64,000 nucleotides of DNA from an uncultured delta proteobacterium (GTDB lineage: Bacteria; Myxococcota; Myxococcia; Myxococcales; Myxococcaceae): the NCBI GenBank assembly GCA_963776345.1, contig CAVZMH010000022.1, positions 1 to 64,000 of the forward strand, read 5' to 3'. A program made the position numbers and the translations under genes. Shown here piece after piece: positions 1 through 64,000 of the stretch. The notes beneath the pieces were generated by a model, which saw only the letters and a program-made list of their open reading frames with translations, was not told where the DNA came from and did not search any database. Each line of letters opens with the position of its first letter. Within the stretch, counting starts at the first letter, position 1.

Positions 1-1442
1 AGCGCGCCCGCCTCGGGCGCGGGCCGCATGTACATGTAGACCACCACGCGCAGGTAGTAGTACGCGCCCACCGCGCTGGTGAGCACGCCGACGATGACCA
101 GGCCCACCAGCCCGGCATCCACCGCGGCGCGGAAGATGAACAGCTTGCCCATGAAGCCGGCCATGGGCGGGATGCCGCCGAGCGACAGCATGAAGACCGC
201 CATCGCCAGCGCCCAGCCGGGCTTGCGCTGCGCCAGCCCCGCGAGCCGGTCCAGGTCCCAGGCGAAGCCGCGCACCTCGTCGTCCCTTCGCTCCAGCGCG
301 CCCAGGACGCCGAACGCCCCCACCGTGGTCACGGTGTAGGCCAGCAGGTAGAAGAGGATGCCCCGCAGCGCCACGGCGGTGTCCGGCGTGGCGCCCGCCG
401 CCAGCGCCGTCACCCCCAGCACTCCACCCTTCGCGCTCCCGGTGCGGACGAAGAGCGAGGCGACGCCCACCAGGAGATATCCGGCGTGGGAGATGGAGGA
501 GTAGGCCAGCATCCGCTTCACGTTCCGCTGGGGGAGCGCGAGGAGGTTGCCGCCGATCATCGTCAGGAACGCCAGCATCGAGAAGCCGCCGAGCAGCGCG
601 TCGCCGGGGATGCCGTGCCCCAGCACCAGGAAGACCCGCACCATCGCCGCGAACGCCGCCGCCTTCACCGCCGCGCTCATCATCGCGGTCACCGGCGTGG
701 GCGCGCCCTCGTAGACGTCCGGGGTCCACATGTGGAAGGGCACCGCGGCGATCTTGAACCCGAACCCCGCGCCGACCAGCGCCAGCCCGCAGTAGGCCAG
801 CGGCCGCCGGTCGGCCAGGCCCGGCTCGGCGAAGATGCGCGCCAGCTCGGACGACATCTGCGGGAGCAGCGTGCTCCCGGTGGCCCCGAAGAGGAGCGCG
901 GTCCCGTAGAGCAGCACCGCCGAGGAGAACGCGCCGAGGATGAAGTACTTGAACCCCGCCTCGGCCGGCCGGGGGCCGCGGCGCAGGTACGAGGCCAGGG
1001 CGTAGGTGGCGACGCTGAGGATCTCCAGATTGATGAACAGGAGGATGAGCTCGTTGGAGAGCGCGAGCAGGCTCATCCCCGCGCCGCCGAAGAGCAGCAG
1101 GGCGTAGAACTCGCCGCGCTCGGCATGGCGCCCCCGGAGGAACGCCGGGGCGAGCAGGGTGGAGAGCCCCACGCCGATGCAGACCACCAGCGTCACCAGG
1201 CTCCCGAACGGGTCCTGCACCGCGAAGCCCCGGAACACCTCGTATGGCGCGGAGAAGGTGGTGAACCCGGCCACCAGCCCGGCGAGCACCGTCGAGGCCA
1301 CCGTCAGCGGCGCCTGGAAGGTGCGCGAGGCCGAGGAGAGGAACACCTCCGAGAGCAGGACCAGGCACGCGCCCGCGCTGAGGATGAGCGCGGGCCAGAG
1401 CGGCGCGAAGTCGGAGGTGGTCAGGGTGGGCAGAGGGAGCAT
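1..1442 (-). CDS. nuoN: NADH-quinone oxidoreductase subunit N (3' end runs off the window)
   Basis: Manual translation from ATG at 1442 (MLPLPTLTTSDFAPLWPAL...). Contains EAGFKYFILGAFSS, GFKIAAVPFHMWTPDVYEGAP and KRMLAYSSISHAGY. Follows nuoM. Confidence 0.95.
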   Translation of the reverse strand, partial: MLPLPTLTTSDFAPLWPALILSAGACLVLLSEVFLSSASRTFQAPLTVASTVLAGLVAGFTTFSAPYEVFRGFAVQDPFGSLVTLVVCIGVGLSTLLAPAFLRGRHAERGEFYALLLFGGAGMSLLALSNELILLFINLEILSVATYALASYLRRGPRPAEAGFKYFILGAFSSAVLLYGTALLFGATGSTLLPQMSSELARIFAEPGLADRRPLAYCGLALVGAGFGFKIAAVPFHMWTPDVYEGAPTPVTAMMSAAVKAAAFAAMVRVFLVLGHGIPGDALLGGFSMLAFLTMIGGNLLALPQRNVKRMLAYSSISHAGYLLVGVASLFVRTGSAKGGVLGVTALAAGATPDTAVALRGILFYLLAYTVTTVGAFGVLGALERRDDEVRGFAWDLDRLAGLAQRKPGWALAMAVFMLSLGGIPPMAGFMGKLFIFRAAVDAGLVGLVIVGVLTSAVGAYYYLRVVVYMYMRPAPEAGA

Positions 1443-1448
1443 GGGGGC

Positions 1449-3125
1449 CTAGCGCCGGGCGGAGGGGCCGGCGGACAGCGCCGCCACCGGCGAGGGAGAG
1501 GGCAGCGGAGCGACGGTCACCCGCGTGTCCTCGTCGCGGCCGGGGACGTTGAGCCCGATCTGCGCCCGGGCCACGTACCGGCCGGTGGAGCTCTCCAGCC
1601 GGTCGAGGAAGAAGCCGGGGAGCACGCCCATCACCAGCACCATCACCACGAAGGGCAGGGCGGTGGCGAGCTCGCGGCCGTTCACGTCCTTGAGCCGCGC
1701 GTTCTCCACCTGCACCAGCGGGCCGAAGAAGACCCGCTGCACCATCCACAGCATGTAGCCCGCGCCGAGGATCACCCCGGTGGCGGCGAGCACCCCCAGC
1801 CACATCGGCAGCTCGGTGGACTTGAAGGTCCCGAGCAGCACCAGGAACTCGCCCACGAAGCCGTTGGTCCCCGGGACCGCGATGCTGGAGAAGGTGATGA
1901 TCAGGAACAGCGCGGCGAAGATCGGCATGCTCCGGGCGATGCCGCCGTACTCGATGATCGCCCGGGTGTGGCGCCGCTCGTAGAGGAAGCCGAAGAGGCA
2001 GAACAGCGCCCCGGTGGACACCCCGTGGTTCAGCATCTGGTAGGCGCTGCCGGTGGCGCCCTCGGCGGTGAGGGCGAAGATGCCCAGCATGCAGAACCCG
2101 AGGTGGCTCACCGAGCTGTAGGCGATGAGCTTCTTCACGTCCCGCTGCGCGAGGCACATCATCGCCCCGTAGACGATGCCCACCACCGAGAGCACCGCGA
2201 ACGCGTACCGCATCTGCTGGGCGGCCACCGGGAAGAGCGGGATGGCGTAGCGCCAGAAGCCGAAGGTCCCCATCTTCAGCATCACCCCGGCGAGGATGAT
2301 CGACCCGGCCACCGGCGCCTGCACGTGCGCGTCCGGCAACCAGGTGTGCAGCGGGAACATCGGCACCTTGATCGCGAAGGCCACGGCGAAGGCCAGGAAC
2401 ATCCACGGCCCGTAGGCCTGCAGCGCCAGCGCCACCGGGGAGAGCGTGGCGCAGGCCCTGGTGGCGACGCAGGCGGCGAGCTCCCGGTTGGCCGGGGCGA
2501 GCGAGTTGTAGAACGCCGCGTAGTCGAAGCTGCGAGCGCCCGCCGGCTGGCCGAGGAAGTACACCGCGAGGATCGCCACCAGCATCACCAGCGAGCCGGC
2601 GAGGGTGTAGAGGAAGAACTTCATCGCCGCCTTCGTCCGCTCCTCCGAGCCCCAGACCCCGATGATCAGGTACATCGGGATCAGCATCGCCTCGAAGAAG
2701 ACGTAGAAGAGGATGACGTCCAGCGACGCCAGCGCGCCGAGCATCGCGGTCTGGATGAGGAGCAGCGAGAGGTGGAAGCTCTTCACCCGGGTCTCGATGG
2801 AGCTCCAGCTGGCGAGCACCACCAGGGGCCCGAGGAAGCCGGTGAGCAGCATCAGCGAGACCGCCAGCCCGTCGACGCCGACGTGGTAGCTGATGCCCAG
2901 GTCGGCGATCCACTGGAGGCGCTGCTCGAGCTGGAACTCGGGGCCCTTCGGCTCGAAGGCCGCGTAGAGCAAGATGGTCAATCCGAAGTTGAGCAAGAGC
3001 GCGAGGAAGGTCCAGGCCCGGACCAGCCGCTTCTCGTTCTGGGGGAGCAGCGCCACCAGCGCCGCGGAGAGCAGGGGCTGGAAGACGACCAGGGTGACCA
3101 GCCAGGGAGCGACCGCGCGCATCAT
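1449..3125 (-). CDS. nuoM: NADH-quinone oxidoreductase subunit M
   Basis: C-terminal part of ORF 1449..5084 from MMRAVAPW. Motifs FYVFFEAMLIPMY, IKVPMFPLHTWLPDAHVQAP, KKLIAYSSVSHLG. Start overlaps the nuoL stop. Confidence 0.95.
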   Translation of the reverse strand: MMRAVAPWLVTLVVFQPLLSAALVALLPQNEKRLVRAWTFLALLLNFGLTILLYAAFEPKGPEFQLEQRLQWIADLGISYHVGVDGLAVSLMLLTGFLGPLVVLASWSSIETRVKSFHLSLLLIQTAMLGALASLDVILFYVFFEAMLIPMYLIIGVWGSEERTKAAMKFFLYTLAGSLVMLVAILAVYFLGQPAGARSFDYAAFYNSLAPANRELAACVATRACATLSPVALALQAYGPWMFLAFAVAFAIKVPMFPLHTWLPDAHVQAPVAGSIILAGVMLKMGTFGFWRYAIPLFPVAAQQMRYAFAVLSVVGIVYGAMMCLAQRDVKKLIAYSSVSHLGFCMLGIFALTAEGATGSAYQMLNHGVSTGALFCLFGFLYERRHTRAIIEYGGIARSMPIFAALFLIITFSSIAVPGTNGFVGEFLVLLGTFKSTELPMWLGVLAATGVILGAGYMLWMVQRVFFGPLVQVENARLKDVNGRELATALPFVVMVLVMGVLPGFFLDRLESSTGRYVARAQIGLNVPGRDEDTRVTVAPLPSPSPVAALSAGPSARR

Positions 3126-5347
3126 CGGAGCACCCAGGTCAGCACGACGCCGATGGAGACCAGCATGCCCACCGCCATCACCGTGGCGTAGTTCTGGGCG
3201 TTGCCGGTCTGGGTGTAGCGGAGCCAGCTGCCGACCCTCCGCAGCACGGCGGCCGTCCCGCCCACCGCCACGCCGTCGATGAGCCCGGCGTCGATCACCT
3301 TGTAGAAGCCGTTGGAGATCGCGCCGAACGGTCGGATGAACAGGAACTCGTACACCTCGTCCACGTAGAACTTGTGCCGCGCCCAGCGCCAGGGGACCGC
3401 GATCCACGAGGGCAGCGGCTGCCCCGCTCGCGACGGGAGCCAGTGCCGGTAGACGATCCACGCCCCGGCGCCGCCCACCAGCGCGATGGCCCAGGCGATG
3501 CCGAAGCCCGGCCAGGGCGAGCTCTCCTGGTGGACCACCGTCTTGTAGGCGGAGGCCGCGCGCTCGGCGAGCAGCATGGCCGGCGCGAGGTAGCCCTCCA
3601 TCAGCGCCACCTTGGATCCACCCGGTCCGGGGAAGAGCCCCGGGAAGCCCCACCCCAGGCCGACCACCGCGAAGATGGCCAGCACCACCAGCGTGAACAG
3701 GATGCGGAACCCGCTCTCGTGCGCGTGCGGCACCCGCGCGTCCGCCGCGCGCTTGCCCTCGAACGTCAGGACGTACAGCCGCGTCATGTAGAACGCGGTG
3801 CACAGTGCCGCGACCAGGCCGATGACGTAGACGGTGTGGCCCACCCAGTGGAACCCCTCCAGCTCGGTGGTGTGAGCGCCGTGCAGGATGGCGTCCTTGG
3901 AGAAGAACCCGCTCAGGGGCACGATGCCGGTGATGGCCAGGGTGGAGATGGCGAACGTCGCCCAGGTCCACGGCATCTCCCTGCGCAGTCCCCCGAGCCG
4001 GGTGATGTCGGTCTCGTCGCCGTTGCCGTGCATCACCGAGCCGGCGCCGAGGAAGAGGCAAGCCTTGAAGAACGCGTGGGTGACCAGGTGTAGCGCCGCG
4101 GCCCAGAACAGGCCCACCCCCACGCCCATGAACATGAAGCCGAGCTGGGAGACGGTGGAGTAGGCCAGCACCTTCTTGATGTCGTTCTGGGCGAAGGCGA
4201 TCAGCGCCGCCCAGAGCGCCGTGACCGCGCCCACCATCGCCACCCAGGCCATCGCCGTCGGCGAGAGCACGAGGAGGAAGCTGAGCCGGCAGAAGAGGTA
4301 CACGCCGGCCGTGACCATCGTCGCCGCGTGGATGAGCGCCGAGACCGGCGTGGGGCCGGCCATCGCGTCGGGGAGCCAGACGTAGAGGGGAATCTGGGCG
4401 CTCTTCCCCGCCGCCCCGAGCAGCATCAGGAGCAAAGCCGCGGTCAGCACGTGGCCGAAGGTCTTCCCCTTCAGCGGGCCCACGACGATGGGGGTGTCGA
4501 GGGTCATCACCCCCTTGGTTTTCTCGCCCTGGTCGGGCGGCATCCGCTGCGCCCACTCGCGGAGCACCTCGACGTTGAGCGGACCCTGCTCGTGCACCGA
4601 GGCGAGCCACGCCTTCGCCCGCCCGATCTCCTGGAAGTTCGCCCGCCCGTGCGTCGGGCCCATCTTCTCCGTGGCCCCCAGCAGCAGCACCAGGAGGATC
4701 ATCCCGATGATGAAGGCGAAGTCGCCGATGCGGTTGGTGATGAACGCCTTCCGCCCGGCGAAGGCCTTCTCGGTGTCGCGGTACCAGAAGCCGATCAGGA
4801 GGTAGCTGCAGAGGCCCACGCCCTCCCAGCCGACGAAGAGGAGGACCAGGTTGTCGGCCATGACCAGGGTCAGCATCATGGCCACGAAGAGGTTGAGGTA
4901 CGCGAAGTACCGCCAGTACCCCTCGTCGTGTTCCATGTACTCGGTGGAGTACAGGTGGATGAGGAAGCCGATGCCGGTGATGACCAGGAGCAGCGCCGCG
5001 GTCAGCCGATCCACCAGGAAGCCGTAGTGCGCGCTGAAGTCCCCCGCCGCGAACCACCGCCCCAGGTCGAGCGAGAGCGCCCATTTCACCGGGAGGTTGC
5101 TCGCCGGCGAGATGAACTGCGTCGACTGGCCCCCCACCGCCCAGACGGCCAGCAGGGAGAGGCAGAAGGAGCCGAACACTGTGAAGCAGGCGATGAAGTT
5201 GGTGTTCGCCCGGCCGATGAACTTGCCGAGCACGCCCGAGACGAATGCGCCGGCCAGCGGCAGGGCGACGATGACCCAGAGGAGATCGGCGATGGCGCCC
5301 GGCGTGGGGAAAGGATCGACGAAGGGGTTGGGGATGGCAGCGAGCAT
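3122..5347 (-). CDS. nuoL: NADH-quinone oxidoreductase subunit L
   Basis: GWEGVGLCSYLLIGFW, GKSAQIPLYVWLPDAMAGPTPVSALIHAATMVTAG, HAFFKACLFL. Confidence 0.96.
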   Translation of the reverse strand: MLAAIPNPFVDPFPTPGAIADLLWVIVALPLAGAFVSGVLGKFIGRANTNFIACFTVFGSFCLSLLAVWAVGGQSTQFISPASNLPVKWALSLDLGRWFAAGDFSAHYGFLVDRLTAALLLVITGIGFLIHLYSTEYMEHDEGYWRYFAYLNLFVAMMLTLVMADNLVLLFVGWEGVGLCSYLLIGFWYRDTEKAFAGRKAFITNRIGDFAFIIGMILLVLLLGATEKMGPTHGRANFQEIGRAKAWLASVHEQGPLNVEVLREWAQRMPPDQGEKTKGVMTLDTPIVVGPLKGKTFGHVLTAALLLMLLGAAGKSAQIPLYVWLPDAMAGPTPVSALIHAATMVTAGVYLFCRLSFLLVLSPTAMAWVAMVGAVTALWAALIAFAQNDIKKVLAYSTVSQLGFMFMGVGVGLFWAAALHLVTHAFFKACLFLGAGSVMHGNGDETDITRLGGLRREMPWTWATFAISTLAITGIVPLSGFFSKDAILHGAHTTELEGFHWVGHTVYVIGLVAALCTAFYMTRLYVLTFEGKRAADARVPHAHESGFRILFTLVVLAIFAVVGLGWGFPGLFPGPGGSKVALMEGYLAPAMLLAERAASAYKTVVHQESSPWPGFGIAWAIALVGGAGAWIVYRHWLPSRAGQPLPSWIAVPWRWARHKFYVDEVYEFLFIRPFGAISNGFYKVIDAGLIDGVAVGGTAAVLRRVGSWLRYTQTGNAQNYATVMAVGMLVSIGVVLTWVLR

Positions 5348-5354
5348 CGGTCGG

Positions 5355-5663
5355 TCAGAGCCTCATCGTCCGGATGTCGTCCACGTTCACCGTCCCGCGG
5401 CTCCTGAACACGGCGATGACGATCGCCAGGCCGATCGCCGCCTCGGCCGCCGCCACGGCGATGACGAAGAGCGCCGGCAGGTGCCCGAAGTCCGTCCCGG
5501 CGTCGCGGGCGAAGGCGAGGAAGGTGAGGTTGGAGGCGTTGAGCATCAGCTCCACGCACATGAAGACCACCAGCGCGTTGCGGCGGACCAGCACGCCGAA
5601 CACGCCCAGGCTGAAGAGCAGGGCGGCCAGGACCAGGTAGTGCTGCAGCGGGATGTCGGACAC
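5355..5663 (-). CDS. nuoK: NADH-quinone oxidoreductase subunit K
   Basis: 102 aa, three TM helices, ELMLNA and VAAAEAAIGLAIVI motifs. Confidence 0.95.
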   Translation of the reverse strand: MSDIPLQHYLVLAALLFSLGVFGVLVRRNALVVFMCVELMLNASNLTFLAFARDAGTDFGHLPALFVIAVAAAEAAIGLAIVIAVFRSRGTVNVDDIRTMRL

Positions 5664-5675
5664 TCGCTCCCCCGA

Positions 5676-6173
5676 TCAGACGCGGGACTTGGCGACCACG
5701 ACCGCACCGACCATGGCCACCAGAAGGAGCAGCGACACCGCCTCGAACGGGGCGAGCCACTGCGTGTAGAGCTGCGCTCCGATCGACTGCAACGTCCCGA
5801 AGCTCGCAGAGCGGAGGCGCGTTGAAGGGGATGATCGGGTGGAAGACGGGAATGGCGAGGGGAAGAAGAGCGCAGCCGCGGTGAGCCCGCCGACCACCCG
5901 AGGAAAGGTGACCTTCGACGGCCCGACTGCCTCGCCCAACGAGAGGAGCATGATCACGAAGAGGAACAGCACCATGATCGCGCCGGCGTAGACCATCACT
6001 TGAAGCACCGCGATGGTGTGGGCGAGCAGCAGCACGTAGATGCCCGCCAGGCAGAAGAACGTCCCGACCAGCGACATCGCCGAGTAGATGGGGCTCCGGG
6101 CGGCGATGACCCCCGCCGCGGCCACCACCGTCAGCACCGCGAACAGATAGAAGAGGATGGTGAAGGTGGTCAC
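5676..6173 (-). CDS. nuoJ: NADH-quinone oxidoreductase subunit J (probable compensated frameshift at about 5810-5865)
   Basis: GTG start (VTTFTILFYLF). QVMVYAGAIMVLFLFVIMLL and PFEAVSLLLLVAMVGAVVVA. One short polar segment reads as hydrophobic LAIPVFHPIIPF in another frame. Confidence 0.92.
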   Translation of the reverse strand: MTTFTILFYLFAVLTVVAAAGVIAARSPIYSAMSLVGTFFCLAGIYVLLLAHTIAVLQVMVYAGAIMVLFLFVIMLLSLGEAVGPSKVTFPRVVGGLTAAALFFPSPFPSSTRSSPSTRLRSASFGTLQSIGAQLYTQWLAPFEAVSLLLLVAMVGAVVVAKSRV

Positions 6174-7504
6174 GCGGTCATCGCTCCGTAGTGCCCCCAG
6201 GGCCTGTCGCCGTACGGGCACTTCCCGAGGCGGATGTGCTCCTCGAACTCCTGCCGGAACTTCACCACGAAGCTGTGCACCGGGAGCGCCGCGGCGTCGC
6301 CCAGCGCACAGATGGTCTGCCCGAGCCCCATCGGCGGGTAGGGAGCGATGCTCTGGGCCACGTTGAGCAGGGTCTCGATGTCCCCCACCTCGCCCCGCCC
6401 CTCCTCGATCTTCCGGAGGATCCGGGTCATCCACGGCGTGCCCTCGCGGCAGGGCGTGCACTGGCCACAAGATTCCTCGGCGTAGAAGCGCGAGACGCGC
6501 CACAGGCTCCGCACCAGGCAGGTTGCGTCGTCCATGACGATGACCCCGCCCGAGCCCGCCATGTTCTGCAGCGCCTTGAGCGCCTCGAACTCCAGCGCCA
6601 CGTCCAGCTCATCCGCGGTCAGCACCGGGGCCGACGAGCCGCCGGGGATGACCGCCTTCACCTTCCGACCCGGGGGCATGCCCTGGCCGAAGTCGGGGCT
6701 CTCGATCAGCTCGCGCACCGTGGTGCTGAGCATCACCTCGAAGACGCCGGGGCGGTTCACCGAGCCCGAGAGGCACACCATCCGCGTGCCGCCGGACTTG
6801 TCGGGCCCCAGCCTGGCGAACCAGTCGGCGCCCTTCTCGAAGATGGCCGGCACCGCGGTCAGCGTCTCCACGTTGTTCACCACGGTGGGACAGCCGAAGA
6901 GCCCGACCACCGCCGGGAAGGGCGGCTTGAGCCGTGGCCAGCCCTTCTTCCCCTCCAGCGACTCGAGCATCCCGGTCTCTTCCCCGCAGATGTACGCGCC
7001 GGCGCCGCGGACCACGTAGACGTCGAGCGGGAAGTCACGGCCCAGCACCGTCTTGCCGAAGATGCCCGCCCGGTACGCCTCGTCGATGGCCTGCTGCAGC
7101 CGCTCGGCCTGGAAGCGGAACTCGCCACGCACGTAGACGTAGGCGGTGTGCACGCCGAGCCCGAAGGAGGCGATGGCGATGCCCTCCAGGAGCATGTGCG
7201 GGTCGTTCTCGAGGATGTAGCGGTCCTTGAACGTCCCGGGCTCGGACTCGTCGGCGTTCACCGTCAGGTACTTGGGCTTGGGGCTGTCCTTGGGGACGAA
7301 GCTCCACTTCATCCCGGTGGGGAAGCCGGCGCCGCCGCGGCCGCGGAGGTTCGAGCGCTTCACCTCGTCGATGACCTGGGCGGGCTGCATGCCCAGCACC
7401 TTCTCCAGCACCCGGTAGCCGCCGGCGCCCCGGTAGGAGTCGAGGGTCCAGGAGCCTGGACGTCCCCAGTTGCGGGTGATGACCTTCTCTGCGGCCAGCG
7501 GCAT
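6170..7504 (-). CDS. nuoF: NADH-quinone oxidoreductase subunit F
   Basis: LRGRGGAGFPTG, NADESEPGTFKDR, GAGAYICGEET, ESCGQCTPCREG; start MPLAAEK. Confidence 0.96.
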   Translation of the reverse strand: MPLAAEKVITRNWGRPGSWTLDSYRGAGGYRVLEKVLGMQPAQVIDEVKRSNLRGRGGAGFPTGMKWSFVPKDSPKPKYLTVNADESEPGTFKDRYILENDPHMLLEGIAIASFGLGVHTAYVYVRGEFRFQAERLQQAIDEAYRAGIFGKTVLGRDFPLDVYVVRGAGAYICGEETGMLESLEGKKGWPRLKPPFPAVVGLFGCPTVVNNVETLTAVPAIFEKGADWFARLGPDKSGGTRMVCLSGSVNRPGVFEVMLSTTVRELIESPDFGQGMPPGRKVKAVIPGGSSAPVLTADELDVALEFEALKALQNMAGSGGVIVMDDATCLVRSLWRVSRFYAEESCGQCTPCREGTPWMTRILRKIEEGRGEVGDIETLLNVAQSIAPYPPMGLGQTICALGDAAALPVHSFVVKFRQEFEEHIRLGKCPYGDRPWGHYGAMTA

Positions 7505-7515
7505 CGGCGACTCCC

Positions 7516-8016
7516 CTACGAGGCAGGCTTGAGCTGGGCGAAGACTGCGTCCACCGCCGCGCGCGACCGGAGATTCTCGTGGTGGACCTCGTTGATCTGC
7601 AGGCACGGCGCGGTGCCGCAGGAGGCGAGGCACTCGGCCTCGCGCAGGGTCCAGGTGGCGTTGCTCTCGCCCACCTTCAGCCCCAGCTTCTGCTCCAGGT
7701 ACCCGACGAGGTCCTCCGCCCCCCACAGGCTGCACGAGAGGTTGGTGCACACCTCCACCACGTACTTGCCGGGCTTCTTGGTGTGGAACATCACGTAGAA
7801 GGTGGCGACCTCGTAGGCGCGCTCGGGCGAGACCTCGAGCTTCCGGGCCACCATCTCCAACCCGTCGGGTGGGAGCCATCCCTTCATCGACTGCAGGAGG
7901 TGCAGAGCGGGAAGCATCGCCGCGCTCTTCCGGTCGGCCGGGTAGTGCGAGAGAATTTCCGCCAGCCGGTCGTCGAAGACCCGCTGTTCTTCGGCCGTCA
8001 GGAGGGGCGAGGCCAT
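7516..8016 (-). CDS. nuoE: NADH-quinone oxidoreductase subunit E
   Basis: VATFY, CTNLSC and CLASC-GTAP [2Fe-2S] ligands. Confidence 0.95.
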   Translation of the reverse strand: MASPLLTAEEQRVFDDRLAEILSHYPADRKSAAMLPALHLLQSMKGWLPPDGLEMVARKLEVSPERAYEVATFYVMFHTKKPGKYVVEVCTNLSCSLWGAEDLVGYLEQKLGLKVGESNATWTLREAECLASCGTAPCLQINEVHHENLRSRAAVDAVFAQLKPAS

Positions 8017-8072
8017 GGGGCCCGCGCTTCGTAAGGGACGACCGAACCGCTTGTCAACGATAGGGATTCTTC

Positions 8073-8810
8073 ATGGGTAGGGAAGACAAGCGAGCCGATC
8101 CACGCGCTCCGTTCGTGCTGCGGGTGAACTTCCGCGACCGCACCGACTGTCTCGACGCGACCGAGAACCTCTCCCGAGGCGGGCTGTTCGTGCAGACCTC
8201 GGAGCGCTTCGAGGTGGGGCAGAGCGTGGAGCTCTCTCTGGCCTTCCCGGGGTTGCTCGAGCCCGTCGGCCTCCGGGGAGAGGTGGTCTGGGTGCGGCCG
8301 CCGCGCCAGGACAGCTCGGGCGGCGTGGGCATCCGGGTCCCCGACGAGGCGGATCGCCGGCGGGTGGATTCGGTGCTGGGCGGGCGGGCCAGCCGGGCGC
8401 TCCAGGCGCCTGACGGTGGCTACAAGGTGCTGCTGGTCGAGGACAACCCGCTGGTGGTCGAGATGTACAGCTACGTCCTCAAGAAGCTCGCCACCGCCGA
8501 GCTCCGCGGGAAGATCCCGATGGAGGTCCACTTCGCGTCCGACGGGCACGCGGCGCTGCAGGCCCTCGCCTCGGACGTCTTCCACCTGGTGCTCACCGAC
8601 CTGTACATGCCGGTGATGGACGGCTTCGCGCTGGTCCAGAAGATGAAGTCCGATCCGCGGCTGCGCGACATCCCTGTGGTGGCGATCAGCGGGGGTGGGC
8701 GCGAGGCGGAGTCGCGCGCGTGCGCCGAAGGTGTGGAGGTGTACCTCCGCAAGCCGGTGAAGTTCGCGGAGGTCCTGGAGACGGTGAAGCGCCTCCTGCG
8801 GATCAGCTAA
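8073..8810 (+). CDS. PilZ-domain plus receiver-domain response regulator
   Basis: N-terminal RADPR...NLSRGG PilZ motifs. C-terminal VLLVEDN...LTDLYMPVMDG...KP receiver. Confidence 0.88.
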   Translation: MGREDKRADPRAPFVLRVNFRDRTDCLDATENLSRGGLFVQTSERFEVGQSVELSLAFPGLLEPVGLRGEVVWVRPPRQDSSGGVGIRVPDEADRRRVDSVLGGRASRALQAPDGGYKVLLVEDNPLVVEMYSYVLKKLATAELRGKIPMEVHFASDGHAALQALASDVFHLVLTDLYMPVMDGFALVQKMKSDPRLRDIPVVAISGGGREAESRACAEGVEVYLRKPVKFAEVLETVKRLLRIS

Positions 8811-8840
8811 GCTCCCCGGGCGTTCAACCTCGGAACCCGA

Positions 8841-10160
8841 ATGACCACCGCCTCCCGAGCGATCCTCAACCGCGACACGGTCAGCGGCGAGGCGCTCTTC
8901 ATCCTCAAGAACCTGCGCGAGAACCTGAAGCAGGGGCGCTCGAACAAGCTCGCCGAGGTGAAGACCTCGCTGGAGCCGGCGGTGAGCCTGGAGTTCGACG
9001 CCTACTTCTTCTTCCTCCGCAAGTTCCACTACATCGCCATGGACCGCGAGGCGCAGCTCAAGCTGACCGACTCCGGCGAGCGGGTGGTGGACGGCGCGGA
9101 CCTCGACCGCTTCTCGGGCGAGGTGGGTGAGTTCTTCAGCGAGCAGCTCGCGCCGGTGGACGAGCCGATCAACGACGGGCCCCTCCCCTTCGACACCGAC
9201 AACCTGACCGACGACCTCTCCGTGGAGACCGCCGACTTGAGCCCGCCTCCCACGCCCGCTCCCGCCCGCCCGCTGCGCCGCGCGCCCGCGCCTGCTCCCG
9301 CCGAGTCTGGTGCGGACCTCGACGGCCGCTACACCAAGGGGGAGGCGATCGGCAGCGGCCCGCTGGGCGCGGTGCACAAGGGGCGGCACGTCGCGCTGGG
9401 GACCGAGGTCTGCATCAAGGAGCTGAAGGACATCTTCGGCTACTTCTCCTTCCTCCAGCGGGGCGAGGTGCTGAAGCGGCTCAAGCGCGAGCTGTGCGCG
9501 CAGGCCCAGGTCCGTCACCCCGCGGTGGTCACCATCATCGACCAGGCCGTCGACGGGGCGCGTCCCTACGTGGTGATGGAGCTCCTGAGCGGCTCGCTGC
9601 GTGACCGGCTGGACCGGGCGGGCGGCAAGAGCCTCCCGGTTGCCCAGTCGATCCGCACCTTCCTCCAGCTGTCCTACGCGCTGCGCGCCGCGCACGCTTC
9701 CGGACTGACCCACCACAACGTCAAGCCGGAGAACGTGCTGTTCGACGGCTACGGCAACGCGAAGATCGGCGACTTCGGGCTCTCGCGGCTGATCGAGGTC
9801 GAGCCGGGGAAGGGGATGCCGCAGGTCTTCGTGGGCACGGGGTCGCTCAGCTACCTCGCCCCGGAGCTCATCACCCGGAAGGACGCCGGCCCCGCGGCGG
9901 ACGTCTACGGCCTGGGCATCCTCCTCTACGAGATGCTGACCGGGGGCATCCCCGGCCGGCGCTCACCCTTGCCCTCGGAGGTGAACTCCGAGGTGCCGAG
10001 CAAGCTCGACCCCATCTTCGACAAGATGACGCACGACCGGCGCGAGTCGCGCTACCCAGACTTCGACGCGATGCTCGACGAGTTCTACGGCGCGTTCAGC
10101 GACGGCGAGTTCCTGCACCGCGGCGACCTGGTGCTCTCCTCCGAGCCGCCGGGAGCCTGA
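8841..10160 (+). CDS. Hanks-type Ser/Thr kinase-fold protein, probably a pseudokinase
   Basis: IKEL, DFG, YLAPE and DVYGLG are present, but the catalytic loop reads HHNVKPEN and the Gly loop GSGPLG. Confidence 0.85.
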   Translation: MTTASRAILNRDTVSGEALFILKNLRENLKQGRSNKLAEVKTSLEPAVSLEFDAYFFFLRKFHYIAMDREAQLKLTDSGERVVDGADLDRFSGEVGEFFSEQLAPVDEPINDGPLPFDTDNLTDDLSVETADLSPPPTPAPARPLRRAPAPAPAESGADLDGRYTKGEAIGSGPLGAVHKGRHVALGTEVCIKELKDIFGYFSFLQRGEVLKRLKRELCAQAQVRHPAVVTIIDQAVDGARPYVVMELLSGSLRDRLDRAGGKSLPVAQSIRTFLQLSYALRAAHASGLTHHNVKPENVLFDGYGNAKIGDFGLSRLIEVEPGKGMPQVFVGTGSLSYLAPELITRKDAGPAADVYGLGILLYEMLTGGIPGRRSPLPSEVNSEVPSKLDPIFDKMTHDRRESRYPDFDAMLDEFYGAFSDGEFLHRGDLVLSSEPPGA

Positions 10161-10170
10161 GCACGAGGCG

Positions 10171-10722
10171 ATGACCGGGGCCGACCTCGAGCTCGTGACC
10201 GGCGCGCGCCTGCTGTCCACGGGCACTTGGCGGGCCTCGCACGAGGCGTTCGAGACGGCCTGGCGCCGCAGCGAGGGTCACGGGCGTGACCTCTTCCAGG
10301 CGCTGGCCCAGCTCGCCGCGGCCCTCTTGAAATGGAGCGAGGGACGCCTCGAGCCGGCCTCCACCCTGCTCGGACGCGTGCGCCGCCGGCTGGAGGGGCT
10401 GCCGTCGCGCGTCGCCCGGGTGGAGGTGGACACGCTCGAGTCGACGGTCCTCGAGCTGCAAGAAAGGCTCGCGCTGCGAGAGCCGGCGCCGCACCACGTT
10501 CACCTGCCGCTCGAGGGTCGGGAGCCCGCGCCGGCGGACCGGGTGGCGCTCGGCGCCCCCTGCCCGTACTGCGGCGAGCGGGTCACGGTGCACGTCGAGC
10601 CGACCGGCATGTCCGTCGAGCAGTACGTGGAGGACTGTCCGGTCTGCTGCCGTCCGTGGGTGGTTCACCTGGAGCGCGCCCCGGCCGGCCCCACCGTGCG
10701 CCTCGCCCGCGAAGACGACTGA
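10171..10722 (+). CDS. DUF309-like domain fused to a CPXCG cysteine-rich (zinc-ribbon) domain
   Basis: SHEAFETAW...QALAQLAAA (DUF309-like), then CPYCGE...YVEDCPVCCRPW. Confidence 0.75.
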   Translation: MTGADLELVTGARLLSTGTWRASHEAFETAWRRSEGHGRDLFQALAQLAAALLKWSEGRLEPASTLLGRVRRRLEGLPSRVARVEVDTLESTVLELQERLALREPAPHHVHLPLEGREPAPADRVALGAPCPYCGERVTVHVEPTGMSVEQYVEDCPVCCRPWVVHLERAPAGPTVRLAREDD

Positions 10723-10928
10723 GGGCCCCCGGCGCCGTGGACCGGTGGACCCGGAAATCTCGACGTGTCAGCATCTCGAGGTGTCTGACACCTCGGGAAT
10801 CACGAGCCGGGCATCGTCTCGGGAAGACACCTCGGGAGGCGGCCGCGAGCGTGCCCGCCCATGATCGCCCCCGGCAATCGGACGGGGGGCCGGGCGTCTT
10901 CCGGGCGCTCCGGTCCTGGAGGTCGCCC

Positions 10929-11408
10929 GTGGTCCGTTCACTCCTGGTGTCCCTCGCCGTCGTTCTCTCCACACCCGCGCTCGCCGAGGACTGCGTGGTG
11001 ACCGCCGGCCCGCACGACCGGGTGAGCCGGGGCAAGACGGTCATCGTCGAGGCCGGCGAGTCGCTGGAGAACGCCGTCTCCCTCGACGGCGACGTCGTCC
11101 TCCGGCGCGGCGCCCGGGTGAAATCGGCAGTCGCGGTGAACGGGAACCTCGTCCTCGAGCCCGGCGCCAAGGTCACCGGGACCGCGGCCTCCTTCGGAGG
11201 GCAGATCCGCGTCGCGCCCGGAGCGAAGATCTCCGGGAGCCGCCTCCAGCTGTCCGACGGGCTCCACCTGCGCGGGGAGAACGGCAAGGACATCGGCCTC
11301 GCCCTCTCCGTCGGCGGCCACGATCTCTCCACCCTGCTGCTCGCCAAGCTCGTGGAGAAGGCGCGCAGCTGCCGCATCGATCCGCAGAGCGGCGAGGTCC
11401 GCCTGTAG
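10929..11408 (+). CDS. Exported beta-helix (bactofilin/polymer-forming-like) protein
   Basis: Signal peptide (VVRSLLVSLAVVLSTPALA), then repeats GDVVLRRGARV / GNLVLEPGAKV / GQIRVAPGAKI. Confidence 0.6.
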   Translation: MVRSLLVSLAVVLSTPALAEDCVVTAGPHDRVSRGKTVIVEAGESLENAVSLDGDVVLRRGARVKSAVAVNGNLVLEPGAKVTGTAASFGGQIRVAPGAKISGSRLQLSDGLHLRGENGKDIGLALSVGGHDLSTLLLAKLVEKARSCRIDPQSGEVRL

Positions 11409-11414
11409 CGAGGC

Positions 11415-11999
11415 TCAGGCCGTCGCCTTCTTCCCCAGCGCGAGCGGGACGCGGAACAGCTCCAGCAGCGTCTCCACCTCGACCGGCTTCGGCAGGCAGG
11501 CGACCGCCCCCGCCTTGAGCGACTGCTCGACCAGCTCCGGGCTGTGCCGCCCGGTCATGGTGATCAGCCGCACGCCCTCCAGCGACTTGTGCGCCCGGAT
11601 GCGCCGGCACACCTCGAACCCGTCCATGTCCGGCATGTTCAGGTCGATCAGCATCCCGTGGGGCTTCAGCTCCGAGACCAGGAGCAGGGCCTCCACCCCG
11701 CTGGAGGTGGTGGTGAGCTCGACCTCGGAGGCGTGCGACTTGAACGCCCGGCGCATCGCATCGAGCACCGGCTTCTCGTCGTCGACGACCAGGATCTTCA
11801 CCGAGCCGCTGCCGAGCTCGTCGGGCAGGGGCATCTGGTGAAAGATGAGGAAGCTGCGGAGATCTCCGCTCCGGACTCGCCGGTGCCCTCCGGGCGTCCG
11901 GAAGGCGAGCAGGATACCCCGGTCAATCCACTTGCTGACCGTGGACGGGTCGACCTGCAGCAACCGGCTGATGTCGTGGGTCGTGTAGAGCTGGTCCAT
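11415..11999 (-). CDS. Response regulator with N-terminal excisionase/MerR-like HTH and C-terminal receiver domain
   Basis: YTTHDISRLLQVDPSTVSKWID...RTPGGHRR, then ILVVDDE...IDLNMPDMDG...KP. Confidence 0.88.
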   Translation of the reverse strand: MDQLYTTHDISRLLQVDPSTVSKWIDRGILLAFRTPGGHRRVRSGDLRSFLIFHQMPLPDELGSGSVKILVVDDEKPVLDAMRRAFKSHASEVELTTTSSGVEALLLVSELKPHGMLIDLNMPDMDGFEVCRRIRAHKSLEGVRLITMTGRHSPELVEQSLKAGAVACLPKPVEVETLLELFRVPLALGKKATA

Positions 12000-12094
12000 T
12001 CGCCCACCTCCCCCGGACCATCGCGGTAGCCGAACCAGGGCAGGAAGTCGCACCGCCGTCAAGCGGCCCTGAAGGAACCGGCCCGAACCCGAGG

Positions 12095-14980
<2,886 letters not shown>

Positions 14981-15089
14981 GTCGACCAAGGGAGCGTCCG
15001 AAATACGCACGGATGACAGGCGAGCAGGAGGGTCGCCGGGTGGAGGAGACGGCGACCGGGCAGGGCGATTGGCGTGCCGATCCCGTGCC

Positions 15090-15878
15090 ATGCTGCCGCG
15101 GATGCTCTCGCTCCCTGCCGCGCTGCTCGCCTGGTCCGCGGCCACCACCGTCGCCGCGGCGCCGGTGACCACCACCGAGTTCGTCAGCGGAGCGATGGAG
15201 CAGGAGCGCGCCATCTCGCGCTGCACGGCCTGGGTCGAGTCGCAGCACGCGATGGAGTTCGACGGCAGCGGGCGCATCAAGCCCGGCCGCGAGCTGTCTG
15301 TCGTGCGCCGCTTCCTCGGCCTGCCGCCCGCGCAGCGGATCGACATCGTCTCCGCCCGCCGCTCGGGAGAGGACGTCGCCGAGGAGATGCGCAGGCAGCA
15401 GAAGTTCGCCTCGGAGACCCAGAGGTTTCGCTCTCCCTTCCACCCCGACTCGCGGCCGCTCTACATGTTCTTCCGGGCGGAGGCCACGCCCCACGAGCCG
15501 ATGCGGCTGAGCTTCCACCCCACCTACGCGCACCGGAGCGACCCCGGGCTGTTCGAGGGCACCGCGCTCCTCGATCGCTCCACCGGGCGGCTGCTCGAAT
15601 GGACCGCCGAGCTGGTGAACCCGCCGACCTTCGTCACCAGGGTCGAGGTGCACGCGCGGTACGGCGCCCGCGTCGGCCTGCTCGACGCCCGCTCCGAGAT
15701 CAACGTGGCGATCGAGGGCGGGCTCCTCTTCTACAAGCGGCGCGGGCGGATGGACTTCCGGTTCGCCGAGTACAGCTGCCCCGAGTCGATGCCGCCGCCG
15801 GCCGAGCCCGAGGTCGCCGTGCCGCGCGTCCCGCCGCCGGTTCCGGCCTCCGGACCGCGCGCCGACCGGGGTTCGTGA
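15090..15878 (+). CDS. Hypothetical exported protein
   Basis: Signal-like N-terminus (MLPRMLSLPAALLAWSAA), beta-rich body, Pro-rich tail, GC3-rich codons. Confidence 0.65.
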   Translation: MLPRMLSLPAALLAWSAATTVAAAPVTTTEFVSGAMEQERAISRCTAWVESQHAMEFDGSGRIKPGRELSVVRRFLGLPPAQRIDIVSARRSGEDVAEEMRRQQKFASETQRFRSPFHPDSRPLYMFFRAEATPHEPMRLSFHPTYAHRSDPGLFEGTALLDRSTGRLLEWTAELVNPPTFVTRVEVHARYGARVGLLDARSEINVAIEGGLLFYKRRGRMDFRFAEYSCPESMPPPAEPEVAVPRVPPPVPASGPRADRGS

Positions 15879-15947
15879 CCGGGCTTTGAACATCCTTGCG
15901 AGCTGCCCGTCGATGAGCTACGCGTCCCCAAACTCCGAGGGTCACTG

Positions 15948-16301
15948 ATGAAACACGCCCGTCTGTTCGCATCCCTGATTGCCGCTTCAACTCTCCTCAG
16001 CGCCACGGCGATGGCACAGGCCGACCCCAAGAAGGTCGAGCGGGCGTGGAAGGCCAAGTGCTCCTCCTGCCACGGCGCGGCGGGCAAGGCGGACACCGAG
16101 AAGGGTCAGCAGATGAAGGTCGTCGACATGACCACGGCGGAGTTCCAGGCGAAGAAGGACGACGAGCTCAAGAAGGCCATCCTGAACGGCATCAAGACGG
16201 AGAAGGGCGGCGTGAAGAAGGAGATGGACCCCTTCAAGGACGACCTGACGCCCGAACAGGTCGACGCTCTCATCGCCTACATCCGCGCGTTCAAGAAGTA
16301 G
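15948..16301 (+). CDS. Monoheme class I cytochrome c, copy 1
   Basis: Signal peptide, CSSCH, distal KKEMDPF, LTPEQVDALIAYIR. Confidence 0.92.
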   Translation: MKHARLFASLIAASTLLSATAMAQADPKKVERAWKAKCSSCHGAAGKADTEKGQQMKVVDMTTAEFQAKKDDELKKAILNGIKTEKGGVKKEMDPFKDDLTPEQVDALIAYIRAFKK

Positions 16302-16338
16302 AAGTCGGCGTCAGCGCGCCTCAACCTCGGGGTGGTCC

Positions 16339-16674
16339 ATGAAACACATCCGTCTCTCGGCGTCACTCGCAGCTGCTTCGGTTCTCCTCAGTACCGCAGC
16401 GCTCGCACAAGCAGATCCTAAGAAGACCGAGCGCACGTGGAAGTCCAAGTGCTCGTCCTGCCACGGCGCGGGGGGCAAGGGAGACACCGAGAAGGGTCAG
16501 CAGCTGAAGATCGTCGACATGACCACCGCTGGGTTCCAGGCCAAGAAGGACGACGAGCTCAAGAAGGCGATCCTCGACGGCGTCGAGAAGGAGAAGGGGC
16601 ACGCCTTCAAGGGCGACCTGACGCCCGAGCAAGTCGACGCCCTCGTCGCCTACGTCCGCGCGTTCAAGAAGTAG
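16339..16674 (+). CDS. Monoheme class I cytochrome c, copy 2 (distal Met loop replaced by a His-containing loop)
   Basis: Signal peptide and CSSCH. Six residues shorter; reads EKEKGHAF where the paralogues read KTEKGGVKxEMDxF. Confidence 0.9.
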   Translation: MKHIRLSASLAAASVLLSTAALAQADPKKTERTWKSKCSSCHGAGGKGDTEKGQQLKIVDMTTAGFQAKKDDELKKAILDGVEKEKGHAFKGDLTPEQVDALVAYVRAFKK

Positions 16675-16794
16675 GCGAAGTCGGCGGGAAGGACGACCGC
16701 TTCTCCCCGACCGGGCCCTTTGAAGCTTCTTGTCTCTCGCCCGTCCATACGGTAGGCGCCACTGAGGCGTCGTCGATTCGGAGGTCACTCACAT

Positions 16795-17148
16795 ATGAAA
16801 CACGCTCGTCTCTTGGCGTCCATCGTAGCGTCCTCGGTCCTCCTCAGCGCCACGGCGCTGGCCGCAGAAGACCCGAAGAAGACCGAGCGTACCTGGAAGT
16901 CCAAGTGTGCCTCCTGCCATGGGCAGACCGGCAAGGGAGACACCGAGAAGGGTCAGCAGATGAAGGTCAGCGACATGACCACCGCCGCGTACCAGGCGAA
17001 GAAGGACGACGAGTTCAAGAAGGCCATCCTGGATGGGGTCAAGACCGAGAAGGGCGGCGTGAAGCAGGAGATGGACGGCTTCAAGGCGGAGCTGACGCCC
17101 GAGCAGGTCGACGCCCTCATCGCCCACATCCGCGCGTTCAAGAAGTAG
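16795..17148 (+). CDS. Monoheme class I cytochrome c, copy 3
   Basis: Signal peptide, CASCH, distal KQEMDGF. Confidence 0.92.
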   Translation: MKHARLLASIVASSVLLSATALAAEDPKKTERTWKSKCASCHGQTGKGDTEKGQQMKVSDMTTAAYQAKKDDEFKKAILDGVKTEKGGVKQEMDGFKAELTPEQVDALIAHIRAFKK

Positions 17149-17385
17149 CGGAAGCCGGCCGGGAGCGGGCGCAAGGCCTGCTGTCCCGTCCGTGTTCCAG
17201 ACGAGCCCCGCGCCAGACACGGGGCAATCCGGGTGTCGCGAACGGGTCTCTAGACCATGGCGTGCGCCGGCCCTCGTCGGTCGGTGCCCGGCACCGGCTC
17301 AGCCGGGGGCTCCAGGCGACCGCCGCTCACCCGGGTGCTGTGCGCTCCTCGTCTACGGGTAGAGCGCAGCGCATCTCCGCTCGGG

Positions 17386-19065
17386 TTAGTGCGTGCTGCT
17401 CGACGACGGGAGATCACGGCCGGGAGGAGCCAGTCGCGGGACCAGGATCAGACCGGCCCCGTAGAGGACGAAGGAGACGAGCAACAGGAGTGGCTGACCA
17501 CTCGGTAGCCCTTGGAGCACCAGCACGACTCCCCCGAGGATCAGCGCGAGATACGCGATCCACTTGAGCTCGGGAAATGTCACCCGCCGCCGGATGAGCG
17601 CAAGCGACAGAGCGACCGCCACCGCCACCAGCGTCCGGGCGGTGGCGAGGCGCGCAAGATCTGCGGTGAAGGGGCTGCACGCCCGCACGATTGACGCGGC
17701 CAGTCCGGCGCTGCCGAGAAAGAGGAGCACGGCCGCGGGCAGGCGTCGCGATGCCCAGCTCGCCGGAGCGGGGAGAGAGAGCGACAGCGGGAAGGCGGTC
17801 GCGAGGTAGGTGAGCAGGACGAGGCCGAGCACGACGACGCTCCCGGGGCTCATCGCCGGCCAGGTCACCTCGCCGCCCGCGAGGACCTGCCAGATCCCAC
17901 GGAGCAACCCCGTGCTGAACGCCGCGCCCAGGGCGAGGAGCGCCGCGAACGACCAGAGCGAGTCGGGGTGCCTCCGGCGGCCGAGGAGCGCGGTGAGCAG
18001 CGCGAGCGCGGCCCAGAGCACGCCGCGCAGATCGCCGGGGCCGGGCAGCGCCACCGCGAAGGAGAGGAGCCCCAGGGACACGAGGGCGTAGAAGACGAAG
18101 TCCAGGTCGCGGTTGCCTCGCCGGGGAACGACCCGGGCCGCGAAGAACACCGCGAGCACGGCAGCGGTGAGGGCCGCCCCGGCCGCGGCGCCCGGGCCGG
18201 ACGCCCGGAGCGCTCCGGCCAGCCCGATGACCAGCCCGGCCAGCGTCTGGAGGGCCTCGAAGACGCCCACGGGTCGTGCAAGCGCTGCCGTCCGGCGAAG
18301 CACGTGGGCCAGTGACAGGCCGGCGAGCGCGAGCGAGTAGAGGAGGACCGGCGGGGTGGAGGTGACCACCGCGCGAAGAATGGCCAGATCGAGAACCAGG
18401 GCGGGAAGCCACCGGAGGGCTGCGAGCCCCGGACGGTCCCCCAGCCAGAAGGTCGCGCCCGCCAGGACGAGGAGGACCCCGGTGAATTCTGCTTTGGCCG
18501 GGGTCGCCCTCAGCAGGATGACGGTGGTGATCAGGCAGGACAGGACGCCGATCCAGGCCAGCCAGCCGAGTCGATCCCGCCAGGAGGCGATCAGGAGCAG
18601 GGCGGTGAAACCGACGAGCGTCAGCGCCGCGGCCCAGCTGGGCATCGCGCTCAGCCGTGTCGTCGTCTCCAGGATCAACGGGTACGCGATGAGGGCGGCG
18701 GTGACCCCGTGGAACCCTGCGCTCACCGCTGCGCCGCTCGCCGCCGCCCGGTGAGAGAAGAAGACCCACGCGGCCGCGAAGACGACTCCCAGGGCGACGC
18801 CGACGCCGCTGGGCAGCATCCGGCCGTCGGTGAGAGCACGGATGAGGAAGGCGCCGCCGAGCACGACGAAGCTGCGGCCCAGGAGCGTCACCCAACCTGC
18901 CATCGTCACGCCGGCGGGCGCGACGGCCGGGAGACGAGGTTCGCCCTCCGGCCAGGCGGGGGGGAACGACGGAAAGGGAAGCGACGCGAGCCTCTGCTCG
19001 AGCTGGTCGACCCGCTCGCTCAGCCGGGTCACCTTCTCTTCCAGTGCCTGCAGGCGGGTCTCCAT
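17386..19065 (-). CDS. Polytopic membrane protein (DUF2339-like)
   Basis: N-terminal coiled coil (RLQALEEKVTRLSERVDQLEQRL), Pro linker, then many TM helices. Last gene of the Rieske/cytb run. Confidence 0.7.
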   Translation of the reverse strand: METRLQALEEKVTRLSERVDQLEQRLASLPFPSFPPAWPEGEPRLPAVAPAGVTMAGWVTLLGRSFVVLGGAFLIRALTDGRMLPSGVGVALGVVFAAAWVFFSHRAAASGAAVSAGFHGVTAALIAYPLILETTTRLSAMPSWAAALTLVGFTALLLIASWRDRLGWLAWIGVLSCLITTVILLRATPAKAEFTGVLLVLAGATFWLGDRPGLAALRWLPALVLDLAILRAVVTSTPPVLLYSLALAGLSLAHVLRRTAALARPVGVFEALQTLAGLVIGLAGALRASGPGAAAGAALTAAVLAVFFAARVVPRRGNRDLDFVFYALVSLGLLSFAVALPGPGDLRGVLWAALALLTALLGRRRHPDSLWSFAALLALGAAFSTGLLRGIWQVLAGGEVTWPAMSPGSVVVLGLVLLTYLATAFPLSLSLPAPASWASRRLPAAVLLFLGSAGLAASIVRACSPFTADLARLATARTLVAVAVALSLALIRRRVTFPELKWIAYLALILGGVVLVLQGLPSGQPLLLLVSFVLYGAGLILVPRLAPPGRDLPSSSSTH

Positions 19066-19099
19066 GCTGCCCCCTGGAGCCGTGCGGAACGGCTCTACG

Positions 19100-20677
19100 T
19101 CACGGGGTGCGCCGGCCCTCGTTGGCCTTTGCCCGCCGCCGGCTCAGCTCGCGGATCTTGAACGCCATCGCCACGGCCAGGAAGGACATCAGCCCGATGG
19201 AGACCAGGAGCCCGTTGCGCCGATACCGCTGCTCGGCCCGTGTCGCTTGCAGGAGGTTCTCCGACTTGGAGACCGCCTCGCGGCCGGCCTTCGCCCCCTG
19301 ATCGAAGCCGCCCTTGTCGAAGGTGTGCACCCGCGTCCGGGTCTGCACCAGGGCCTCCTTCAGCTCCTCGAGGGAAGCCTGGATGGGTTCGGTATCGAGT
19401 CCGCGCGTCGCCAGCTGTTCCGCCTCGGGCCGGAGCTGCTCGCTCTTGGTGACCAGGTCCGCGAGGCTGCTCCGGAAGTAGCGCGCCGTCTCGTTGCACT
19501 CCGGGTTGTCCTTCGAGTGCTCGGCATGACAGGCGCCGCACAGGCCGTCCGGGGCAGCGGAGATCATCGCGTCGGTCGCCTTGGCGATCTCGTGCTTCCC
19601 GTGACACTTCTCGCACTCCGGCCAGTGGTTCTTCTCGAACGCCTGCTTGTGCTTGCTCCCGTCGAAGAACGTGGCGTTCTGGGCATGGCAGGTCCGGCAG
19701 ACCTGCGAGACCGAGGCCACCGCGGGCGGCATCGCCGCGTGGTTGCCATGGCAGCTGTTGCAGGCCGGAGCGCCCAGGTCGCCCTTCTCGAGGAGCGCCT
19801 TGCCGTGCACCGACTTCTTGAACTGCTCCACCTGGTTGGTGGGCAGGGGGGTCCCGTCGTCCTTCTGGTAGCCCGCCATGTACTTCGCGTCCGCATGGCA
19901 GTGGCCGCAGGTGTCCGGAATGGCCTGCGGGTGCACCTTGGACTGACGGCTCTTGGGGCCGCGGATGCCGTGCACGCCGTGACAGCTCACGCACTGCGCC
20001 GCCTTGGAGTCCTTCTTCTGCAAGAGGAGGATGCCGTGCTGGCTGTCCTGGTACTTGGCGAGCTGGTCGGTGGGGAGGGAGGGGTTGAAGCCCCGCATGA
20101 AGTTGGGGTCGGCGTGGCACCGGGCGCAGAACTCCGGGATCCAGGTGCGGTCCACGTGGCGCACGTCGGCCTTGGGCCAGCGGGCGGCGATGTCCGGGGT
20201 CATCACGTCCTTGTCCGGAGAGCCTCCATGGCACCCCGCGCAGGAGAGCCCGCGGCGGAAGTGCACGTCGCTCACGAAGTTCTTGAGGTTCAAGAGCTCG
20301 TTCGACTGGGTGGCCTTGGGATCGGCGGAGAAGAGATGGATCTTCTTCTGCGACTCGGGATCGGCGTGGCAGAGGATGCAGTTGTCGGAGAAGACGATCG
20401 CCGCCGCCTGGGAGGACAGCTCCAGGGAGAGGAGGACCTTGAGGTGCGCCGCTCCGCCCAGGGTGACCGCATCCACGTCCTTCCCGATGAGCTCGCGGGT
20501 GTGCAGCGGCAGCTTCTTCAAGTATGCGCGCTCGGTGTCTCCCAGGATCGGCTTGCCGTCCTTGCCCTTCTCCTCGAACAGCTTCTCCACGGACGCAGGG
20601 AGCTTGCCGTCGTCCGGTGCGGGCGCCGCCGGATCGGTGGCGGCCATGAGCAGGACCAGCGCCAGGAGCGAGCTCAT
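19100..20677 (-). CDS. Membrane-anchored nonaheme c-type cytochrome
   Basis: Signal peptide MSSLLALVLLMAA. Nine CxxCH: CILCH, CAGCH, CARCH, CVSCH, CGHCH, CNSCH, CRTCH, CEKCH, CGACH. Helical stalk and C-terminal TM. ATGA overlap with cytb. Confidence 0.92.
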   Translation of the reverse strand: MSSLLALVLLMAATDPAAPAPDDGKLPASVEKLFEEKGKDGKPILGDTERAYLKKLPLHTRELIGKDVDAVTLGGAAHLKVLLSLELSSQAAAIVFSDNCILCHADPESQKKIHLFSADPKATQSNELLNLKNFVSDVHFRRGLSCAGCHGGSPDKDVMTPDIAARWPKADVRHVDRTWIPEFCARCHADPNFMRGFNPSLPTDQLAKYQDSQHGILLLQKKDSKAAQCVSCHGVHGIRGPKSRQSKVHPQAIPDTCGHCHADAKYMAGYQKDDGTPLPTNQVEQFKKSVHGKALLEKGDLGAPACNSCHGNHAAMPPAVASVSQVCRTCHAQNATFFDGSKHKQAFEKNHWPECEKCHGKHEIAKATDAMISAAPDGLCGACHAEHSKDNPECNETARYFRSSLADLVTKSEQLRPEAEQLATRGLDTEPIQASLEELKEALVQTRTRVHTFDKGGFDQGAKAGREAVSKSENLLQATRAEQRYRRNGLLVSIGLMSFLAVAMAFKIRELSRRRAKANEGRRTP

Positions 20678-22044
20678 CTCGGCGCCTCCAGCGTCGTGCC
20701 GGGCTGCTTCCGGAGCGTCAGCACCAGCCCGGCGATGACCACCAGCACAGCGATGGCTCCCGCGACCAGGTAGTCCACCCCGAACACGCCGTTGAGCACC
20801 ACTTGCAGCAGCGCTGCCCCGGAGAAGAACATCCAGCGCTGCTTGTAGGCGAGGATCCGGAGCAGGGCGACGGCGGATCCGATCCCCAGCGTGATCAGCG
20901 AGCAGGTCCAGGCGGTCGATCGGGGATCCGGGAGCTTCGAGTGGTCGGCGCTTCCCCCGCCGATGTCCCAGGCCTTCAGCATGAGATAGGCCATGAACAC
21001 GATGGCGGCGATGCCCAGATCGGTGAACATCGGGGAGGACTGGTTCTTGCCGGCGCGCCGGTCCAGCCAGGGCACCAGCGCCCAGATCCCCATCAGCACC
21101 GTCACCACCAGCAGCGCCGCCTGCGGTCCCTCCATCCCGAAGAGGTGCGCCGGGAACTCCTTGAGCAGCTGGTAGACCCAGAGGAAGTACCACTCGGGCT
21201 TGATGCCCGGGTACGCGGGCGCGAGCGGGTTGGCCTTCTTTCCCAGCTCCCACTCCATCCCCGGGATGCCGGGCCCGTAGGGGAGCAGGTACACCAGGGC
21301 GCTCAGGGCGATCAGGCACACCAGCCACAGGAGGAGGTCCCGGAGGATGAAGTCCGGAAAGAACTTGAGGCCCGGCCGGGCCTTGGGCTGGTGCGCCATC
21401 GCCGGCGCCATGCCCTGGACCTGGATGAACAGGAGGTGCGTGGACACCACCCCCACCATGACCAGCGGCAGGATGACCACGTGCAGGGCGAAGAAGCGGT
21501 AGAGCGTGTTGATGGTGACGTCCGGCCCGCCGCGCATCACCTCCAGGAGCCACTGCCCGATCACCGGCACGCTCTTCACGGAGTCGGTGCCCACGGCGGT
21601 GGCGAAGAAGGCCAGCTCGTTCCACGGCAGCAGGTAGCCGGAGAAGCCGAAGCCCAGGGCGATGGCGAAGAGCACGAAGCCGCTGAGCCAGGTCAGCTCC
21701 CGGGGCCTCCGGTACGCCTTCAGCATCAGCGTGCTGAACATGTGCACGACGAGCGAGACGATCATCAGATGGGCGCTCCAGCAGTGGATGGAGCGAATCA
21801 GCCACCCGAAGGGCACCTTGGTCGTGATGTAGCGGATCGACTCGTACGAGGTCTGCTCGCCCGCCTGGTAGTACATGAGCAGCAGCACGCCCGAGGCGAG
21901 CTGGACGGTGAAGAAGAACAGCGTCGCGCCGCCCAGGTAGTACCAGACCATGGAGTGGCCGCCGACCGGCACCTCCTTGTGCCGGGCCCACTCCACCAGC
22001 TTCCCGAGCCCGAAGCGGGCGTCCAGCCAGCGGTAGAGGCGCAC
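20674..22044 (-). CDS. Cytochrome b of a Rieske/cytb complex (unsplit, extended C-terminus)
   Basis: YYLGG, GWLIRSIHCWSAH, FSGYLLPW, RFFALHVVILP, IKPEWYFL Qo motif. Confidence 0.95.
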   Translation of the reverse strand: MRLYRWLDARFGLGKLVEWARHKEVPVGGHSMVWYYLGGATLFFFTVQLASGVLLLMYYQAGEQTSYESIRYITTKVPFGWLIRSIHCWSAHLMIVSLVVHMFSTLMLKAYRRPRELTWLSGFVLFAIALGFGFSGYLLPWNELAFFATAVGTDSVKSVPVIGQWLLEVMRGGPDVTINTLYRFFALHVVILPLVMVGVVSTHLLFIQVQGMAPAMAHQPKARPGLKFFPDFILRDLLLWLVCLIALSALVYLLPYGPGIPGMEWELGKKANPLAPAYPGIKPEWYFLWVYQLLKEFPAHLFGMEGPQAALLVVTVLMGIWALVPWLDRRAGKNQSSPMFTDLGIAAIVFMAYLMLKAWDIGGGSADHSKLPDPRSTAWTCSLITLGIGSAVALLRILAYKQRWMFFSGAALLQVVLNGVFGVDYLVAGAIAVLVVIAGLVLTLRKQPGTTLEAPR

Positions 22045-22083
22045 GCCGGTGGAAGCGGGCGCCGCCTGGCCCTGGAGCCTCCA

Positions 22084-22542
22084 TCACGCCGTCTCCATGC
22101 TCAGCGTCACCTGGTCCCCCTCGCGGGTCGCCACCCACTTCGTCAGCGGGCGGGGCGGCGGACCGGAGAGCACCCGCCCGTCGAGATCGAACTTGCCGTT
22201 GTGGCAGGCGCACCAGATGAGCGAGTCGCCCGGGACGAACTGGACCGTGCAGCCCTCGTGGGTGCACTTGGCGTCCAGGGCGTGCAGCTGCCCGCCCGCC
22301 TCGAAGACGATCACCTTCCGGGTGCCAGATCGCGCGATGACGAAGTGCGACTTGTTGAGGATGGAGAGCTCCTCCGCGCTCAGCTTCAGCGGGCCGCCCG
22401 CGCCCACGCTCGACAGTGGCCGCAGGAAGCGCAGCGTCGGATAGAGAATGCTGGCGGCCCAGCCGAGGACGCCCGCGCCCAGGAACCAGTTCAGGACGCT
22501 GCGCCGCTCCGGCTTCGAGGTCTGAGTGACAGGAGCCGTCAT
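22084..22542 (-). CDS. Rieske [2Fe-2S] protein
   Basis: Tat-like RRSVL plus TM; CTHEGC and CACHNGKF boxes; GPPPRPL. Confidence 0.93.
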   Translation of the reverse strand: MTAPVTQTSKPERRSVLNWFLGAGVLGWAASILYPTLRFLRPLSSVGAGGPLKLSAEELSILNKSHFVIARSGTRKVIVFEAGGQLHALDAKCTHEGCTVQFVPGDSLIWCACHNGKFDLDGRVLSGPPPRPLTKWVATREGDQVTLSMETA

Positions 22543-22996
22543 GTCCACCGTCCGTTCGGGTTTCGCCGGGCGGGAAGGGTCGTTGGAAAGCAAGGCGCTG
22601 TCACGGAATTTCACGGCTGGCGTGAGTTCCCCGCCTGCAGCGCTTCCGGCCTGTCCGACGAGACGTTCGGCGTCGTCGCAGCCCTCGTTCGTCGGCCGAA
22701 CGCCTGATCGCCCATCGGTCGCCGCGGGCCTTCCGCCCGCCCCCACGGCGCCCACTTCTGGTGAATCGACCTCGACCTGGCGTGTGATCCCGTGGTGGAG
22801 CGCTCCATCCGCGCAGATCCTGCAGACAGCGACCCGACGAGGGCAGACCTTGCGCCGCTGGATCGCGCCGGATCGCCTCGCGCAGCGGCGCGAGCTCGAG
22901 AGGTCCGGTTCTTGCTCGGCCGCCGCTGATGATTCCTTCGGGGGGCTCCTCCTTCGGTCGGGATCAGGATGACAACACCCTCGGAATGGGGGAGAG

Positions 22997-23012
22997 TGTC
23001 ATACAGATGACA
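22997..23012. promoter_or_regulatory. Perfect 6-4-6 inverted repeat TGTCAT-acag-ATGACA, candidate operator
   Basis: In the divergent Rieske/decaheme intergenic region, just upstream of the GGAGG RBS. Extra ATGACA half-site at 22969-22974. Confidence 0.5.
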
Positions 23013-23026
23013 TTTGGGAGGGTCTC

Positions 23027-25973
23027 ATGAAGATGCGCATCCCCCTCGCAGCACTGGCCATCGTCGCTCTCTCCCTGGGCTGTAGCGGGGAGCAGGGCCC
23101 GGCCGGCCCGGCCGGCCCGGCCGGTCCACAGGGCCCTGCTGGCCCCGGCGGCGATGCCGGACCCGGGGCCGTGGTCATCGTCCCGAGCAACTCCGTCCCC
23201 CCCACCGACGCCAGTTCCGCGGCCTGGGCAGCGCTTGCGCCCAAAGTGACCGTCCAGAGCGTCACCATCAGCAGCCCGCCCGTCGTGAAATTCACGGTGA
23301 CGGATGCCGCCGGTGCCCCGGTCGTGGGTCTGGGCAACACATCCAAGAGCAGCACGGCCACCGTCGCCGGTTACACGAACCTCGCCTTCGCCATGGCCAA
23401 GCTGGTGCCGAGCGCCAACGGGTCCCCCAGCAGGTGGGTCAGCTACATCGTGACGACGGTGCCGACGACGACCGCGGCCAGCGACCCCACCCGGCCGAGC
23501 ACCGACAACACCGGCACCCTGGTGGACAACGGCGACGGGACCTACGCGTACACGTTCTATCGGGACGTCACCAGATCAAGGCCACGGTGGCGGGGATGAC
23601 GCTCCGGCAACACCAACGCGGCCGACCTGGGCGATCTGACCTACGACTCGAGCCTGGTGCACCGGCTGACCATCCAGCTGGCGGGCAATGCGCCTGGCAC
23701 CGGCAGCAACACCCCCACCGGCGGTGACGAACGTCCCGGGCGTGCCGCTGCAGAACGCGGTGGACGCCATCTACGATTTCACTCCCTCCAACGGCCAGCG
23801 GTGACGACCTCGGGTCGGGACATGGTGACGACCACGAACTGCAATACCTGTCACCAGGTCCTCGGCGGCATTCCGGGCGACAACCCCGAGGCCTCCGGTG
23901 CGGGCTTCCACGGCGGAAGTCGCAACGAGGTCCGCTACTGCGTGGTCTGCCACACCGAGCAGCGCAAGTACGGCAGGACCGAGGCAACGCGTGACGCCGC
24001 GCTGAACTTCACCTCGACACGACCTACCGGTTCTACGACCGCGCGGTCGGCAACCTGCCCAACATGATCCACAAGACCCACGTGGCTTCGGTGATGGCGT
24101 ACAAGAACTACAACTACGCCGACGTGTTGTTCAACGAGGTCCTGTACCCGCAGGACATCCGGAACTGCAACAAGTGTCACGACGCCACGAATCCTACGAC
24201 CCCGGACGCCAAGAACTGCAGGAACGTTCCGAGCCGGCTGGCCTGCGGCGCGTGTCACGATGGAATCGACTTCGCGACCGGCCACGGCGTGACCATGGCC
24301 GACGCGTGGACGGGGCTGACCGAGACGACGCTCTACCACGGGCTTTGCACACGGGCGGGTCCACAGCCGGACGACTCGCACTGCCTCCAGTGCCACGGAC
24401 CGGACGTGACATCGACGCGGTACCACACCCCGGTGACGCCACCGAACCCCGGCAACGCGCTGCGTGCCTGGCGGGAACGCCAACACCAACGCGGCCTGGA
24501 TCGCCTCCAACCCCGCCCGGAAGCCGACCGGGGCGATCGCGGTCACCTACGACATCAAGAGCGTCTCGGTGAACGCGAGCAAGCAGCCCGGTCATCGTGT
24601 TCCGGATGCTGCAGGACGGTCAGCGGAAGGACCTCAACGACTTCGCGACCGCGACAGCCAATCCGGCGACAGGACAGAAGGAGATCTGGGACAACTTCAT
24701 GGGCGGGCCCAGCCTCTACTTCGTGTTCGCGGTGCCGCAGGACGGAGTGACGACCCCGGCGGACTTCAACGCCACCGCCAGCGGCTACCTGAGGACCATC
24801 TGGAACGGCAGCGCGACCGGTACCGGAGCGGGCACGCTGACGGGCCCCGACGCCGACGGCTACTACACGGGAACGCTCACCGGGGTGACCATTCCCGACG
24901 AGCGCGGTCATGCTCACCGGTGGCATCGGGTACTCGTACAGCCTCACCAGCACGCTGCCGCTGACCCAGACCAACCTCACGAAGTACCCTGTCACGGCAC
25001 CCACGGCGACCCGGTGGCCTGCGCCACGTCCACCACGAACGTCGTGCAAGGTGGGCGGCCTGATCGTCATCGCCCCCAACGTCAAGAAGGTCGCGACCGG
25101 GTACACTGGCCGGCGGGCCATCGTCGAGGACGCGCGCTGCAACGCTTGCCACCAGGAGCTCGGCACGTTCACCGAGGACGCCTTCCACGCCGGACAGCGG
25201 AACGACGGGACCACCTGCTCGTGGTGCCACACGCCGAACCGTGCCAGCGGCGGCTGGTCGGCGGACTCCGTCTACTTCGTGCACGCCATTCACGCGGGTG
25301 CGAAGCGGAGCACCAAGTTCACCTGGGACGCCGCGACCGCGACCTCGTCCTTCAAGGACGTCGCGTATCCGGGAGTCCTGAACTTCTGCGAAGGGTGCCA
25401 CATCCCGGGCGGCTACGTCAACTTCAGAACTTCGCCTCGGACGCCGCCATGGCGAACCGGCTCTACCGGACGGTCGCCACCGGCTCCTTCAGCGGCAACG
25501 TGGGCGATACGATCACCAACTACTCGCGGTCGCGACCTGCACCACTCAGACCCAGTCGTCGCGCGGCGACTGCCGTGGGCGTGCACACGCTCTCTCCATA
25601 CTTCCCGCCCACCGCGAATCGGGACGTCCGACGCCCAACTACGGCGTTAATCCACAGCTTCTACAATGCCGGGTTGCCACGTCACGCCGAACGCGGCGTG
25701 CACGCCGGACGGCACTCGTACACGATCCCGGCCGGGAAGACCTTGATGGACGTCCCGACGGCGAATGCGGCCTATCAAAAGAACCTGGTGAACTCGCCCG
25801 TCGCCGGGATGTGCTTCGCCTGCCACGACACGTCGGCCGCCATGGCGCACTTCGAGCTCAACGGCGGCTCGCTCTACACGGCACGCAGCACCGCGCTGAA
25901 CACGACCGAGACCTGCCTGATCTGCCACGGCAGCGGCCGGATCGCGGACATCGCGGAAGTGCACTCGCACTAG
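23027..25973 (+). CDS. OmcA/MtrC-family decaheme lipoprotein 1, broken by multiple frameshifts in this sequence
   Basis: Lipobox LSLGC, collagen-like GPA linker, GTLVDNGDGTYAYTF. Ten CxxCH across frames in a 5+5 layout: CNTCH, CVVCH, CNKCH, CGACH, CLQCH, CNACH, CSWCH, CEGCH, CFACH, CLICH. Confidence 0.88.
23095..23150 (+). repeat. Gly-Pro-X collagen-like tandem repeat (GGCCCGGCC units)
   Basis: GPAGPAGPAGPQGPAGPG directly after the lipidated Cys. Confidence 0.8.
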
Positions 25974-26180
25974 CTGAATCGAAGCGGTTCAGTGGCGGCG
26001 CTGGAGCACGTTGCACCGTTCTCCAGCGCCGCCGCGCCGTACCCAGGCGGTGGCGATTCGGAGCACCATGAACGGACTTGCGTCGTCCGAGCCCGAGGAA
26101 TTCTCACCCCGGCAGAGGGACCGGGAGGTAGAGTTCCTCATGGTCGCGGGGCCCGAGGGGGCCGGCGCGGGGGAACGGCG

Positions 26181-28722
26181 ATGAGGTTCGCGCGGTCGCT
26201 GTTGGGAGTGGTGGTGGTCCTCGGCCTCGGGTGCCTGGGCGATCGAGGACCGCAGGGACCTGCGGGCGAGCCAGGACCCGCGGGCCCCGCCGGCGGCGGC
26301 GGCGACGCCGGTCCTACGTCGTGCGCGGGACCCATCGCCGTGGACCTCGGCCTGTCGAGCCCGCTCAACGGCCAGTTCTTCACCGCGGGGGAGCGGGCCG
26401 TGGTGACCATCACCTTCGTCGATTCCTGCGGACAAAAGATCCCTCCCGCCAACCTCGGCTCCACTGCCGACTTCTTCGTCGTGGGGCCCCGTTCACCCCT
26501 CCAGACGGTCACGGCGTACAACCTCCTGAACTCCACGCCGGGGCCGTTCACTGCCCAGGGGCTCAAACCGCTCGCGGACGGCGGCGTTCCGAACCCGAAC
26601 ATGACCGTCCAGCCGGATGGGACGGTGGTCTACACGCTGAACCCCATCACCACCGAGGCGCCGGGCACGTACACCGCCTCGGTCTGGGCAATCGGCCCCG
26701 ACCCGCTCAACCAGATGTTCGCCCTCAAGGACTTCCAGATCGGGACTTCCACCGTCGAGCAATACGCGAGCGGACCGGCGGAGGACTCGAGCTGCGCGAG
26801 CTGCCACCGGAACGCCGCCCCGGGCGGCAAGACGTACATGGCGCACATCGCCCCGGGCTTCTCACCGGTGGGCAACTACGCGCTCGACTCGCTCCCCATC
26901 GGCAGCTGCAAGGCCTGCCACAACAACGCCGGGTACAGCCCCAATCCCTTGCTGCGCAAGGTCCACGGGGTCCACCGCGGCGAGCACCAGCTTGCCCCGG
27001 GCGCTGCGCACCCGGAATACGGCTTCGGCACGGACACCTCGCTCCCCGCCTTCCTCAACGTCGGCTTCCCGGCGATGCCCACCGGTGGAACGCCAGGCGT
27101 GGCGCTGCCCGCCTCGGTGGCGATGGAGAAGAGCTGCACCAGCTGCCACGTCGACGACGTGTGGAAGACCAAGGCCTCCCGCGCGGCCTGCGGGACCTGC
27201 CATGACAACGTCTTCTTCTCCGGAACGCTCCTGCCGGATGGAGGGGTCGACCCGGGCGCGACCACCGCCGCCATCACCCCGCCAACGGTGCTCGGGTTCC
27301 CCACCGGGACCACCGGCTGCACCAACGATGCGAGCTGCAGCGCCCTGAGCTCCATCGCCACGTGCAACACCACCACCAAGAACTGCGAGCTGACCTACCA
27401 CGCGAGGCAGGACGACGATGCGCAGTGCTCGACCTGTCATGCGGCGAGCAGCGTCGTCTCTCCGGTCACCCTGGCGCACCAGATCGCCCCCTACGACCCG
27501 CCGGTCAGCCTCGAGGGCTACACGTTCCAGAACGTCACCGTCACCGGGGGCACCGGGCCGAGCGGCAGCTTCCAGGTGGGCGACACACCGGTCCTCAGCT
27601 TCCAGCTCTTCGACAACCAGTACCAGCCCGTGGCCGACCTCGCGACCAGTGCCGCCTGGGCGGGCACCTTCCTCGTCGCCGGCCCCACCAGCAACCCCCA
27701 GCGCGTCTACGGAGCCGGGTCGGGTGGCCTGAACATGAAGACCCCGGCGCAGGGAACGCTCGCCTACAACGCCGGCACCCAGACCTATACGTACACGCCC
27801 GCCGCCACCTGGCCGGCGAGCTCCATCGCGCCGCTGAACAACCCGGGGGCCGGGACCCAGACCAATCCCAGCGGCAGCTACACCGTCTGGTTCTACTGGG
27901 CGAAGACCACCAGCGGGGTCCGTGACGCGGTGGATGCCCAGAAGGTCGTTGCCTTCGGCGGCGCCGTCCCACTCCAGGCCCGCCAGGTCGTCACCCAGGG
28001 GGCATGCGCCTCGTGCCATGGTCAGACGGCCGGTGGCTTCCCGCACCTCGCCCTCCACGGTGGACAGCGGAAGAACGGCGAGACCTGCAGCACCTGCCAC
28101 ACCCAGAATGCCTTCGACCGGGTGGTGGGAGCGACCGGAGCGGCCTGCACCACCAGCGCCCAGTGCGCGGGCAACGCCGCGGGGTGGGAGGCCTGCGTGG
28201 CCAACGTCTGCACCGTGACCGTGGACCCGACCCCGGGCGTCACCGTCGACTATCAGCGACTGGTGCACAGCATCCACTTCGCGCGGCTGCGCGAGGGCTA
28301 CGTCGAGCGCAACAACCTGGTCGATCCGGGGACGCTGCAGTACCTGGGCTTCAACAACAGCCTGCTCGAGCTTCCAGGAGATCCTCTCGCCGGTCGACGT
28401 CCGGTCGTGCACCAACTGCCACCAGGACACCAATGCGACCTGCTCGTCGAGCGCGCCCTGCGGCTACGGCCAGAGCTGCGCGTCTCCGGCAAGTGCGTCA
28501 ACATCGCCTGGCAGACTCCCACCGCGCGGGCCTGCATCACCTGCCATGACTCGGGCGCGGCCGCCGAGCACGCCCAGGCCAACACCGCCAACCTGAACGG
28601 CACCCTCGTGGAGACGTGCGAGCTCTGCCACGGCCCGGACCGGCCCTACTCGGTGGCCGCGGAGCACAACATCACCTCCCAGTACAGCCAGCCACCTGGC
28701 CTACCCACGCGAGAAGGAATAG
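26181..28722 (+). CDS. OmcA/MtrC-like decaheme lipoprotein 2 with cysteine-rich inserts (frameshifts near 28370, 28480, 28695)
   Basis: Lipobox LGLGC and GPQGPAGEPGPAGPAG linker. Ten CxxCH: CASCH, CKACH, CTSCH, CGTCH, CSTCH, CASCH, CSTCH, CTNCH (shifted frame), CITCH, CELCH. Stop inferred at TAG 28720-28722. Confidence 0.85.
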
Positions 28723-28761
28723 CCGCCCTCGGACCGCAGCCGAACGGAGCGTCACCGGATC

Positions 28762-30043
28762 ATGAACCGAGAGATCTTCGGTCACATCGCTGGGGCTGGC
28801 ACGCGGTGGGCGACTCTCGCGCTGCTCCTGACCGCCTGGGTGCCGGTGGCGGAGGCCCAGGTCATCGACGCCAGCTCGACGACGATGCTGCGCCTCAAGC
28901 CGGAGTGGAAGGCCGGGGACACCCAGACTGGCTTCTGGGGCACGGAGCTGGTGGGCCTCTCGGTGCGAGGCATCGAGGTGGCCGGGGTCGACGACTTCCG
29001 TATCCAGCTCTCCGCCTGGGGACAGCTCGCCTCGATCGGCGACTCGATCTACTCCGGCACCACCGGCGACATCGATCTCCTCTACGTCCAGGGGTCGCTG
29101 TTCAATCGGCATCTCAGCCTGACGATCGGAAGGCAGCTCGTCTCCGGAGGGGCGGCCCGGATGCTCCAGCTGGATGGGGTGAACGCCACCGTCGCCATCA
29201 CCAGGGCCTTCGGGGTCACCGCCTTCGCGGGCGCCCCCACGGTCTCCCGCTTCAACTATCCGGTCGGGGAGTTCGCCTTCGGGGGGAGGGCCTACTGGAG
29301 GCCCACCTTCGGGACCGAGCTGGGAGTCTCCTTCCTCGAGATCCTGAGCGGCGGCGTCCTCTCCAGGCAGGACGTGGGGAGTGGACGGACGCTGGGCGAT
29401 CCTCTCCAACCTGTCGGCCACGGCCTCGGGCATCCTGAGCGTCCAGGAAGCCCGCTTCGCGGACGCCGATCTCACCGTCCACTGGCAGATCCTTCCCACC
29501 CTCGAGGTCTTCGCCAAGGGAGAGCATACCTCGCCGGACCTCTTCCTCCCCATGACCTCCATCTTCACCGTGTTCGCCAACACCAACCGCGACGCGGCGG
29601 GAGGAGGGGTGTTCTGGCAGGCGCTCCCGCGCCTCTCGTTCTACGGCGAGTACAACAGGCTCTGGGTGGACGGTGGGAACGGCGATGAAGCCGAGCTGCG
29701 GGCCACCTACCGGCTCGCACGCAAGTCGACCATCGGGGTGAACGCCCGGTTCCTCTTCGTCCCGGTCAACGGAGCGACCGAGCTGCGCGCCTGGATCCTC
29801 CATTCCTTGACCGACCGGATCAAGCTGGCCGCCGATGTGGAGGGAACGCTGCTGCAGAACGCGATCAACCTGAAGGGAGAGTCCATCGTGGGGACGGGCA
29901 GCGCGAGCTGGGCGATCGGCTCGGGATGGAGCGCGCTGCTCAGTGGCTCCGTCGGGACCACGCCCTTCTTCCAGACCGCCTACACGCTCACCGCCCGGCT
30001 CGGGTACAACTTCCTGAGCTCGGACAAGGGAGCGAGTCGATGA
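28762..30043 (+). CDS. Outer-membrane beta-barrel porin of a porin-cytochrome conduit (one frameshift near 29380)
   Basis: Signal peptide ending AEA-Q, alternating amphipathic strands throughout, C-terminal ARLGYNF-like strand. Lies between multiheme genes; ORFs 28762..29688 and 29381..30043 join. Confidence 0.78.
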
Positions 30044-31101
30044 CCTGGCGGGCCCTCGGCGCGCGCGGTTCGGTGGTGGCCATCCTGCTCCTGGGCTGGG
30101 TCGGGTCCGCCGAGGCTGGCGAGGCGATCACCATCGACCCCAACCATGCCGGCCACATCAAGGCCGGCCTGGAGTGTCTCACCTGCCACGAGACCATCTT
30201 CGACGAGACGGCGCTGGGGCAGCCCGGGGCTTTCCCCAAGGAGGCCAAGTGCCTCTCCTGCCACAAGAAGGAGAAGGAAGCGGGCAAGTGCGGGATGTGC
30301 CACCTGCAGGCGGACAAGCCAGGCACCTACGTCAAGAAGGCGCCTTACCTCTTCATGAACCACGCCAAGCACCTCGAGAAGGACGAGAAGTGCGAGGTCT
30401 GCCACCAGACGCTCCCGGCGCGTGGCCAGCTGGAGAAGCCGGTTCCTCCCATGAAGACCTGCCTGGGGTGTCACAACCACCAGGACCAGTTCTCCAGCGG
30501 CCAGTGCTACGCCTGCCATCTGGATCTGACTCACTTCCCGCTCAGGCCCACCACCGCCTTCAGCCACCAGGGAAACTTCACCCGCCTCCACCCCTCCATC
30601 GCCCGATCGACCTCCGCGGCCTGTGACACCTGCCACGAGCAGAGCTTCTGCGCGGACTGCCACGCCGCGAGGACCCGTCCGATGAGGATCGAGGAGATCA
30701 CGCCGGAGCGGGTGGACCGGAACTTCATCCACTGGGGCGACTTCCTCACCCGTCACTCGATCGAGGCGCGTGGGAACCAGGCGGCCTGCCAGAAGTGCCA
30801 CCAGGTCACCTTCTGCACGGACTGCCACCGCAAGCAGAGGCTGACGTCCGACTCGGACAACCCGCTCAATCCGCACCCCGGCGGCTGGCTCACGCCCGGA
30901 AGCCCCAGCTTCCACGGCTCGGCCGCGCGGCGCGACATCGTGAGCTGCGCCGGCTGCCATGACCAGGGGGCCCAGTCCAACTGCGTGAGCTGCCATCGCG
31001 TCGGCGGTCCGGGCGGCGACCCCCACCCACCGGACTGGACCGGCCGGCACCCACCCTCCGAGATCAACCGCAACTCCATGTGCCTGTCATGTCATCAATA
31101 G
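30040..31101 (+). CDS. Periplasmic 13-heme c-type cytochrome
   Basis: Signal peptide ending AEA. Thirteen CxxCH, including doublets CDTCHEQSFCADCH and CQKCHQVTFCTDCH. ATGA overlap with the porin. Confidence 0.92.
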   Translation: MTWRALGARGSVVAILLLGWVGSAEAGEAITIDPNHAGHIKAGLECLTCHETIFDETALGQPGAFPKEAKCLSCHKKEKEAGKCGMCHLQADKPGTYVKKAPYLFMNHAKHLEKDEKCEVCHQTLPARGQLEKPVPPMKTCLGCHNHQDQFSSGQCYACHLDLTHFPLRPTTAFSHQGNFTRLHPSIARSTSAACDTCHEQSFCADCHAARTRPMRIEEITPERVDRNFIHWGDFLTRHSIEARGNQAACQKCHQVTFCTDCHRKQRLTSDSDNPLNPHPGGWLTPGSPSFHGSAARRDIVSCAGCHDQGAQSNCVSCHRVGGPGGDPHPPDWTGRHPPSEINRNSMCLSCHQ

Positions 31102-32735
31102 ACGGCCCGACGCGAAGGCAGGTCGCGCTGCTGGCGGCGGTCCTGGCCCTGACCGCCTGCGAGGGGCGTCCCCAGAACCTGGGACAGGCCAAGTGCGACG
31201 ACAGCTACGCCCAGGGCGTGGGACCGGTGCTGCAGTCACGCTGCGCCTCCTGCCACTCCGCCGCCCTGTCCGAGGGCGACTACCGGGTGGACAGCTACCA
31301 GGCGGCCATCGCCCGCCGGCCGGACGGGACGCCGCGGGTCCGTTCCGGGGACGACAGCTCGCTCCTGCTCCTGGCCGCGCGGGGGACGCTGCCCGGCGGC
31401 CACGTGGCCATCCCCCAGAACGAGATCTCCGAGCTCCAGAGCTGGGTGGTCCAGTGCGCGCTCAAGCCCCAGGCCTACACCGTGCACATCAACGGCTGGA
31501 TGGACCCGGGAAACACCGACCAGTTCCATGGACGCGTGCTGCGGCAGGCCGTCTACGACCTGACCGGCTGCAAGGCGTGCCACGGGGAGGATCTGGCCGG
31601 CGGCACGGTCGGCGTCGCCTGCCAGAGCTGCCACGTCTCCGGGGTGATGGCGTGCAACATGTGCCACGGGAACACGGCGAACGCGGCTCCGCCCCGGAAC
31701 CTGGACTACCTCTCCGCCACCTCGCTGGTGACGGTGGGCGCGCACCAGTCTCACGTCACCGACGGTCCGATGCACACGGCCTTCTCCTGCGAGGTGTGCC
31801 ACAAGACCCCCACCAAGCCGGCGGACGAGGGCCACTACCAGACGGGAGGCAAGCTCCTGACGGGGCCTGCGCCGGTGATCGTCCAGAGCGGCCCCGCGGG
31901 CGCCTTCTCCTGGGACCGGGCGAACGCCACCTGCACCAACAGCTACTGCCACGCGCCCATCCAGGACGCCAATGCCTCCCCCATCAACCCGGTCTGGACC
32001 GCGGTGGGTCAGGGCCAGGCACCCTGCGGCAGCTGCCACGGGAACCCTCCGGCGGGGCATGGACCGGAGACGCGCTGCGACACCTGTCACCGCCCGACCT
32101 TCGTGAATGGGCAACCGAGCTCGGCCCTTCACGCCAACGGCCAGATCGATCTGGCGGCGCCCACCGGCAGCTGCGTGGGATGCCACGGGAGCGGCGACAA
32201 CCCGGCGCCTCCCATCGATCTCCTCGGTCGCTCCGACCCGGCCCTGCAGACGGTGGGAGCGCACCGGGAGCACCTGGGCGCGCTGCACAAGGTCTCCGCG
32301 CCGGTGGCCTGCAAGGAGTGCCATCTCGTGCCCACGGCGATCTCCAGCCCGGGCCACATCGACACGGCCGCGCCCGCCGAGGTCTTCCCGCCAGGGGCGG
32401 GCGTGCTGGCGGTGGCGGACGGCGCCCAGGCCTCCTACGACCACGACCGCCGCGACCTGCACCGCGTACTGCCACGGGTCGGGGGCGCGTCTGACGCAGG
32501 ACACCTCTCCCAGCGTCAATCGCACGCCGGTCTGGAACGGCGGCTCGGGGCAGGCGGCATGCGGAAGCTGCCACGGGATTCCGCCGAAGGTGCCGGGGAC
32601 CACGTACCACGTCGGCGTGACCAGCATCACCCAGTGCGCGGCCTGCCACCCGATTCCGTCACCCCGGAAGGGAACATCAAGGTGGATGCCTCCGGCAACT
32701 CCACCCACCTGAACGGCATCGTCGACGCGCCCTGA
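31089..32735 (+). CDS. Multiheme lipoprotein cytochrome with CxxxxCH/CxxCH domains (compensated frameshift about 32450-32652)
   Basis: Lipobox LTAC and an N-terminal planctomycete-cytochrome-like domain. Eleven CxxCH plus CTNSYCH and CTAYCH; duplicated APP...VGAH module. Confidence 0.87.
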   Translation: MSSIDGPTRRQVALLAAVLALTACEGRPQNLGQAKCDDSYAQGVGPVLQSRCASCHSAALSEGDYRVDSYQAAIARRPDGTPRVRSGDDSSLLLLAARGTLPGGHVAIPQNEISELQSWVVQCALKPQAYTVHINGWMDPGNTDQFHGRVLRQAVYDLTGCKACHGEDLAGGTVGVACQSCHVSGVMACNMCHGNTANAAPPRNLDYLSATSLVTVGAHQSHVTDGPMHTAFSCEVCHKTPTKPADEGHYQTGGKLLTGPAPVIVQSGPAGAFSWDRANATCTNSYCHAPIQDANASPINPVWTAVGQGQAPCGSCHGNPPAGHGPETRCDTCHRPTFVNGQPSSALHANGQIDLAAPTGSCVGCHGSGDNPAPPIDLLGRSDPALQTVGAHREHLGALHKVSAPVACKECHLVPTAISSPGHIDTAAPAEVFPPGAGVLAVADGAQASYDHDRRDLHRVLPRVGGASDAGHLSQRQSHAGLERRLGAGGMRKLPRDSAEGAGDHVPRRRDQHHPVRGLPPDSVTPEGNIKVDASGNSTHLNGIVDAP

Positions 32736-32837
32736 GCGCTGCAGGCAGGCGCCCACCTCCGGGGGCACCTTCTCTTCGCCGGCCCCCCTGGTTGACCTGC
32801 CGGGACGGGTCGGTGAAATGGAGATCGCGGAGGTGGC

Positions 32838-34568
32838 GTGGCGGAGACGAACGGCAATCCGGCGGGTGACGGCCGTGAGGCGGACTGGCTCGACGTGGCG
32901 CTGGCCCGCGCGGCCGGCGCCTCGCCCGTGGCGGGCAACCGCATCCAGCTGCTCCGGGACGGCCCGGAGAACTTCCCCGCCTGGCTGGAGGCCATCGCCT
33001 CCGCCCGCCGGTACATCTACTTCGAGACGTACATCTTCCACCGCGATCGCACCGGGCAACAGTTCGTCGATGCGCTCTGCGCCCGCGCGCGCGACGGCGT
33101 GCAGGTCCGCTTCCTCTACGACTGGGCCGGCTGCTTCGGCACCCCTTCGCGGGTGTGGCGCACCCTCCGGGAGGCCGGCGTCGAGGTCCGCTGCTTCAAC
33201 CCGTTCGACTGGGCCAGCCCCCTCGGCTGGGTGCACCGCGATCACCGCAAGACGGTGAGCGTGGACGGCCGGGTGGGCTTCATCTCCGGGCTCTGCGTCG
33301 GAGACGCCTGGGCCGGAGATCCGGAAAAGGGCATCCCTCCGTGGCGCGACACCGGGGTGCAGATCGAGGGGCCCGCGGTGGCCGACGTGGAGCAGGCGTT
33401 CGCCCGGGTCTGGGCCACGCTGGGGTCGCCGCTGCCCGAGGGCGAGCGCCGGCCGCGCTCGGAGATGGAGACCGCCGGCGAGACGCGGCTCCGGGTCTTC
33501 AGCGACGAGCCCGGCACGGCAGGGCTGCTCCGCCTCGATCAATTCATCGCCGGCGCTGCACGGCAGTCGCTGTGGATCACCGACGCGTACTTCGTCGGGA
33601 CGCCGCCCTACGTGCAGGCGCTCCGGGCGACGGCGCTCGATGGCGTCGACATCCGGCTCCTGGTCCCCGGCTCGAGCGACCTCCCGGCGCTGCAGCCCTT
33701 CTCCCGCGCGGGCTTCCGGACGCTGCTCGAGGCCGGCATCCGCGTCTTCGAGTGGAAGGGCCTGATGCTCCACGCCAAGACCGCGGTCTGCGACGGTCGG
33801 TGGGCGCGCGTGGGCTCCACCAACCTGAACATCGCGAGCTGGCTCGGCAACTACGAGCTGGACGTGGCGCTGGAGGACGAGGGGTTCGCCGGCGAGATGG
33901 AGGACATGTTCCTCTCCGATCTGGAGAACTCCACGGAGCTGGTGCTCGCCGGGAAGAGGCTTCGCAGCTCGGAGCCCAGGCCCCGGAGGCAGCGGCTCCC
34001 CCGCCGGGTGCGCGGCAGCGCGGGGCGGGCGGCGGCGGGCGCGCTCCGGGTGGGGAACACCGTTGGCGCGGCGATCAGAGAGCGGCGGACGCTCGAGAGC
34101 GGCGAGCGGCGGACGGTGCTCTTCGGCGGTCTCACGCTCCTGGTGCTGTCGCTGCTCTGGTCGTTCTTCCCGCGCGTGCTCGCGGTGCCGGTGGCCGTCC
34201 TGCTCGGGTGGCTCGCGCTGTCGCTGCTCTGGAAGGCGTGGCGGCTGAAGACGCCGGTCCAGAATGCGAGCCCGGCGTCGCTGCCCACCACCAACGACGG
34301 CACGACGGCCGCGCCACGGCCACGGCCACGGGCCGGCCGGCGGCTCCGCTGCGGGGTGATGCATCCGGCTAGACACCACCCGGTTTCGGGGCTGGCGGCA
34401 GGCCCCCGATCCGGAGCAGCCTCCCGCGGTTCGATCCCCAAACCCGCTGGAGGCGCCCCATGCATCGCCCCGTTCGGCTGTCCATCCTCGTCGCAGTGCT
34501 CTCGGTCGTCGCCCTCGCCGCCGACGCGAAACCGCCCTCGACGGAGGACGGGCAGGTGGCGCACGTGA
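32838..34568 (+). CDS. Phospholipase D-family / cardiolipin synthase-like protein (3' end uncertain, may be about 34372)
   Basis: Two HKD motifs (DHRKTVSVD, LHAKTAVCD), WRDT, GSTN, C-terminal TM pair. The tail overlaps the next gene. Confidence 0.88.
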   Translation: MAETNGNPAGDGREADWLDVALARAAGASPVAGNRIQLLRDGPENFPAWLEAIASARRYIYFETYIFHRDRTGQQFVDALCARARDGVQVRFLYDWAGCFGTPSRVWRTLREAGVEVRCFNPFDWASPLGWVHRDHRKTVSVDGRVGFISGLCVGDAWAGDPEKGIPPWRDTGVQIEGPAVADVEQAFARVWATLGSPLPEGERRPRSEMETAGETRLRVFSDEPGTAGLLRLDQFIAGAARQSLWITDAYFVGTPPYVQALRATALDGVDIRLLVPGSSDLPALQPFSRAGFRTLLEAGIRVFEWKGLMLHAKTAVCDGRWARVGSTNLNIASWLGNYELDVALEDEGFAGEMEDMFLSDLENSTELVLAGKRLRSSEPRPRRQRLPRRVRGSAGRAAAGALRVGNTVGAAIRERRTLESGERRTVLFGGLTLLVLSLLWSFFPRVLAVPVAVLLGWLALSLLWKAWRLKTPVQNASPASLPTTNDGTTAAPRPRPRAGRRLRCGVMHPARHHPVSGLAAGPRSGAASRGSIPKPAGGAPCIAPFGCPSSSQCSRSSPSPPTRNRPRRRTGRWRT

Positions 34569-34903
34569 AGGACGCGAAGTGGAACCCGGTGAAGCTGCCG
34601 ATCCCCCCCGGAGTGATGGCCTCCCCCATCGCCGTGGATCCGGTCGGCGGAGGCTCGATCGTCTACGCGAAGTTCGCCGCCGGGTACGCGTTCCCCAAGC
34701 ACTGGCACTCGGCGACCGAGTACACCACGCTGATCAGCGGGAAGGTCCGGTTCACGGTCGAGGGCAAGGCCCACGACCTCGAGCCGGGGAGCTACATCGT
34801 CATCCCGCCCAAGGCGCACCACGACGCCGTGTGCGCCGCGGGTTCGGATTGCGTGCTCCTCACCCGCCGCGGCGGGCCGACCGACTACAACTGGGTGAAG
34901 TGA
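34460..34903 (+). CDS. Exported cupin-domain protein
   Basis: Signal peptide; PKHWHSATEY...ISG and PGSYIVIPPKAHH cupin motifs. Confidence 0.85.
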   Translation: MHRPVRLSILVAVLSVVALAADAKPPSTEDGQVAHVKDAKWNPVKLPIPPGVMASPIAVDPVGGGSIVYAKFAAGYAFPKHWHSATEYTTLISGKVRFTVEGKAHDLEPGSYIVIPPKAHHDAVCAAGSDCVLLTRRGGPTDYNWVK

Positions 34904-34957
34904 CCGGAGCGTCAGCGCGCCAGGCGACCGGCAGGTGCCAGCGCTCGCGACCGTGGA

Positions 34958-35731
34958 CTATCCGCGGGGCGGGCGAGCCGGGAGCAGCGCCTCCGCCCGG
35001 GCGAGGTCCTCGGGCGTGTCGACGCCGATGCTCGGGTGGGCCGTCCGGACGCAGCGGATCCGGATCCCGTGCTCCAGCGCGCGCAGCTGCTCGAGCGACT
35101 CGGCGCGCTCGAGCGGCGTCGGCGCCAGCGTGGCGAGGCGGAGGAGCGTCGCCCGCCGGTACCCGTAGAGCCCCTGGTGTGCCCAGCGTTCGACCGGTGA
35201 ACCGCTCCGGTCGAACGGCACGTCCGCGCGGCTGAAGTAGAGCGCGTCCGAGCGCAGGTCGACGAGCGCCTTCACCACGTTGGGGTTGCTCCGCTCCTCG
35301 GGGCGGAGCGCTCGGATGAGGGTGGCCATCTCCACCGCCGGGTCCTCGAACGCGCCTGCCAGCGCGCGGAGCGCCTCCGGGTGGATCAGCGGCTCGTCGC
35401 CCTGGACGTTGACCACCACCTCGACCTCGCGGGGCAGCCGGGTGGCGACCTCGGCGACCCGGTCGGTCCCCGAGGGGTGATGCGCCGCGGTGCGCTCCAC
35501 CGTGCCACCGGCCGCCGTCACCGCCGCGGCGATGCGCTCGTCGTCGGTGGCCACTCGCACGTCCGAGAACGCGCCCGAGCCGCGGCAGGCCTCGAGGACG
35601 TGGACGACGATGGGACGTCCGGCGAGCAGGGCCAGCGGCTTGCCGGGGAAGCGGGTGGAGGCCCAGCGGGCGGGGATGACGGCGACGGGCTTCACGCGGG
35701 TCTCCCGTGGACTATCCACCGCCTGCGCCAT
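34958..35731 (-). CDS. kdsB: 3-deoxy-manno-octulosonate cytidylyltransferase
   Basis: VIPARWASTRFPGKPL, SGTDR, VNVQGDEP, ALYFSR, ESLEQLRALE, GVDTPEDL. Confidence 0.96.
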   Translation of the reverse strand: MAQAVDSPRETRVKPVAVIPARWASTRFPGKPLALLAGRPIVVHVLEACRGSGAFSDVRVATDDERIAAAVTAAGGTVERTAAHHPSGTDRVAEVATRLPREVEVVVNVQGDEPLIHPEALRALAGAFEDPAVEMATLIRALRPEERSNPNVVKALVDLRSDALYFSRADVPFDRSGSPVERWAHQGLYGYRRATLLRLATLAPTPLERAESLEQLRALEHGIRIRCVRTAHPSIGVDTPEDLARAEALLPARPPRG

Positions 35732-35789
35732 CTCCCGCCACTGAGGAGGCTGAATCGTGCGAGGGCCCCGGTTATGCCGGCCCCACGGT

Positions 35790-36025
35790 CATCCTCCCTG
35801 GATCCGACCTTCCAGGCCGGGCTCCACGGCGACATGTTCATCGCCGGCAACGACGCGGCTGCGAAGTCGAAGGTGGCGGAGATCGTCCGTGGTTTCGGCT
35901 GGGAGGTGGTGGACGCCGGCGGCATCCGGGCCTCGCGGGTCCTCGAGCCGATGTGTGAGCTCTGGGTCTACGTGGGCGTCAGCACGGGGAAGTGGAACCA
36001 CGCCTTCAAGCTGATCCGCACCTGA
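35790..36025 (+). pseudogene. 3' remnant of an F420-dependent NADP oxidoreductase-like (dinucleotide-binding) gene
   Basis: DMFIAGNDAAAKSKVAEIVRGFGWEVVDAGGIRASRVLEP resembles the family C-terminus. The Rossmann N-terminus is absent and there is no room for it before kdsB. Confidence 0.7.
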
Positions 36026-36098
36026 GCCGGGCGGCCGGCGAGGGGCCTCCGCCGCGGTGCTCCGCCACGGTGCCAGACACCTCGTTACCTGGCCAGCC

Positions 36099-36731
36099 TC
36101 AGATCGGGGAGAGCTCCTTCGTCATGAGCATCGGCCCTCCCTGGTCGGCGATGGAGCCGAAGCACGACCGGCCCTCGAACCGGTGGTCCTGGTACGAGCG
36201 CCGCACCCGCTCGACGAATCCCTGCTTCCGGAAGACGTGCTGCGAGGTCCGGTTCGTGGCTTCGGTGACCGCCACCCGGTAGCCCCTGCGCGCTCCGCGC
36301 GCCAGGCACGCCGACACCAGCGCCTGCGCGATGCCCTGGCCCGCGAAGCGCGGGTCGACCCCCAGGAGGAAGAGGTGCAACGACTCGCCGGGGCGGATGG
36401 TCCGGCCGCTCCGGTACTCGGTGTCCAGCTGGCCCAGGATGTCGAAGATGGGGTCGAGCCTCGGGCTCAGGCGAGCCATTCCCTCGGGAGGCGCGGACGT
36501 GGAGTCCTCGGTGAGCAGTGCACCGACCATCTCGCCCGTCTCGCTGGACCGAGCGACGATCGTGAGCCCCTCCCTGGCCGCCCCGGGACAGAGCAGCCGG
36601 ACGAACGGCTCGAAGTCGGACGGCTCCACACCGACCGCCACCGCGGGCGGATCGTGCCGGGGGAACACCTCGGCCAGCAGACGCGTCATCTCGTCCGCAT
36701 CCGCTGCCGTGTAGACGCCGTAGGTCGTCAT
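36099..36731 (-). CDS. GNAT-family N-acetyltransferase
   Basis: LGVDPRFAGQGIAQALV acetyl-CoA motif; TNRTSQHVFRKQGF. Confidence 0.85.
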   Translation of the reverse strand: MTTYGVYTAADADEMTRLLAEVFPRHDPPAVAVGVEPSDFEPFVRLLCPGAAREGLTIVARSSETGEMVGALLTEDSTSAPPEGMARLSPRLDPIFDILGQLDTEYRSGRTIRPGESLHLFLLGVDPRFAGQGIAQALVSACLARGARRGYRVAVTEATNRTSQHVFRKQGFVERVRRSYQDHRFEGRSCFGSIADQGGPMLMTKELSPI

Positions 36732-37756
36732 CTCGCCTTCGCCGCGCCAGGGCGCCTCCGGGGCGCACGCCCGCGGACCTGGGCAGGAACCGGACGGCCG
36801 GTCAGCGCCGCGCGGATCACGGGGTACACCCGCGGGCTCCGCGGAAGCGCCAGGTGTCCGACGCCTCCGACCACCGTGATGCGCTCGGGCGGGAAGACCG
36901 GCGCGCCCTGGTACGCCCGCGCCCGCGCGCTCGCCAGCGGCACGAGGCCGTCGCCGAGAAGCCAGGACAGCGGGTGGAGCGGATCGGCGTGCAGGGCGCC
37001 GACGATGGCGTGGTGGGTGCCCTCTGCCGGCAGCGGGACCCAGGCGCCGTCCGGGCTGAGGTCACCGTGCGCCAGGTCCTTCACCCCGGCGCTGCGGAGG
37101 TCGGCCACCGCCCCGACCAGACGCGTCCAGGGAATGGGGAGCGCCTTGAGCAGCGACGTGGTGACCCGGCCGGCACGCTCGAGCGGGGCCCCGAGGTGCG
37201 GAACTCCGAGGTGAAGGGTGTGCTGGACGCTGGGCACCCACTCCGCGGAACGCGCCGCGCCCTGCTCGAGCGCGCTGCGGAGGACCAGCCCGCCCATGCT
37301 GTAGCCGATCAGGTCGAGCTCCGTCAGGGGCACGGGCCAGAACGCGACCAGCGCATCGAGGAGGATGTCCAGTGCCGCGCCGCTGTCGCGGACCGATCGT
37401 CCGGTGTTGTAGCGGAGGAACACCGGGGTGAGGCCGGCCTCCCGCTCGAGCAGCGTGCCGTAGCTCGTGCGCGGCCGCCCGGGGTAGCGCCAGACCGTCT
37501 CGGTGACGCCCAGCCCGTGGAGCCACACCGTGACCCGCGGGCCGGCGCGGGGGAAGGCACGCTTCAGCCCCGCGAACGACGGCCTGAACGCGCGATCGCC
37601 CTGGACGATGCGCATCTCCGCGTCGAGACCGGAGGCATGGAGCCGGTCGCCCACGGACGCGTGGAGGACCGCCGCGACCTCGGGCAGCGTCACGGGCGTC
37701 TCCCGGAGCTCTTGCGTCGGCGGGGCGATGGGCGAGGCACCGGGCGACAGTGGCAT
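36728..37756 (-). CDS. PGAP1-like alpha/beta hydrolase (lipase/esterase)
   Basis: LHG, YNTG, GYSMGG nucleophile elbow, LGVPHLGAPLE, GDGLV, GH. Confidence 0.85.
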   Translation of the reverse strand: MPLSPGASPIAPPTQELRETPVTLPEVAAVLHASVGDRLHASGLDAEMRIVQGDRAFRPSFAGLKRAFPRAGPRVTVWLHGLGVTETVWRYPGRPRTSYGTLLEREAGLTPVFLRYNTGRSVRDSGAALDILLDALVAFWPVPLTELDLIGYSMGGLVLRSALEQGAARSAEWVPSVQHTLHLGVPHLGAPLERAGRVTTSLLKALPIPWTRLVGAVADLRSAGVKDLAHGDLSPDGAWVPLPAEGTHHAIVGALHADPLHPLSWLLGDGLVPLASARARAYQGAPVFPPERITVVGGVGHLALPRSPRVYPVIRAALTGRPVPAQVRGRAPRRRPGAAKAR

Positions 37757-37849
37757 GACCGGCGGGGCGGCGCGAGCCTCGGGGCCTTCGCCATCTTCGC
37801 GCGCGCGAGCAACCCCACGGCCGAACCGCTCTGCGGCGATGCCTTCCGT

Positions 37850-40318
37850 TCAACCCGAGGCGAGAACGAACCGATCACCTTCGAGCGAGACCTTGAGGAC
37901 GGTGTCCTGGTCCTTCTCCACCCGGATGGGCTGAGAGAGCTCCTGGCCAGGGGCGTGAACCACCACCCGGTAGCTGCCGGTCCTCAGCTCCAGACCCAGG
38001 GTGCTGCTCTCGCTGCCTGCAACCACCTGGCCCCCCTCGTCGAGGACCTCGAAGGGAACGGCCTGCAGGGCGGAGAGGATCACCGCTCGGGCCAGGGCAT
38101 TGCCATCCTGGGCGGCGTAGAAGCGCCCTCCAGTCGAGCTGGCCAGTCCGTCGAGCTCGGCCTGAACCTGCTTTCCGGTCAGGGTGAAGCCCACGATGTT
38201 GAGTGTGACGTCCACGCCCGAGGTCCGGAGCTTCTCCGCGGCGGCGGCCAGGTCGCCGTGGCAGCTCTCCTCGCCATCGGTGATGAGGATGACCGATCCC
38301 CCGCCGACCGCCTTCAGGTCGTCGGGGGAAGCCAGGACCGAGCGCACCAGCGGCGTTTCCCCGCGGGGTCGTAGCCTTCGGGCGACGTCGAGCAGACGCT
38401 TCCGGTCGAGCGGCGACGGAGGGACGACCAGCTCGGTGTCCTCGCAGGTTCGGGGAGAGCGGGAGGGGAAGCGATGCCCGTACGTCCGGAGCGCGACCTT
38501 GAACTCCGCGGGGAGACTGCCAACGACCTCCTCCAGGACCGAGAGCGCCGTCTTCCAGCGGGTGCTGTGACCCAGGGCCTCCTTCATCGAGCCGGAGGCG
38601 TCGAGGATGATCTCCACGTTCCGGGACGCTGGCTTGCGGGCTGACTCGAACAGGACCTGAAGGCCGCCGGTTCGCTCCGCGCTGTAGGTCCCTGCGAGCC
38701 CGATCGCCGCCCACATGGTGGGGTCGAAGTTGGTGGGCCGCATGCTCTGCGTATTGATCGCCTTCCAGGGACCCACCACCCCGGCCCGCCCATCTCGCAT
38801 CTGGGTCTCGAGGAGATACTGGACTCCGCGTCGGAAGACCCGGGAGTGGGTGCTGGCCCCTGCCTGCTTCAGGGCATACAGGACCTGGCCGGTGGCGTAG
38901 GCGTTGGAGCCCGTCATGGTGGCTCGCTCCTTCCAGCCGCCGTCCTTCCACTGCTCGGCCGCGAGGTGCTCCAGCTCCGGTCGAATCAAACGTCGCTGCT
39001 GCGGGGTGCCGTAGCGGGCCAGCGTCACCACCTTGTACATCCGGTCCTGAGTGGTCTCGGTATCGGTGGCGGCGATCCAGGCGATGGCTCGATCCGCAGC
39101 GCGCCTGTACTTCTCCTCCCCGGTGCGCCGGTGGGCGTCGACCAGGGCTGCCGTGACGTTGGCCGTGCTCTGAAAGTGGCCCTGGATGATGGGAAAGCCC
39201 TCATTGTCGGCGATGTACCACCCCGGCGGGTACTCCTTGGGGAGGAGCCAGCCCACCGCTTTCTGCAGATTGGAATCTTCGGCCGCGCCCCGACGCTCAT
39301 CGGCAGAGGCGAGGGCCGTCGCGGCGAAGGCGGTGGCAGAAAGGGAGCCGTTGAACCACGAGCCGTCGTACTGACCCCCGTCCAGGCCCTGGTACCCGCG
39401 GATCTTCCGCTCCAGGAGCGCGAAGGACTCCTCGTCCACCACGTAGCCATTCTTCAGCCCGATGGCCTGCCCCAGCAGGACGTGGGCCTGCACATGGCAG
39501 CCGAAGCACTTGTTGGTGTGGTCCCAGTCAGGGGCTGCTTGTCCCAGCCAGTCGAGGCCGAGCTGGGCCGCCTGCCGGGGGCTCATCTTCCACTGAGCGA
39601 CCGTGGGCTCGCGCTCGGCCAGCGGTGTGTAGCCGGGGCGCGCTGCCTCGAAGACCCTCAGCTCGGAAAGCGCGATGCGTTCCGGGCTGCGTCCGGAGAC
39701 GATGCGGACCCGGAGGCGCTGAGCCTCCACCGGGCGGAAGACGATCCGCTGCTCACGTGGCTCGGGGCCGAGCGACTGCGCCGCGACCCGCTCGAAGGAA
39801 CCGGCGTCCTGCGCGCCCAGCACCCACACCTCGATGCCCCGGGGAGCCTCCGCCGCGTCGGGCGGCAGGACCACCGAGACCGCGGAGACCAGCACCGCGC
39901 GCCGCTCGAAGAACGAGAGGTCGATGTCGATGGGGTAGAGCACCCCTTCCCGGATTCGCCACACCGTCTCCACGTCGCCGTCGTTGAGGCACGGGCCCAG
40001 GTGTCCCGGGCCGAGGGAGCCGGTCACGTGATCGACGTGGCCTCCCAGGTCGGCGAGGGCGAGGTTGACCGCCGTGCTGGAGTCGGCCACGGGCCCATCT
40101 CCAGTGACCGCGCTGGGTCGGGGCGCTGACGAGGGTGCGGGGTCCGCGCGCGCGGATGAAGCGGCAGCACCGGCCGGGGGGCTTCTTGCGAGCTCGGTCG
40201 ATGCGGTGGCGGCGGGTGACCGTTCACGACGCGCCGCCCCCCCGAACCGGAGCGCCGCCGCGACCCCGAGTGCCACCAGGACCAGAGCAGCGGCAAGTGC
40301 GGCCCTCCGGGCCATCAT
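37850..40318 (-). CDS. Membrane-anchored multidomain protein: discoidin-like, prenyltransferase/squalene-cyclase-like barrel (with CxxCH), vWA
   Basis: N-terminal anchor; LNDGDVETVW...ALSELRVF; CFGCH; QW-like repeats YDGSW and QWKDGGW, NAYATGQVLYAL; MIDAS residues ILDASGSM, GETP, LITDG. Confidence 0.75.
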   Translation of the reverse strand: MMARRAALAAALVLVALGVAAALRFGGAARRERSPAATASTELARSPPAGAAASSARADPAPSSAPRPSAVTGDGPVADSSTAVNLALADLGGHVDHVTGSLGPGHLGPCLNDGDVETVWRIREGVLYPIDIDLSFFERRAVLVSAVSVVLPPDAAEAPRGIEVWVLGAQDAGSFERVAAQSLGPEPREQRIVFRPVEAQRLRVRIVSGRSPERIALSELRVFEAARPGYTPLAEREPTVAQWKMSPRQAAQLGLDWLGQAAPDWDHTNKCFGCHVQAHVLLGQAIGLKNGYVVDEESFALLERKIRGYQGLDGGQYDGSWFNGSLSATAFAATALASADERRGAAEDSNLQKAVGWLLPKEYPPGWYIADNEGFPIIQGHFQSTANVTAALVDAHRRTGEEKYRRAADRAIAWIAATDTETTQDRMYKVVTLARYGTPQQRRLIRPELEHLAAEQWKDGGWKERATMTGSNAYATGQVLYALKQAGASTHSRVFRRGVQYLLETQMRDGRAGVVGPWKAINTQSMRPTNFDPTMWAAIGLAGTYSAERTGGLQVLFESARKPASRNVEIILDASGSMKEALGHSTRWKTALSVLEEVVGSLPAEFKVALRTYGHRFPSRSPRTCEDTELVVPPSPLDRKRLLDVARRLRPRGETPLVRSVLASPDDLKAVGGGSVILITDGEESCHGDLAAAAEKLRTSGVDVTLNIVGFTLTGKQVQAELDGLASSTGGRFYAAQDGNALARAVILSALQAVPFEVLDEGGQVVAGSESSTLGLELRTGSYRVVVHAPGQELSQPIRVEKDQDTVLKVSLEGDRFVLASG

Positions 40319-42780
40319 TCGCCTCCGGGCTCCTTCATCGTGGCCAGCATCTCGACCACCAGCTCGATCGCCGATCCTGCGATGAACGAAGCCGTGTGGT
40401 GGAGCACTGCGCCGGTCCCGCAGAAGGCGGCACCAATCCCGGCCGCGGCAACTCCGCCGACGGTGATTCCTTCGTGTGCCTCGACGGCGATGGAAGCGAG
40501 AAGGAGGAATGCGCACACCCCGACGTGTTCCACGGTGCGGTCGATGATGCCCTCCTCGGCCACTCCCCCGAGCCCGTGCTCTCCGATGCCCAGGGTCGTG
40601 CCCGTGACCGGGTCCACGCGCCACCAGGAGGCGGAGCGCGCCTCTTCGCTCGTCCTCGGGCGGGCGATGACGAGGTATCCCCGCTTGAGATCTTCGCGGA
40701 TTCGGGCCTTGGCCTCGGGGGAGACCTCCAGCTGGGCAACTCCGGCGGTATCGCCCGGCGCGAGTCGGACCCATGGCCGCCCGGAAGCGAGGTCCATCGC
40801 GTGCTGCGCGGCGGTATTGGAGCGATCGCCAGGGCCCGGGAAGAGCGCGTGCTCGGTGGCTGTGTCGAGGACTCCCTGCGCGACCCGGTGGGAGAAGCTG
40901 AAGTCTGCCCCAGTGCGATTGGTGACGATGTCGAAGGCGATGCTCGCCGTCCAGCCTGCTCCACGCGGGCGCGCAGGCATCGACCAGAGGAGCGCGATGT
41001 TGGGAGCGATCGGCGGGGCGGGGGAGAGCGCCGCATTGCGCGAGCGATTCAGCGCCCAGCTCCACAGCGGAAAAGGTACGGATTGCTCGCCGAGCAGCTG
41101 GAAACTCTCGGCGGGTCGTCTCGGCGCGCTCACGAACGACGCTACCTGCTCCAGCGCGCTCGCCAGCCGCTGGCCACTCAACCGGGTCAGCCAATCCTGC
41201 GACGGAGTGCACCCGCTGACGAGGGCAGCGGTCTCGCCGGCGAGCGCCAAGCCCCGCTTCTCCTTCGCAGCGTCGTCAATCTTGGGCGCCTGGGAGCTCC
41301 CTGCAGCCCGAGCCGAGGGTTCGAGCAGATCGAACACCGCCCGGCGATGTTGCTCGACGGGTCGACCCGGCACGCGAACCTCGATCTCCAGCCACTCCGC
41401 GGTGATCCGCGTCGGGCCGCCGGATTCGTCCGGAGCCTTGGGGGCCTCTCTGGGAGCAGGGCCGCCGAAGGCTTGGGTGAACCCACCGGCCATCTTCGAG
41501 CCCACGGCGGCCACCGCGCTGCCGGCGAATCCGAGCTGACTCTTCGTCGCCTGGTTGGCGGGCAACACCTCAGCGCGCAGGGTGTACAGCCGGTCGGTCA
41601 GCTCCTCCGAACCGAGGGTCAGCACCGGCTCGATGACCCAGGCGCTCCTCAGCGCCTGAACGTAGGCGGCAGCGGGATCCGCGCTGGCTAAGATCGAATC
41701 GAGCGGTGGCTCGGGCAGAAGCCGGTGCCTCAGGGTGAAGGACTTCCCAACGAGATCGGCGACAGCCCACGTACGCTCGAAGACCGTGTTCTCGGCGGTG
41801 CCTCCGGCTTGCCGGCTCTCGAACAGAACGCGAAAGGTGACCCGATGGCGGAGATCCTCCGGAATCTGGTCCGGCGAGAAAGTGCTCGTGGCCGCGAGGC
41901 GACCGACCGTGTCCTCATCGGGATCGAGGTCCTGCCATTCGGCACTCGCCTGGCGCTGCACCCAGAAGTGGTCGGCGAGGACCTCGTCGGTCTCTGCCGC
42001 CAGGTCCGCGTCGCGCTTCTCCAGTGCTCCGACCGAGGCGTTCACCGCCGGGAGCACCTTGGACATCAGATCCTTCACGGCGGACCCGAAAGCCTCGTCA
42101 CCCCGAATCCGCGCGGTGATGGTCTGGTCGAGCTTGCCCGCTGGCAGGGGCACGGTGGCGAATGTCCGGGTCAGCTCGGCGCGATCGAGCGGAGGCATGG
42201 GGTCAGGGCTCCACCGCCGGGCGGCCAGGGTGGAACGGAGCACGCTCGCCACCTGCTTGTTGAGTGTCGCCCGGGCAATCCGGACCGCGTGCCCGGCTCG
42301 CTTGAGCAGATCCGCGGTGAAGAGCGCACGGTCCAGGCTGTTGCCCGAGCGATCCATGAGGACGCCGGGAGCAGCCCGGAGCAGCCCACGGTAGGCAACG
42401 TGCCGGGTGTTCTCCCGGACCCAGCGGAGGATGGCCTCCGGTTCCGGACCGGTGTGCCGGACCACCACCGCCGCGTCCTCGTGATCGCGAGGGGTCTGGT
42501 CGACGATCGAACGGGAGACCGTGGCAAGCGCACGGGCCTGGTCGGCCAGTCGAGCGCGCTCGGCGGCGCCGGCGTCACTCTCCGCGGGGCCCGTCGGGCC
42601 CCGGGCGGCCTTCTCCGGCTCCTTCGACGGTCCGGGTGGGGCCACGCTGGGAGGGGTGCTTCCGGTTCCCGGCCCCGGCGAGGGGCTTCGATTCCCACAG
42701 CCCCGGCCGCAGCCGAGGAGGAGGAGGGCTCCCAGCGTGAGCCACCACGCGGAGGTGACCCGCCGGCGTGTTCTGTCCAT
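40315..42780 (-). CDS. Large lipoprotein with a transglutaminase-like domain (Cys replaced by Ser)
   Basis: Lipobox LLGC; WVRENT..YRG...GNSLDRALFTADLL, HFWVQ, WQDLDP; hydrophobic Gly/Ala-rich C-terminus. ATGA overlap with the next gene. Confidence 0.7.
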   Translation of the reverse strand: MDRTRRRVTSAWWLTLGALLLLGCGRGCGNRSPSPGPGTGSTPPSVAPPGPSKEPEKAARGPTGPAESDAGAAERARLADQARALATVSRSIVDQTPRDHEDAAVVVRHTGPEPEAILRWVRENTRHVAYRGLLRAAPGVLMDRSGNSLDRALFTADLLKRAGHAVRIARATLNKQVASVLRSTLAARRWSPDPMPPLDRAELTRTFATVPLPAGKLDQTITARIRGDEAFGSAVKDLMSKVLPAVNASVGALEKRDADLAAETDEVLADHFWVQRQASAEWQDLDPDEDTVGRLAATSTFSPDQIPEDLRHRVTFRVLFESRQAGGTAENTVFERTWAVADLVGKSFTLRHRLLPEPPLDSILASADPAAAYVQALRSAWVIEPVLTLGSEELTDRLYTLRAEVLPANQATKSQLGFAGSAVAAVGSKMAGGFTQAFGGPAPREAPKAPDESGGPTRITAEWLEIEVRVPGRPVEQHRRAVFDLLEPSARAAGSSQAPKIDDAAKEKRGLALAGETAALVSGCTPSQDWLTRLSGQRLASALEQVASFVSAPRRPAESFQLLGEQSVPFPLWSWALNRSRNAALSPAPPIAPNIALLWSMPARPRGAGWTASIAFDIVTNRTGADFSFSHRVAQGVLDTATEHALFPGPGDRSNTAAQHAMDLASGRPWVRLAPGDTAGVAQLEVSPEAKARIREDLKRGYLVIARPRTSEEARSASWWRVDPVTGTTLGIGEHGLGGVAEEGIIDRTVEHVGVCAFLLLASIAVEAHEGITVGGVAAAGIGAAFCGTGAVLHHTASFIAGSAIELVVEMLATMKEPGGE

Positions 42781-43270
42781 GGCAGCTCCTCCTTCGAGGG
42801 TTTCAGCTCCTGGAGACCACCATCCTGGCCAGGGCCACCGGGCCGTTCTTCCAATCCACTGACAGGCCGTCACGCCCACGGCTCTCCGCGGCGGAGGCGG
42901 TGAATCCAAGTGCAGCGCCCACGACCAGCAAGAGCCGCTCGCTCGTCTCCATGGGTTGCTCCCAACTCCCGAATCGCCCGCGTTGGCCGGTCGCGGCGGT
43001 AGCCGACGGTAGGGCCCTTTCCTCACGAGGGTCAATCGCTCGGTGGAACGAGCTCAACAGAGCGGGCAAGTCTTCGGGTTGGCAGGAGAAGCACGACTCG
43101 TGAAGCCGGCATCGTTGCTCTGGGCTGTCGTCCGAGGACTCAGCGTCCGATCTGGCAAGGGCCCTCGCCCAGAGCTCGGGCGGCGGTGACGGCGAAGTCT
43201 GTGCCGGCCTCTCTCGAATACCCGGGGTTGTTCTTCCCTGGACCCATTCCGTGCCACAGTTCCGCGCGCC

Positions 43271-45445
43271 ATGCCAGTGCGAGAGGGCGACATCCTCGAC
43301 GGCCGATTCGAGCTCTCCCGGGTGGCAGCCCATGGCGGCATGGGGACGGTGTTCCGAGGCGTGGATCGCGAGACCGGCGCGCTGGTGGCGATCAAGACGG
43401 TCCTCTCGGGTCAAGGCGCGGAGCGCTTCCGGCGCGAGGTCGAGGTGCTTTCGGCGCTGCGCCACCCGGGCATCGTGGCCTACCTGGGGCAGGGGCGGAC
43501 CGCTGACGAGCTGTACCTGGTCATGGAGTGGCTGGACGGCGAGGACCTCGGGGCCCGGCTCGCAGCTGCCGAGCTGACGGTGTCCGAGGCGCTGACCGTG
43601 GGGCTCCAGGTCTCCTCGGCGCTCGGAGCGGCGCACGCGCAGGGCATCGTCCACCGCGACATCAAGCCCTCCAACGTCTTTCTCGCCGACTGGCGGGTGG
43701 ATCGGGTGAAGGTCCTCGACTACGGCATCGCCCGGCAGCTCGGCACCGCCGGCCTCACGGAGATCGGGACGGTGGTGGGGACGCCAGCGTACATGGCACC
43801 CGAGCAGGCCCGCGGGCAGGGAGAGGTCGACGCCCGCACGGACGTCCACGCGCTCGGGGCGCTCCTCTTCCGCTGCCTCGCCGGTCGCCCTCCGTTCGAG
43901 GCCGACACCCGCGAGGAGTCGCTCGCTGCACTCCTGCATCGTCCGGCGCCACGCCTCGGGGACTTCGCGAGCGTGCCCCCTGCGCTCGAGGAGCTCGTCG
44001 GACGGATGCTGGACAAGGACCCGGCCCGACGGCCGGCGGACGGACGCGCCGCCTGGAGCGCTCTGTCTTCCATCGCTCCGGGGCCAGGCGCCGTGGCGCC
44101 ACCCCGCTCGCTCCAGGCCGTCCAGAGCGAGCCGCCGCTCCAGCCGGCCCGCGTGAGGCCAGGTCTCACCTCCGTCGCGGTGCCGCCCTTCCTGGACATG
44201 AGCGTGGCGCGGGACCAGGGCTACCTCTGCGAGGGCATTGCCGAGGAGCTCATCAACACCCTGACCCAGGTCCCCGGTCTCCGGGTGGCTGCGCGTAGCT
44301 CGTCCTTCGTTCTCCGGGGCTCCGAGGCGGACGCCCGGGCGATCGGCACACGCCTCGGGGTCGATGCGGTGCTCGAGGGCGGGGTCCGCAAGGCTGGAGA
44401 TCGTCTCCGCGTCACCGTGCAGCTCGTGGACGTCCCCGGCGGCTCGCCGCGCTGGTCCCGTCGCTTCGACGGATCGCTGGACGAGGTCTTCGAGATCGAG
44501 GACCAGATCGCCACCAGCGTGGCCACCACCCTGCGCGGGATGCTGAGCAGCGAGGAACGAGAGGCGCTGCGCCGCCCCGAGGCACGGGTGGAGGCGTACG
44601 AGCACTTCCTGCGCGGCCGACAGCTGCTGCACGCCCAGACCTCCACCTCGTTCGCCGCAGCCGAGCGGGAGTTCCAGCGCGCCATCGAGATCGATCCCGG
44701 ATACGCGCCCGCCCACGCCGGTCTGGCGCAGGTCCACATGTGGCTGGTCGACTGGATGGCGCGAGGTGACGAGTCGCGCCAGGCCGCGGATCGCGCGAGC
44801 CGCCGGGCGCTCGAGCTCGGGCCAGAGCTGGCCGAGTCGCACGTGGCGCGGGGCGCCTTCCTGACCAGCGGGTGTGACTACGCCGGCGCCGAGCGGGAGT
44901 ACCGGGAGGCCATCCGGCTGAACCCCCGCTCCTTCGACGCGCACTACCTCCTCGCCCGGTGCGGCGTCCTCGCCGGGGACTTCGAGATGGCGGTCGAGAT
45001 GTTCCGGCGGGCGGCCGAGCTTCGCCCCGAGGACTTCCAGTCCTGTGCTGTCGCCCAGAACCCCCTGGTGAGGCTCGGCAGGCTGGCCGAAGCCGCGGAG
45101 GTCCTGCGGGAGGCGCTGCGGCGGATCGAGCGCCACCTCGAGCTCGACCCGGGGGATCCGCGCGCCCTCATCCTGGGAGCCATCGTGCTCGTGTCGCAAG
45201 GCCAGCGCGAGCGCGCGTTCGCCTGGACGGCTCGTGCCCTCGAGATCGCGCCGGATGACCCGGGGACGCTGCTCAACGCCGGATGCGTGTACGCCCGCGC
45301 GGGGATGAAGGAGGAGGCGCTGGTCTGTCTGGAGAAGGGCTTCGGACGCGGGTTCGGCAAGCGCGACTGGGTGCGGAACGATCCGGACTACGACTCGCTC
45401 AGGGACGACCCGCGGTTCCAGGCGCTGGTGGCCAAGCTGCGCTGA
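43271..45445 (+). CDS. Ser/Thr protein kinase with TolB-N-like and TPR domains
   Basis: GGMGTV, VAIK, HRDIKPSN, DYG, GTPAYMAPE; SVAVPPF...GIAEELINTL; TPR repeats; DPDYDSLRDDPRF end. Confidence 0.92.
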   Translation: MPVREGDILDGRFELSRVAAHGGMGTVFRGVDRETGALVAIKTVLSGQGAERFRREVEVLSALRHPGIVAYLGQGRTADELYLVMEWLDGEDLGARLAAAELTVSEALTVGLQVSSALGAAHAQGIVHRDIKPSNVFLADWRVDRVKVLDYGIARQLGTAGLTEIGTVVGTPAYMAPEQARGQGEVDARTDVHALGALLFRCLAGRPPFEADTREESLAALLHRPAPRLGDFASVPPALEELVGRMLDKDPARRPADGRAAWSALSSIAPGPGAVAPPRSLQAVQSEPPLQPARVRPGLTSVAVPPFLDMSVARDQGYLCEGIAEELINTLTQVPGLRVAARSSSFVLRGSEADARAIGTRLGVDAVLEGGVRKAGDRLRVTVQLVDVPGGSPRWSRRFDGSLDEVFEIEDQIATSVATTLRGMLSSEEREALRRPEARVEAYEHFLRGRQLLHAQTSTSFAAAEREFQRAIEIDPGYAPAHAGLAQVHMWLVDWMARGDESRQAADRASRRALELGPELAESHVARGAFLTSGCDYAGAEREYREAIRLNPRSFDAHYLLARCGVLAGDFEMAVEMFRRAAELRPEDFQSCAVAQNPLVRLGRLAEAAEVLREALRRIERHLELDPGDPRALILGAIVLVSQGQRERAFAWTARALEIAPDDPGTLLNAGCVYARAGMKEEALVCLEKGFGRGFGKRDWVRNDPDYDSLRDDPRFQALVAKLR

Positions 45446-45457
45446 GACGGATCCACC

Positions 45458-46234
45458 TTGGCGCGCCTCGCCGAGGAGGACGATCGAATGATGGTGACCA
45501 CCACCGCGCTGTCCCGTCCGCGCTGGAACACGGAGCGCGCCTTCTACGGGGGCATGGCGCTGGCCATCCTCGCCGCGGTCTGCCTCGGCTTCGCCCGCAG
45601 CTTCTTTCTCCGCCCCTGGTTCCCCGAGGTCCACGTTCCGCCGGAGCGGTACTTCCTCCTCCACGGCACCGTCTTCTTTGCGTGGTTCGTGCTCCTGGTG
45701 GTGCAGGCCCTGCTCGTCAGCGCGAGGCGGGTGGACCTCCACCGCACGCTGGGTGTCCTGGGCGGGGTGCTCGCGGCGCTGATGGTGGTGGTCGGGGTGA
45801 CCGGTGCGATCATCGCCGCGCGCCGCCCGGGCGGGTTCGTGGACTCGCCGATGCCTCCGCTGCAGTTCCTGGCCGTTCCGGTCTTCGACATGGTCCTCTT
45901 CGGCACCCTGGTCGGGCTCGCCCTGGCGAGGCGGCGCGACCGGCAGGCCCACAAGCGGCTGATGCTGGTCGGGTCGATCGCCCTCCTCGTCGCCGCCATT
46001 GCCCGCTGGCCGTTCGCCGTCATCGAGGCCGGGGGCCCGGCGGTCGCCATGGGGCTCAACGACCTGTACCTGGTGCCCCTGGTGATCTGGGATCTCGCGA
46101 CCCGCCGGCGCCTTCACCCCGCCACGCTCTGGGGCGGGCTCGCGCTCGTCGCCTCGCAGCCGCTGCGGTTCATGCTCTCCGGGACCGAGGCGTGGCTGGT
46201 CTTCGCCCGGTGGCTGACCGGCTTGCCCGGGTGA
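45458..46234 (+). CDS. Hypothetical multi-TM membrane protein
   Basis: About seven TM helices with conserved-looking His motifs LHG, LHRTLG, AHKRLM, LHPA. Confidence 0.75.
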   Translation: MARLAEEDDRMMVTTTALSRPRWNTERAFYGGMALAILAAVCLGFARSFFLRPWFPEVHVPPERYFLLHGTVFFAWFVLLVVQALLVSARRVDLHRTLGVLGGVLAALMVVVGVTGAIIAARRPGGFVDSPMPPLQFLAVPVFDMVLFGTLVGLALARRRDRQAHKRLMLVGSIALLVAAIARWPFAVIEAGGPAVAMGLNDLYLVPLVIWDLATRRRLHPATLWGGLALVASQPLRFMLSGTEAWLVFARWLTGLPG

Positions 46235-46266
46235 CGGGGTCCGCAGGGGCGATGGGAAAGGGCCGG

Positions 46267-46800
46267 CTACCCGCGGGTGCCAGACGCCTCGAGCCATGCG
46301 CGGACCTCACCCACCGCTTCCCTGGTGCGCCGAGCCAGCGCGGCGGCGTCGGGCTTCTTCCGGTCGATGCGCTTCAGCGTCTCCTCGGCGGCCTCGCAGG
46401 AATGGGCGACCAGGGCCTCGACCTCGGCGGCGATCCACGGGTCGGTGCCCCCCGCCTCCCGCAGCCCGCGCAGCGCAGCGAAACGCCCGTCGAGCGCTTC
46501 CAGGAGCTCGTCCAGCTCCCGGTTCTCATCCCGCCGCGCCGGACGGCCCCGGGTGGTCTGCAGCTCCACCCGCCGCATGTGCGCCGCGTCGAAGAGGAAC
46601 GCGCCGAGGGTCGCCACCAGGTGGGGGTCGTTCGGGAAGATGCGTGAGAGAGAACCGGACCCCCGCCGGATGCGAGCCTCGACCGCCTCCATCTCCGTCA
46701 GCGTCCTCGGCGCGCTGGCGGCCGCATGCAGCTCTTTGTATGCCTTCCACTCCGCGGACTGCTGCCAGGTTGGAGCAGTCGATTCTGGGCCGCCGTCCAT
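46267..46800 (-). CDS. Hypothetical helical protein
   Basis: From MDGGPESTAPTW; protein-like composition, convergent with the previous gene. Confidence 0.5.
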   Translation of the reverse strand: MDGGPESTAPTWQQSAEWKAYKELHAAASAPRTLTEMEAVEARIRRGSGSLSRIFPNDPHLVATLGAFLFDAAHMRRVELQTTRGRPARRDENRELDELLEALDGRFAALRGLREAGGTDPWIAAEVEALVAHSCEAAEETLKRIDRKKPDAAALARRTREAVGEVRAWLEASGTRG

Positions 46801-46924
46801 GGATGCCTCGCTGACCGACGGGGAGTCTACGGCGAGCGTCGCCGCGAACAGCACCGGCCACGCGCGGGGCTGACCGGACCTCCCGGCGCCCGGGGGTCTC
46901 GATGGACGTTCCTGGAGACGGCCG

Positions 46925-47356
46925 GTGAAGATGGTGGTCCGCGCGCTGGTGCTGGGACTCGGCCTCGGCGGCGCTCGGGCCGGGGCGCCGGCCGCCGGCG
47001 CCGCGGGAGGGACGCAGGTGAAGAGCTCGACTGCGGTGACCTCGTCGACGGCGGCCCGTTCCAGGTTCGAGCGGTTCGCCAGCGAGGAGCTGCTCCCGGG
47101 CCTCGAGCCGGACGAGCGCGCCGAGCTGGCGGACATCCTCCGCAACCGTCCCTCGGTCCAGAAGGCGGCCTGCCGCGACGTCATACCGCTGCTCGGCGCC
47201 GGCACGAGGCTCCTCGCGGGAACCGCGGCGGCGCTGGATCGACCGGGCGGCTGCTGGAGGCTCGTCTACGACGGCCGTCTTCGCCCCGGTCTCGGAGGCT
47301 GTCTCGACGCGGCCACCGGCTCCGTCCTGGCGGCGTGGCGCATCCCCGAGGGCTAG
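46925..47356 (+). CDS. Hypothetical exported protein
   Basis: Signal-like N-terminus, three Cys, ends VLAAWRIPEG. Confidence 0.55.
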   Translation: MKMVVRALVLGLGLGGARAGAPAAGAAGGTQVKSSTAVTSSTAARSRFERFASEELLPGLEPDERAELADILRNRPSVQKAACRDVIPLLGAGTRLLAGTAAALDRPGGCWRLVYDGRLRPGLGGCLDAATGSVLAAWRIPEG

Positions 47357-47433
47357 CGCCGGGGGGCCACCCCGCGGTGCCGTGGCCAATCCCGCCTGCG
47401 CGGTTCCGTGACCCACGTCCGGGCCGGGTGGGA

Positions 47434-49176
47434 TCAGCCCGGCCGGGCGCCCGTGCCCGTCGACTTCTCGAGCTCGTCGATGACGTCGGCCACCGACCGT
47501 CCGTGGCCGACGGCGCCGACTCGCTCCTCCATCTCTTCGGCGCGCAGGAGGTCGCGCACATTCGCCCGCGCCTCGACCAGACGCAGACGGATTCCCGCCG
47601 CCTGGAGCTCGGCCTGCAGGGTCCTCAGCATCCGGACGCCGGCCAGGTCGACGTTGGGAGAGGTGGAGAGGTCGAAGACCAGGAACTTCGGCGCGCCCGG
47701 CGCCGAGCGGAACTTCTCCCAGAGCGTGTCGCGGACGTGCTCGACGTTGAAGTAGAGCAGCGACGCCTCGACGCGGACCACCAGCCCGCCCGGAACGGCC
47801 TCGTTGTCGGGGTGCCGCTCGAGGTCCGAGAAGCTCCGGGTTCCGGGGACGCGGCCGAGGAAGGCGACGTGCGGCTGCGCGGCGCGCCTGATCAGGAGCA
47901 GGAGCGACACCAGGACCGCCACGATCACGCCGCGGAGGATGCCGAGCAGCAGCACCGCGGCGAAGGCCACCATCGAGACACCGAACTCGAAGCGGCTGAC
48001 CTTCCACACGTGGCGCAGCTCGCGGATGTCGATCAATCCCTTGACCGCCACCAGCACGATGGCCGCGAGCACCACGTTGGGCAGGTTGGCCAGGAGCCCG
48101 GTGAGGAACATCAGGCACAGACCGATGGTGATCGAGGCGAAGACCAGCGCCAGCGGCGTCCTGGCGCCGGCCTTGTCGTTCACCGAGGACTGCGACAGGC
48201 CGCCCGCGACCGGGTAGCCCTGGAAGAGGGCGGTGGCGAGATTCGCCGCGCCGAGGCCGAGCAGCTCCTGGCGCGGATCGACCTCCTGGTTGTGCGCCTG
48301 CGCCAGGGCGCGCGCCGCGGAGACGCTCTCCACGTACGCCAGCAGGAAGCAGGCGAACGCCAGGGAGAGCACCCCGTCCACGTCGCGGATGCGGAGTCCC
48401 GGCGGATGGAACCCGGGAAGGCCCTTCGGCAACTCACCGACGACCTTGAAGCCCAGCGCACCGAGCGGCGTGACCGAGAGGGCGATGACCGAGAGCACCA
48501 CCACCAGCAGCGCCACCGGGCGGCCCGGGAGGAACTTCTCCCCCAGCAGCAGCAGCGCCAGGGCGACGAGGCCGAAGGCCAGCACCGCGAGGTTGGTGTC
48601 GGGAATCTGCCGGGCCAGGATGGCCACGCGCTCGAAGAAGCCCTCGCCGCCGCCCTTGACCCCGAACAGCTTCGGCAGCTGCGTCATGGCGATGGTCAGC
48701 GCCGCGCCGGCCTTGAAGCCGAGGAGGATGGTCTCGCTGATGAAGTTGACCAGGGAGCTCAGCCGCAGGAGCCACGCCAGCACGCAGATCGCTGCGACCA
48801 CCAGCGCCGTCAGCGCGGCGATGGCGGCCCAGCGACCCGCGTCGCCCCCTGCCATGCCCGCGATCGTGGCCCCGACCAGCATCGAGATCGCGGAGGTGGG
48901 GCCGATCGCCAGCTGCCGGGACGAGCCGAACAGCGCGTAGAACAGTCCGCCGGCCAGATAGCAGTAGATGCCGTACTGCGGCGGAAGCCCGGCGAGCGAC
49001 GCGTAGGCCAGCGACACCGGAATGGCGTAGGCGGCGAGGGTCACGCCGGCGATCGCGTCCTTGCCCAGCCACTGGGGCCGGTACGCGGGGACCCACTGCG
49101 CCGGAGGAAAGGCCGCGCGCCATCCGCGGACGGGGGTCCTGACTGCAGCACTCGCCGCTCCGGCCGCTTCGCTCAT
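47434..49176 (-). CDS. SulP/SLC26 anion transporter with STAS domain
   Basis: DAIAGVTLAAYAIPVSLAYASLAG, GSSRQLAIGP, GGLSQSSVN, LLYFN, STAS DLS...VDLAG. Confidence 0.95.
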   Translation of the reverse strand: MSEAAGAASAAVRTPVRGWRAAFPPAQWVPAYRPQWLGKDAIAGVTLAAYAIPVSLAYASLAGLPPQYGIYCYLAGGLFYALFGSSRQLAIGPTSAISMLVGATIAGMAGGDAGRWAAIAALTALVVAAICVLAWLLRLSSLVNFISETILLGFKAGAALTIAMTQLPKLFGVKGGGEGFFERVAILARQIPDTNLAVLAFGLVALALLLLGEKFLPGRPVALLVVVLSVIALSVTPLGALGFKVVGELPKGLPGFHPPGLRIRDVDGVLSLAFACFLLAYVESVSAARALAQAHNQEVDPRQELLGLGAANLATALFQGYPVAGGLSQSSVNDKAGARTPLALVFASITIGLCLMFLTGLLANLPNVVLAAIVLVAVKGLIDIRELRHVWKVSRFEFGVSMVAFAAVLLLGILRGVIVAVLVSLLLLIRRAAQPHVAFLGRVPGTRSFSDLERHPDNEAVPGGLVVRVEASLLYFNVEHVRDTLWEKFRSAPGAPKFLVFDLSTSPNVDLAGVRMLRTLQAELQAAGIRLRLVEARANVRDLLRAEEMEERVGAVGHGRSVADVIDELEKSTGTGARPG

Positions 49177-49285
49177 GGGGTCGTCCTGTTTGGTACGGCT
49201 CGGTGGCCCGGGAAGGCGGTCGAGCCCGCGCCGCTCGTCCGGATCGCGGGCGCGCGTTCAGCGTCGCATGATTCGTGCTCCGCGA

Positions 49286-49789
49286 TCAGGGGACTTTCGG
49301 CGCCGGGCTCCCTGCCCGGAACCGCGACGTGGCCATCGCTCCAAGGACGACGAAGGCCGCCAGCAAGAGGCCCTGGGCCACCTTGAAGGGCGGCTCGGTC
49401 TGCGTCGGCGCCAGCGCCCGCAGCCCCGGGATCTTGTTGAAGAGCTGCGCCACCAGCACGAAGCAGTTCAGGTACAGCGCGACCACGGCGGTGATGACGT
49501 AGACGCGCCGCCACCCGCCGGCCAGCTTCCTGCCCAGGAGCGCATAGAAGGTCACCGCCAGGATGACCACCGAGAGGATGCCCACCGCGTGCGAGGGCAT
49601 GAAGTGCTTCGCCGGCAAGGGAAACCCCGTGAGGCTGGTGAGCAGGGTGGAGCCGAGGAACCATCCCGTCCAGCGCGGCAGCTCTTCATTGGCCAGGTAG
49701 CCCAGGAAGAGCACGTAGAGGCCCGTGGCGATGCCCACCAGGCTGATCAGGGTGTGCACGAAGGTGAATGGCGGCAGTCCGGCGATCAT
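49286..49789 (-). CDS. Hypothetical membrane protein
   Basis: From MIAGLPPFTFVHTLISLVGI; about five TM helices; TSLTGFPLP, LAPTQTEPPF. Confidence 0.75.
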   Translation of the reverse strand: MIAGLPPFTFVHTLISLVGIATGLYVLFLGYLANEELPRWTGWFLGSTLLTSLTGFPLPAKHFMPSHAVGILSVVILAVTFYALLGRKLAGGWRRVYVITAVVALYLNCFVLVAQLFNKIPGLRALAPTQTEPPFKVAQGLLLAAFVVLGAMATSRFRAGSPAPKVP

Positions 49790-50011
49790 CGAGCGTTCCC
49801 TCCGGAGGTAGACCAGGGGGCCGGACTCTACGGCTTCCACCCCCGCTCCGGGCGGGTGGCGCCGGAAATCGCGCCCCTCGCGTGCGTCGCCCTCGACGCG
49901 CCGGCCGAGTTCGAACAGACTTCGTCCCGGAGCTCCGGCGGGTCCGGTGGACACAAGGAGTCCGCGACGCGCCTTCCCCCGCCGACCGCTGGATCCGGAG
50001 CCTCTGCCACC

Positions 50012-50707
50012 ATGCCCTCGATGAGCCTCGCCGGAACGATCCTCCTCCTCACCCTCCGCATCGACCCGGGCGCCGCGGCGGTGGACGGCACGGCGCCGCA
50101 GGGTGTGTCGCTCCTGACCGAGGAACCGACCCTGGTGCCCCTCTGGACCGCGCTCCAGGCCGAGGAGGGCGCCGATCGCCTCTGGTACTGGGGCTGGGCC
50201 TCGTTCCTCGGCGCGGTGGTGGTCGGGGAGACCGTCATCGCGGCCACCACCAGCAACGAGGGAAGCCGCATCAACGCCTACGTCAACATCCCCGCCAGCG
50301 CGGCGGGAATGATCGCCGTCCTCCTCACCCCGCCGGCGGCCGCCTTCGGGCTCGAGGAGGTTCGCCGCATGCCCGAGGACACCCCGGAGCAACGTCAGGC
50401 CAAGGCGGCCGCGCTCCGCAGCCTCTTCCGCCGCGCCGCGGAGCAGGAACGCTTCTACCGCTCTCCGCTCAACCACGTGGTGGGGCTGACCGTGAACGCC
50501 GGGCTGGCGGCGATCCTCTACTTCGGCTTCAAGCTGGGGGGCCGTGCGCTGCTCACCCTGGTGGGCGGCACGCTCGAATGGGAGATGCAGATCTTCACCC
50601 GGCCCACCGCGGCCCTGGACCTCGCGACGTCCCAACCCGGCAGCGGCCTCCAGGGCCTCCACGTCGTGCCGCTTCCCAACGGCATCGCGCTCGCCGGCTC
50701 GTTCTGA
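50012..50707 (+). CDS. Hypothetical membrane/exported protein
   Basis: Signal-like start, hydrophobic hairpins, C-terminal VVPLPNGIALAGSF. Confidence 0.65.
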   Translation: MPSMSLAGTILLLTLRIDPGAAAVDGTAPQGVSLLTEEPTLVPLWTALQAEEGADRLWYWGWASFLGAVVVGETVIAATTSNEGSRINAYVNIPASAAGMIAVLLTPPAAAFGLEEVRRMPEDTPEQRQAKAAALRSLFRRAAEQERFYRSPLNHVVGLTVNAGLAAILYFGFKLGGRALLTLVGGTLEWEMQIFTRPTAALDLATSQPGSGLQGLHVVPLPNGIALAGSF

Positions 50708-50768
50708 GACCCCGGGCCCTCGCTTTCGTGCCAGGCTGACCCAGGACGCCCACCGAGGGGAGACGCGC

Positions 50769-51218
50769 ATGCGCAAAGCCATTCTCGTACTTGCACTGGC
50801 CGTGACCGGACCGGCAGCCGCTTCCGACAAGACCGACGTGATGGCGGTGGTCAATCAGTTCCTGGCCGGCTTCAACAAGGGCGACACCAAGGCGGCGCTC
50901 GCCACCTGCGCGCCCCAGACGGCGATCATCGACGAGTTCGCGCCTTACGTCTGGCAAGGCGCCACCGCGTGCTCGGACTGGGCGAACGACTTCGACGCCG
51001 ACGCGAAGAAGAACGGCATCACCGAGCCGAAGGTCGCCGCGGGGAAGCCGCGCCACGTCGACGTCGTGGGAGACAGGGCCTACGTGGTGATGCCGGCGGA
51101 CTTCAAGTTCAAGCTGAAGGGGAAGGCGACGGCGGAGAAGGGCTCCATCTTCACCGTGACCTTGCAGAAGCTCGCCGAGGGATGGCGCATCACCGGCTGG
51201 GCCTGGGCCAAGCACTGA
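50769..51218 (+). CDS. Exported NTF2/SnoaL-like protein
   Basis: Signal peptide; FLAGFNKGD...GDRAYVV...GWRITGWAW. Confidence 0.8.
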   Translation: MRKAILVLALAVTGPAAASDKTDVMAVVNQFLAGFNKGDTKAALATCAPQTAIIDEFAPYVWQGATACSDWANDFDADAKKNGITEPKVAAGKPRHVDVVGDRAYVVMPADFKFKLKGKATAEKGSIFTVTLQKLAEGWRITGWAWAKH

Positions 51219-51240
51219 CCCCGGCGCCGCGGCGGCGCTG

Positions 51241-52164
51241 ATGCTGCGCATCGCCCACGTCTCCGACACCCACGTGCTCTCGATGCGCGGCGTCGAGTGG
51301 CGGAAGATGCTGCTCAACAAGCGCTTCACCGGCCAGGCCAACACCTTCCTGCGTCGCGGACGCGTGCACCGCCGCGAGTACCTGCTGGCCGTGCTCGCGG
51401 CCGCCGCCGCCGGCGCGGATCACGTCGTGGTCACCGGGGACATCACCAACCTCGCCCTGGAGAGCGAGTACCACGAGGCGCGTGCGCTGCTCGACGGCGT
51501 CGCGCGCTCGGTCGAGGTCACCGTCGTCCCCGGCAATCACGACATCTACCTTCCGTCCGTTCACCGCGAGCGGCGCTTCCCCCATCACTTTCGCACCTTC
51601 CTGCGGAGCGACCTCCCGGAGCTGGCGCTCGACCTTCCGACCGGGCCGTATCCTTGCGTCAAGCTGCGCGGGCCGGCGGCGATCATCGCGCTGTCGAGCG
51701 GCGTGCCCCGGCCCCCGTTCGTCGCCGCGGGCTATCTCGGCGATGCGCAGCGTGCGGCCCTGACGCGGGTGCTCGCCCATCCCGAGGTGGCGCGGCGCAC
51801 GCCGGTGATCCTGGTTCACCACCCGCCGGTCGACAGCCGGAGCCGCCTCGCCCGGCTGCGCGATGGGCTGGTCGACGCTGCGTCCCTGCGGGACACGCTC
51901 GCGCCCGTCGCGCGAGGACTCCTGCTCTTCGGCCACCTGCACGTGCGGGTGCGCTGTGTGCTCCGCACCGCCACGGGCACGCTGGACGTCGTCGGCGCGA
52001 GCGGAGCTGCGCTCGACCACCCCGATCCCGCGGTCCGCGCCGGCTTCAACCTCTACCAGGTCGACGACGACGGAAGGGTCATGACCATCGAGGCGCAGGT
52101 CATCGACCCGCCGGGAACGACCCTGCGGCGGATGGCGATTCCCGAGCGAGCGGCCTGCGTATGA
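51241..52164 (+). CDS. Calcineurin-like metallophosphoesterase (CpdA/Icc-like)
   Basis: HVSDTH, TGDITN, PGNHD, VHHP, GHLH. Confidence 0.9.
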   Translation: MLRIAHVSDTHVLSMRGVEWRKMLLNKRFTGQANTFLRRGRVHRREYLLAVLAAAAAGADHVVVTGDITNLALESEYHEARALLDGVARSVEVTVVPGNHDIYLPSVHRERRFPHHFRTFLRSDLPELALDLPTGPYPCVKLRGPAAIIALSSGVPRPPFVAAGYLGDAQRAALTRVLAHPEVARRTPVILVHHPPVDSRSRLARLRDGLVDAASLRDTLAPVARGLLLFGHLHVRVRCVLRTATGTLDVVGASGAALDHPDPAVRAGFNLYQVDDDGRVMTIEAQVIDPPGTTLRRMAIPERAACV

Positions 52165-54851
52165 ACTACCGGCGCGTGCTCTTCATCACCGGACTCGGAG
52201 AGGATGCCCGGGCAGCCGTGGCGCTGATCCGCCGCGTCGCTCCCGCTGCCGAGCTCCTGGTCGTCGTCGCCCGCCTGCCCGAGCGGCAGATCGCCTGGCT
52301 TGCCGACCAGGCCCCCGGCGAGCTGAACCAGGCCGCGCTCGCGGCGCTCGACGCCTTGCGCGCCTCGGCCGCCGGCGCGGCGGACCGGGTGGAGGTGAAG
52401 CTGGCGCCCGGGCTGGTCACCGAGGAGATGGTGGAGCTGGTGAAGGCGGCGGACATCGACCTGCTGGCCGCGGGCCCGTTGCCGCTGAGCGGCCTCGCGG
52501 TCCTCGCCGAGCTGCGAAAGCGCCATCCCCTCGCCGTGCTCTGGACCGCGGGCGCCGCGGCCATCGATCGCCCGGTGACGGAGCTGGTGTGCGTGGCGCT
52601 GGGCGAACGCGAGCGCGTCGGGATCGCTGCGTTCCTGCGCGCTCACGGGAGTCCGGCGCTGCACGCCAGCGTGCTGTTGCGCAAGCCTCGATCCCCCGGC
52701 CAGCTCGCCGAGGCGCTGGACCTGGCGGGCATCACGGCGAGGGTAGATCTCGTGACCCTCGCCGGAGGGTTGAGATCCTGGCTGGGCGGCGATTCGGGGC
52801 AGGCCCCCGTCGACCTGCTGGTGCTGGCGCGGTTTCCCGGCGCCCTGCTGCCCGTGGCTGCCTGGCCGGCCCCGCCCCTCATCCTGCCCCCGATGGCGAC
52901 GGCCCCGCCCACGCCGTGGCGCGCGCTCGACGTGCCCGATCTCGTGGAGGAAGCTGGCACCCTCCGGGTACGCGTCGACCATGCGTCCGGCGTGGGACGC
53001 CGCGATCCCATCCCCGACCAGCGGGTCGCCTTCATCTCCGGAGGCCGCGTGGTGGCGGTCGTCACCACCAGCCACGGCGAGGGCGAGCTGCCTGCCGGCC
53101 TCGGCGCCGTCTCCCTCGGCGTATGCCGGGTCGCGGAGAACATGGAACCCGATCCGCTCGCGGTCATCGAGGAGCAGGTCGCGGTCATCAGGCCCGGCTC
53201 CCGGCCGTTGCTGCTCTTCGACGCCGACCTCGCCGACGAGGAGCTGTTGCTCCTGGCCGGACTCCGGGCGGCGGAGGCTGCCGAGCTGCTCGCGGTCCGC
53301 CTTCGGGCCACCGAGAGCTGCAAGGCCATCCGCACCCGGTTGCTCGGCGCCGGGCTCCCCCCGGTCGTCGCCGATGCCAGCACGGTCCTGGACGAAGGAG
53401 AGGCCCTCGACGTGGCGAAGACGGTCGATCCCGTGCGTCTCGCGCGGGTGGGGGCGCGAATGCGCTGCGCCGGGTTTCCCGTCGTGGGCATCGTCCACGA
53501 TGGCTCGCACTCGCCGCGGACCATCGGGTTCACGGCGGTGACCGCGCTTGAAGCCGCCGCCAGGCGCTGGCGCCTCGACGCTCCCGTCGGCGGGAGCCGG
53601 TCCGTCGCCCTCCGCCTCGAGGCGACGACGGGCGCTTCACTCATCGGCGGCAACCGGGTCGAGCTCGAGCTCGACAACGCCACAGCCCGCCGCTGGCTGC
53701 TCGACGCCATCGCCGCCAGCCGCGAGCGATTCCACTTCCAGGTCTACATGGCAACGGACGACGACGTCGGCACCGCGGTCGAGGCTGCGCTGGCCGCGGC
53801 GGGCGCCCGGGGCGTCGCGGTGCGCGTGCTGGTCGATTCGCTGCACGGCCTTCACGGCTCGCTCGGTGCCCACAATCCGCTGCTCGACCGCCTCGGCAGC
53901 CGCCCCGGTGTCGAGGTCCGCGTGTCGCGGCCGCTCACGGGTGTGCCCTCGCTCGAGGACCTGAAGCAGCGGGACCATCGCAAGATGGCCATCGCCGACG
54001 GCGCCATCGGGCTGATGGGCGGGCGCAACCTCGCGCACGAGTACTACACCGGGTTCGAGGAGGTGCAGCTCACGCCCCTGTCGCCGTGGCGCGAGGTGCC
54101 GTGGCTCGACGCCGGCGCCCGGGTCGAGGGTCCGGCCGTCACCGCGCTGGAACACTCCTTCCTGGAGGCCTGGATCGAGGCGGGGGGGACGGCGTTCGAG
54201 ATCGCCGACCGGCCACCGGCCGGGGACACCAGGGTCCGTGTCGTCATCCACCATGGGCTGCAGGACGCGGCCACACTCGAGGCCTACCTCGCGCTCATCG
54301 AGACCGCGCAGTCACACGTCTACGTGGTCAACGGCTTCCCGCTGATCCTGGAGGTCCAGCACGCCCTGCTGCGCGCGCTCCGGCGGGGAGTCCGGGTGTG
54401 CACGCTCTTCGGCCACATGACGCCCACCCATGGTGGCAAGCCGTTCCAGGGCCCATGGGCCTGGGCGCGAACCGTCGCAACGCAGCTGGTGGATTCGCGC
54501 ATCGATGCGCTGCTCGCGGCTGGCGGCGAAGGCTATCGGCTCGCCGTCCCGCAGCAGCCCGGATGGCCGCCCGGCCTGGGTGTGGTGCGCCCCCATGTCC
54601 ACGCCAAGGTGATGAGCGCCGACGGGCGCGTCTGCGCGGTCGGCAGCGCCAACCTGGACATCACCGCCGGCTACTGGGAGAGCGAGCTCCTGCTCCTGGT
54701 GGAGGACGCCGCGATCACCGCCGCACTCGAGGCCCGCATCGAGGCGCTGATCGCCGGCTCGGACCGCGTCGATCGCAATGACCCGGCGTGGCAGGAGAGC
54801 GCCAGCCACCGCCAGTGGATGCGCCATTGGCCCGGCGTGCTGTCGGTCTGA
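52161..54851 (+). CDS. Phospholipase D-family protein with a long N-terminal USP-like/unknown region
   Basis: Starts MNYRRVL (USP-like). HKD motifs DHRKMAIAD+GGRN and VHAKVMSAD+GSAN in the C-terminal part. ATGA overlap with the phosphoesterase. Confidence 0.82.
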   Translation: MNYRRVLFITGLGEDARAAVALIRRVAPAAELLVVVARLPERQIAWLADQAPGELNQAALAALDALRASAAGAADRVEVKLAPGLVTEEMVELVKAADIDLLAAGPLPLSGLAVLAELRKRHPLAVLWTAGAAAIDRPVTELVCVALGERERVGIAAFLRAHGSPALHASVLLRKPRSPGQLAEALDLAGITARVDLVTLAGGLRSWLGGDSGQAPVDLLVLARFPGALLPVAAWPAPPLILPPMATAPPTPWRALDVPDLVEEAGTLRVRVDHASGVGRRDPIPDQRVAFISGGRVVAVVTTSHGEGELPAGLGAVSLGVCRVAENMEPDPLAVIEEQVAVIRPGSRPLLLFDADLADEELLLLAGLRAAEAAELLAVRLRATESCKAIRTRLLGAGLPPVVADASTVLDEGEALDVAKTVDPVRLARVGARMRCAGFPVVGIVHDGSHSPRTIGFTAVTALEAAARRWRLDAPVGGSRSVALRLEATTGASLIGGNRVELELDNATARRWLLDAIAASRERFHFQVYMATDDDVGTAVEAALAAAGARGVAVRVLVDSLHGLHGSLGAHNPLLDRLGSRPGVEVRVSRPLTGVPSLEDLKQRDHRKMAIADGAIGLMGGRNLAHEYYTGFEEVQLTPLSPWREVPWLDAGARVEGPAVTALEHSFLEAWIEAGGTAFEIADRPPAGDTRVRVVIHHGLQDAATLEAYLALIETAQSHVYVVNGFPLILEVQHALLRALRRGVRVCTLFGHMTPTHGGKPFQGPWAWARTVATQLVDSRIDALLAAGGEGYRLAVPQQPGWPPGLGVVRPHVHAKVMSADGRVCAVGSANLDITAGYWESELLLLVEDAAITAALEARIEALIAGSDRVDRNDPAWQESASHRQWMRHWPGVLSV

Positions 54852-54870
54852 CCGACCCCCAGAGGCAAGC

Positions 54871-55695
54871 GTGCTCGTCTTCGCCTACGACGGATCGCTG
54901 AACGGGGACTGGGTCGCGCACTACGCGGTCCGCTTCGCCGCCAACCGCAGCGAACGCAAGCTCCGCCTCGTGCACCTGTACGAGGAGTCACCCGAGCCGT
55001 ACCTGCACGAGCGCATCGCGCGCATCGCCAGGGAGTGCGAGCTATTCGGGGTCACGCTGGAGGTCGAGCTCTCCGCGCGTGGCAGCACCGACGTCGCCGA
55101 GCGACTGCTGTCGCTCGTTCCGCCCGGCGCCGTCCTGGTGGCCGGCACCCGCGCCCGACCCCGTGGCACCGCCTTTCTCGCCGGCACCGTCTCGGCGCGG
55201 ATGATCGAGGCCCGTCGCTGCCCGGTGATCGCCATCCGGGTCGTTCACCCTGGAGTGCTGGGCCGGCCGGGCAGCGTGCTCTTGCCCGTCGAGGCGCGGA
55301 GTCACGAGGTCAGGCATGCCCTTGCCCTTCTCCGACTCCTCGGTCCGGACCTGCACCGCCTCGACCTCCTGCTGGTCCGTGAGGTGTCTCGCCTGCGCCT
55401 GCGCTTCCTGAGCGACGAAGGCGCCAGTCGATTGCTCGGCGAAGGGAGGGCGTTCCTGGCTCCTCTCGAGGAGGAGCTGCGCCAGGGACTGGCCCCACAG
55501 CCCGTCGAGCTCGACTCGAGGGTGGTGGTCTCCGATGACGCTTCCAGGGAGATCCTCCTCTACGCCAGCAGGCACCGGTCGCGTCTCATCTGTCTCAGAG
55601 CGCCGGAGCGCCCCCTTGCGCCGCGCGGAGAGCCCGTCGAACGAATCCTGCGTGACACGCCCTCGGACGTGGCCGTCTACGGGAGGGTGGATTGA
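54871..55695 (+). CDS. Tandem universal stress protein
   Basis: VFAYDGS, LAGTVSARMIEARRCPVIAI, VERILRDTPSDVAVY. Confidence 0.82.
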   Translation: MLVFAYDGSLNGDWVAHYAVRFAANRSERKLRLVHLYEESPEPYLHERIARIARECELFGVTLEVELSARGSTDVAERLLSLVPPGAVLVAGTRARPRGTAFLAGTVSARMIEARRCPVIAIRVVHPGVLGRPGSVLLPVEARSHEVRHALALLRLLGPDLHRLDLLLVREVSRLRLRFLSDEGASRLLGEGRAFLAPLEEELRQGLAPQPVELDSRVVVSDDASREILLYASRHRSRLICLRAPERPLAPRGEPVERILRDTPSDVAVYGRVD

Positions 55696-58364
55696 CCCAG
55701 GGCCAGATCCACAACCTCGACGTCCCCGAGGTCTGGTCGCTGTTGCGCAGCCGCCGGGAGGGGCTCCGGCCGGAGGAGGTGGCGCAGCGGCTCGCGGAGA
55801 TCGGACCCAACACCCTCGGCCCGCCGCCGCGCTGGGGCTGGCTGCGCACGCTTCTCCAGCAGTTTGCCAACCTCTTCAGTGTGCTCCTCGATGTGTCGGC
55901 GGCGCTCTGCTTCGTGGCCGACCGAATGAGCCCTGGCCAAGGCATGGCCGTGCTCGGCTGGGCGCTCCTCGCCGTGGCGGTCCTCAACGCGCTCTTCACC
56001 TTCTCGCAGGCGCTCCGCGCCGAGCGCGCCATGGAGGCCCTGCGCAAGCTCTTGCCCCGGAGCATCACCGTGCGACGGGGCGGCGCCGAGGAGGAGGTGT
56101 CGATCGAGGAGCTGGTTCCTGGCGATGTGCTGCTGCTCTCGGAGGGCGACCGGGTGCCGGCGGATGCGCGCCTGGTGGAGAGCAGCGATCTCCTGGCAAA
56201 CAACGCCCCGCTGACCGGTGAGTCGCGGCACGCGAGGCTGGACGCAGGCCGCGTCGAGCAGGGGCGCATGGTCGACGCCCCGAACCTCGTCTTCACCGGC
56301 TGCTCGCTCCTGCGCGGCTCGGGTACCGCCGTGGTCTACGCCACGGGCCAGCGCACGGAGTTCGGCAGGATCGCCACGCTCAGCGTCCAGGTGCGCCGGC
56401 CGCCGACCCCCCTCGAGCGCGAGGTGTCCAGGATGGTGCGCATCCTGACCATCCTGGCGGTGGTGATGGGCGGCGCGTTCTTCGCCTACGGCCTCGCCAT
56501 CGGGCGGGGGATCTGGATCAACGTGGTCTTCATGGTGGGGATCATCGTGGCCAACGTGCCCGAGGGTCTCCTGCCCACCATGACCCTGGCGCTGGCCATG
56601 GGCGGCCTGCGTCTCGCCCGGAAGAAGGTGCTGGTGAAGAGCCTGAACGCGGTCGAGGCGCTGGGCTCGGTCGAGGTGATCTGCACCGACAAGACCGGAA
56701 CCTTGACCAAGAACCAGCTGGCAGTGACCGGCGTGGTCGACGCGTTCACCGGCGAGCCTCTCGAGGATCCAGCCCGGCGCACCCTGCTCGGGATCGCCGT
56801 GGCCGCGTCCGAGATCCATCAGCAGGCCGGCGCGCTCACTGGCGATCCGCTCGACGTCGCTGCCGCCGAGGCGCTGCGAGAGATGGGCGGCGATCCGCTG
56901 GTCCTGTCACGCGAGGTGGTTCGCCACATCGCCTTCGACGTGCAGCGGAGGCGTGCGGCGGGTGTGATCGCGAGCAGCGAGTCCCGACGCTTTGCGATCA
57001 AGGGAGCCTGGGAGGTCGTGCGTCCGCACGTGCGCGCCTCCCCCGAGGCGCTCGGCAGGGGGGACGAGACGGTGCGGCGGCTCGCGTCGGGAGGGCTGCG
57101 CATCATCGCCGTCGCGTCTCGTCGGCTGGAACCGGCAGAGGTGGGAGCGCCGGAAGCCACTCTGGAGCGAGATCTCGAGCTGCACGGCTTTCTATGCCTC
57201 TCCGACCCCCTGCGCGACGAGGTGCCCGCTGCGCTCGTGCGCTGCCACTCCGCCGGAATCCGGGTGATCCTCGTGACCGGCGACCACCCGGTCACCGCTC
57301 AGGCCGTCGCGGAGCACGCCGGCATCCTTGCGCCGGGCTCGCCGCCCCAGGCGGTGCTGACCGGGGATGCGCTCGAGTCGATGCGCGAAGCGGAGATCGT
57401 GGAGCGCCTGAACGACGGGGTGAGCGTGTTCGCCCGCACCACGCCCCTGCAGAAGCTGAAGATCGTCGACGCGCTCAAGCGAATGGGCCTGCTCGTCGCC
57501 ATGACCGGCGACGGGGTCAACGACGCACCGGCGCTGCGTGCGGCCGATGTGGGCATCGCCATGGGCGCGGCAGGGACGGACGTGGCGCGGGAGGCCGCCC
57601 AGATCGTCCTCCTCGACGACAACTTTGCGAGCATCGTGACGGGAGTGGAGGAGGGGCGCACGGTCTTCTCCAACATCCGCAAGTTCACCAGCTATGTGCT
57701 CGCCAGCAACGTGCCGGAGATGGTGCCGTTCCTGGCCTACGTGGTGCTTCCGGTGCCGCTGGCGCTCACGGTGGTGCAGATCCTCTCCATCGATCTCGGC
57801 ACCGACATGGTTCCGGCCATCGGGCTGGGGCAGGAGCTGCCCGACGGGGAAGCGATGAAGCGCCCTCCTCGCGGTCGCCGCGGGCGCCTTCTCGACGCGA
57901 AGCTGATCCTCAGAAGCTATCTGTTCCTGGGCGTCGTCGAGGCGGCGTGGGCAATGTTCATGTTCTTCTGCGTGCTCTGGGATGGGGGCTGGCGGTACGG
58001 GGCCGTTCTCTCCGTGACCGATCCCCTCTACCGCAGCGCCACCGGAATCACCTTCGCTTCGGTGGTCTTCGCGCAGATCGGGAACCTGATCGGACGCCGC
58101 TACGAGGAGCGCTCCGGGCTCGACTGGGGGCTCTTCCGGAATCCACTGTACGTGCTCGGCATCGCGCTCGAGCTGGTGTTCGTGTTCGGGGCGCTCTACT
58201 GGCCGCCGCTCCGCGCGGCGCTCGGGACGGGGCCGATCGAGCCCTGGTTCATCGGGCTGGCTGCGCTGGGTGCACCGGTGCTGTTTCTCGCCGACCTGAT
58301 GCGGAAGCGTCTCACCACGACCCGAGCCAGCGCCGGAGCGTCGCGTACACCTCGGCCCGGTTGA
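55692..58364 (+). CDS. Cation-transporting P-type ATPase, type IIC (Na,K/H,K)-like
   Basis: LTGES, GIIVANVPEGLL, ICTDKTGTLT, VTGDHPVTA, TGDGVND, LASNVPE, ILSIDLGTDMVPAI. Confidence 0.93.
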   Translation: MTQGQIHNLDVPEVWSLLRSRREGLRPEEVAQRLAEIGPNTLGPPPRWGWLRTLLQQFANLFSVLLDVSAALCFVADRMSPGQGMAVLGWALLAVAVLNALFTFSQALRAERAMEALRKLLPRSITVRRGGAEEEVSIEELVPGDVLLLSEGDRVPADARLVESSDLLANNAPLTGESRHARLDAGRVEQGRMVDAPNLVFTGCSLLRGSGTAVVYATGQRTEFGRIATLSVQVRRPPTPLEREVSRMVRILTILAVVMGGAFFAYGLAIGRGIWINVVFMVGIIVANVPEGLLPTMTLALAMGGLRLARKKVLVKSLNAVEALGSVEVICTDKTGTLTKNQLAVTGVVDAFTGEPLEDPARRTLLGIAVAASEIHQQAGALTGDPLDVAAAEALREMGGDPLVLSREVVRHIAFDVQRRRAAGVIASSESRRFAIKGAWEVVRPHVRASPEALGRGDETVRRLASGGLRIIAVASRRLEPAEVGAPEATLERDLELHGFLCLSDPLRDEVPAALVRCHSAGIRVILVTGDHPVTAQAVAEHAGILAPGSPPQAVLTGDALESMREAEIVERLNDGVSVFARTTPLQKLKIVDALKRMGLLVAMTGDGVNDAPALRAADVGIAMGAAGTDVAREAAQIVLLDDNFASIVTGVEEGRTVFSNIRKFTSYVLASNVPEMVPFLAYVVLPVPLALTVVQILSIDLGTDMVPAIGLGQELPDGEAMKRPPRGRRGRLLDAKLILRSYLFLGVVEAAWAMFMFFCVLWDGGWRYGAVLSVTDPLYRSATGITFASVVFAQIGNLIGRRYEERSGLDWGLFRNPLYVLGIALELVFVFGALYWPPLRAALGTGPIEPWFIGLAALGAPVLFLADLMRKRLTTTRASAGASRTPRPG

Positions 58365-59517
58365 GCAGCTCGAAGTGGCCCATCCCGAAGCCGATCCACT
58401 GGTGCGCCTCGGGGAACGCGAGGGTCAGCTCCGGCTTGCGGTGCCGGCCGAGCGCACTGTCCACCGAGACCAGGCCGTCGCCGGGGAGCTTGCTCCGGGC
58501 CTCGGGCGCCGTCGTCGCGGCGATGGCGTAGCACTCCACGCCGTCAGGCAGCTTCAGCTTCCTCCGGGGGTCCCCGGGGTGCGCGAAGCGCTCGCGGCCT
58601 TCCCAGTGCTCGTCCAGGACGAGGCCGAAGCGCATGTCGGTGACGCCGGCGCTGCGAATCTTTCCCAGGCGCGCCAGCGGGGCGCTGTACCGGCTCACGC
58701 CGAGCAGCAGCTCGATCCAGTTGCCGCCGCGCTCGAGCGGCGCGCCGTGGTGGGGCGAGCCGAGGCAGACCAGCTTGTCCAGCCTTGGCCGCCAACGGTG
58801 TGCCGCCGCCTCGGCGTAGTGGCAAGCGCTGCGCGCCACCAGCCCGCCCATGCTGTGGCCGAGGATCACCAGCTCGTCGATCGGCACGGGCCACTCGGCG
58901 ACGAGCTGTTCGAGCAGCGCCGCGAAGGCGCGCCCGTTGGTCGAGATGTGCAGGCCGCTGTTGTAGAGGAGGTAGACCGGCGTGTAGCCGAGGTCGCGGG
59001 CGAGCGCGGCGCCGTGGTCGTGACCCAGCCGGAGCCACTTCCGGTCGTTCAGACAGGAGCCGTGGAGGAGGAGGAGCAGCTTGCCGCCGGCCTGCGGAAG
59101 GAGCGCCTGCAGCGCCCGTCGCTCGAGCTCCAGCGGATGGCCGCCCTGGCGCAGCTGCATCTGGATCGCCAGCGGGTTTCCGGTCGCGCTCAGGTAGTCA
59201 CCGAGCACGCCGTTGAGCACGGCGAGCACGGCCTCCCGCTCGGGGCCGGCCGGGCCTTCGCCGGCGAGCGGCGCGAGCTTCGCGAGAGCGCGGTCGATGC
59301 TGGCCCCCACCAGCTTTGTCACCCCGCGGATGCTCCCGTAGACCGGGCGAGTGAGGACGCGGGTCGGGCGCTCGAGCGGCCGGCCGAGGATCGCGGGCCC
59401 GCCCCCGATGGTGAGGTGCATGGCCTCGACCAGATCGGTGACGCTCCGGGTCGCCTCGATCGCCAGACGACTCGCCCCGCGCAGATCGTCGAGGTGGTTA
59501 CGGATGCTCTTCGTCAC
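58312..59517 (-). CDS. PGAP1-like alpha/beta hydrolase
   Basis: LNGVLGDYL, LHG, YNSG, GHSMGG, LGSPHHGAPLE, GDGLV, GH. Confidence 0.88.
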   Translation of the reverse strand: MTKSIRNHLDDLRGASRLAIEATRSVTDLVEAMHLTIGGGPAILGRPLERPTRVLTRPVYGSIRGVTKLVGASIDRALAKLAPLAGEGPAGPEREAVLAVLNGVLGDYLSATGNPLAIQMQLRQGGHPLELERRALQALLPQAGGKLLLLLHGSCLNDRKWLRLGHDHGAALARDLGYTPVYLLYNSGLHISTNGRAFAALLEQLVAEWPVPIDELVILGHSMGGLVARSACHYAEAAAHRWRPRLDKLVCLGSPHHGAPLERGGNWIELLLGVSRYSAPLARLGKIRSAGVTDMRFGLVLDEHWEGRERFAHPGDPRRKLKLPDGVECYAIAATTAPEARSKLPGDGLVSVDSALGRHRKPELTLAFPEAHQWIGFGMGHFELLNRAEVYATLRRWLGSW

Positions 59518-59650
59518 TACGTCGCTTCCTCGCTTGGACTGGCGGCGTCGGTTTCACCGTCGCCCTCCGATGAGCGACATCTACCAGCATCTCGCGCCCG
59601 AGTGGACGAGGAAGAGGGCCGGGTGGGAGAGGCCGGCCTCGAGGCGCGTC

Positions 59651-60676
59651 TCACTCCTCGTCCCTGACCGGTTCGAGGGGCCGCGTCACGATCTGCCAGA
59701 GCTTCAACTTCGCCAGGAAGTCGGGCGACGCGGGATCGGGAAGATCCGGCGGCGGCTCCCTCCTGGAGAAGACGATGGCCGTCTTGCCGAGCAGTTCGTC
59801 CTTGAAGATCGCCACCACCTTCGTGGGGATCCTTCCCATGAGATACGGCTGGTCCTCGAGCACGACGTAGCGCACCTCGGAGACGCCCTCGTCTCCTTCG
59901 ATTGCCGTCCAGACGTTCATACTCACGTCGACCCGCGTGGCCCCGGCGGCAGAGACCTTCTCCATCATCTCCCGCATCTTCTGGGGGTCGGTCTGGGCGA
60001 GTCGCATCATCTCCATGGGATCGATGCTTGTCGCGGCCTTTGCCGCCTGCTCGAGCTCGTCCTTGGTCACCGCCTTCCTTCCGCCCTTCGCGTATGCCGC
60101 CACCACCTTCGCGGGTGCGTCCGCCGACAGGAACCAGGTCCGGTGCGGCCCGCTCGCGAACCACACCGTCTCCGCTCCCGGATAGGCGGTCAGGTCCGGA
60201 GGCAGCTCGTCCTCCCGGTAATCGAGCGCCGCCGCGAAGGCCGACGTCTTCCCTCGATAGGTGCGCTGGAGCATCCGGGAGTATTGCTCACCGGAGAGCT
60301 GGCCGACCGCGCCGATTGCGACCCGCCGCTCCGCTGGGAAGCGGCTCTTCATCGCCGCGACGACCACAGGCTCGTCCTCCTTGGCAAGGCCCTTGCGGAC
60401 GAGCCTCTCGAGCGCCGCGACACGAAGACCGGGTGTCACCGCGTTCGCCGCGACGTTGCGCAGCATCGCCGGATCGAGCTTGAGCCCGGCCTGCTCGAGG
60501 ATCATGAAATCGTAGATGAGGACTGCCTCGGCCTCCCGACGCAGGACCTGACAGGCAGCGGTCTCTTTTCCGGCGCAATCCGATGCGTAGCGCTTCACGG
60601 CGTCGCGTGGGATCGGCTGCGGATGAAAGGCGAGAGGCTGCGTGGCGAGGAAAAGGGCGACGACGAGCTCGATCAT
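59651..60676 (-). CDS. Hypothetical exported protein with HEAT-like helices
   Basis: From MIELVVALFLATQPLA; RVAALERL...RRVAIGAVGQL. ATGA overlap with the upstream gene. Confidence 0.65.
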   Translation of the reverse strand: MIELVVALFLATQPLAFHPQPIPRDAVKRYASDCAGKETAACQVLRREAEAVLIYDFMILEQAGLKLDPAMLRNVAANAVTPGLRVAALERLVRKGLAKEDEPVVVAAMKSRFPAERRVAIGAVGQLSGEQYSRMLQRTYRGKTSAFAAALDYREDELPPDLTAYPGAETVWFASGPHRTWFLSADAPAKVVAAYAKGGRKAVTKDELEQAAKAATSIDPMEMMRLAQTDPQKMREMMEKVSAAGATRVDVSMNVWTAIEGDEGVSEVRYVVLEDQPYLMGRIPTKVVAIFKDELLGKTAIVFSRREPPPDLPDPASPDFLAKLKLWQIVTRPLEPVRDEE

Positions 60677-61470
60677 TTGCCGCTCCTGAAGATCGAGGGG
60701 ATTGCCTCGATGTCTTTCTTCGCCTGCTCGATCTCTTCCTTGGTAGGGGGAGGTGCAAGGTTGTCGCGCGAGCAGGTTTCGAGGCCGCACCCCTTCTGCT
60801 TGGCGAGCCGCAGCATCTCCTTCTCTAGCGCTGCGATCCCGGCCTTGTAGGCGCGGACCTCGTCGGCGGCACGGAGCCCCTTGTTCTTCTGGGTGAGCGA
60901 CTTGTCGCTGATGTCCGGGTCCTCCCAAGCCTTCTTGCAGGATTCGTGGTGCGACAGCTCGTGTGCGAGGAGTGACTTGTAGAGAGCGGCGCAGACCTTC
61001 GACTCGAGCCCCTTGGTGTCGATCTTGCAGTCGTTCGTCGACCAGTCCGTGGTCATCGCCTCGCCTTCCACCGGATCGGTGTGTCTTTCCACCTTCTCCA
61101 ACGCGTCATTCGGTTTCCGCTCCCCTTTCTTCTCTCGCTCGGGCGAGTACAACCAGCGCAGGCAGTGAAGGGGCGGTCCACCGCGCTCCTTCGCGTCGCG
61201 CTTGCCCCATTCCTTGGTGAGGTCCTTCACCTGGCTGTCGAGGGCGATTGCGCTCTTCACGACCGGAGCGAGGTTCTCGAAGAGCCACCCATAGCGCTCG
61301 TGGTCGACGATCAGGGTGGCGAACATGCAGGTGTACTCGCAGCCATCGCACTTGGGCGCGTTCGGGGAGGAAGGAGGAGCCGGGTTTGGTGGTTTCTTCG
61401 CCGGTTTCGCGGCGAGCGCCGTCAGGGCGCCGAGCAACGACAAGCCAACCACGAGCGAAGCGAGTCTCAT
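60673..61470 (-). CDS. Secreted Cys-rich protein with an HExxH metallopeptidase-like motif
   Basis: Signal peptide, Pro/Ser linker, multiple Cys, LAHELSH and downstream DEVRAY. Confidence 0.65.
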   Translation of the reverse strand: MRLASLVVGLSLLGALTALAAKPAKKPPNPAPPSSPNAPKCDGCEYTCMFATLIVDHERYGWLFENLAPVVKSAIALDSQVKDLTKEWGKRDAKERGGPPLHCLRWLYSPEREKKGERKPNDALEKVERHTDPVEGEAMTTDWSTNDCKIDTKGLESKVCAALYKSLLAHELSHHESCKKAWEDPDISDKSLTQKNKGLRAADEVRAYKAGIAALEKEMLRLAKQKGCGLETCSRDNLAPPPTKEEIEQAKKDIEAIPSIFRSGK

Positions 61471-62750
61471 CGATCGAGCCTCCTCTTGATCAACCACAGC
61501 GGGACGCTCGCGGCCGACCCGCCCGGGTCCAGGCGAAGCGATTCCTCGAGTGCACGTGCGGCCTCGCGATCCTGCCCCTCGGTCCAGAGCGCGAGTCCGA
61601 GGTTGTTCCAGGCGCGGGCGCGGTCCGGCGCCTTGCGCACAGAGTCGCTCCAGAGCAAGCGCGCGTCCGACCAGACCCTCACCCGCACGGGGACGAAGAC
61701 TGCCCAGGCGCAGAGCAGCGCGGTCGCGGCGACCCATCGCGTCCGTCGCCCTCCGGGCTCAGGCCGCGCCAGCAGCACGCCGAGGAGGATCGAAGGCCCG
61801 ACCCATGCCAGGTAGAGGGGCTTCTCGGTGACGAGGTCGATCTTGGCGATCAGCGAGTTCGTCGGTGCGAGGGCGAGGAGCGGCCACGCCACGCAGAACG
61901 TGACCAGCGGCTCGCGTCGTCGCATGGCGATGGCGCCGGCCACGGCGGCGCCGACGGCGAAGAGGACGAGGGTGGTGAGAAGAAGGCTCTCCGGAGGAGG
62001 ACCGTGGTCGACCGCCAGCGCCCATGGACGGACCCAGAGCGAGATCATCACCCCCGCGCCGCGAAGGGCCGGACCGAGGTTCGCCAGTGGGTCGCGCAGG
62101 TCGAGTGAGAAGGCGAGGAGCTCGCGGTAGCGCGGCGACAGCGCGAGCACGCCGAGGATCACCGCGGCGAGCGCGCCGGCCGCAGGGAGCCACCGGAGCC
62201 CGCTCGCCGGAGAGCGGGTCAGCTCCCGCACGGCGAGGAACGCCGGGAAGACGAGCGCGATCTCCTTCGACAGACACGCAGCGGCGAAGAGGAGGAGGCC
62301 GCTCGCGCGCCGTCCGTCCTCCCAGCGCACCAGGGCCCAGACGAAGAGCGCGGCCATGAGTCCGGTGGAGCGGCCGGTGACGTAGGCGACGACCTCGGCG
62401 TTTGCAGGCTGGAGAGCGAAGATCGCCGCGGCGAGGAAGGCGGCGACCTCGTCCCGCACCAGCCGGCGCGCGAGCGCATGAACGCCGAGGACGGTGGCTG
62501 CGTGAAGTAGGAGATTGGTGAGGAGGAACCCGGCGGGCCGCATCCCCCAGAGGAGATGGTCCAGGAAGTACGAGAGGCGCAGAAGCGGGCGGATTCCGGT
62601 CGATAGCCGCGCGAGCAGCGCGCTGGCGTCGACCGTCGCAGGGTCCGCGACGATGGTCGGGAAGTCGTCGAACTGGAACGAGCCGCCGAGGACTCCGCCC
62701 CACGCGATCGCGGTGAGGACGACCAGCACGAGTCGCGGATTCGCGCGCAC
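61467..62750 (-). CDS. TMTC/PMT-like GT-C membrane glycosyltransferase with C-terminal TPR
   Basis: FQFDD loop, RPL, NLLLH, EVVAYVTGR, LSKE, EKPLYL, RVWSD, RAWNNLG TPR. Confidence 0.78.
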   Translation of the reverse strand: MRANPRLVLVVLTAIAWGGVLGGSFQFDDFPTIVADPATVDASALLARLSTGIRPLLRLSYFLDHLLWGMRPAGFLLTNLLLHAATVLGVHALARRLVRDEVAAFLAAAIFALQPANAEVVAYVTGRSTGLMAALFVWALVRWEDGRRASGLLLFAAACLSKEIALVFPAFLAVRELTRSPASGLRWLPAAGALAAVILGVLALSPRYRELLAFSLDLRDPLANLGPALRGAGVMISLWVRPWALAVDHGPPPESLLLTTLVLFAVGAAVAGAIAMRRREPLVTFCVAWPLLALAPTNSLIAKIDLVTEKPLYLAWVGPSILLGVLLARPEPGGRRTRWVAATALLCAWAVFVPVRVRVWSDARLLWSDSVRKAPDRARAWNNLGLALWTEGQDREAARALEESLRLDPGGSAASVPLWLIKRRLDR

Positions 62751-62879
62751 GAGAAGTCCGTCAGGTCGGGACCGGATGCCCCGGTCGAGACTGTGCTCGA
62801 ATTAGACCCAAGGTGCACGCGGGGACAGCCAGCGCATGCCAGCCGGGTGAAAAAGCTCGTCGGCTTCCCACGGGTCCGG

Positions 62880-64000
62880 TCAGCCGACGACCGCGAGCAG
62901 ATCTCCGGCTTGAACGCTGGTCTTCAGCGCCGGGAGCAGCTCCTTCACCGCCCCGGCGCGCGGTGCGCGCACGACGGTCTCCATCTTCATCGCCTCGAGC
63001 GTGACCAGCGGCGCGCCGGCGTCCACCCGGTCCCCCGCCTTGGTGTGCAGCGCGACCACCGTCCCGGGCATCGACGCGCCCACGTGCTCCGGGTTGCCGC
63101 GCTCGGCCTTCCGCGCCTCGGCCACCGCCACCGCGTGCGACCGGTCGCGCACCGAGACCTGCCGGGCGTGCCCGTTGAGCTCGAAGTACACGGTGCGCAT
63201 GCCCTTCTCGTCGGGCCTCCCCACCGCCGCGAGCCCCACCACCAGCGTCTTCCCGGGCTCCAGCTCGACGAAGATCTCCTGGCCCACCTCCAGCCCGTAG
63301 AAGTAGGTGGGCGAGTCGAGGATCGACACGTCCTCGTACCTCGCCTGGGCCTCGAAGTAGTCGGCCATCACCCGCGGGTAGAGCGCCGCGCTGATCGCCT
63401 CGTCCCGCCGGAGCTCCCGTCCTAGCTTGGCCCCCAGCGACTTCTGCAGCCCGGGCAGGTCGAACGGGGGCAGGCTCGCGCTCGCCCGCCCCTCGACCCT
63501 GGGGAGTCCCTTCAGCACCGCCTCGCGCAGCTCTGCCGGGAAGCCGCCCGGCGGCGTGCCCAGCCGGCCCTGGAAGTACTCCACCACGCTCACCGGGAAG
63601 TCGAGCCGGGACGCCTCGGAGAGAAGCCGCACCTGCGTGGCGGCCGCCGACGCCTCCAGGGTCTCCTTGCGCACCATCAGGTCGTTCTTGAGGAGGAAGA
63701 TGGCGAGGTCGCCCACCATCTTCGACGACGGCGTCACCTTCGGGATGTCGCCGGCGAGCAGGTTCACCACCGCGAAGGCGTACTTCACGTCGTTCCACCG
63801 CGGCAGGAGCCCCATCTCCGCGACCTGAGGCCGGAGGTTCGAGTACTGCCCGCCGGGAATCTCGTGGAAGTACACCTCGGAGGTGCTGCTCTTCAGCCCG
63901 CACTCGAACGGGCTGTACACCTCGCGCACGTCCTCCCAGTAGTCGGCCAGCGGCTGCAGCTTCTTGTTGGTCAGCTGCGTGTCGCGCGGATAGCCGCGCT
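62880..64000 (-). CDS. pyc: Pyruvate carboxylase, C-terminal part (5' end outside the window)
   Basis: HEIPGGQYSNL, GDIPKVTPSSKMVGDLA, VYFELNG, EAMKME biotin-attachment motif. Confidence 0.95.
   Translation of the reverse strand, partial: RGYPRDTQLTNKKLQPLADYWEDVREVYSPFECGLKSSTSEVYFHEIPGGQYSNLRPQVAEMGLLPRWNDVKYAFAVVNLLAGDIPKVTPSSKMVGDLAIFLLKNDLMVRKETLEASAAATQVRLLSEASRLDFPVSVVEYFQGRLGTPPGGFPAELREAVLKGLPRVEGRASASLPPFDLPGLQKSLGAKLGRELRRDEAISAALYPRVMADYFEAQARYEDVSILDSPTYFYGLEVGQEIFVELEPGKTLVVGLAAVGRPDEKGMRTVYFELNGHARQVSVRDRSHAVAVAEARKAERGNPEHVGASMPGTVVALHTKAGDRVDAGAPLVTLEAMKMETVVRAPRAGAVKELLPALKTSVQAGDLLAVVG

Follow-up and report, generated by a model that had tools for sequence, protein, structure and literature searches.

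A multiheme cytochrome locus in an uncultured soil Myxococcaceae bacterium, most likely for outward electron transfer from several quinol entry points

The present locus bears on two questions: by what route electrons pass from the quinone pool to acceptors outside the cell, and what amount of energy is conserved at that exit. The characterised entry points, CymA, ImcH, CbcL and CbcBA, are simple quinol oxidases, and no role in metal-oxide reduction has been demonstrated for the Rieske/cytochrome b clusters of Geobacter. In anammox bacteria, Rieske/cytochrome b complexes occur with multiheme or HAO-like c-subunits. The Geobacter extH-S cluster is linked to selenite and tellurite reduction and is dispensable for Fe(III) oxide reduction (PMC5877670). 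A menaquinol Rieske/cytochrome b complex driving electrogenic anaerobic respiration has a precedent in Campylobacter QcrABC (PMC6195509). At the outer membrane, porins of the porin-cytochrome (Pcc) type have 18-22 strands and MtrB has 28 predicted strands, and the Pcc cytochromes of Anaeromyxobacter comprise 338-344 aa with 12-14 hemes (PMC4245776). A 2018 survey found no imcH adjoining mtrAB or mtoAB genes (PMC6295460).

The window analysed, a stretch of 64,000 nucleotides, originates from an uncultured member of the Myxococcaceae, a soil myxobacterium. A six-frame scan reproduced the 58 heme-binding motifs claimed in the first-pass annotation for a block of ~17 kb, namely 56 CxxCH (3 + 9 + 10 + 10 + 13 + 11 per gene) and two CX3-4CH motifs, CTNSYCH and CTAYCH, both located in the last gene. 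The remaining 47 kb of the window contain a single CxxCH, and about one is expected by chance (mean 0.7, maximum 3 in 30 codon shuffles of the region). The gene content and strands given in that annotation were likewise recovered, with the Rieske, cytochrome b, nonaheme and membrane protein genes opposed to the surface and periplasmic arm and with three class I monoheme cytochromes alongside (Table 1).

Table 1. Positions of the features of the locus, numbered within the window.
Feature	Position	Strand	Evidence
Monoheme class I cytochrome c (c1), signal peptide, predicted His/Met	15948..16301	+	PF00034/PF13442; axial-position Met aligned
Monoheme cytochrome c (c2), predicted His/His	16339..16674	+	Alignment
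Monoheme class I cytochrome c (c3), predicted His/Met	16795..17148	+	Profile match, alignment
DUF2339-like membrane protein, about 15 hydrophobic segments	17386..19065	-	ESM Atlas
Nonaheme cytochrome c, signal peptide, C-terminal helical bundle, membrane anchor	19100..20677	-	
Cytochrome b, unsplit	20674..22044	-	PF00033+PF00032
Rieske protein, twin-arginine leader	22084..22542	-	PF00355; boxes CTHEGC / CACHNGKFD
Divergent intergenic region, Rieske / decaheme 1	22543..23026	.	
MtrC/OmcA-family decaheme lipoprotein (D1), about 14 frameshifts	23027..25973	+	PF22113; MtrF/MtrC matches
13-bp perfect inverted repeat after D1, without T-run	25994..26033	.	Sequence read directly
Divergent MtrC-like decaheme lipoprotein (D2), 3 frameshifts	26181..28722	+	PF22113 above cut-off
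Outer-membrane beta-barrel (porin), 430 aa, 1 frameshift near 29380	28762..30043	+	
13-heme periplasmic cytochrome c, 353 aa, c7-like repeats	30040..31101	+	
13-heme lipoprotein, 11 CxxCH + 2 CX3-4CH, 2 frameshifts	31080..32735	+	TIGR01904 above cut-off
Limits of relocated block	15886..32798	.	Run X7 contig joins 15885 to 32799

For the beta-barrel, whose size had been put forward as a check on the proposed conduit, an AF2 model of the 71% identical orthologue from genome G010 (pLDDT 81) predicted an open pore of 22 strands, all barrel and devoid of a plug domain, which falls in the Pcc range. VIA Z-scores of the model were 19 to TonB-receptor and usher barrels and 15.9 to MtrB; with 430 aa and 22 strands, the protein is not a large barrel of the MtrB family. 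No Pfam or NCBIfam match was obtained, so that profile screens against those libraries would miss it, and the absence of a Geobacter Omb-type barrel among the fold-search matches listed is uninformative. The adjoining gene overlaps the porin gene and encodes a signal peptide and 13 CxxCH motifs without a TIGR03508 match, and is thus no MtrA/DmsE decaheme; by analogy with the Pcc model its product is predicted to thread the barrel. An unplugged barrel of 18-22 strands beside a periplasmic multiheme cytochrome with 5-14 hemes is characteristic of a Pcc complex, and the pair fits the Pcc type of Anaeromyxobacter, not MtrB; by description, it was likened to group IV.

On the surface side, the D1 orthologue scored 437 bits against TIGR03507 (cut-off 209), which places it in the MtrC/OmcA family, and a cysteine pair lies in domain III; D2 stayed under the cut-off with 121-132 bits. 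Geobacter-type CxxxxCH domains (TIGR01904) were found in the last lipoprotein. A Pcc-type barrel is here paired with decahemes of the MtrC/OmcA family. A search of PDB sequences with the porin profile, the CxxxxCH lipoprotein, the nonaheme and the ImcH-like protein described below gave no match. The inverted repeat behind D1 is possibly a terminator or a processing hairpin.

Twenty frameshifts were counted, 14 of them in D1. The density in D1 far exceeds the background outside the locus, where one of 32 query rows changed frame by a method blind to compensated shifts, and the block has been parted from the ImcH-like and CbcL-like genes; both would suit a surface arm, or at least a D1, that is decaying after relocation in this strain and leaves the locus partly non-functional. 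We consider such decay very improbable. Frameshift-aware alignments to intact orthologues revealed no in-frame stop in any frameshifted gene, five of the six breaks outside D1 show compensating single-base differences in related-strain contigs, a 92% identical D1 (locus L037) is open across 923 codons, and the left arm is intact. Close relatives carry intact versions of the frameshifted genes. Judged from these comparisons, the frameshifts are probably assembly errors rather than signs of a decayed cluster.

Contigs from run X1, a related strain about 96% alike, support the gene order; they bridge the membrane protein, nonaheme and cytochrome b genes, cytochrome b to Rieske to D1, D1 to D2, and D2 through to a cardiolipin synthase-like gene. 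Among the related-strain pieces listed, none spans the junction of the third monoheme gene with the membrane protein gene (17289-17418), and a run X3 contig continues with 4.2 kb of other sequence beyond 17289, so that related strains may hold extra genes there. The genes flanking the block are neighbours in relatives, 40-310 bp apart in five of five same-genus genomes; on this sequence comparison, the block is relocated in this lineage. In RNA run X20, short near-identical pieces (0/256, 2/190 and 1/217 differences) at a depth of 2-4 were seen; these are a weak hint only and were not taken as expression.

Among the same-genus porin loci examined, an ImcH-like gene lies inside the locus in six of six and a CbcL-like gene in four of six, and in four relatives the Rieske/cytochrome b, ImcH-like and CbcL-like modules are contiguous with the conduit. 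One query used in comparing these loci, an antisense frame of pyrG, was given no weight. In the present genome both genes are found on another contig, C11, and the locus is therefore not "complete" here as had been claimed. Misassembly via an identical repeat was considered as the cause and rejected, the membrane-gene relic on C11 being only 77% identical. On C11 and in the relatives' loci, the ImcH-like proteins show three N-terminal helices, a NapC/NirT region and 5-9 heme motifs, in agreement with the ImcH definition of PMC6295460, and the CbcL-like proteins, set against the CbcL/MtrH/MtoC design in which multiheme c and diheme b membrane domains are fused, show 13 c-heme motifs and five C-terminal helices with His pairs, the putative b domain of which has no Pfam match. 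The Rieske/cytochrome b pair, which the first-pass annotation had named as the quinol interface, thus remains a candidate, as one of up to three. The membrane protein gene stays with the locus and in relatives usually lies just upstream of the ImcH-like gene; its product, in which no redox motif was found, had an ESM Atlas feature score of 0.97, and 31-46% of the cluster's members carry DUF2339, which is no more than a lead.

The Rieske boxes are devoid of the Ser and Tyr typical of high-potential Rieske proteins. Across 25 locus copies, some of them duplicates, CTHEGC was present in 24 and the CxCH box in all 25, and the disulfide cysteines together with the twin-arginine leader are those of a bc-type complex. 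Applying structure-function rules for Ser/Tyr, we take the potential to be of the low type, presumably near +100 to +150 mV, which we assume as the range for menaquinol types. Cytochrome b contains PEWY and His87/101/188/203 and no Cys at the heme-ci position; the four heme-b His and the PEWY Qo motif were retained in 23 of 23 copies, some duplicates. It is the sole PF00033 cytochrome b of the genome, in which the ACIII-like clusters adjoin an oxidase, menB of the classical menaquinone route is present, and futalosine menaquinone genes were not found. By its motifs, the pair looks like a menaquinol-type complex with an intact Qo site.

The nonaheme cytochrome is predicted to be the c-subunit of this complex; its gene is adjacent to and co-directional with the Rieske gene in every locus where both were seen. 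Its model is weakly HAO-like (Foldseek E 0.03; VIA Z 9.0-9.6 over 258-278 residues), and the protein may therefore have a soluble substrate of its own. This observation argues for a reading that we judge rather unlikely, in which the conduit is real and fed by the ImcH-like and CbcL-like proteins, while the Rieske/cytochrome b-nonaheme module is separate, either an HAO-like enzyme that reduces a soluble N-oxide or a source of electrons for the monohemes and oxidases, and is clustered only because redox genes travel together. The extH-S precedent (PMC5877670) points the same way. Conversely, across 121 sequences the nonaheme has eight invariant non-motif His, a ninth His at 94% and three invariant Met, which suffice to close all nine hemes, so that an open catalytic site is not needed.

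Linkage of the two arms bears on the same alternative. Of 27 Myxococcales genomes with a nonaheme, 11 carry it no more than 13 kb from the barrel, and this linkage recurs in four genera and two families in varied orders, which argues against redox genes merely travelling together. In G045, from another family, the order Rieske, cytochrome b, nonaheme, MtrC-like, CxxxxCH, porin and 13-heme runs on a single strand. A porin occurs anywhere in 23 of the 27 nonaheme genomes vs. 139 of 301 overall, and within family f1 in 10 of 10 non-self nonaheme genomes vs. 42 of 168, counts among kin that are not independent. In favour of separate modules, the Rieske arm and the porin sit on separate large contigs in at least two near-complete genomes, G057 and G189, distant copies of the Rieske arm in family f7 have no conduit nearby, and in the stretches fetched, G032 (conduit, ImcH and CbcL) and G021 (conduit and NapC) contain no Rieske. 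In favour of the Pcc reading, family f7 of the Myxococcales holds homologous porin and 12-heme pairs at 32-47% identity, with a porin in 76 of 77 genomes, and its two-gene clusters agree with group IV by description. Four of the 27 nonaheme genomes gave no porin profile match, and most porin genomes are without a nonaheme; in G031 the Rieske arm is followed by 11-, 28- and 10-heme genes with no match to the porin profile. Taken together, the unlinked cases and the occurrence of one arm without the other imply a modular, not an obligate, link.

The arms do co-occur in relatives, contrary to the outcome that would have spoken against the conduit, and with the unplugged pore of the orthologue and the intact clusters of relatives this supports the conduit proposed in the first-pass annotation. 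Its "one divergent promoter region" proved lineage-specific: the divergent Rieske/D1 pairing is kept in seven related loci (G004, G007, G010, G001, G006, L037, L049), in the majority of same-genus relatives the order differs and there are two divergent regions, and in G045 the genes from Rieske to 13-heme share one strand.

We conclude that the locus most likely serves outward electron transfer and has several quinol entry points. Specifically, with a probability of roughly one half, it would carry menaquinol electrons out to Fe(III), Mn(IV) or humics, the Rieske complex being the probable proton-pumping entry for high-potential acceptors and probably conserving energy at a step that is missing from known conduits of this type. 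Menaquinol would be oxidised at the Qo site, the motifs of which are present, in a putative Q-cycle, and electrons would pass from the Rieske protein to the nonaheme encoded beside it. The monohemes, or direct contact, may then span the periplasm; c2 has a 6-residue deletion and a His replacing the axial Met, and this HxFK variant recurs in same-genus loci. The 13-heme cytochrome, inside the predicted barrel as in the Pcc model, would cross the outer membrane, and the CxxxxCH lipoprotein and the two MtrC-family decahemes would hand electrons to the acceptor. The presumed potential of the Rieske centre exceeds that of many Fe(III) oxides and of most multiheme wires, which would limit this route to high-potential acceptors, and the ImcH-like and CbcL-like proteins may serve lower-potential ones, as in Geobacter.

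The direction of flow, held earlier to be unreadable, is arguable from sequence, and outward flow is favoured. Use mainly for electron uptake from Fe(II), reduced humics or partner cells, or in both directions over oxic-anoxic cycles, would run from the conduit through the monohemes to cbb3/aa3 oxidases, with the Rieske/cytochrome b reversed to reduce menaquinone. Three genes of the heme-copper oxidase family, one of them of the cbb3 type, are present in the genome, clusters of Fe(II) oxidisers also hold small monoheme shuttles and CbcL/MtoC-family proteins, and the presumed Rieske potential is suited to accepting electrons in reverse from carriers of higher potential. We nevertheless consider uptake improbable: two MtrC-family surface decahemes are a part absent from known oxidative systems, no RuBisCO was found in the 98%-complete genome, the ImcH hosts capable of extracellular electron transfer in the 2018 survey were all electron exporters (PMC6295460), and a similar Anaeromyxobacter cytochrome goes up on Mn(IV) reduction (PMC4245776).

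Beyond outward transfer as such, we tentatively suggest, as a possibility with odds of about one in three, a modular super-locus of soil and wetland Myxococcales in which three quinol oxidases (the Q-cycle Rieske/cytochrome b-nonaheme, ImcH-like and CbcL-like) feed one hybrid of Pcc barrel and MtrC decahemes. If true, extracellular respiration would have a proton-pumping, high-yield branch chosen by acceptor potential. That a Rieske/cytochrome b is repeatedly linked to such a conduit suggests extracellular respiration coupled to a Q-cycle, for which the locus offers a compact gene set. The locus also marks uncultured soil Myxococcaceae as likely iron, manganese or humic respirers.

Compared with Pcc group IV of Anaeromyxobacter (PMC4245776), the locus shares an 18-22-strand barrel beside a 12-14-heme cytochrome of about 340-350 aa; group IV was described as comprising two genes only, whereas the locus adds three surface lipoprotein cytochromes, three monohemes and the Rieske/cytochrome b-nonaheme module, and its relatives further add ImcH-like and CbcL-like genes. 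With Shewanella-type MtrCAB carrying cymA, pdsA, mtoC or mtoD passengers (PMC8805035, PMC6295460), it has in common the MtrC/OmcA-family surface decahemes and a whole envelope path in one mobile, modular cluster, but it is without MtrB and the MtrA decaheme and has a Rieske/cytochrome b, not CymA, as inner-membrane partner; the word Rieske is absent from the main text of both papers. The Geobacter sulfurreducens extHIJKLMNOPQS/Cbc6 cluster also groups a porin-like gene, multiheme cytochromes, a Rieske protein and a cytochrome b, yet ExtI resembles phosphate porins, the cluster is described as not resembling pcc and has no MtrC, and its cytochrome b is short (ExtP, 23 kDa), the ExtP model falling under the cut-off for the locus (PMC5877670).

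As with Geobacter ImcH, CbcL and CbcBA (10.1101/2021.04.15.440034), several quinol oxidases could suit different acceptor potentials, and ImcH-like and CbcL-like architectures are present here too; in Geobacter they form separate clusters, whereas relatives of the locus place two of them and a Rieske/cytochrome b beside the conduit. PCC3 and PCC4 likewise bring together a porin, multiheme cytochromes of the periplasm and the cell exterior, and a redox protein of the inner membrane; the last is a diheme b protein with five helices and about 300 aa rather than a Rieske/cytochrome b (PMC5566968). Anammox-type complexes and Campylobacter QcrABC (PMC6195509) share a menaquinol-type Rieske/cytochrome b for non-oxygen acceptors but pass electrons to soluble enzymes of the periplasm rather than to a conduit in the outer membrane. 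No comparable cluster is described in the excerpts of PMC9386147 and PMC6896113 consulted. The packaging of inner- and outer-membrane parts together, stressed in the first-pass annotation, is thus seen here but already known from mtrCAB with cymA, pdsA or mtoC, from PCC3/PCC4 and from extH-S. The locus combines a Rieske/cytochrome b-nonaheme module with a Pcc-type barrel and MtrC-type decahemes, and unites Pcc-type and Mtr-type parts usually regarded as independent inventions.

A six-frame scan found 56 CxxCH motifs in the block at 15948-32735 against one in the remaining 47 kb of the window, codon shuffling giving an expected mean of 0.7 (30 shuffles). The last lipoprotein gene adds two CX3-4CH motifs, bringing the total to the 58 counted in the first-pass annotation, and Pfam confirmed three class I monohemes (c1-c3), one Rieske protein, one unsplit cytochrome b, both decahemes (D1 and D2, matching MtrC/MtrF domains II/IV) and the last lipoprotein with its Geobacter-type CxxxxCH domain. 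The middle monoheme, c2, has a His at the axial-Met position of c1 and c3, a variant recurring across the genus; the DUF2339-like membrane protein has no redox motif. The host genome amounts to 5.1 Mb at 98% completeness. Further locations are collected in the table.

Features of the block, its surroundings and related loci (G, Myxococcales genomes, G000 being this one; C, contigs; L, fetched loci; bare numbers, window positions)
Feature	Location	Remark
Membrane protein	17386..19065	minus strand
Barrel (porin)	28762..30043
13-heme periplasmic partner	30040..31101
Last lipoprotein	31080..32735
Complex I (nuo) genes	1-8016	minus strand, 8 kb from block
pyrG	12910-14568	flanks insertion site, with cardiolipin synthase-like gene
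Cytidylyltransferase (kdsB-like)	34961-35731	flanks insertion site
NrfA-like gene	L079:12101-12853 (G000:C14)	partial frame of 251 aa, possibly a further break in the assembly
CbcL-like (13 motifs) and ImcH-like (6 motifs)	G000:C11:25525-29501 (L057)	behind relic of DUF2339-like gene
Nonaheme and porin within 13 kb	G000, G007, G008, G010, G167, G244, G305, G045, G062, G130, G136	G062, G130 from match coordinates only
Two Rieske/cytb/nonaheme operons	G205, L071:385-5867	side by side, divergent
Rieske arm, then 11-, 28-, 10-heme genes	G031, L052-L053, C35:82000-118000	19-heme, 9-heme, ImcH-like nearby; no porin-profile match in gap
Hemerythrin-domain and pyridoxamine-oxidase-like genes	L022:17607-18840, L024:9075-11683	after locus, two same-genus genomes
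Small diheme cytochrome	G010, L019:7425-7871	after CxxxxCH gene; three homologues in this genome (C16, C18, C19)
NapC-type tetraheme, 23-heme cytochrome, MtrC-like decaheme	G021, L035:12622-17993	diverge from the porin, 12-heme and CxxxxCH group; 9-Mb single-contig Myxococcaceae genome

Frameshift-aware alignment to intact orthologues placed 14 breaks in D1, three in D2, one in the barrel gene and two in the last lipoprotein gene, with no in-frame stop in any of the four. Five sequencing runs were compared, three being soil metagenomes from three studies, one a sediment RNA run and the fifth carrying a coded label. At 28367, 28479, 28690, 29381 and 32443 the contigs of run X1 differ by single bases that compensate the break, as do those of run X3 at three of these positions; at least five of the six breaks outside D1 are thus compensated. 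Elsewhere in the genome one of 32 matching query rows changed frame (redundant rows, by a method that missed the compensated D2 shifts), and D1 is therefore unusually bad, its break density counting against pure error and making decay of this one gene conceivable here. Nonetheless, with stops absent, most other breaks compensated in related runs and the L037 counterpart of D1 (92% DNA identity) open across the 923 codons covered, it is very unlikely that in this strain the surface arm, or at least D1, is decaying and the locus partly non-functional.

The barrel, whose named relatives are MAGs of uncultured Myxococcaceae, had no Pfam or NCBIfam match. Its orthologue in G010 (430 aa, ~71% identical), modelled from 78 sequences (mean pLDDT 81), is predicted to form 22 strands without a plug domain, which supports, through this orthologue, the proposed porin-cytochrome conduit. 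In structure comparison the model scored Z 18-20 against barrels of ushers and TonB receptors, while MtrB gave Z 15.9 (rmsd 4.3, 323 aligned). Pcc porins are described with 18-22 strands, and the partner in Anaeromyxobacter two-gene clusters as a periplasmic cytochrome of 12-14 hemes and 338-344 aa (PMC4245776); the partner in the window has 13 hemes and 353 aa. By comparison with the published description of group IV Pcc, we infer that the pair belongs to that family and that genome family f7 is Anaeromyxobacter-like. The porin profile matched 139 of 301 Myxococcales genomes and 76/77 in f7, where G030 has the porin with a 12-heme partner and no further multiheme gene adjoining, and G036 has such a pair plus one small CxxxxCH gene. 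Since this porin family lacks a Pfam or NCBIfam model though nearly universal in f7, its profile would be a useful marker.

A D1 orthologue scored 437 bits on the OmcA/MtrC model, whose cut-off is 209, and matched MtrF/MtrC structures. The surface proteins belong to a lineage different from that of the barrel/13-heme pair. D1 shares the MtrC/OmcA family of MtrCAB, but neither MtrA nor MtrB was found in the conduit, so an MtrCAB identity was ruled out. A CX7-11C pair lies 30-43 residues ahead of heme 6 in all seven close D1 orthologues and is absent from two distant D1-like proteins and all D2 compared. It is reminiscent of the oxygen-gating disulfide of MtrC (PMC9973256, PMC4486940).

In the Rieske arm, PEWY and the four heme His of cytochrome b were kept in 23/23 locus copies, and the Rieske boxes read CTHEGC and CACHNG(K/R)(F/Y) (same-genome duplicates included in both). 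The Ser that raises Rieske potential is missing, and Tyr is replaced by Phe in most copies. No PF00033 gene besides the block cytochrome b was found in the genome, which also carries menB, three NrfD-containing clusters (one, ACIII-like, adjoining an oxidase) and three heme-copper oxidase-family genes, cbb3 included. Other enzymes thus seem to take care of the housekeeping function of complex III, leaving the block Rieske/cytb free for a specialised one. The nonaheme model (pLDDT 82) weakly resembles HAO (Foldseek E 0.03, TM 0.32; VIA Z 9.0-9.6 over 258-278 residues, equalled by unrelated helical bundles). Across 121 sequences, eight non-motif His are invariant, one more is at 94% and three Met are invariant, a set of ligands that suffices to close all nine hemes.

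The main rival reading, of the Rieske arm as an independent and perhaps HAO-like module, was weighed against linkage. The nonaheme (E <= 1e-40) occurs in 27/301 genomes, 23 of which also have the porin; in 11 genomes of four genera and two families a single contig bears both within 13 kb of each other. The expected co-occurrence of the arms in relatives thus held in part: four nonaheme genomes had no porin-profile match and 12, most of them fragmented assemblies, carried the porin on a different contig, with a true split in near-complete G057 and G189 and separate contigs likewise for three distant f7 copies. We consider the independent module rather unlikely.

In six loci (G004, G007, G008, G010, L041, L049) the three monohemes and Rieske-cytb-nonaheme are transcribed towards each other and D2-porin begins at a second divergent region, and in G045 Rieske-cytb-nonaheme-MtrC-like-CxxxxCH-porin-13-heme lie on one strand. 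With gene orders so variable, the single divergent promoter region proposed at first is not a conserved design. The block is mobile, because its flanking genes are neighbours in 5/5 same-genus genomes and a run X7 contig joins 15885 directly to 32799; as it moved here, the nearness of Complex I genes is probably incidental.

Of the six porin loci inspected in the same genus, all contain an ImcH-like gene (PF03264, with three N-terminal helices and six heme motifs) and four contain a CbcL-like gene (a membrane domain and 13 c-heme motifs), both named from the architecture set out in PMC6295460. In G004, G007, G008 and G305 the conduit is contiguous with all three inner-membrane modules; G032 combines it with ImcH and CbcL, and G021 with a NapC-type protein. 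In the closest locus, L037 (99% Rieske), the membrane gene leads straight into imcH, and the C11 pair is a locus part left apart in this genome.

We favour the full model with outward electron flow, at a probability of roughly one half, because MtrC-type surface proteins and ImcH are associated with reducers (PMC6295460, PMC4245776, 10.1101/2022.03.26.485925), a similar Anaeromyxobacter cytochrome rises on Mn(IV) (PMC4245776) and RuBisCO had no match in the 98%-complete genome; electron uptake or two-way use is improbable. A Q-cycle Rieske/cytb is able to drive anaerobic acceptors electrogenically (PMC6195509) and can serve only those above the Rieske potential; it is therefore predicted to be the high-potential, high-yield quinol entry. 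The ImcH-like and CbcL-like proteins would serve lower potentials; in Geobacter, ImcH serves acceptors above and CbcL those below ~ -0.1 V (10.1101/2021.04.15.440034).

Our literature search, mostly outside subscription papers and excluding supplements, whose cluster tables could list such loci, returned no paper that links a Rieske/cytb-nonaheme with MtrC-family decahemes and a Pcc barrel, and none on a conduit locus with three quinol oxidases. Mtr and Pcc together in one organism are already reported (PMC12133095), and an abundance of novel multihemes and of MtrC, ExtABC and CbcL has been noted in lake Myxococcota MAGs (10.1101/2022.03.26.485925). We conclude that the locus is real and that whole-envelope clustering itself is already known, from mtrCAB with cymA, pdsA, mtoC and mtoD (PMC8805035), from PCC3/PCC4 (PMC5566968) and from Geobacter extH-S (PMC5877670), whose porin, Rieske and cytb in one cluster are paralleled in the block.
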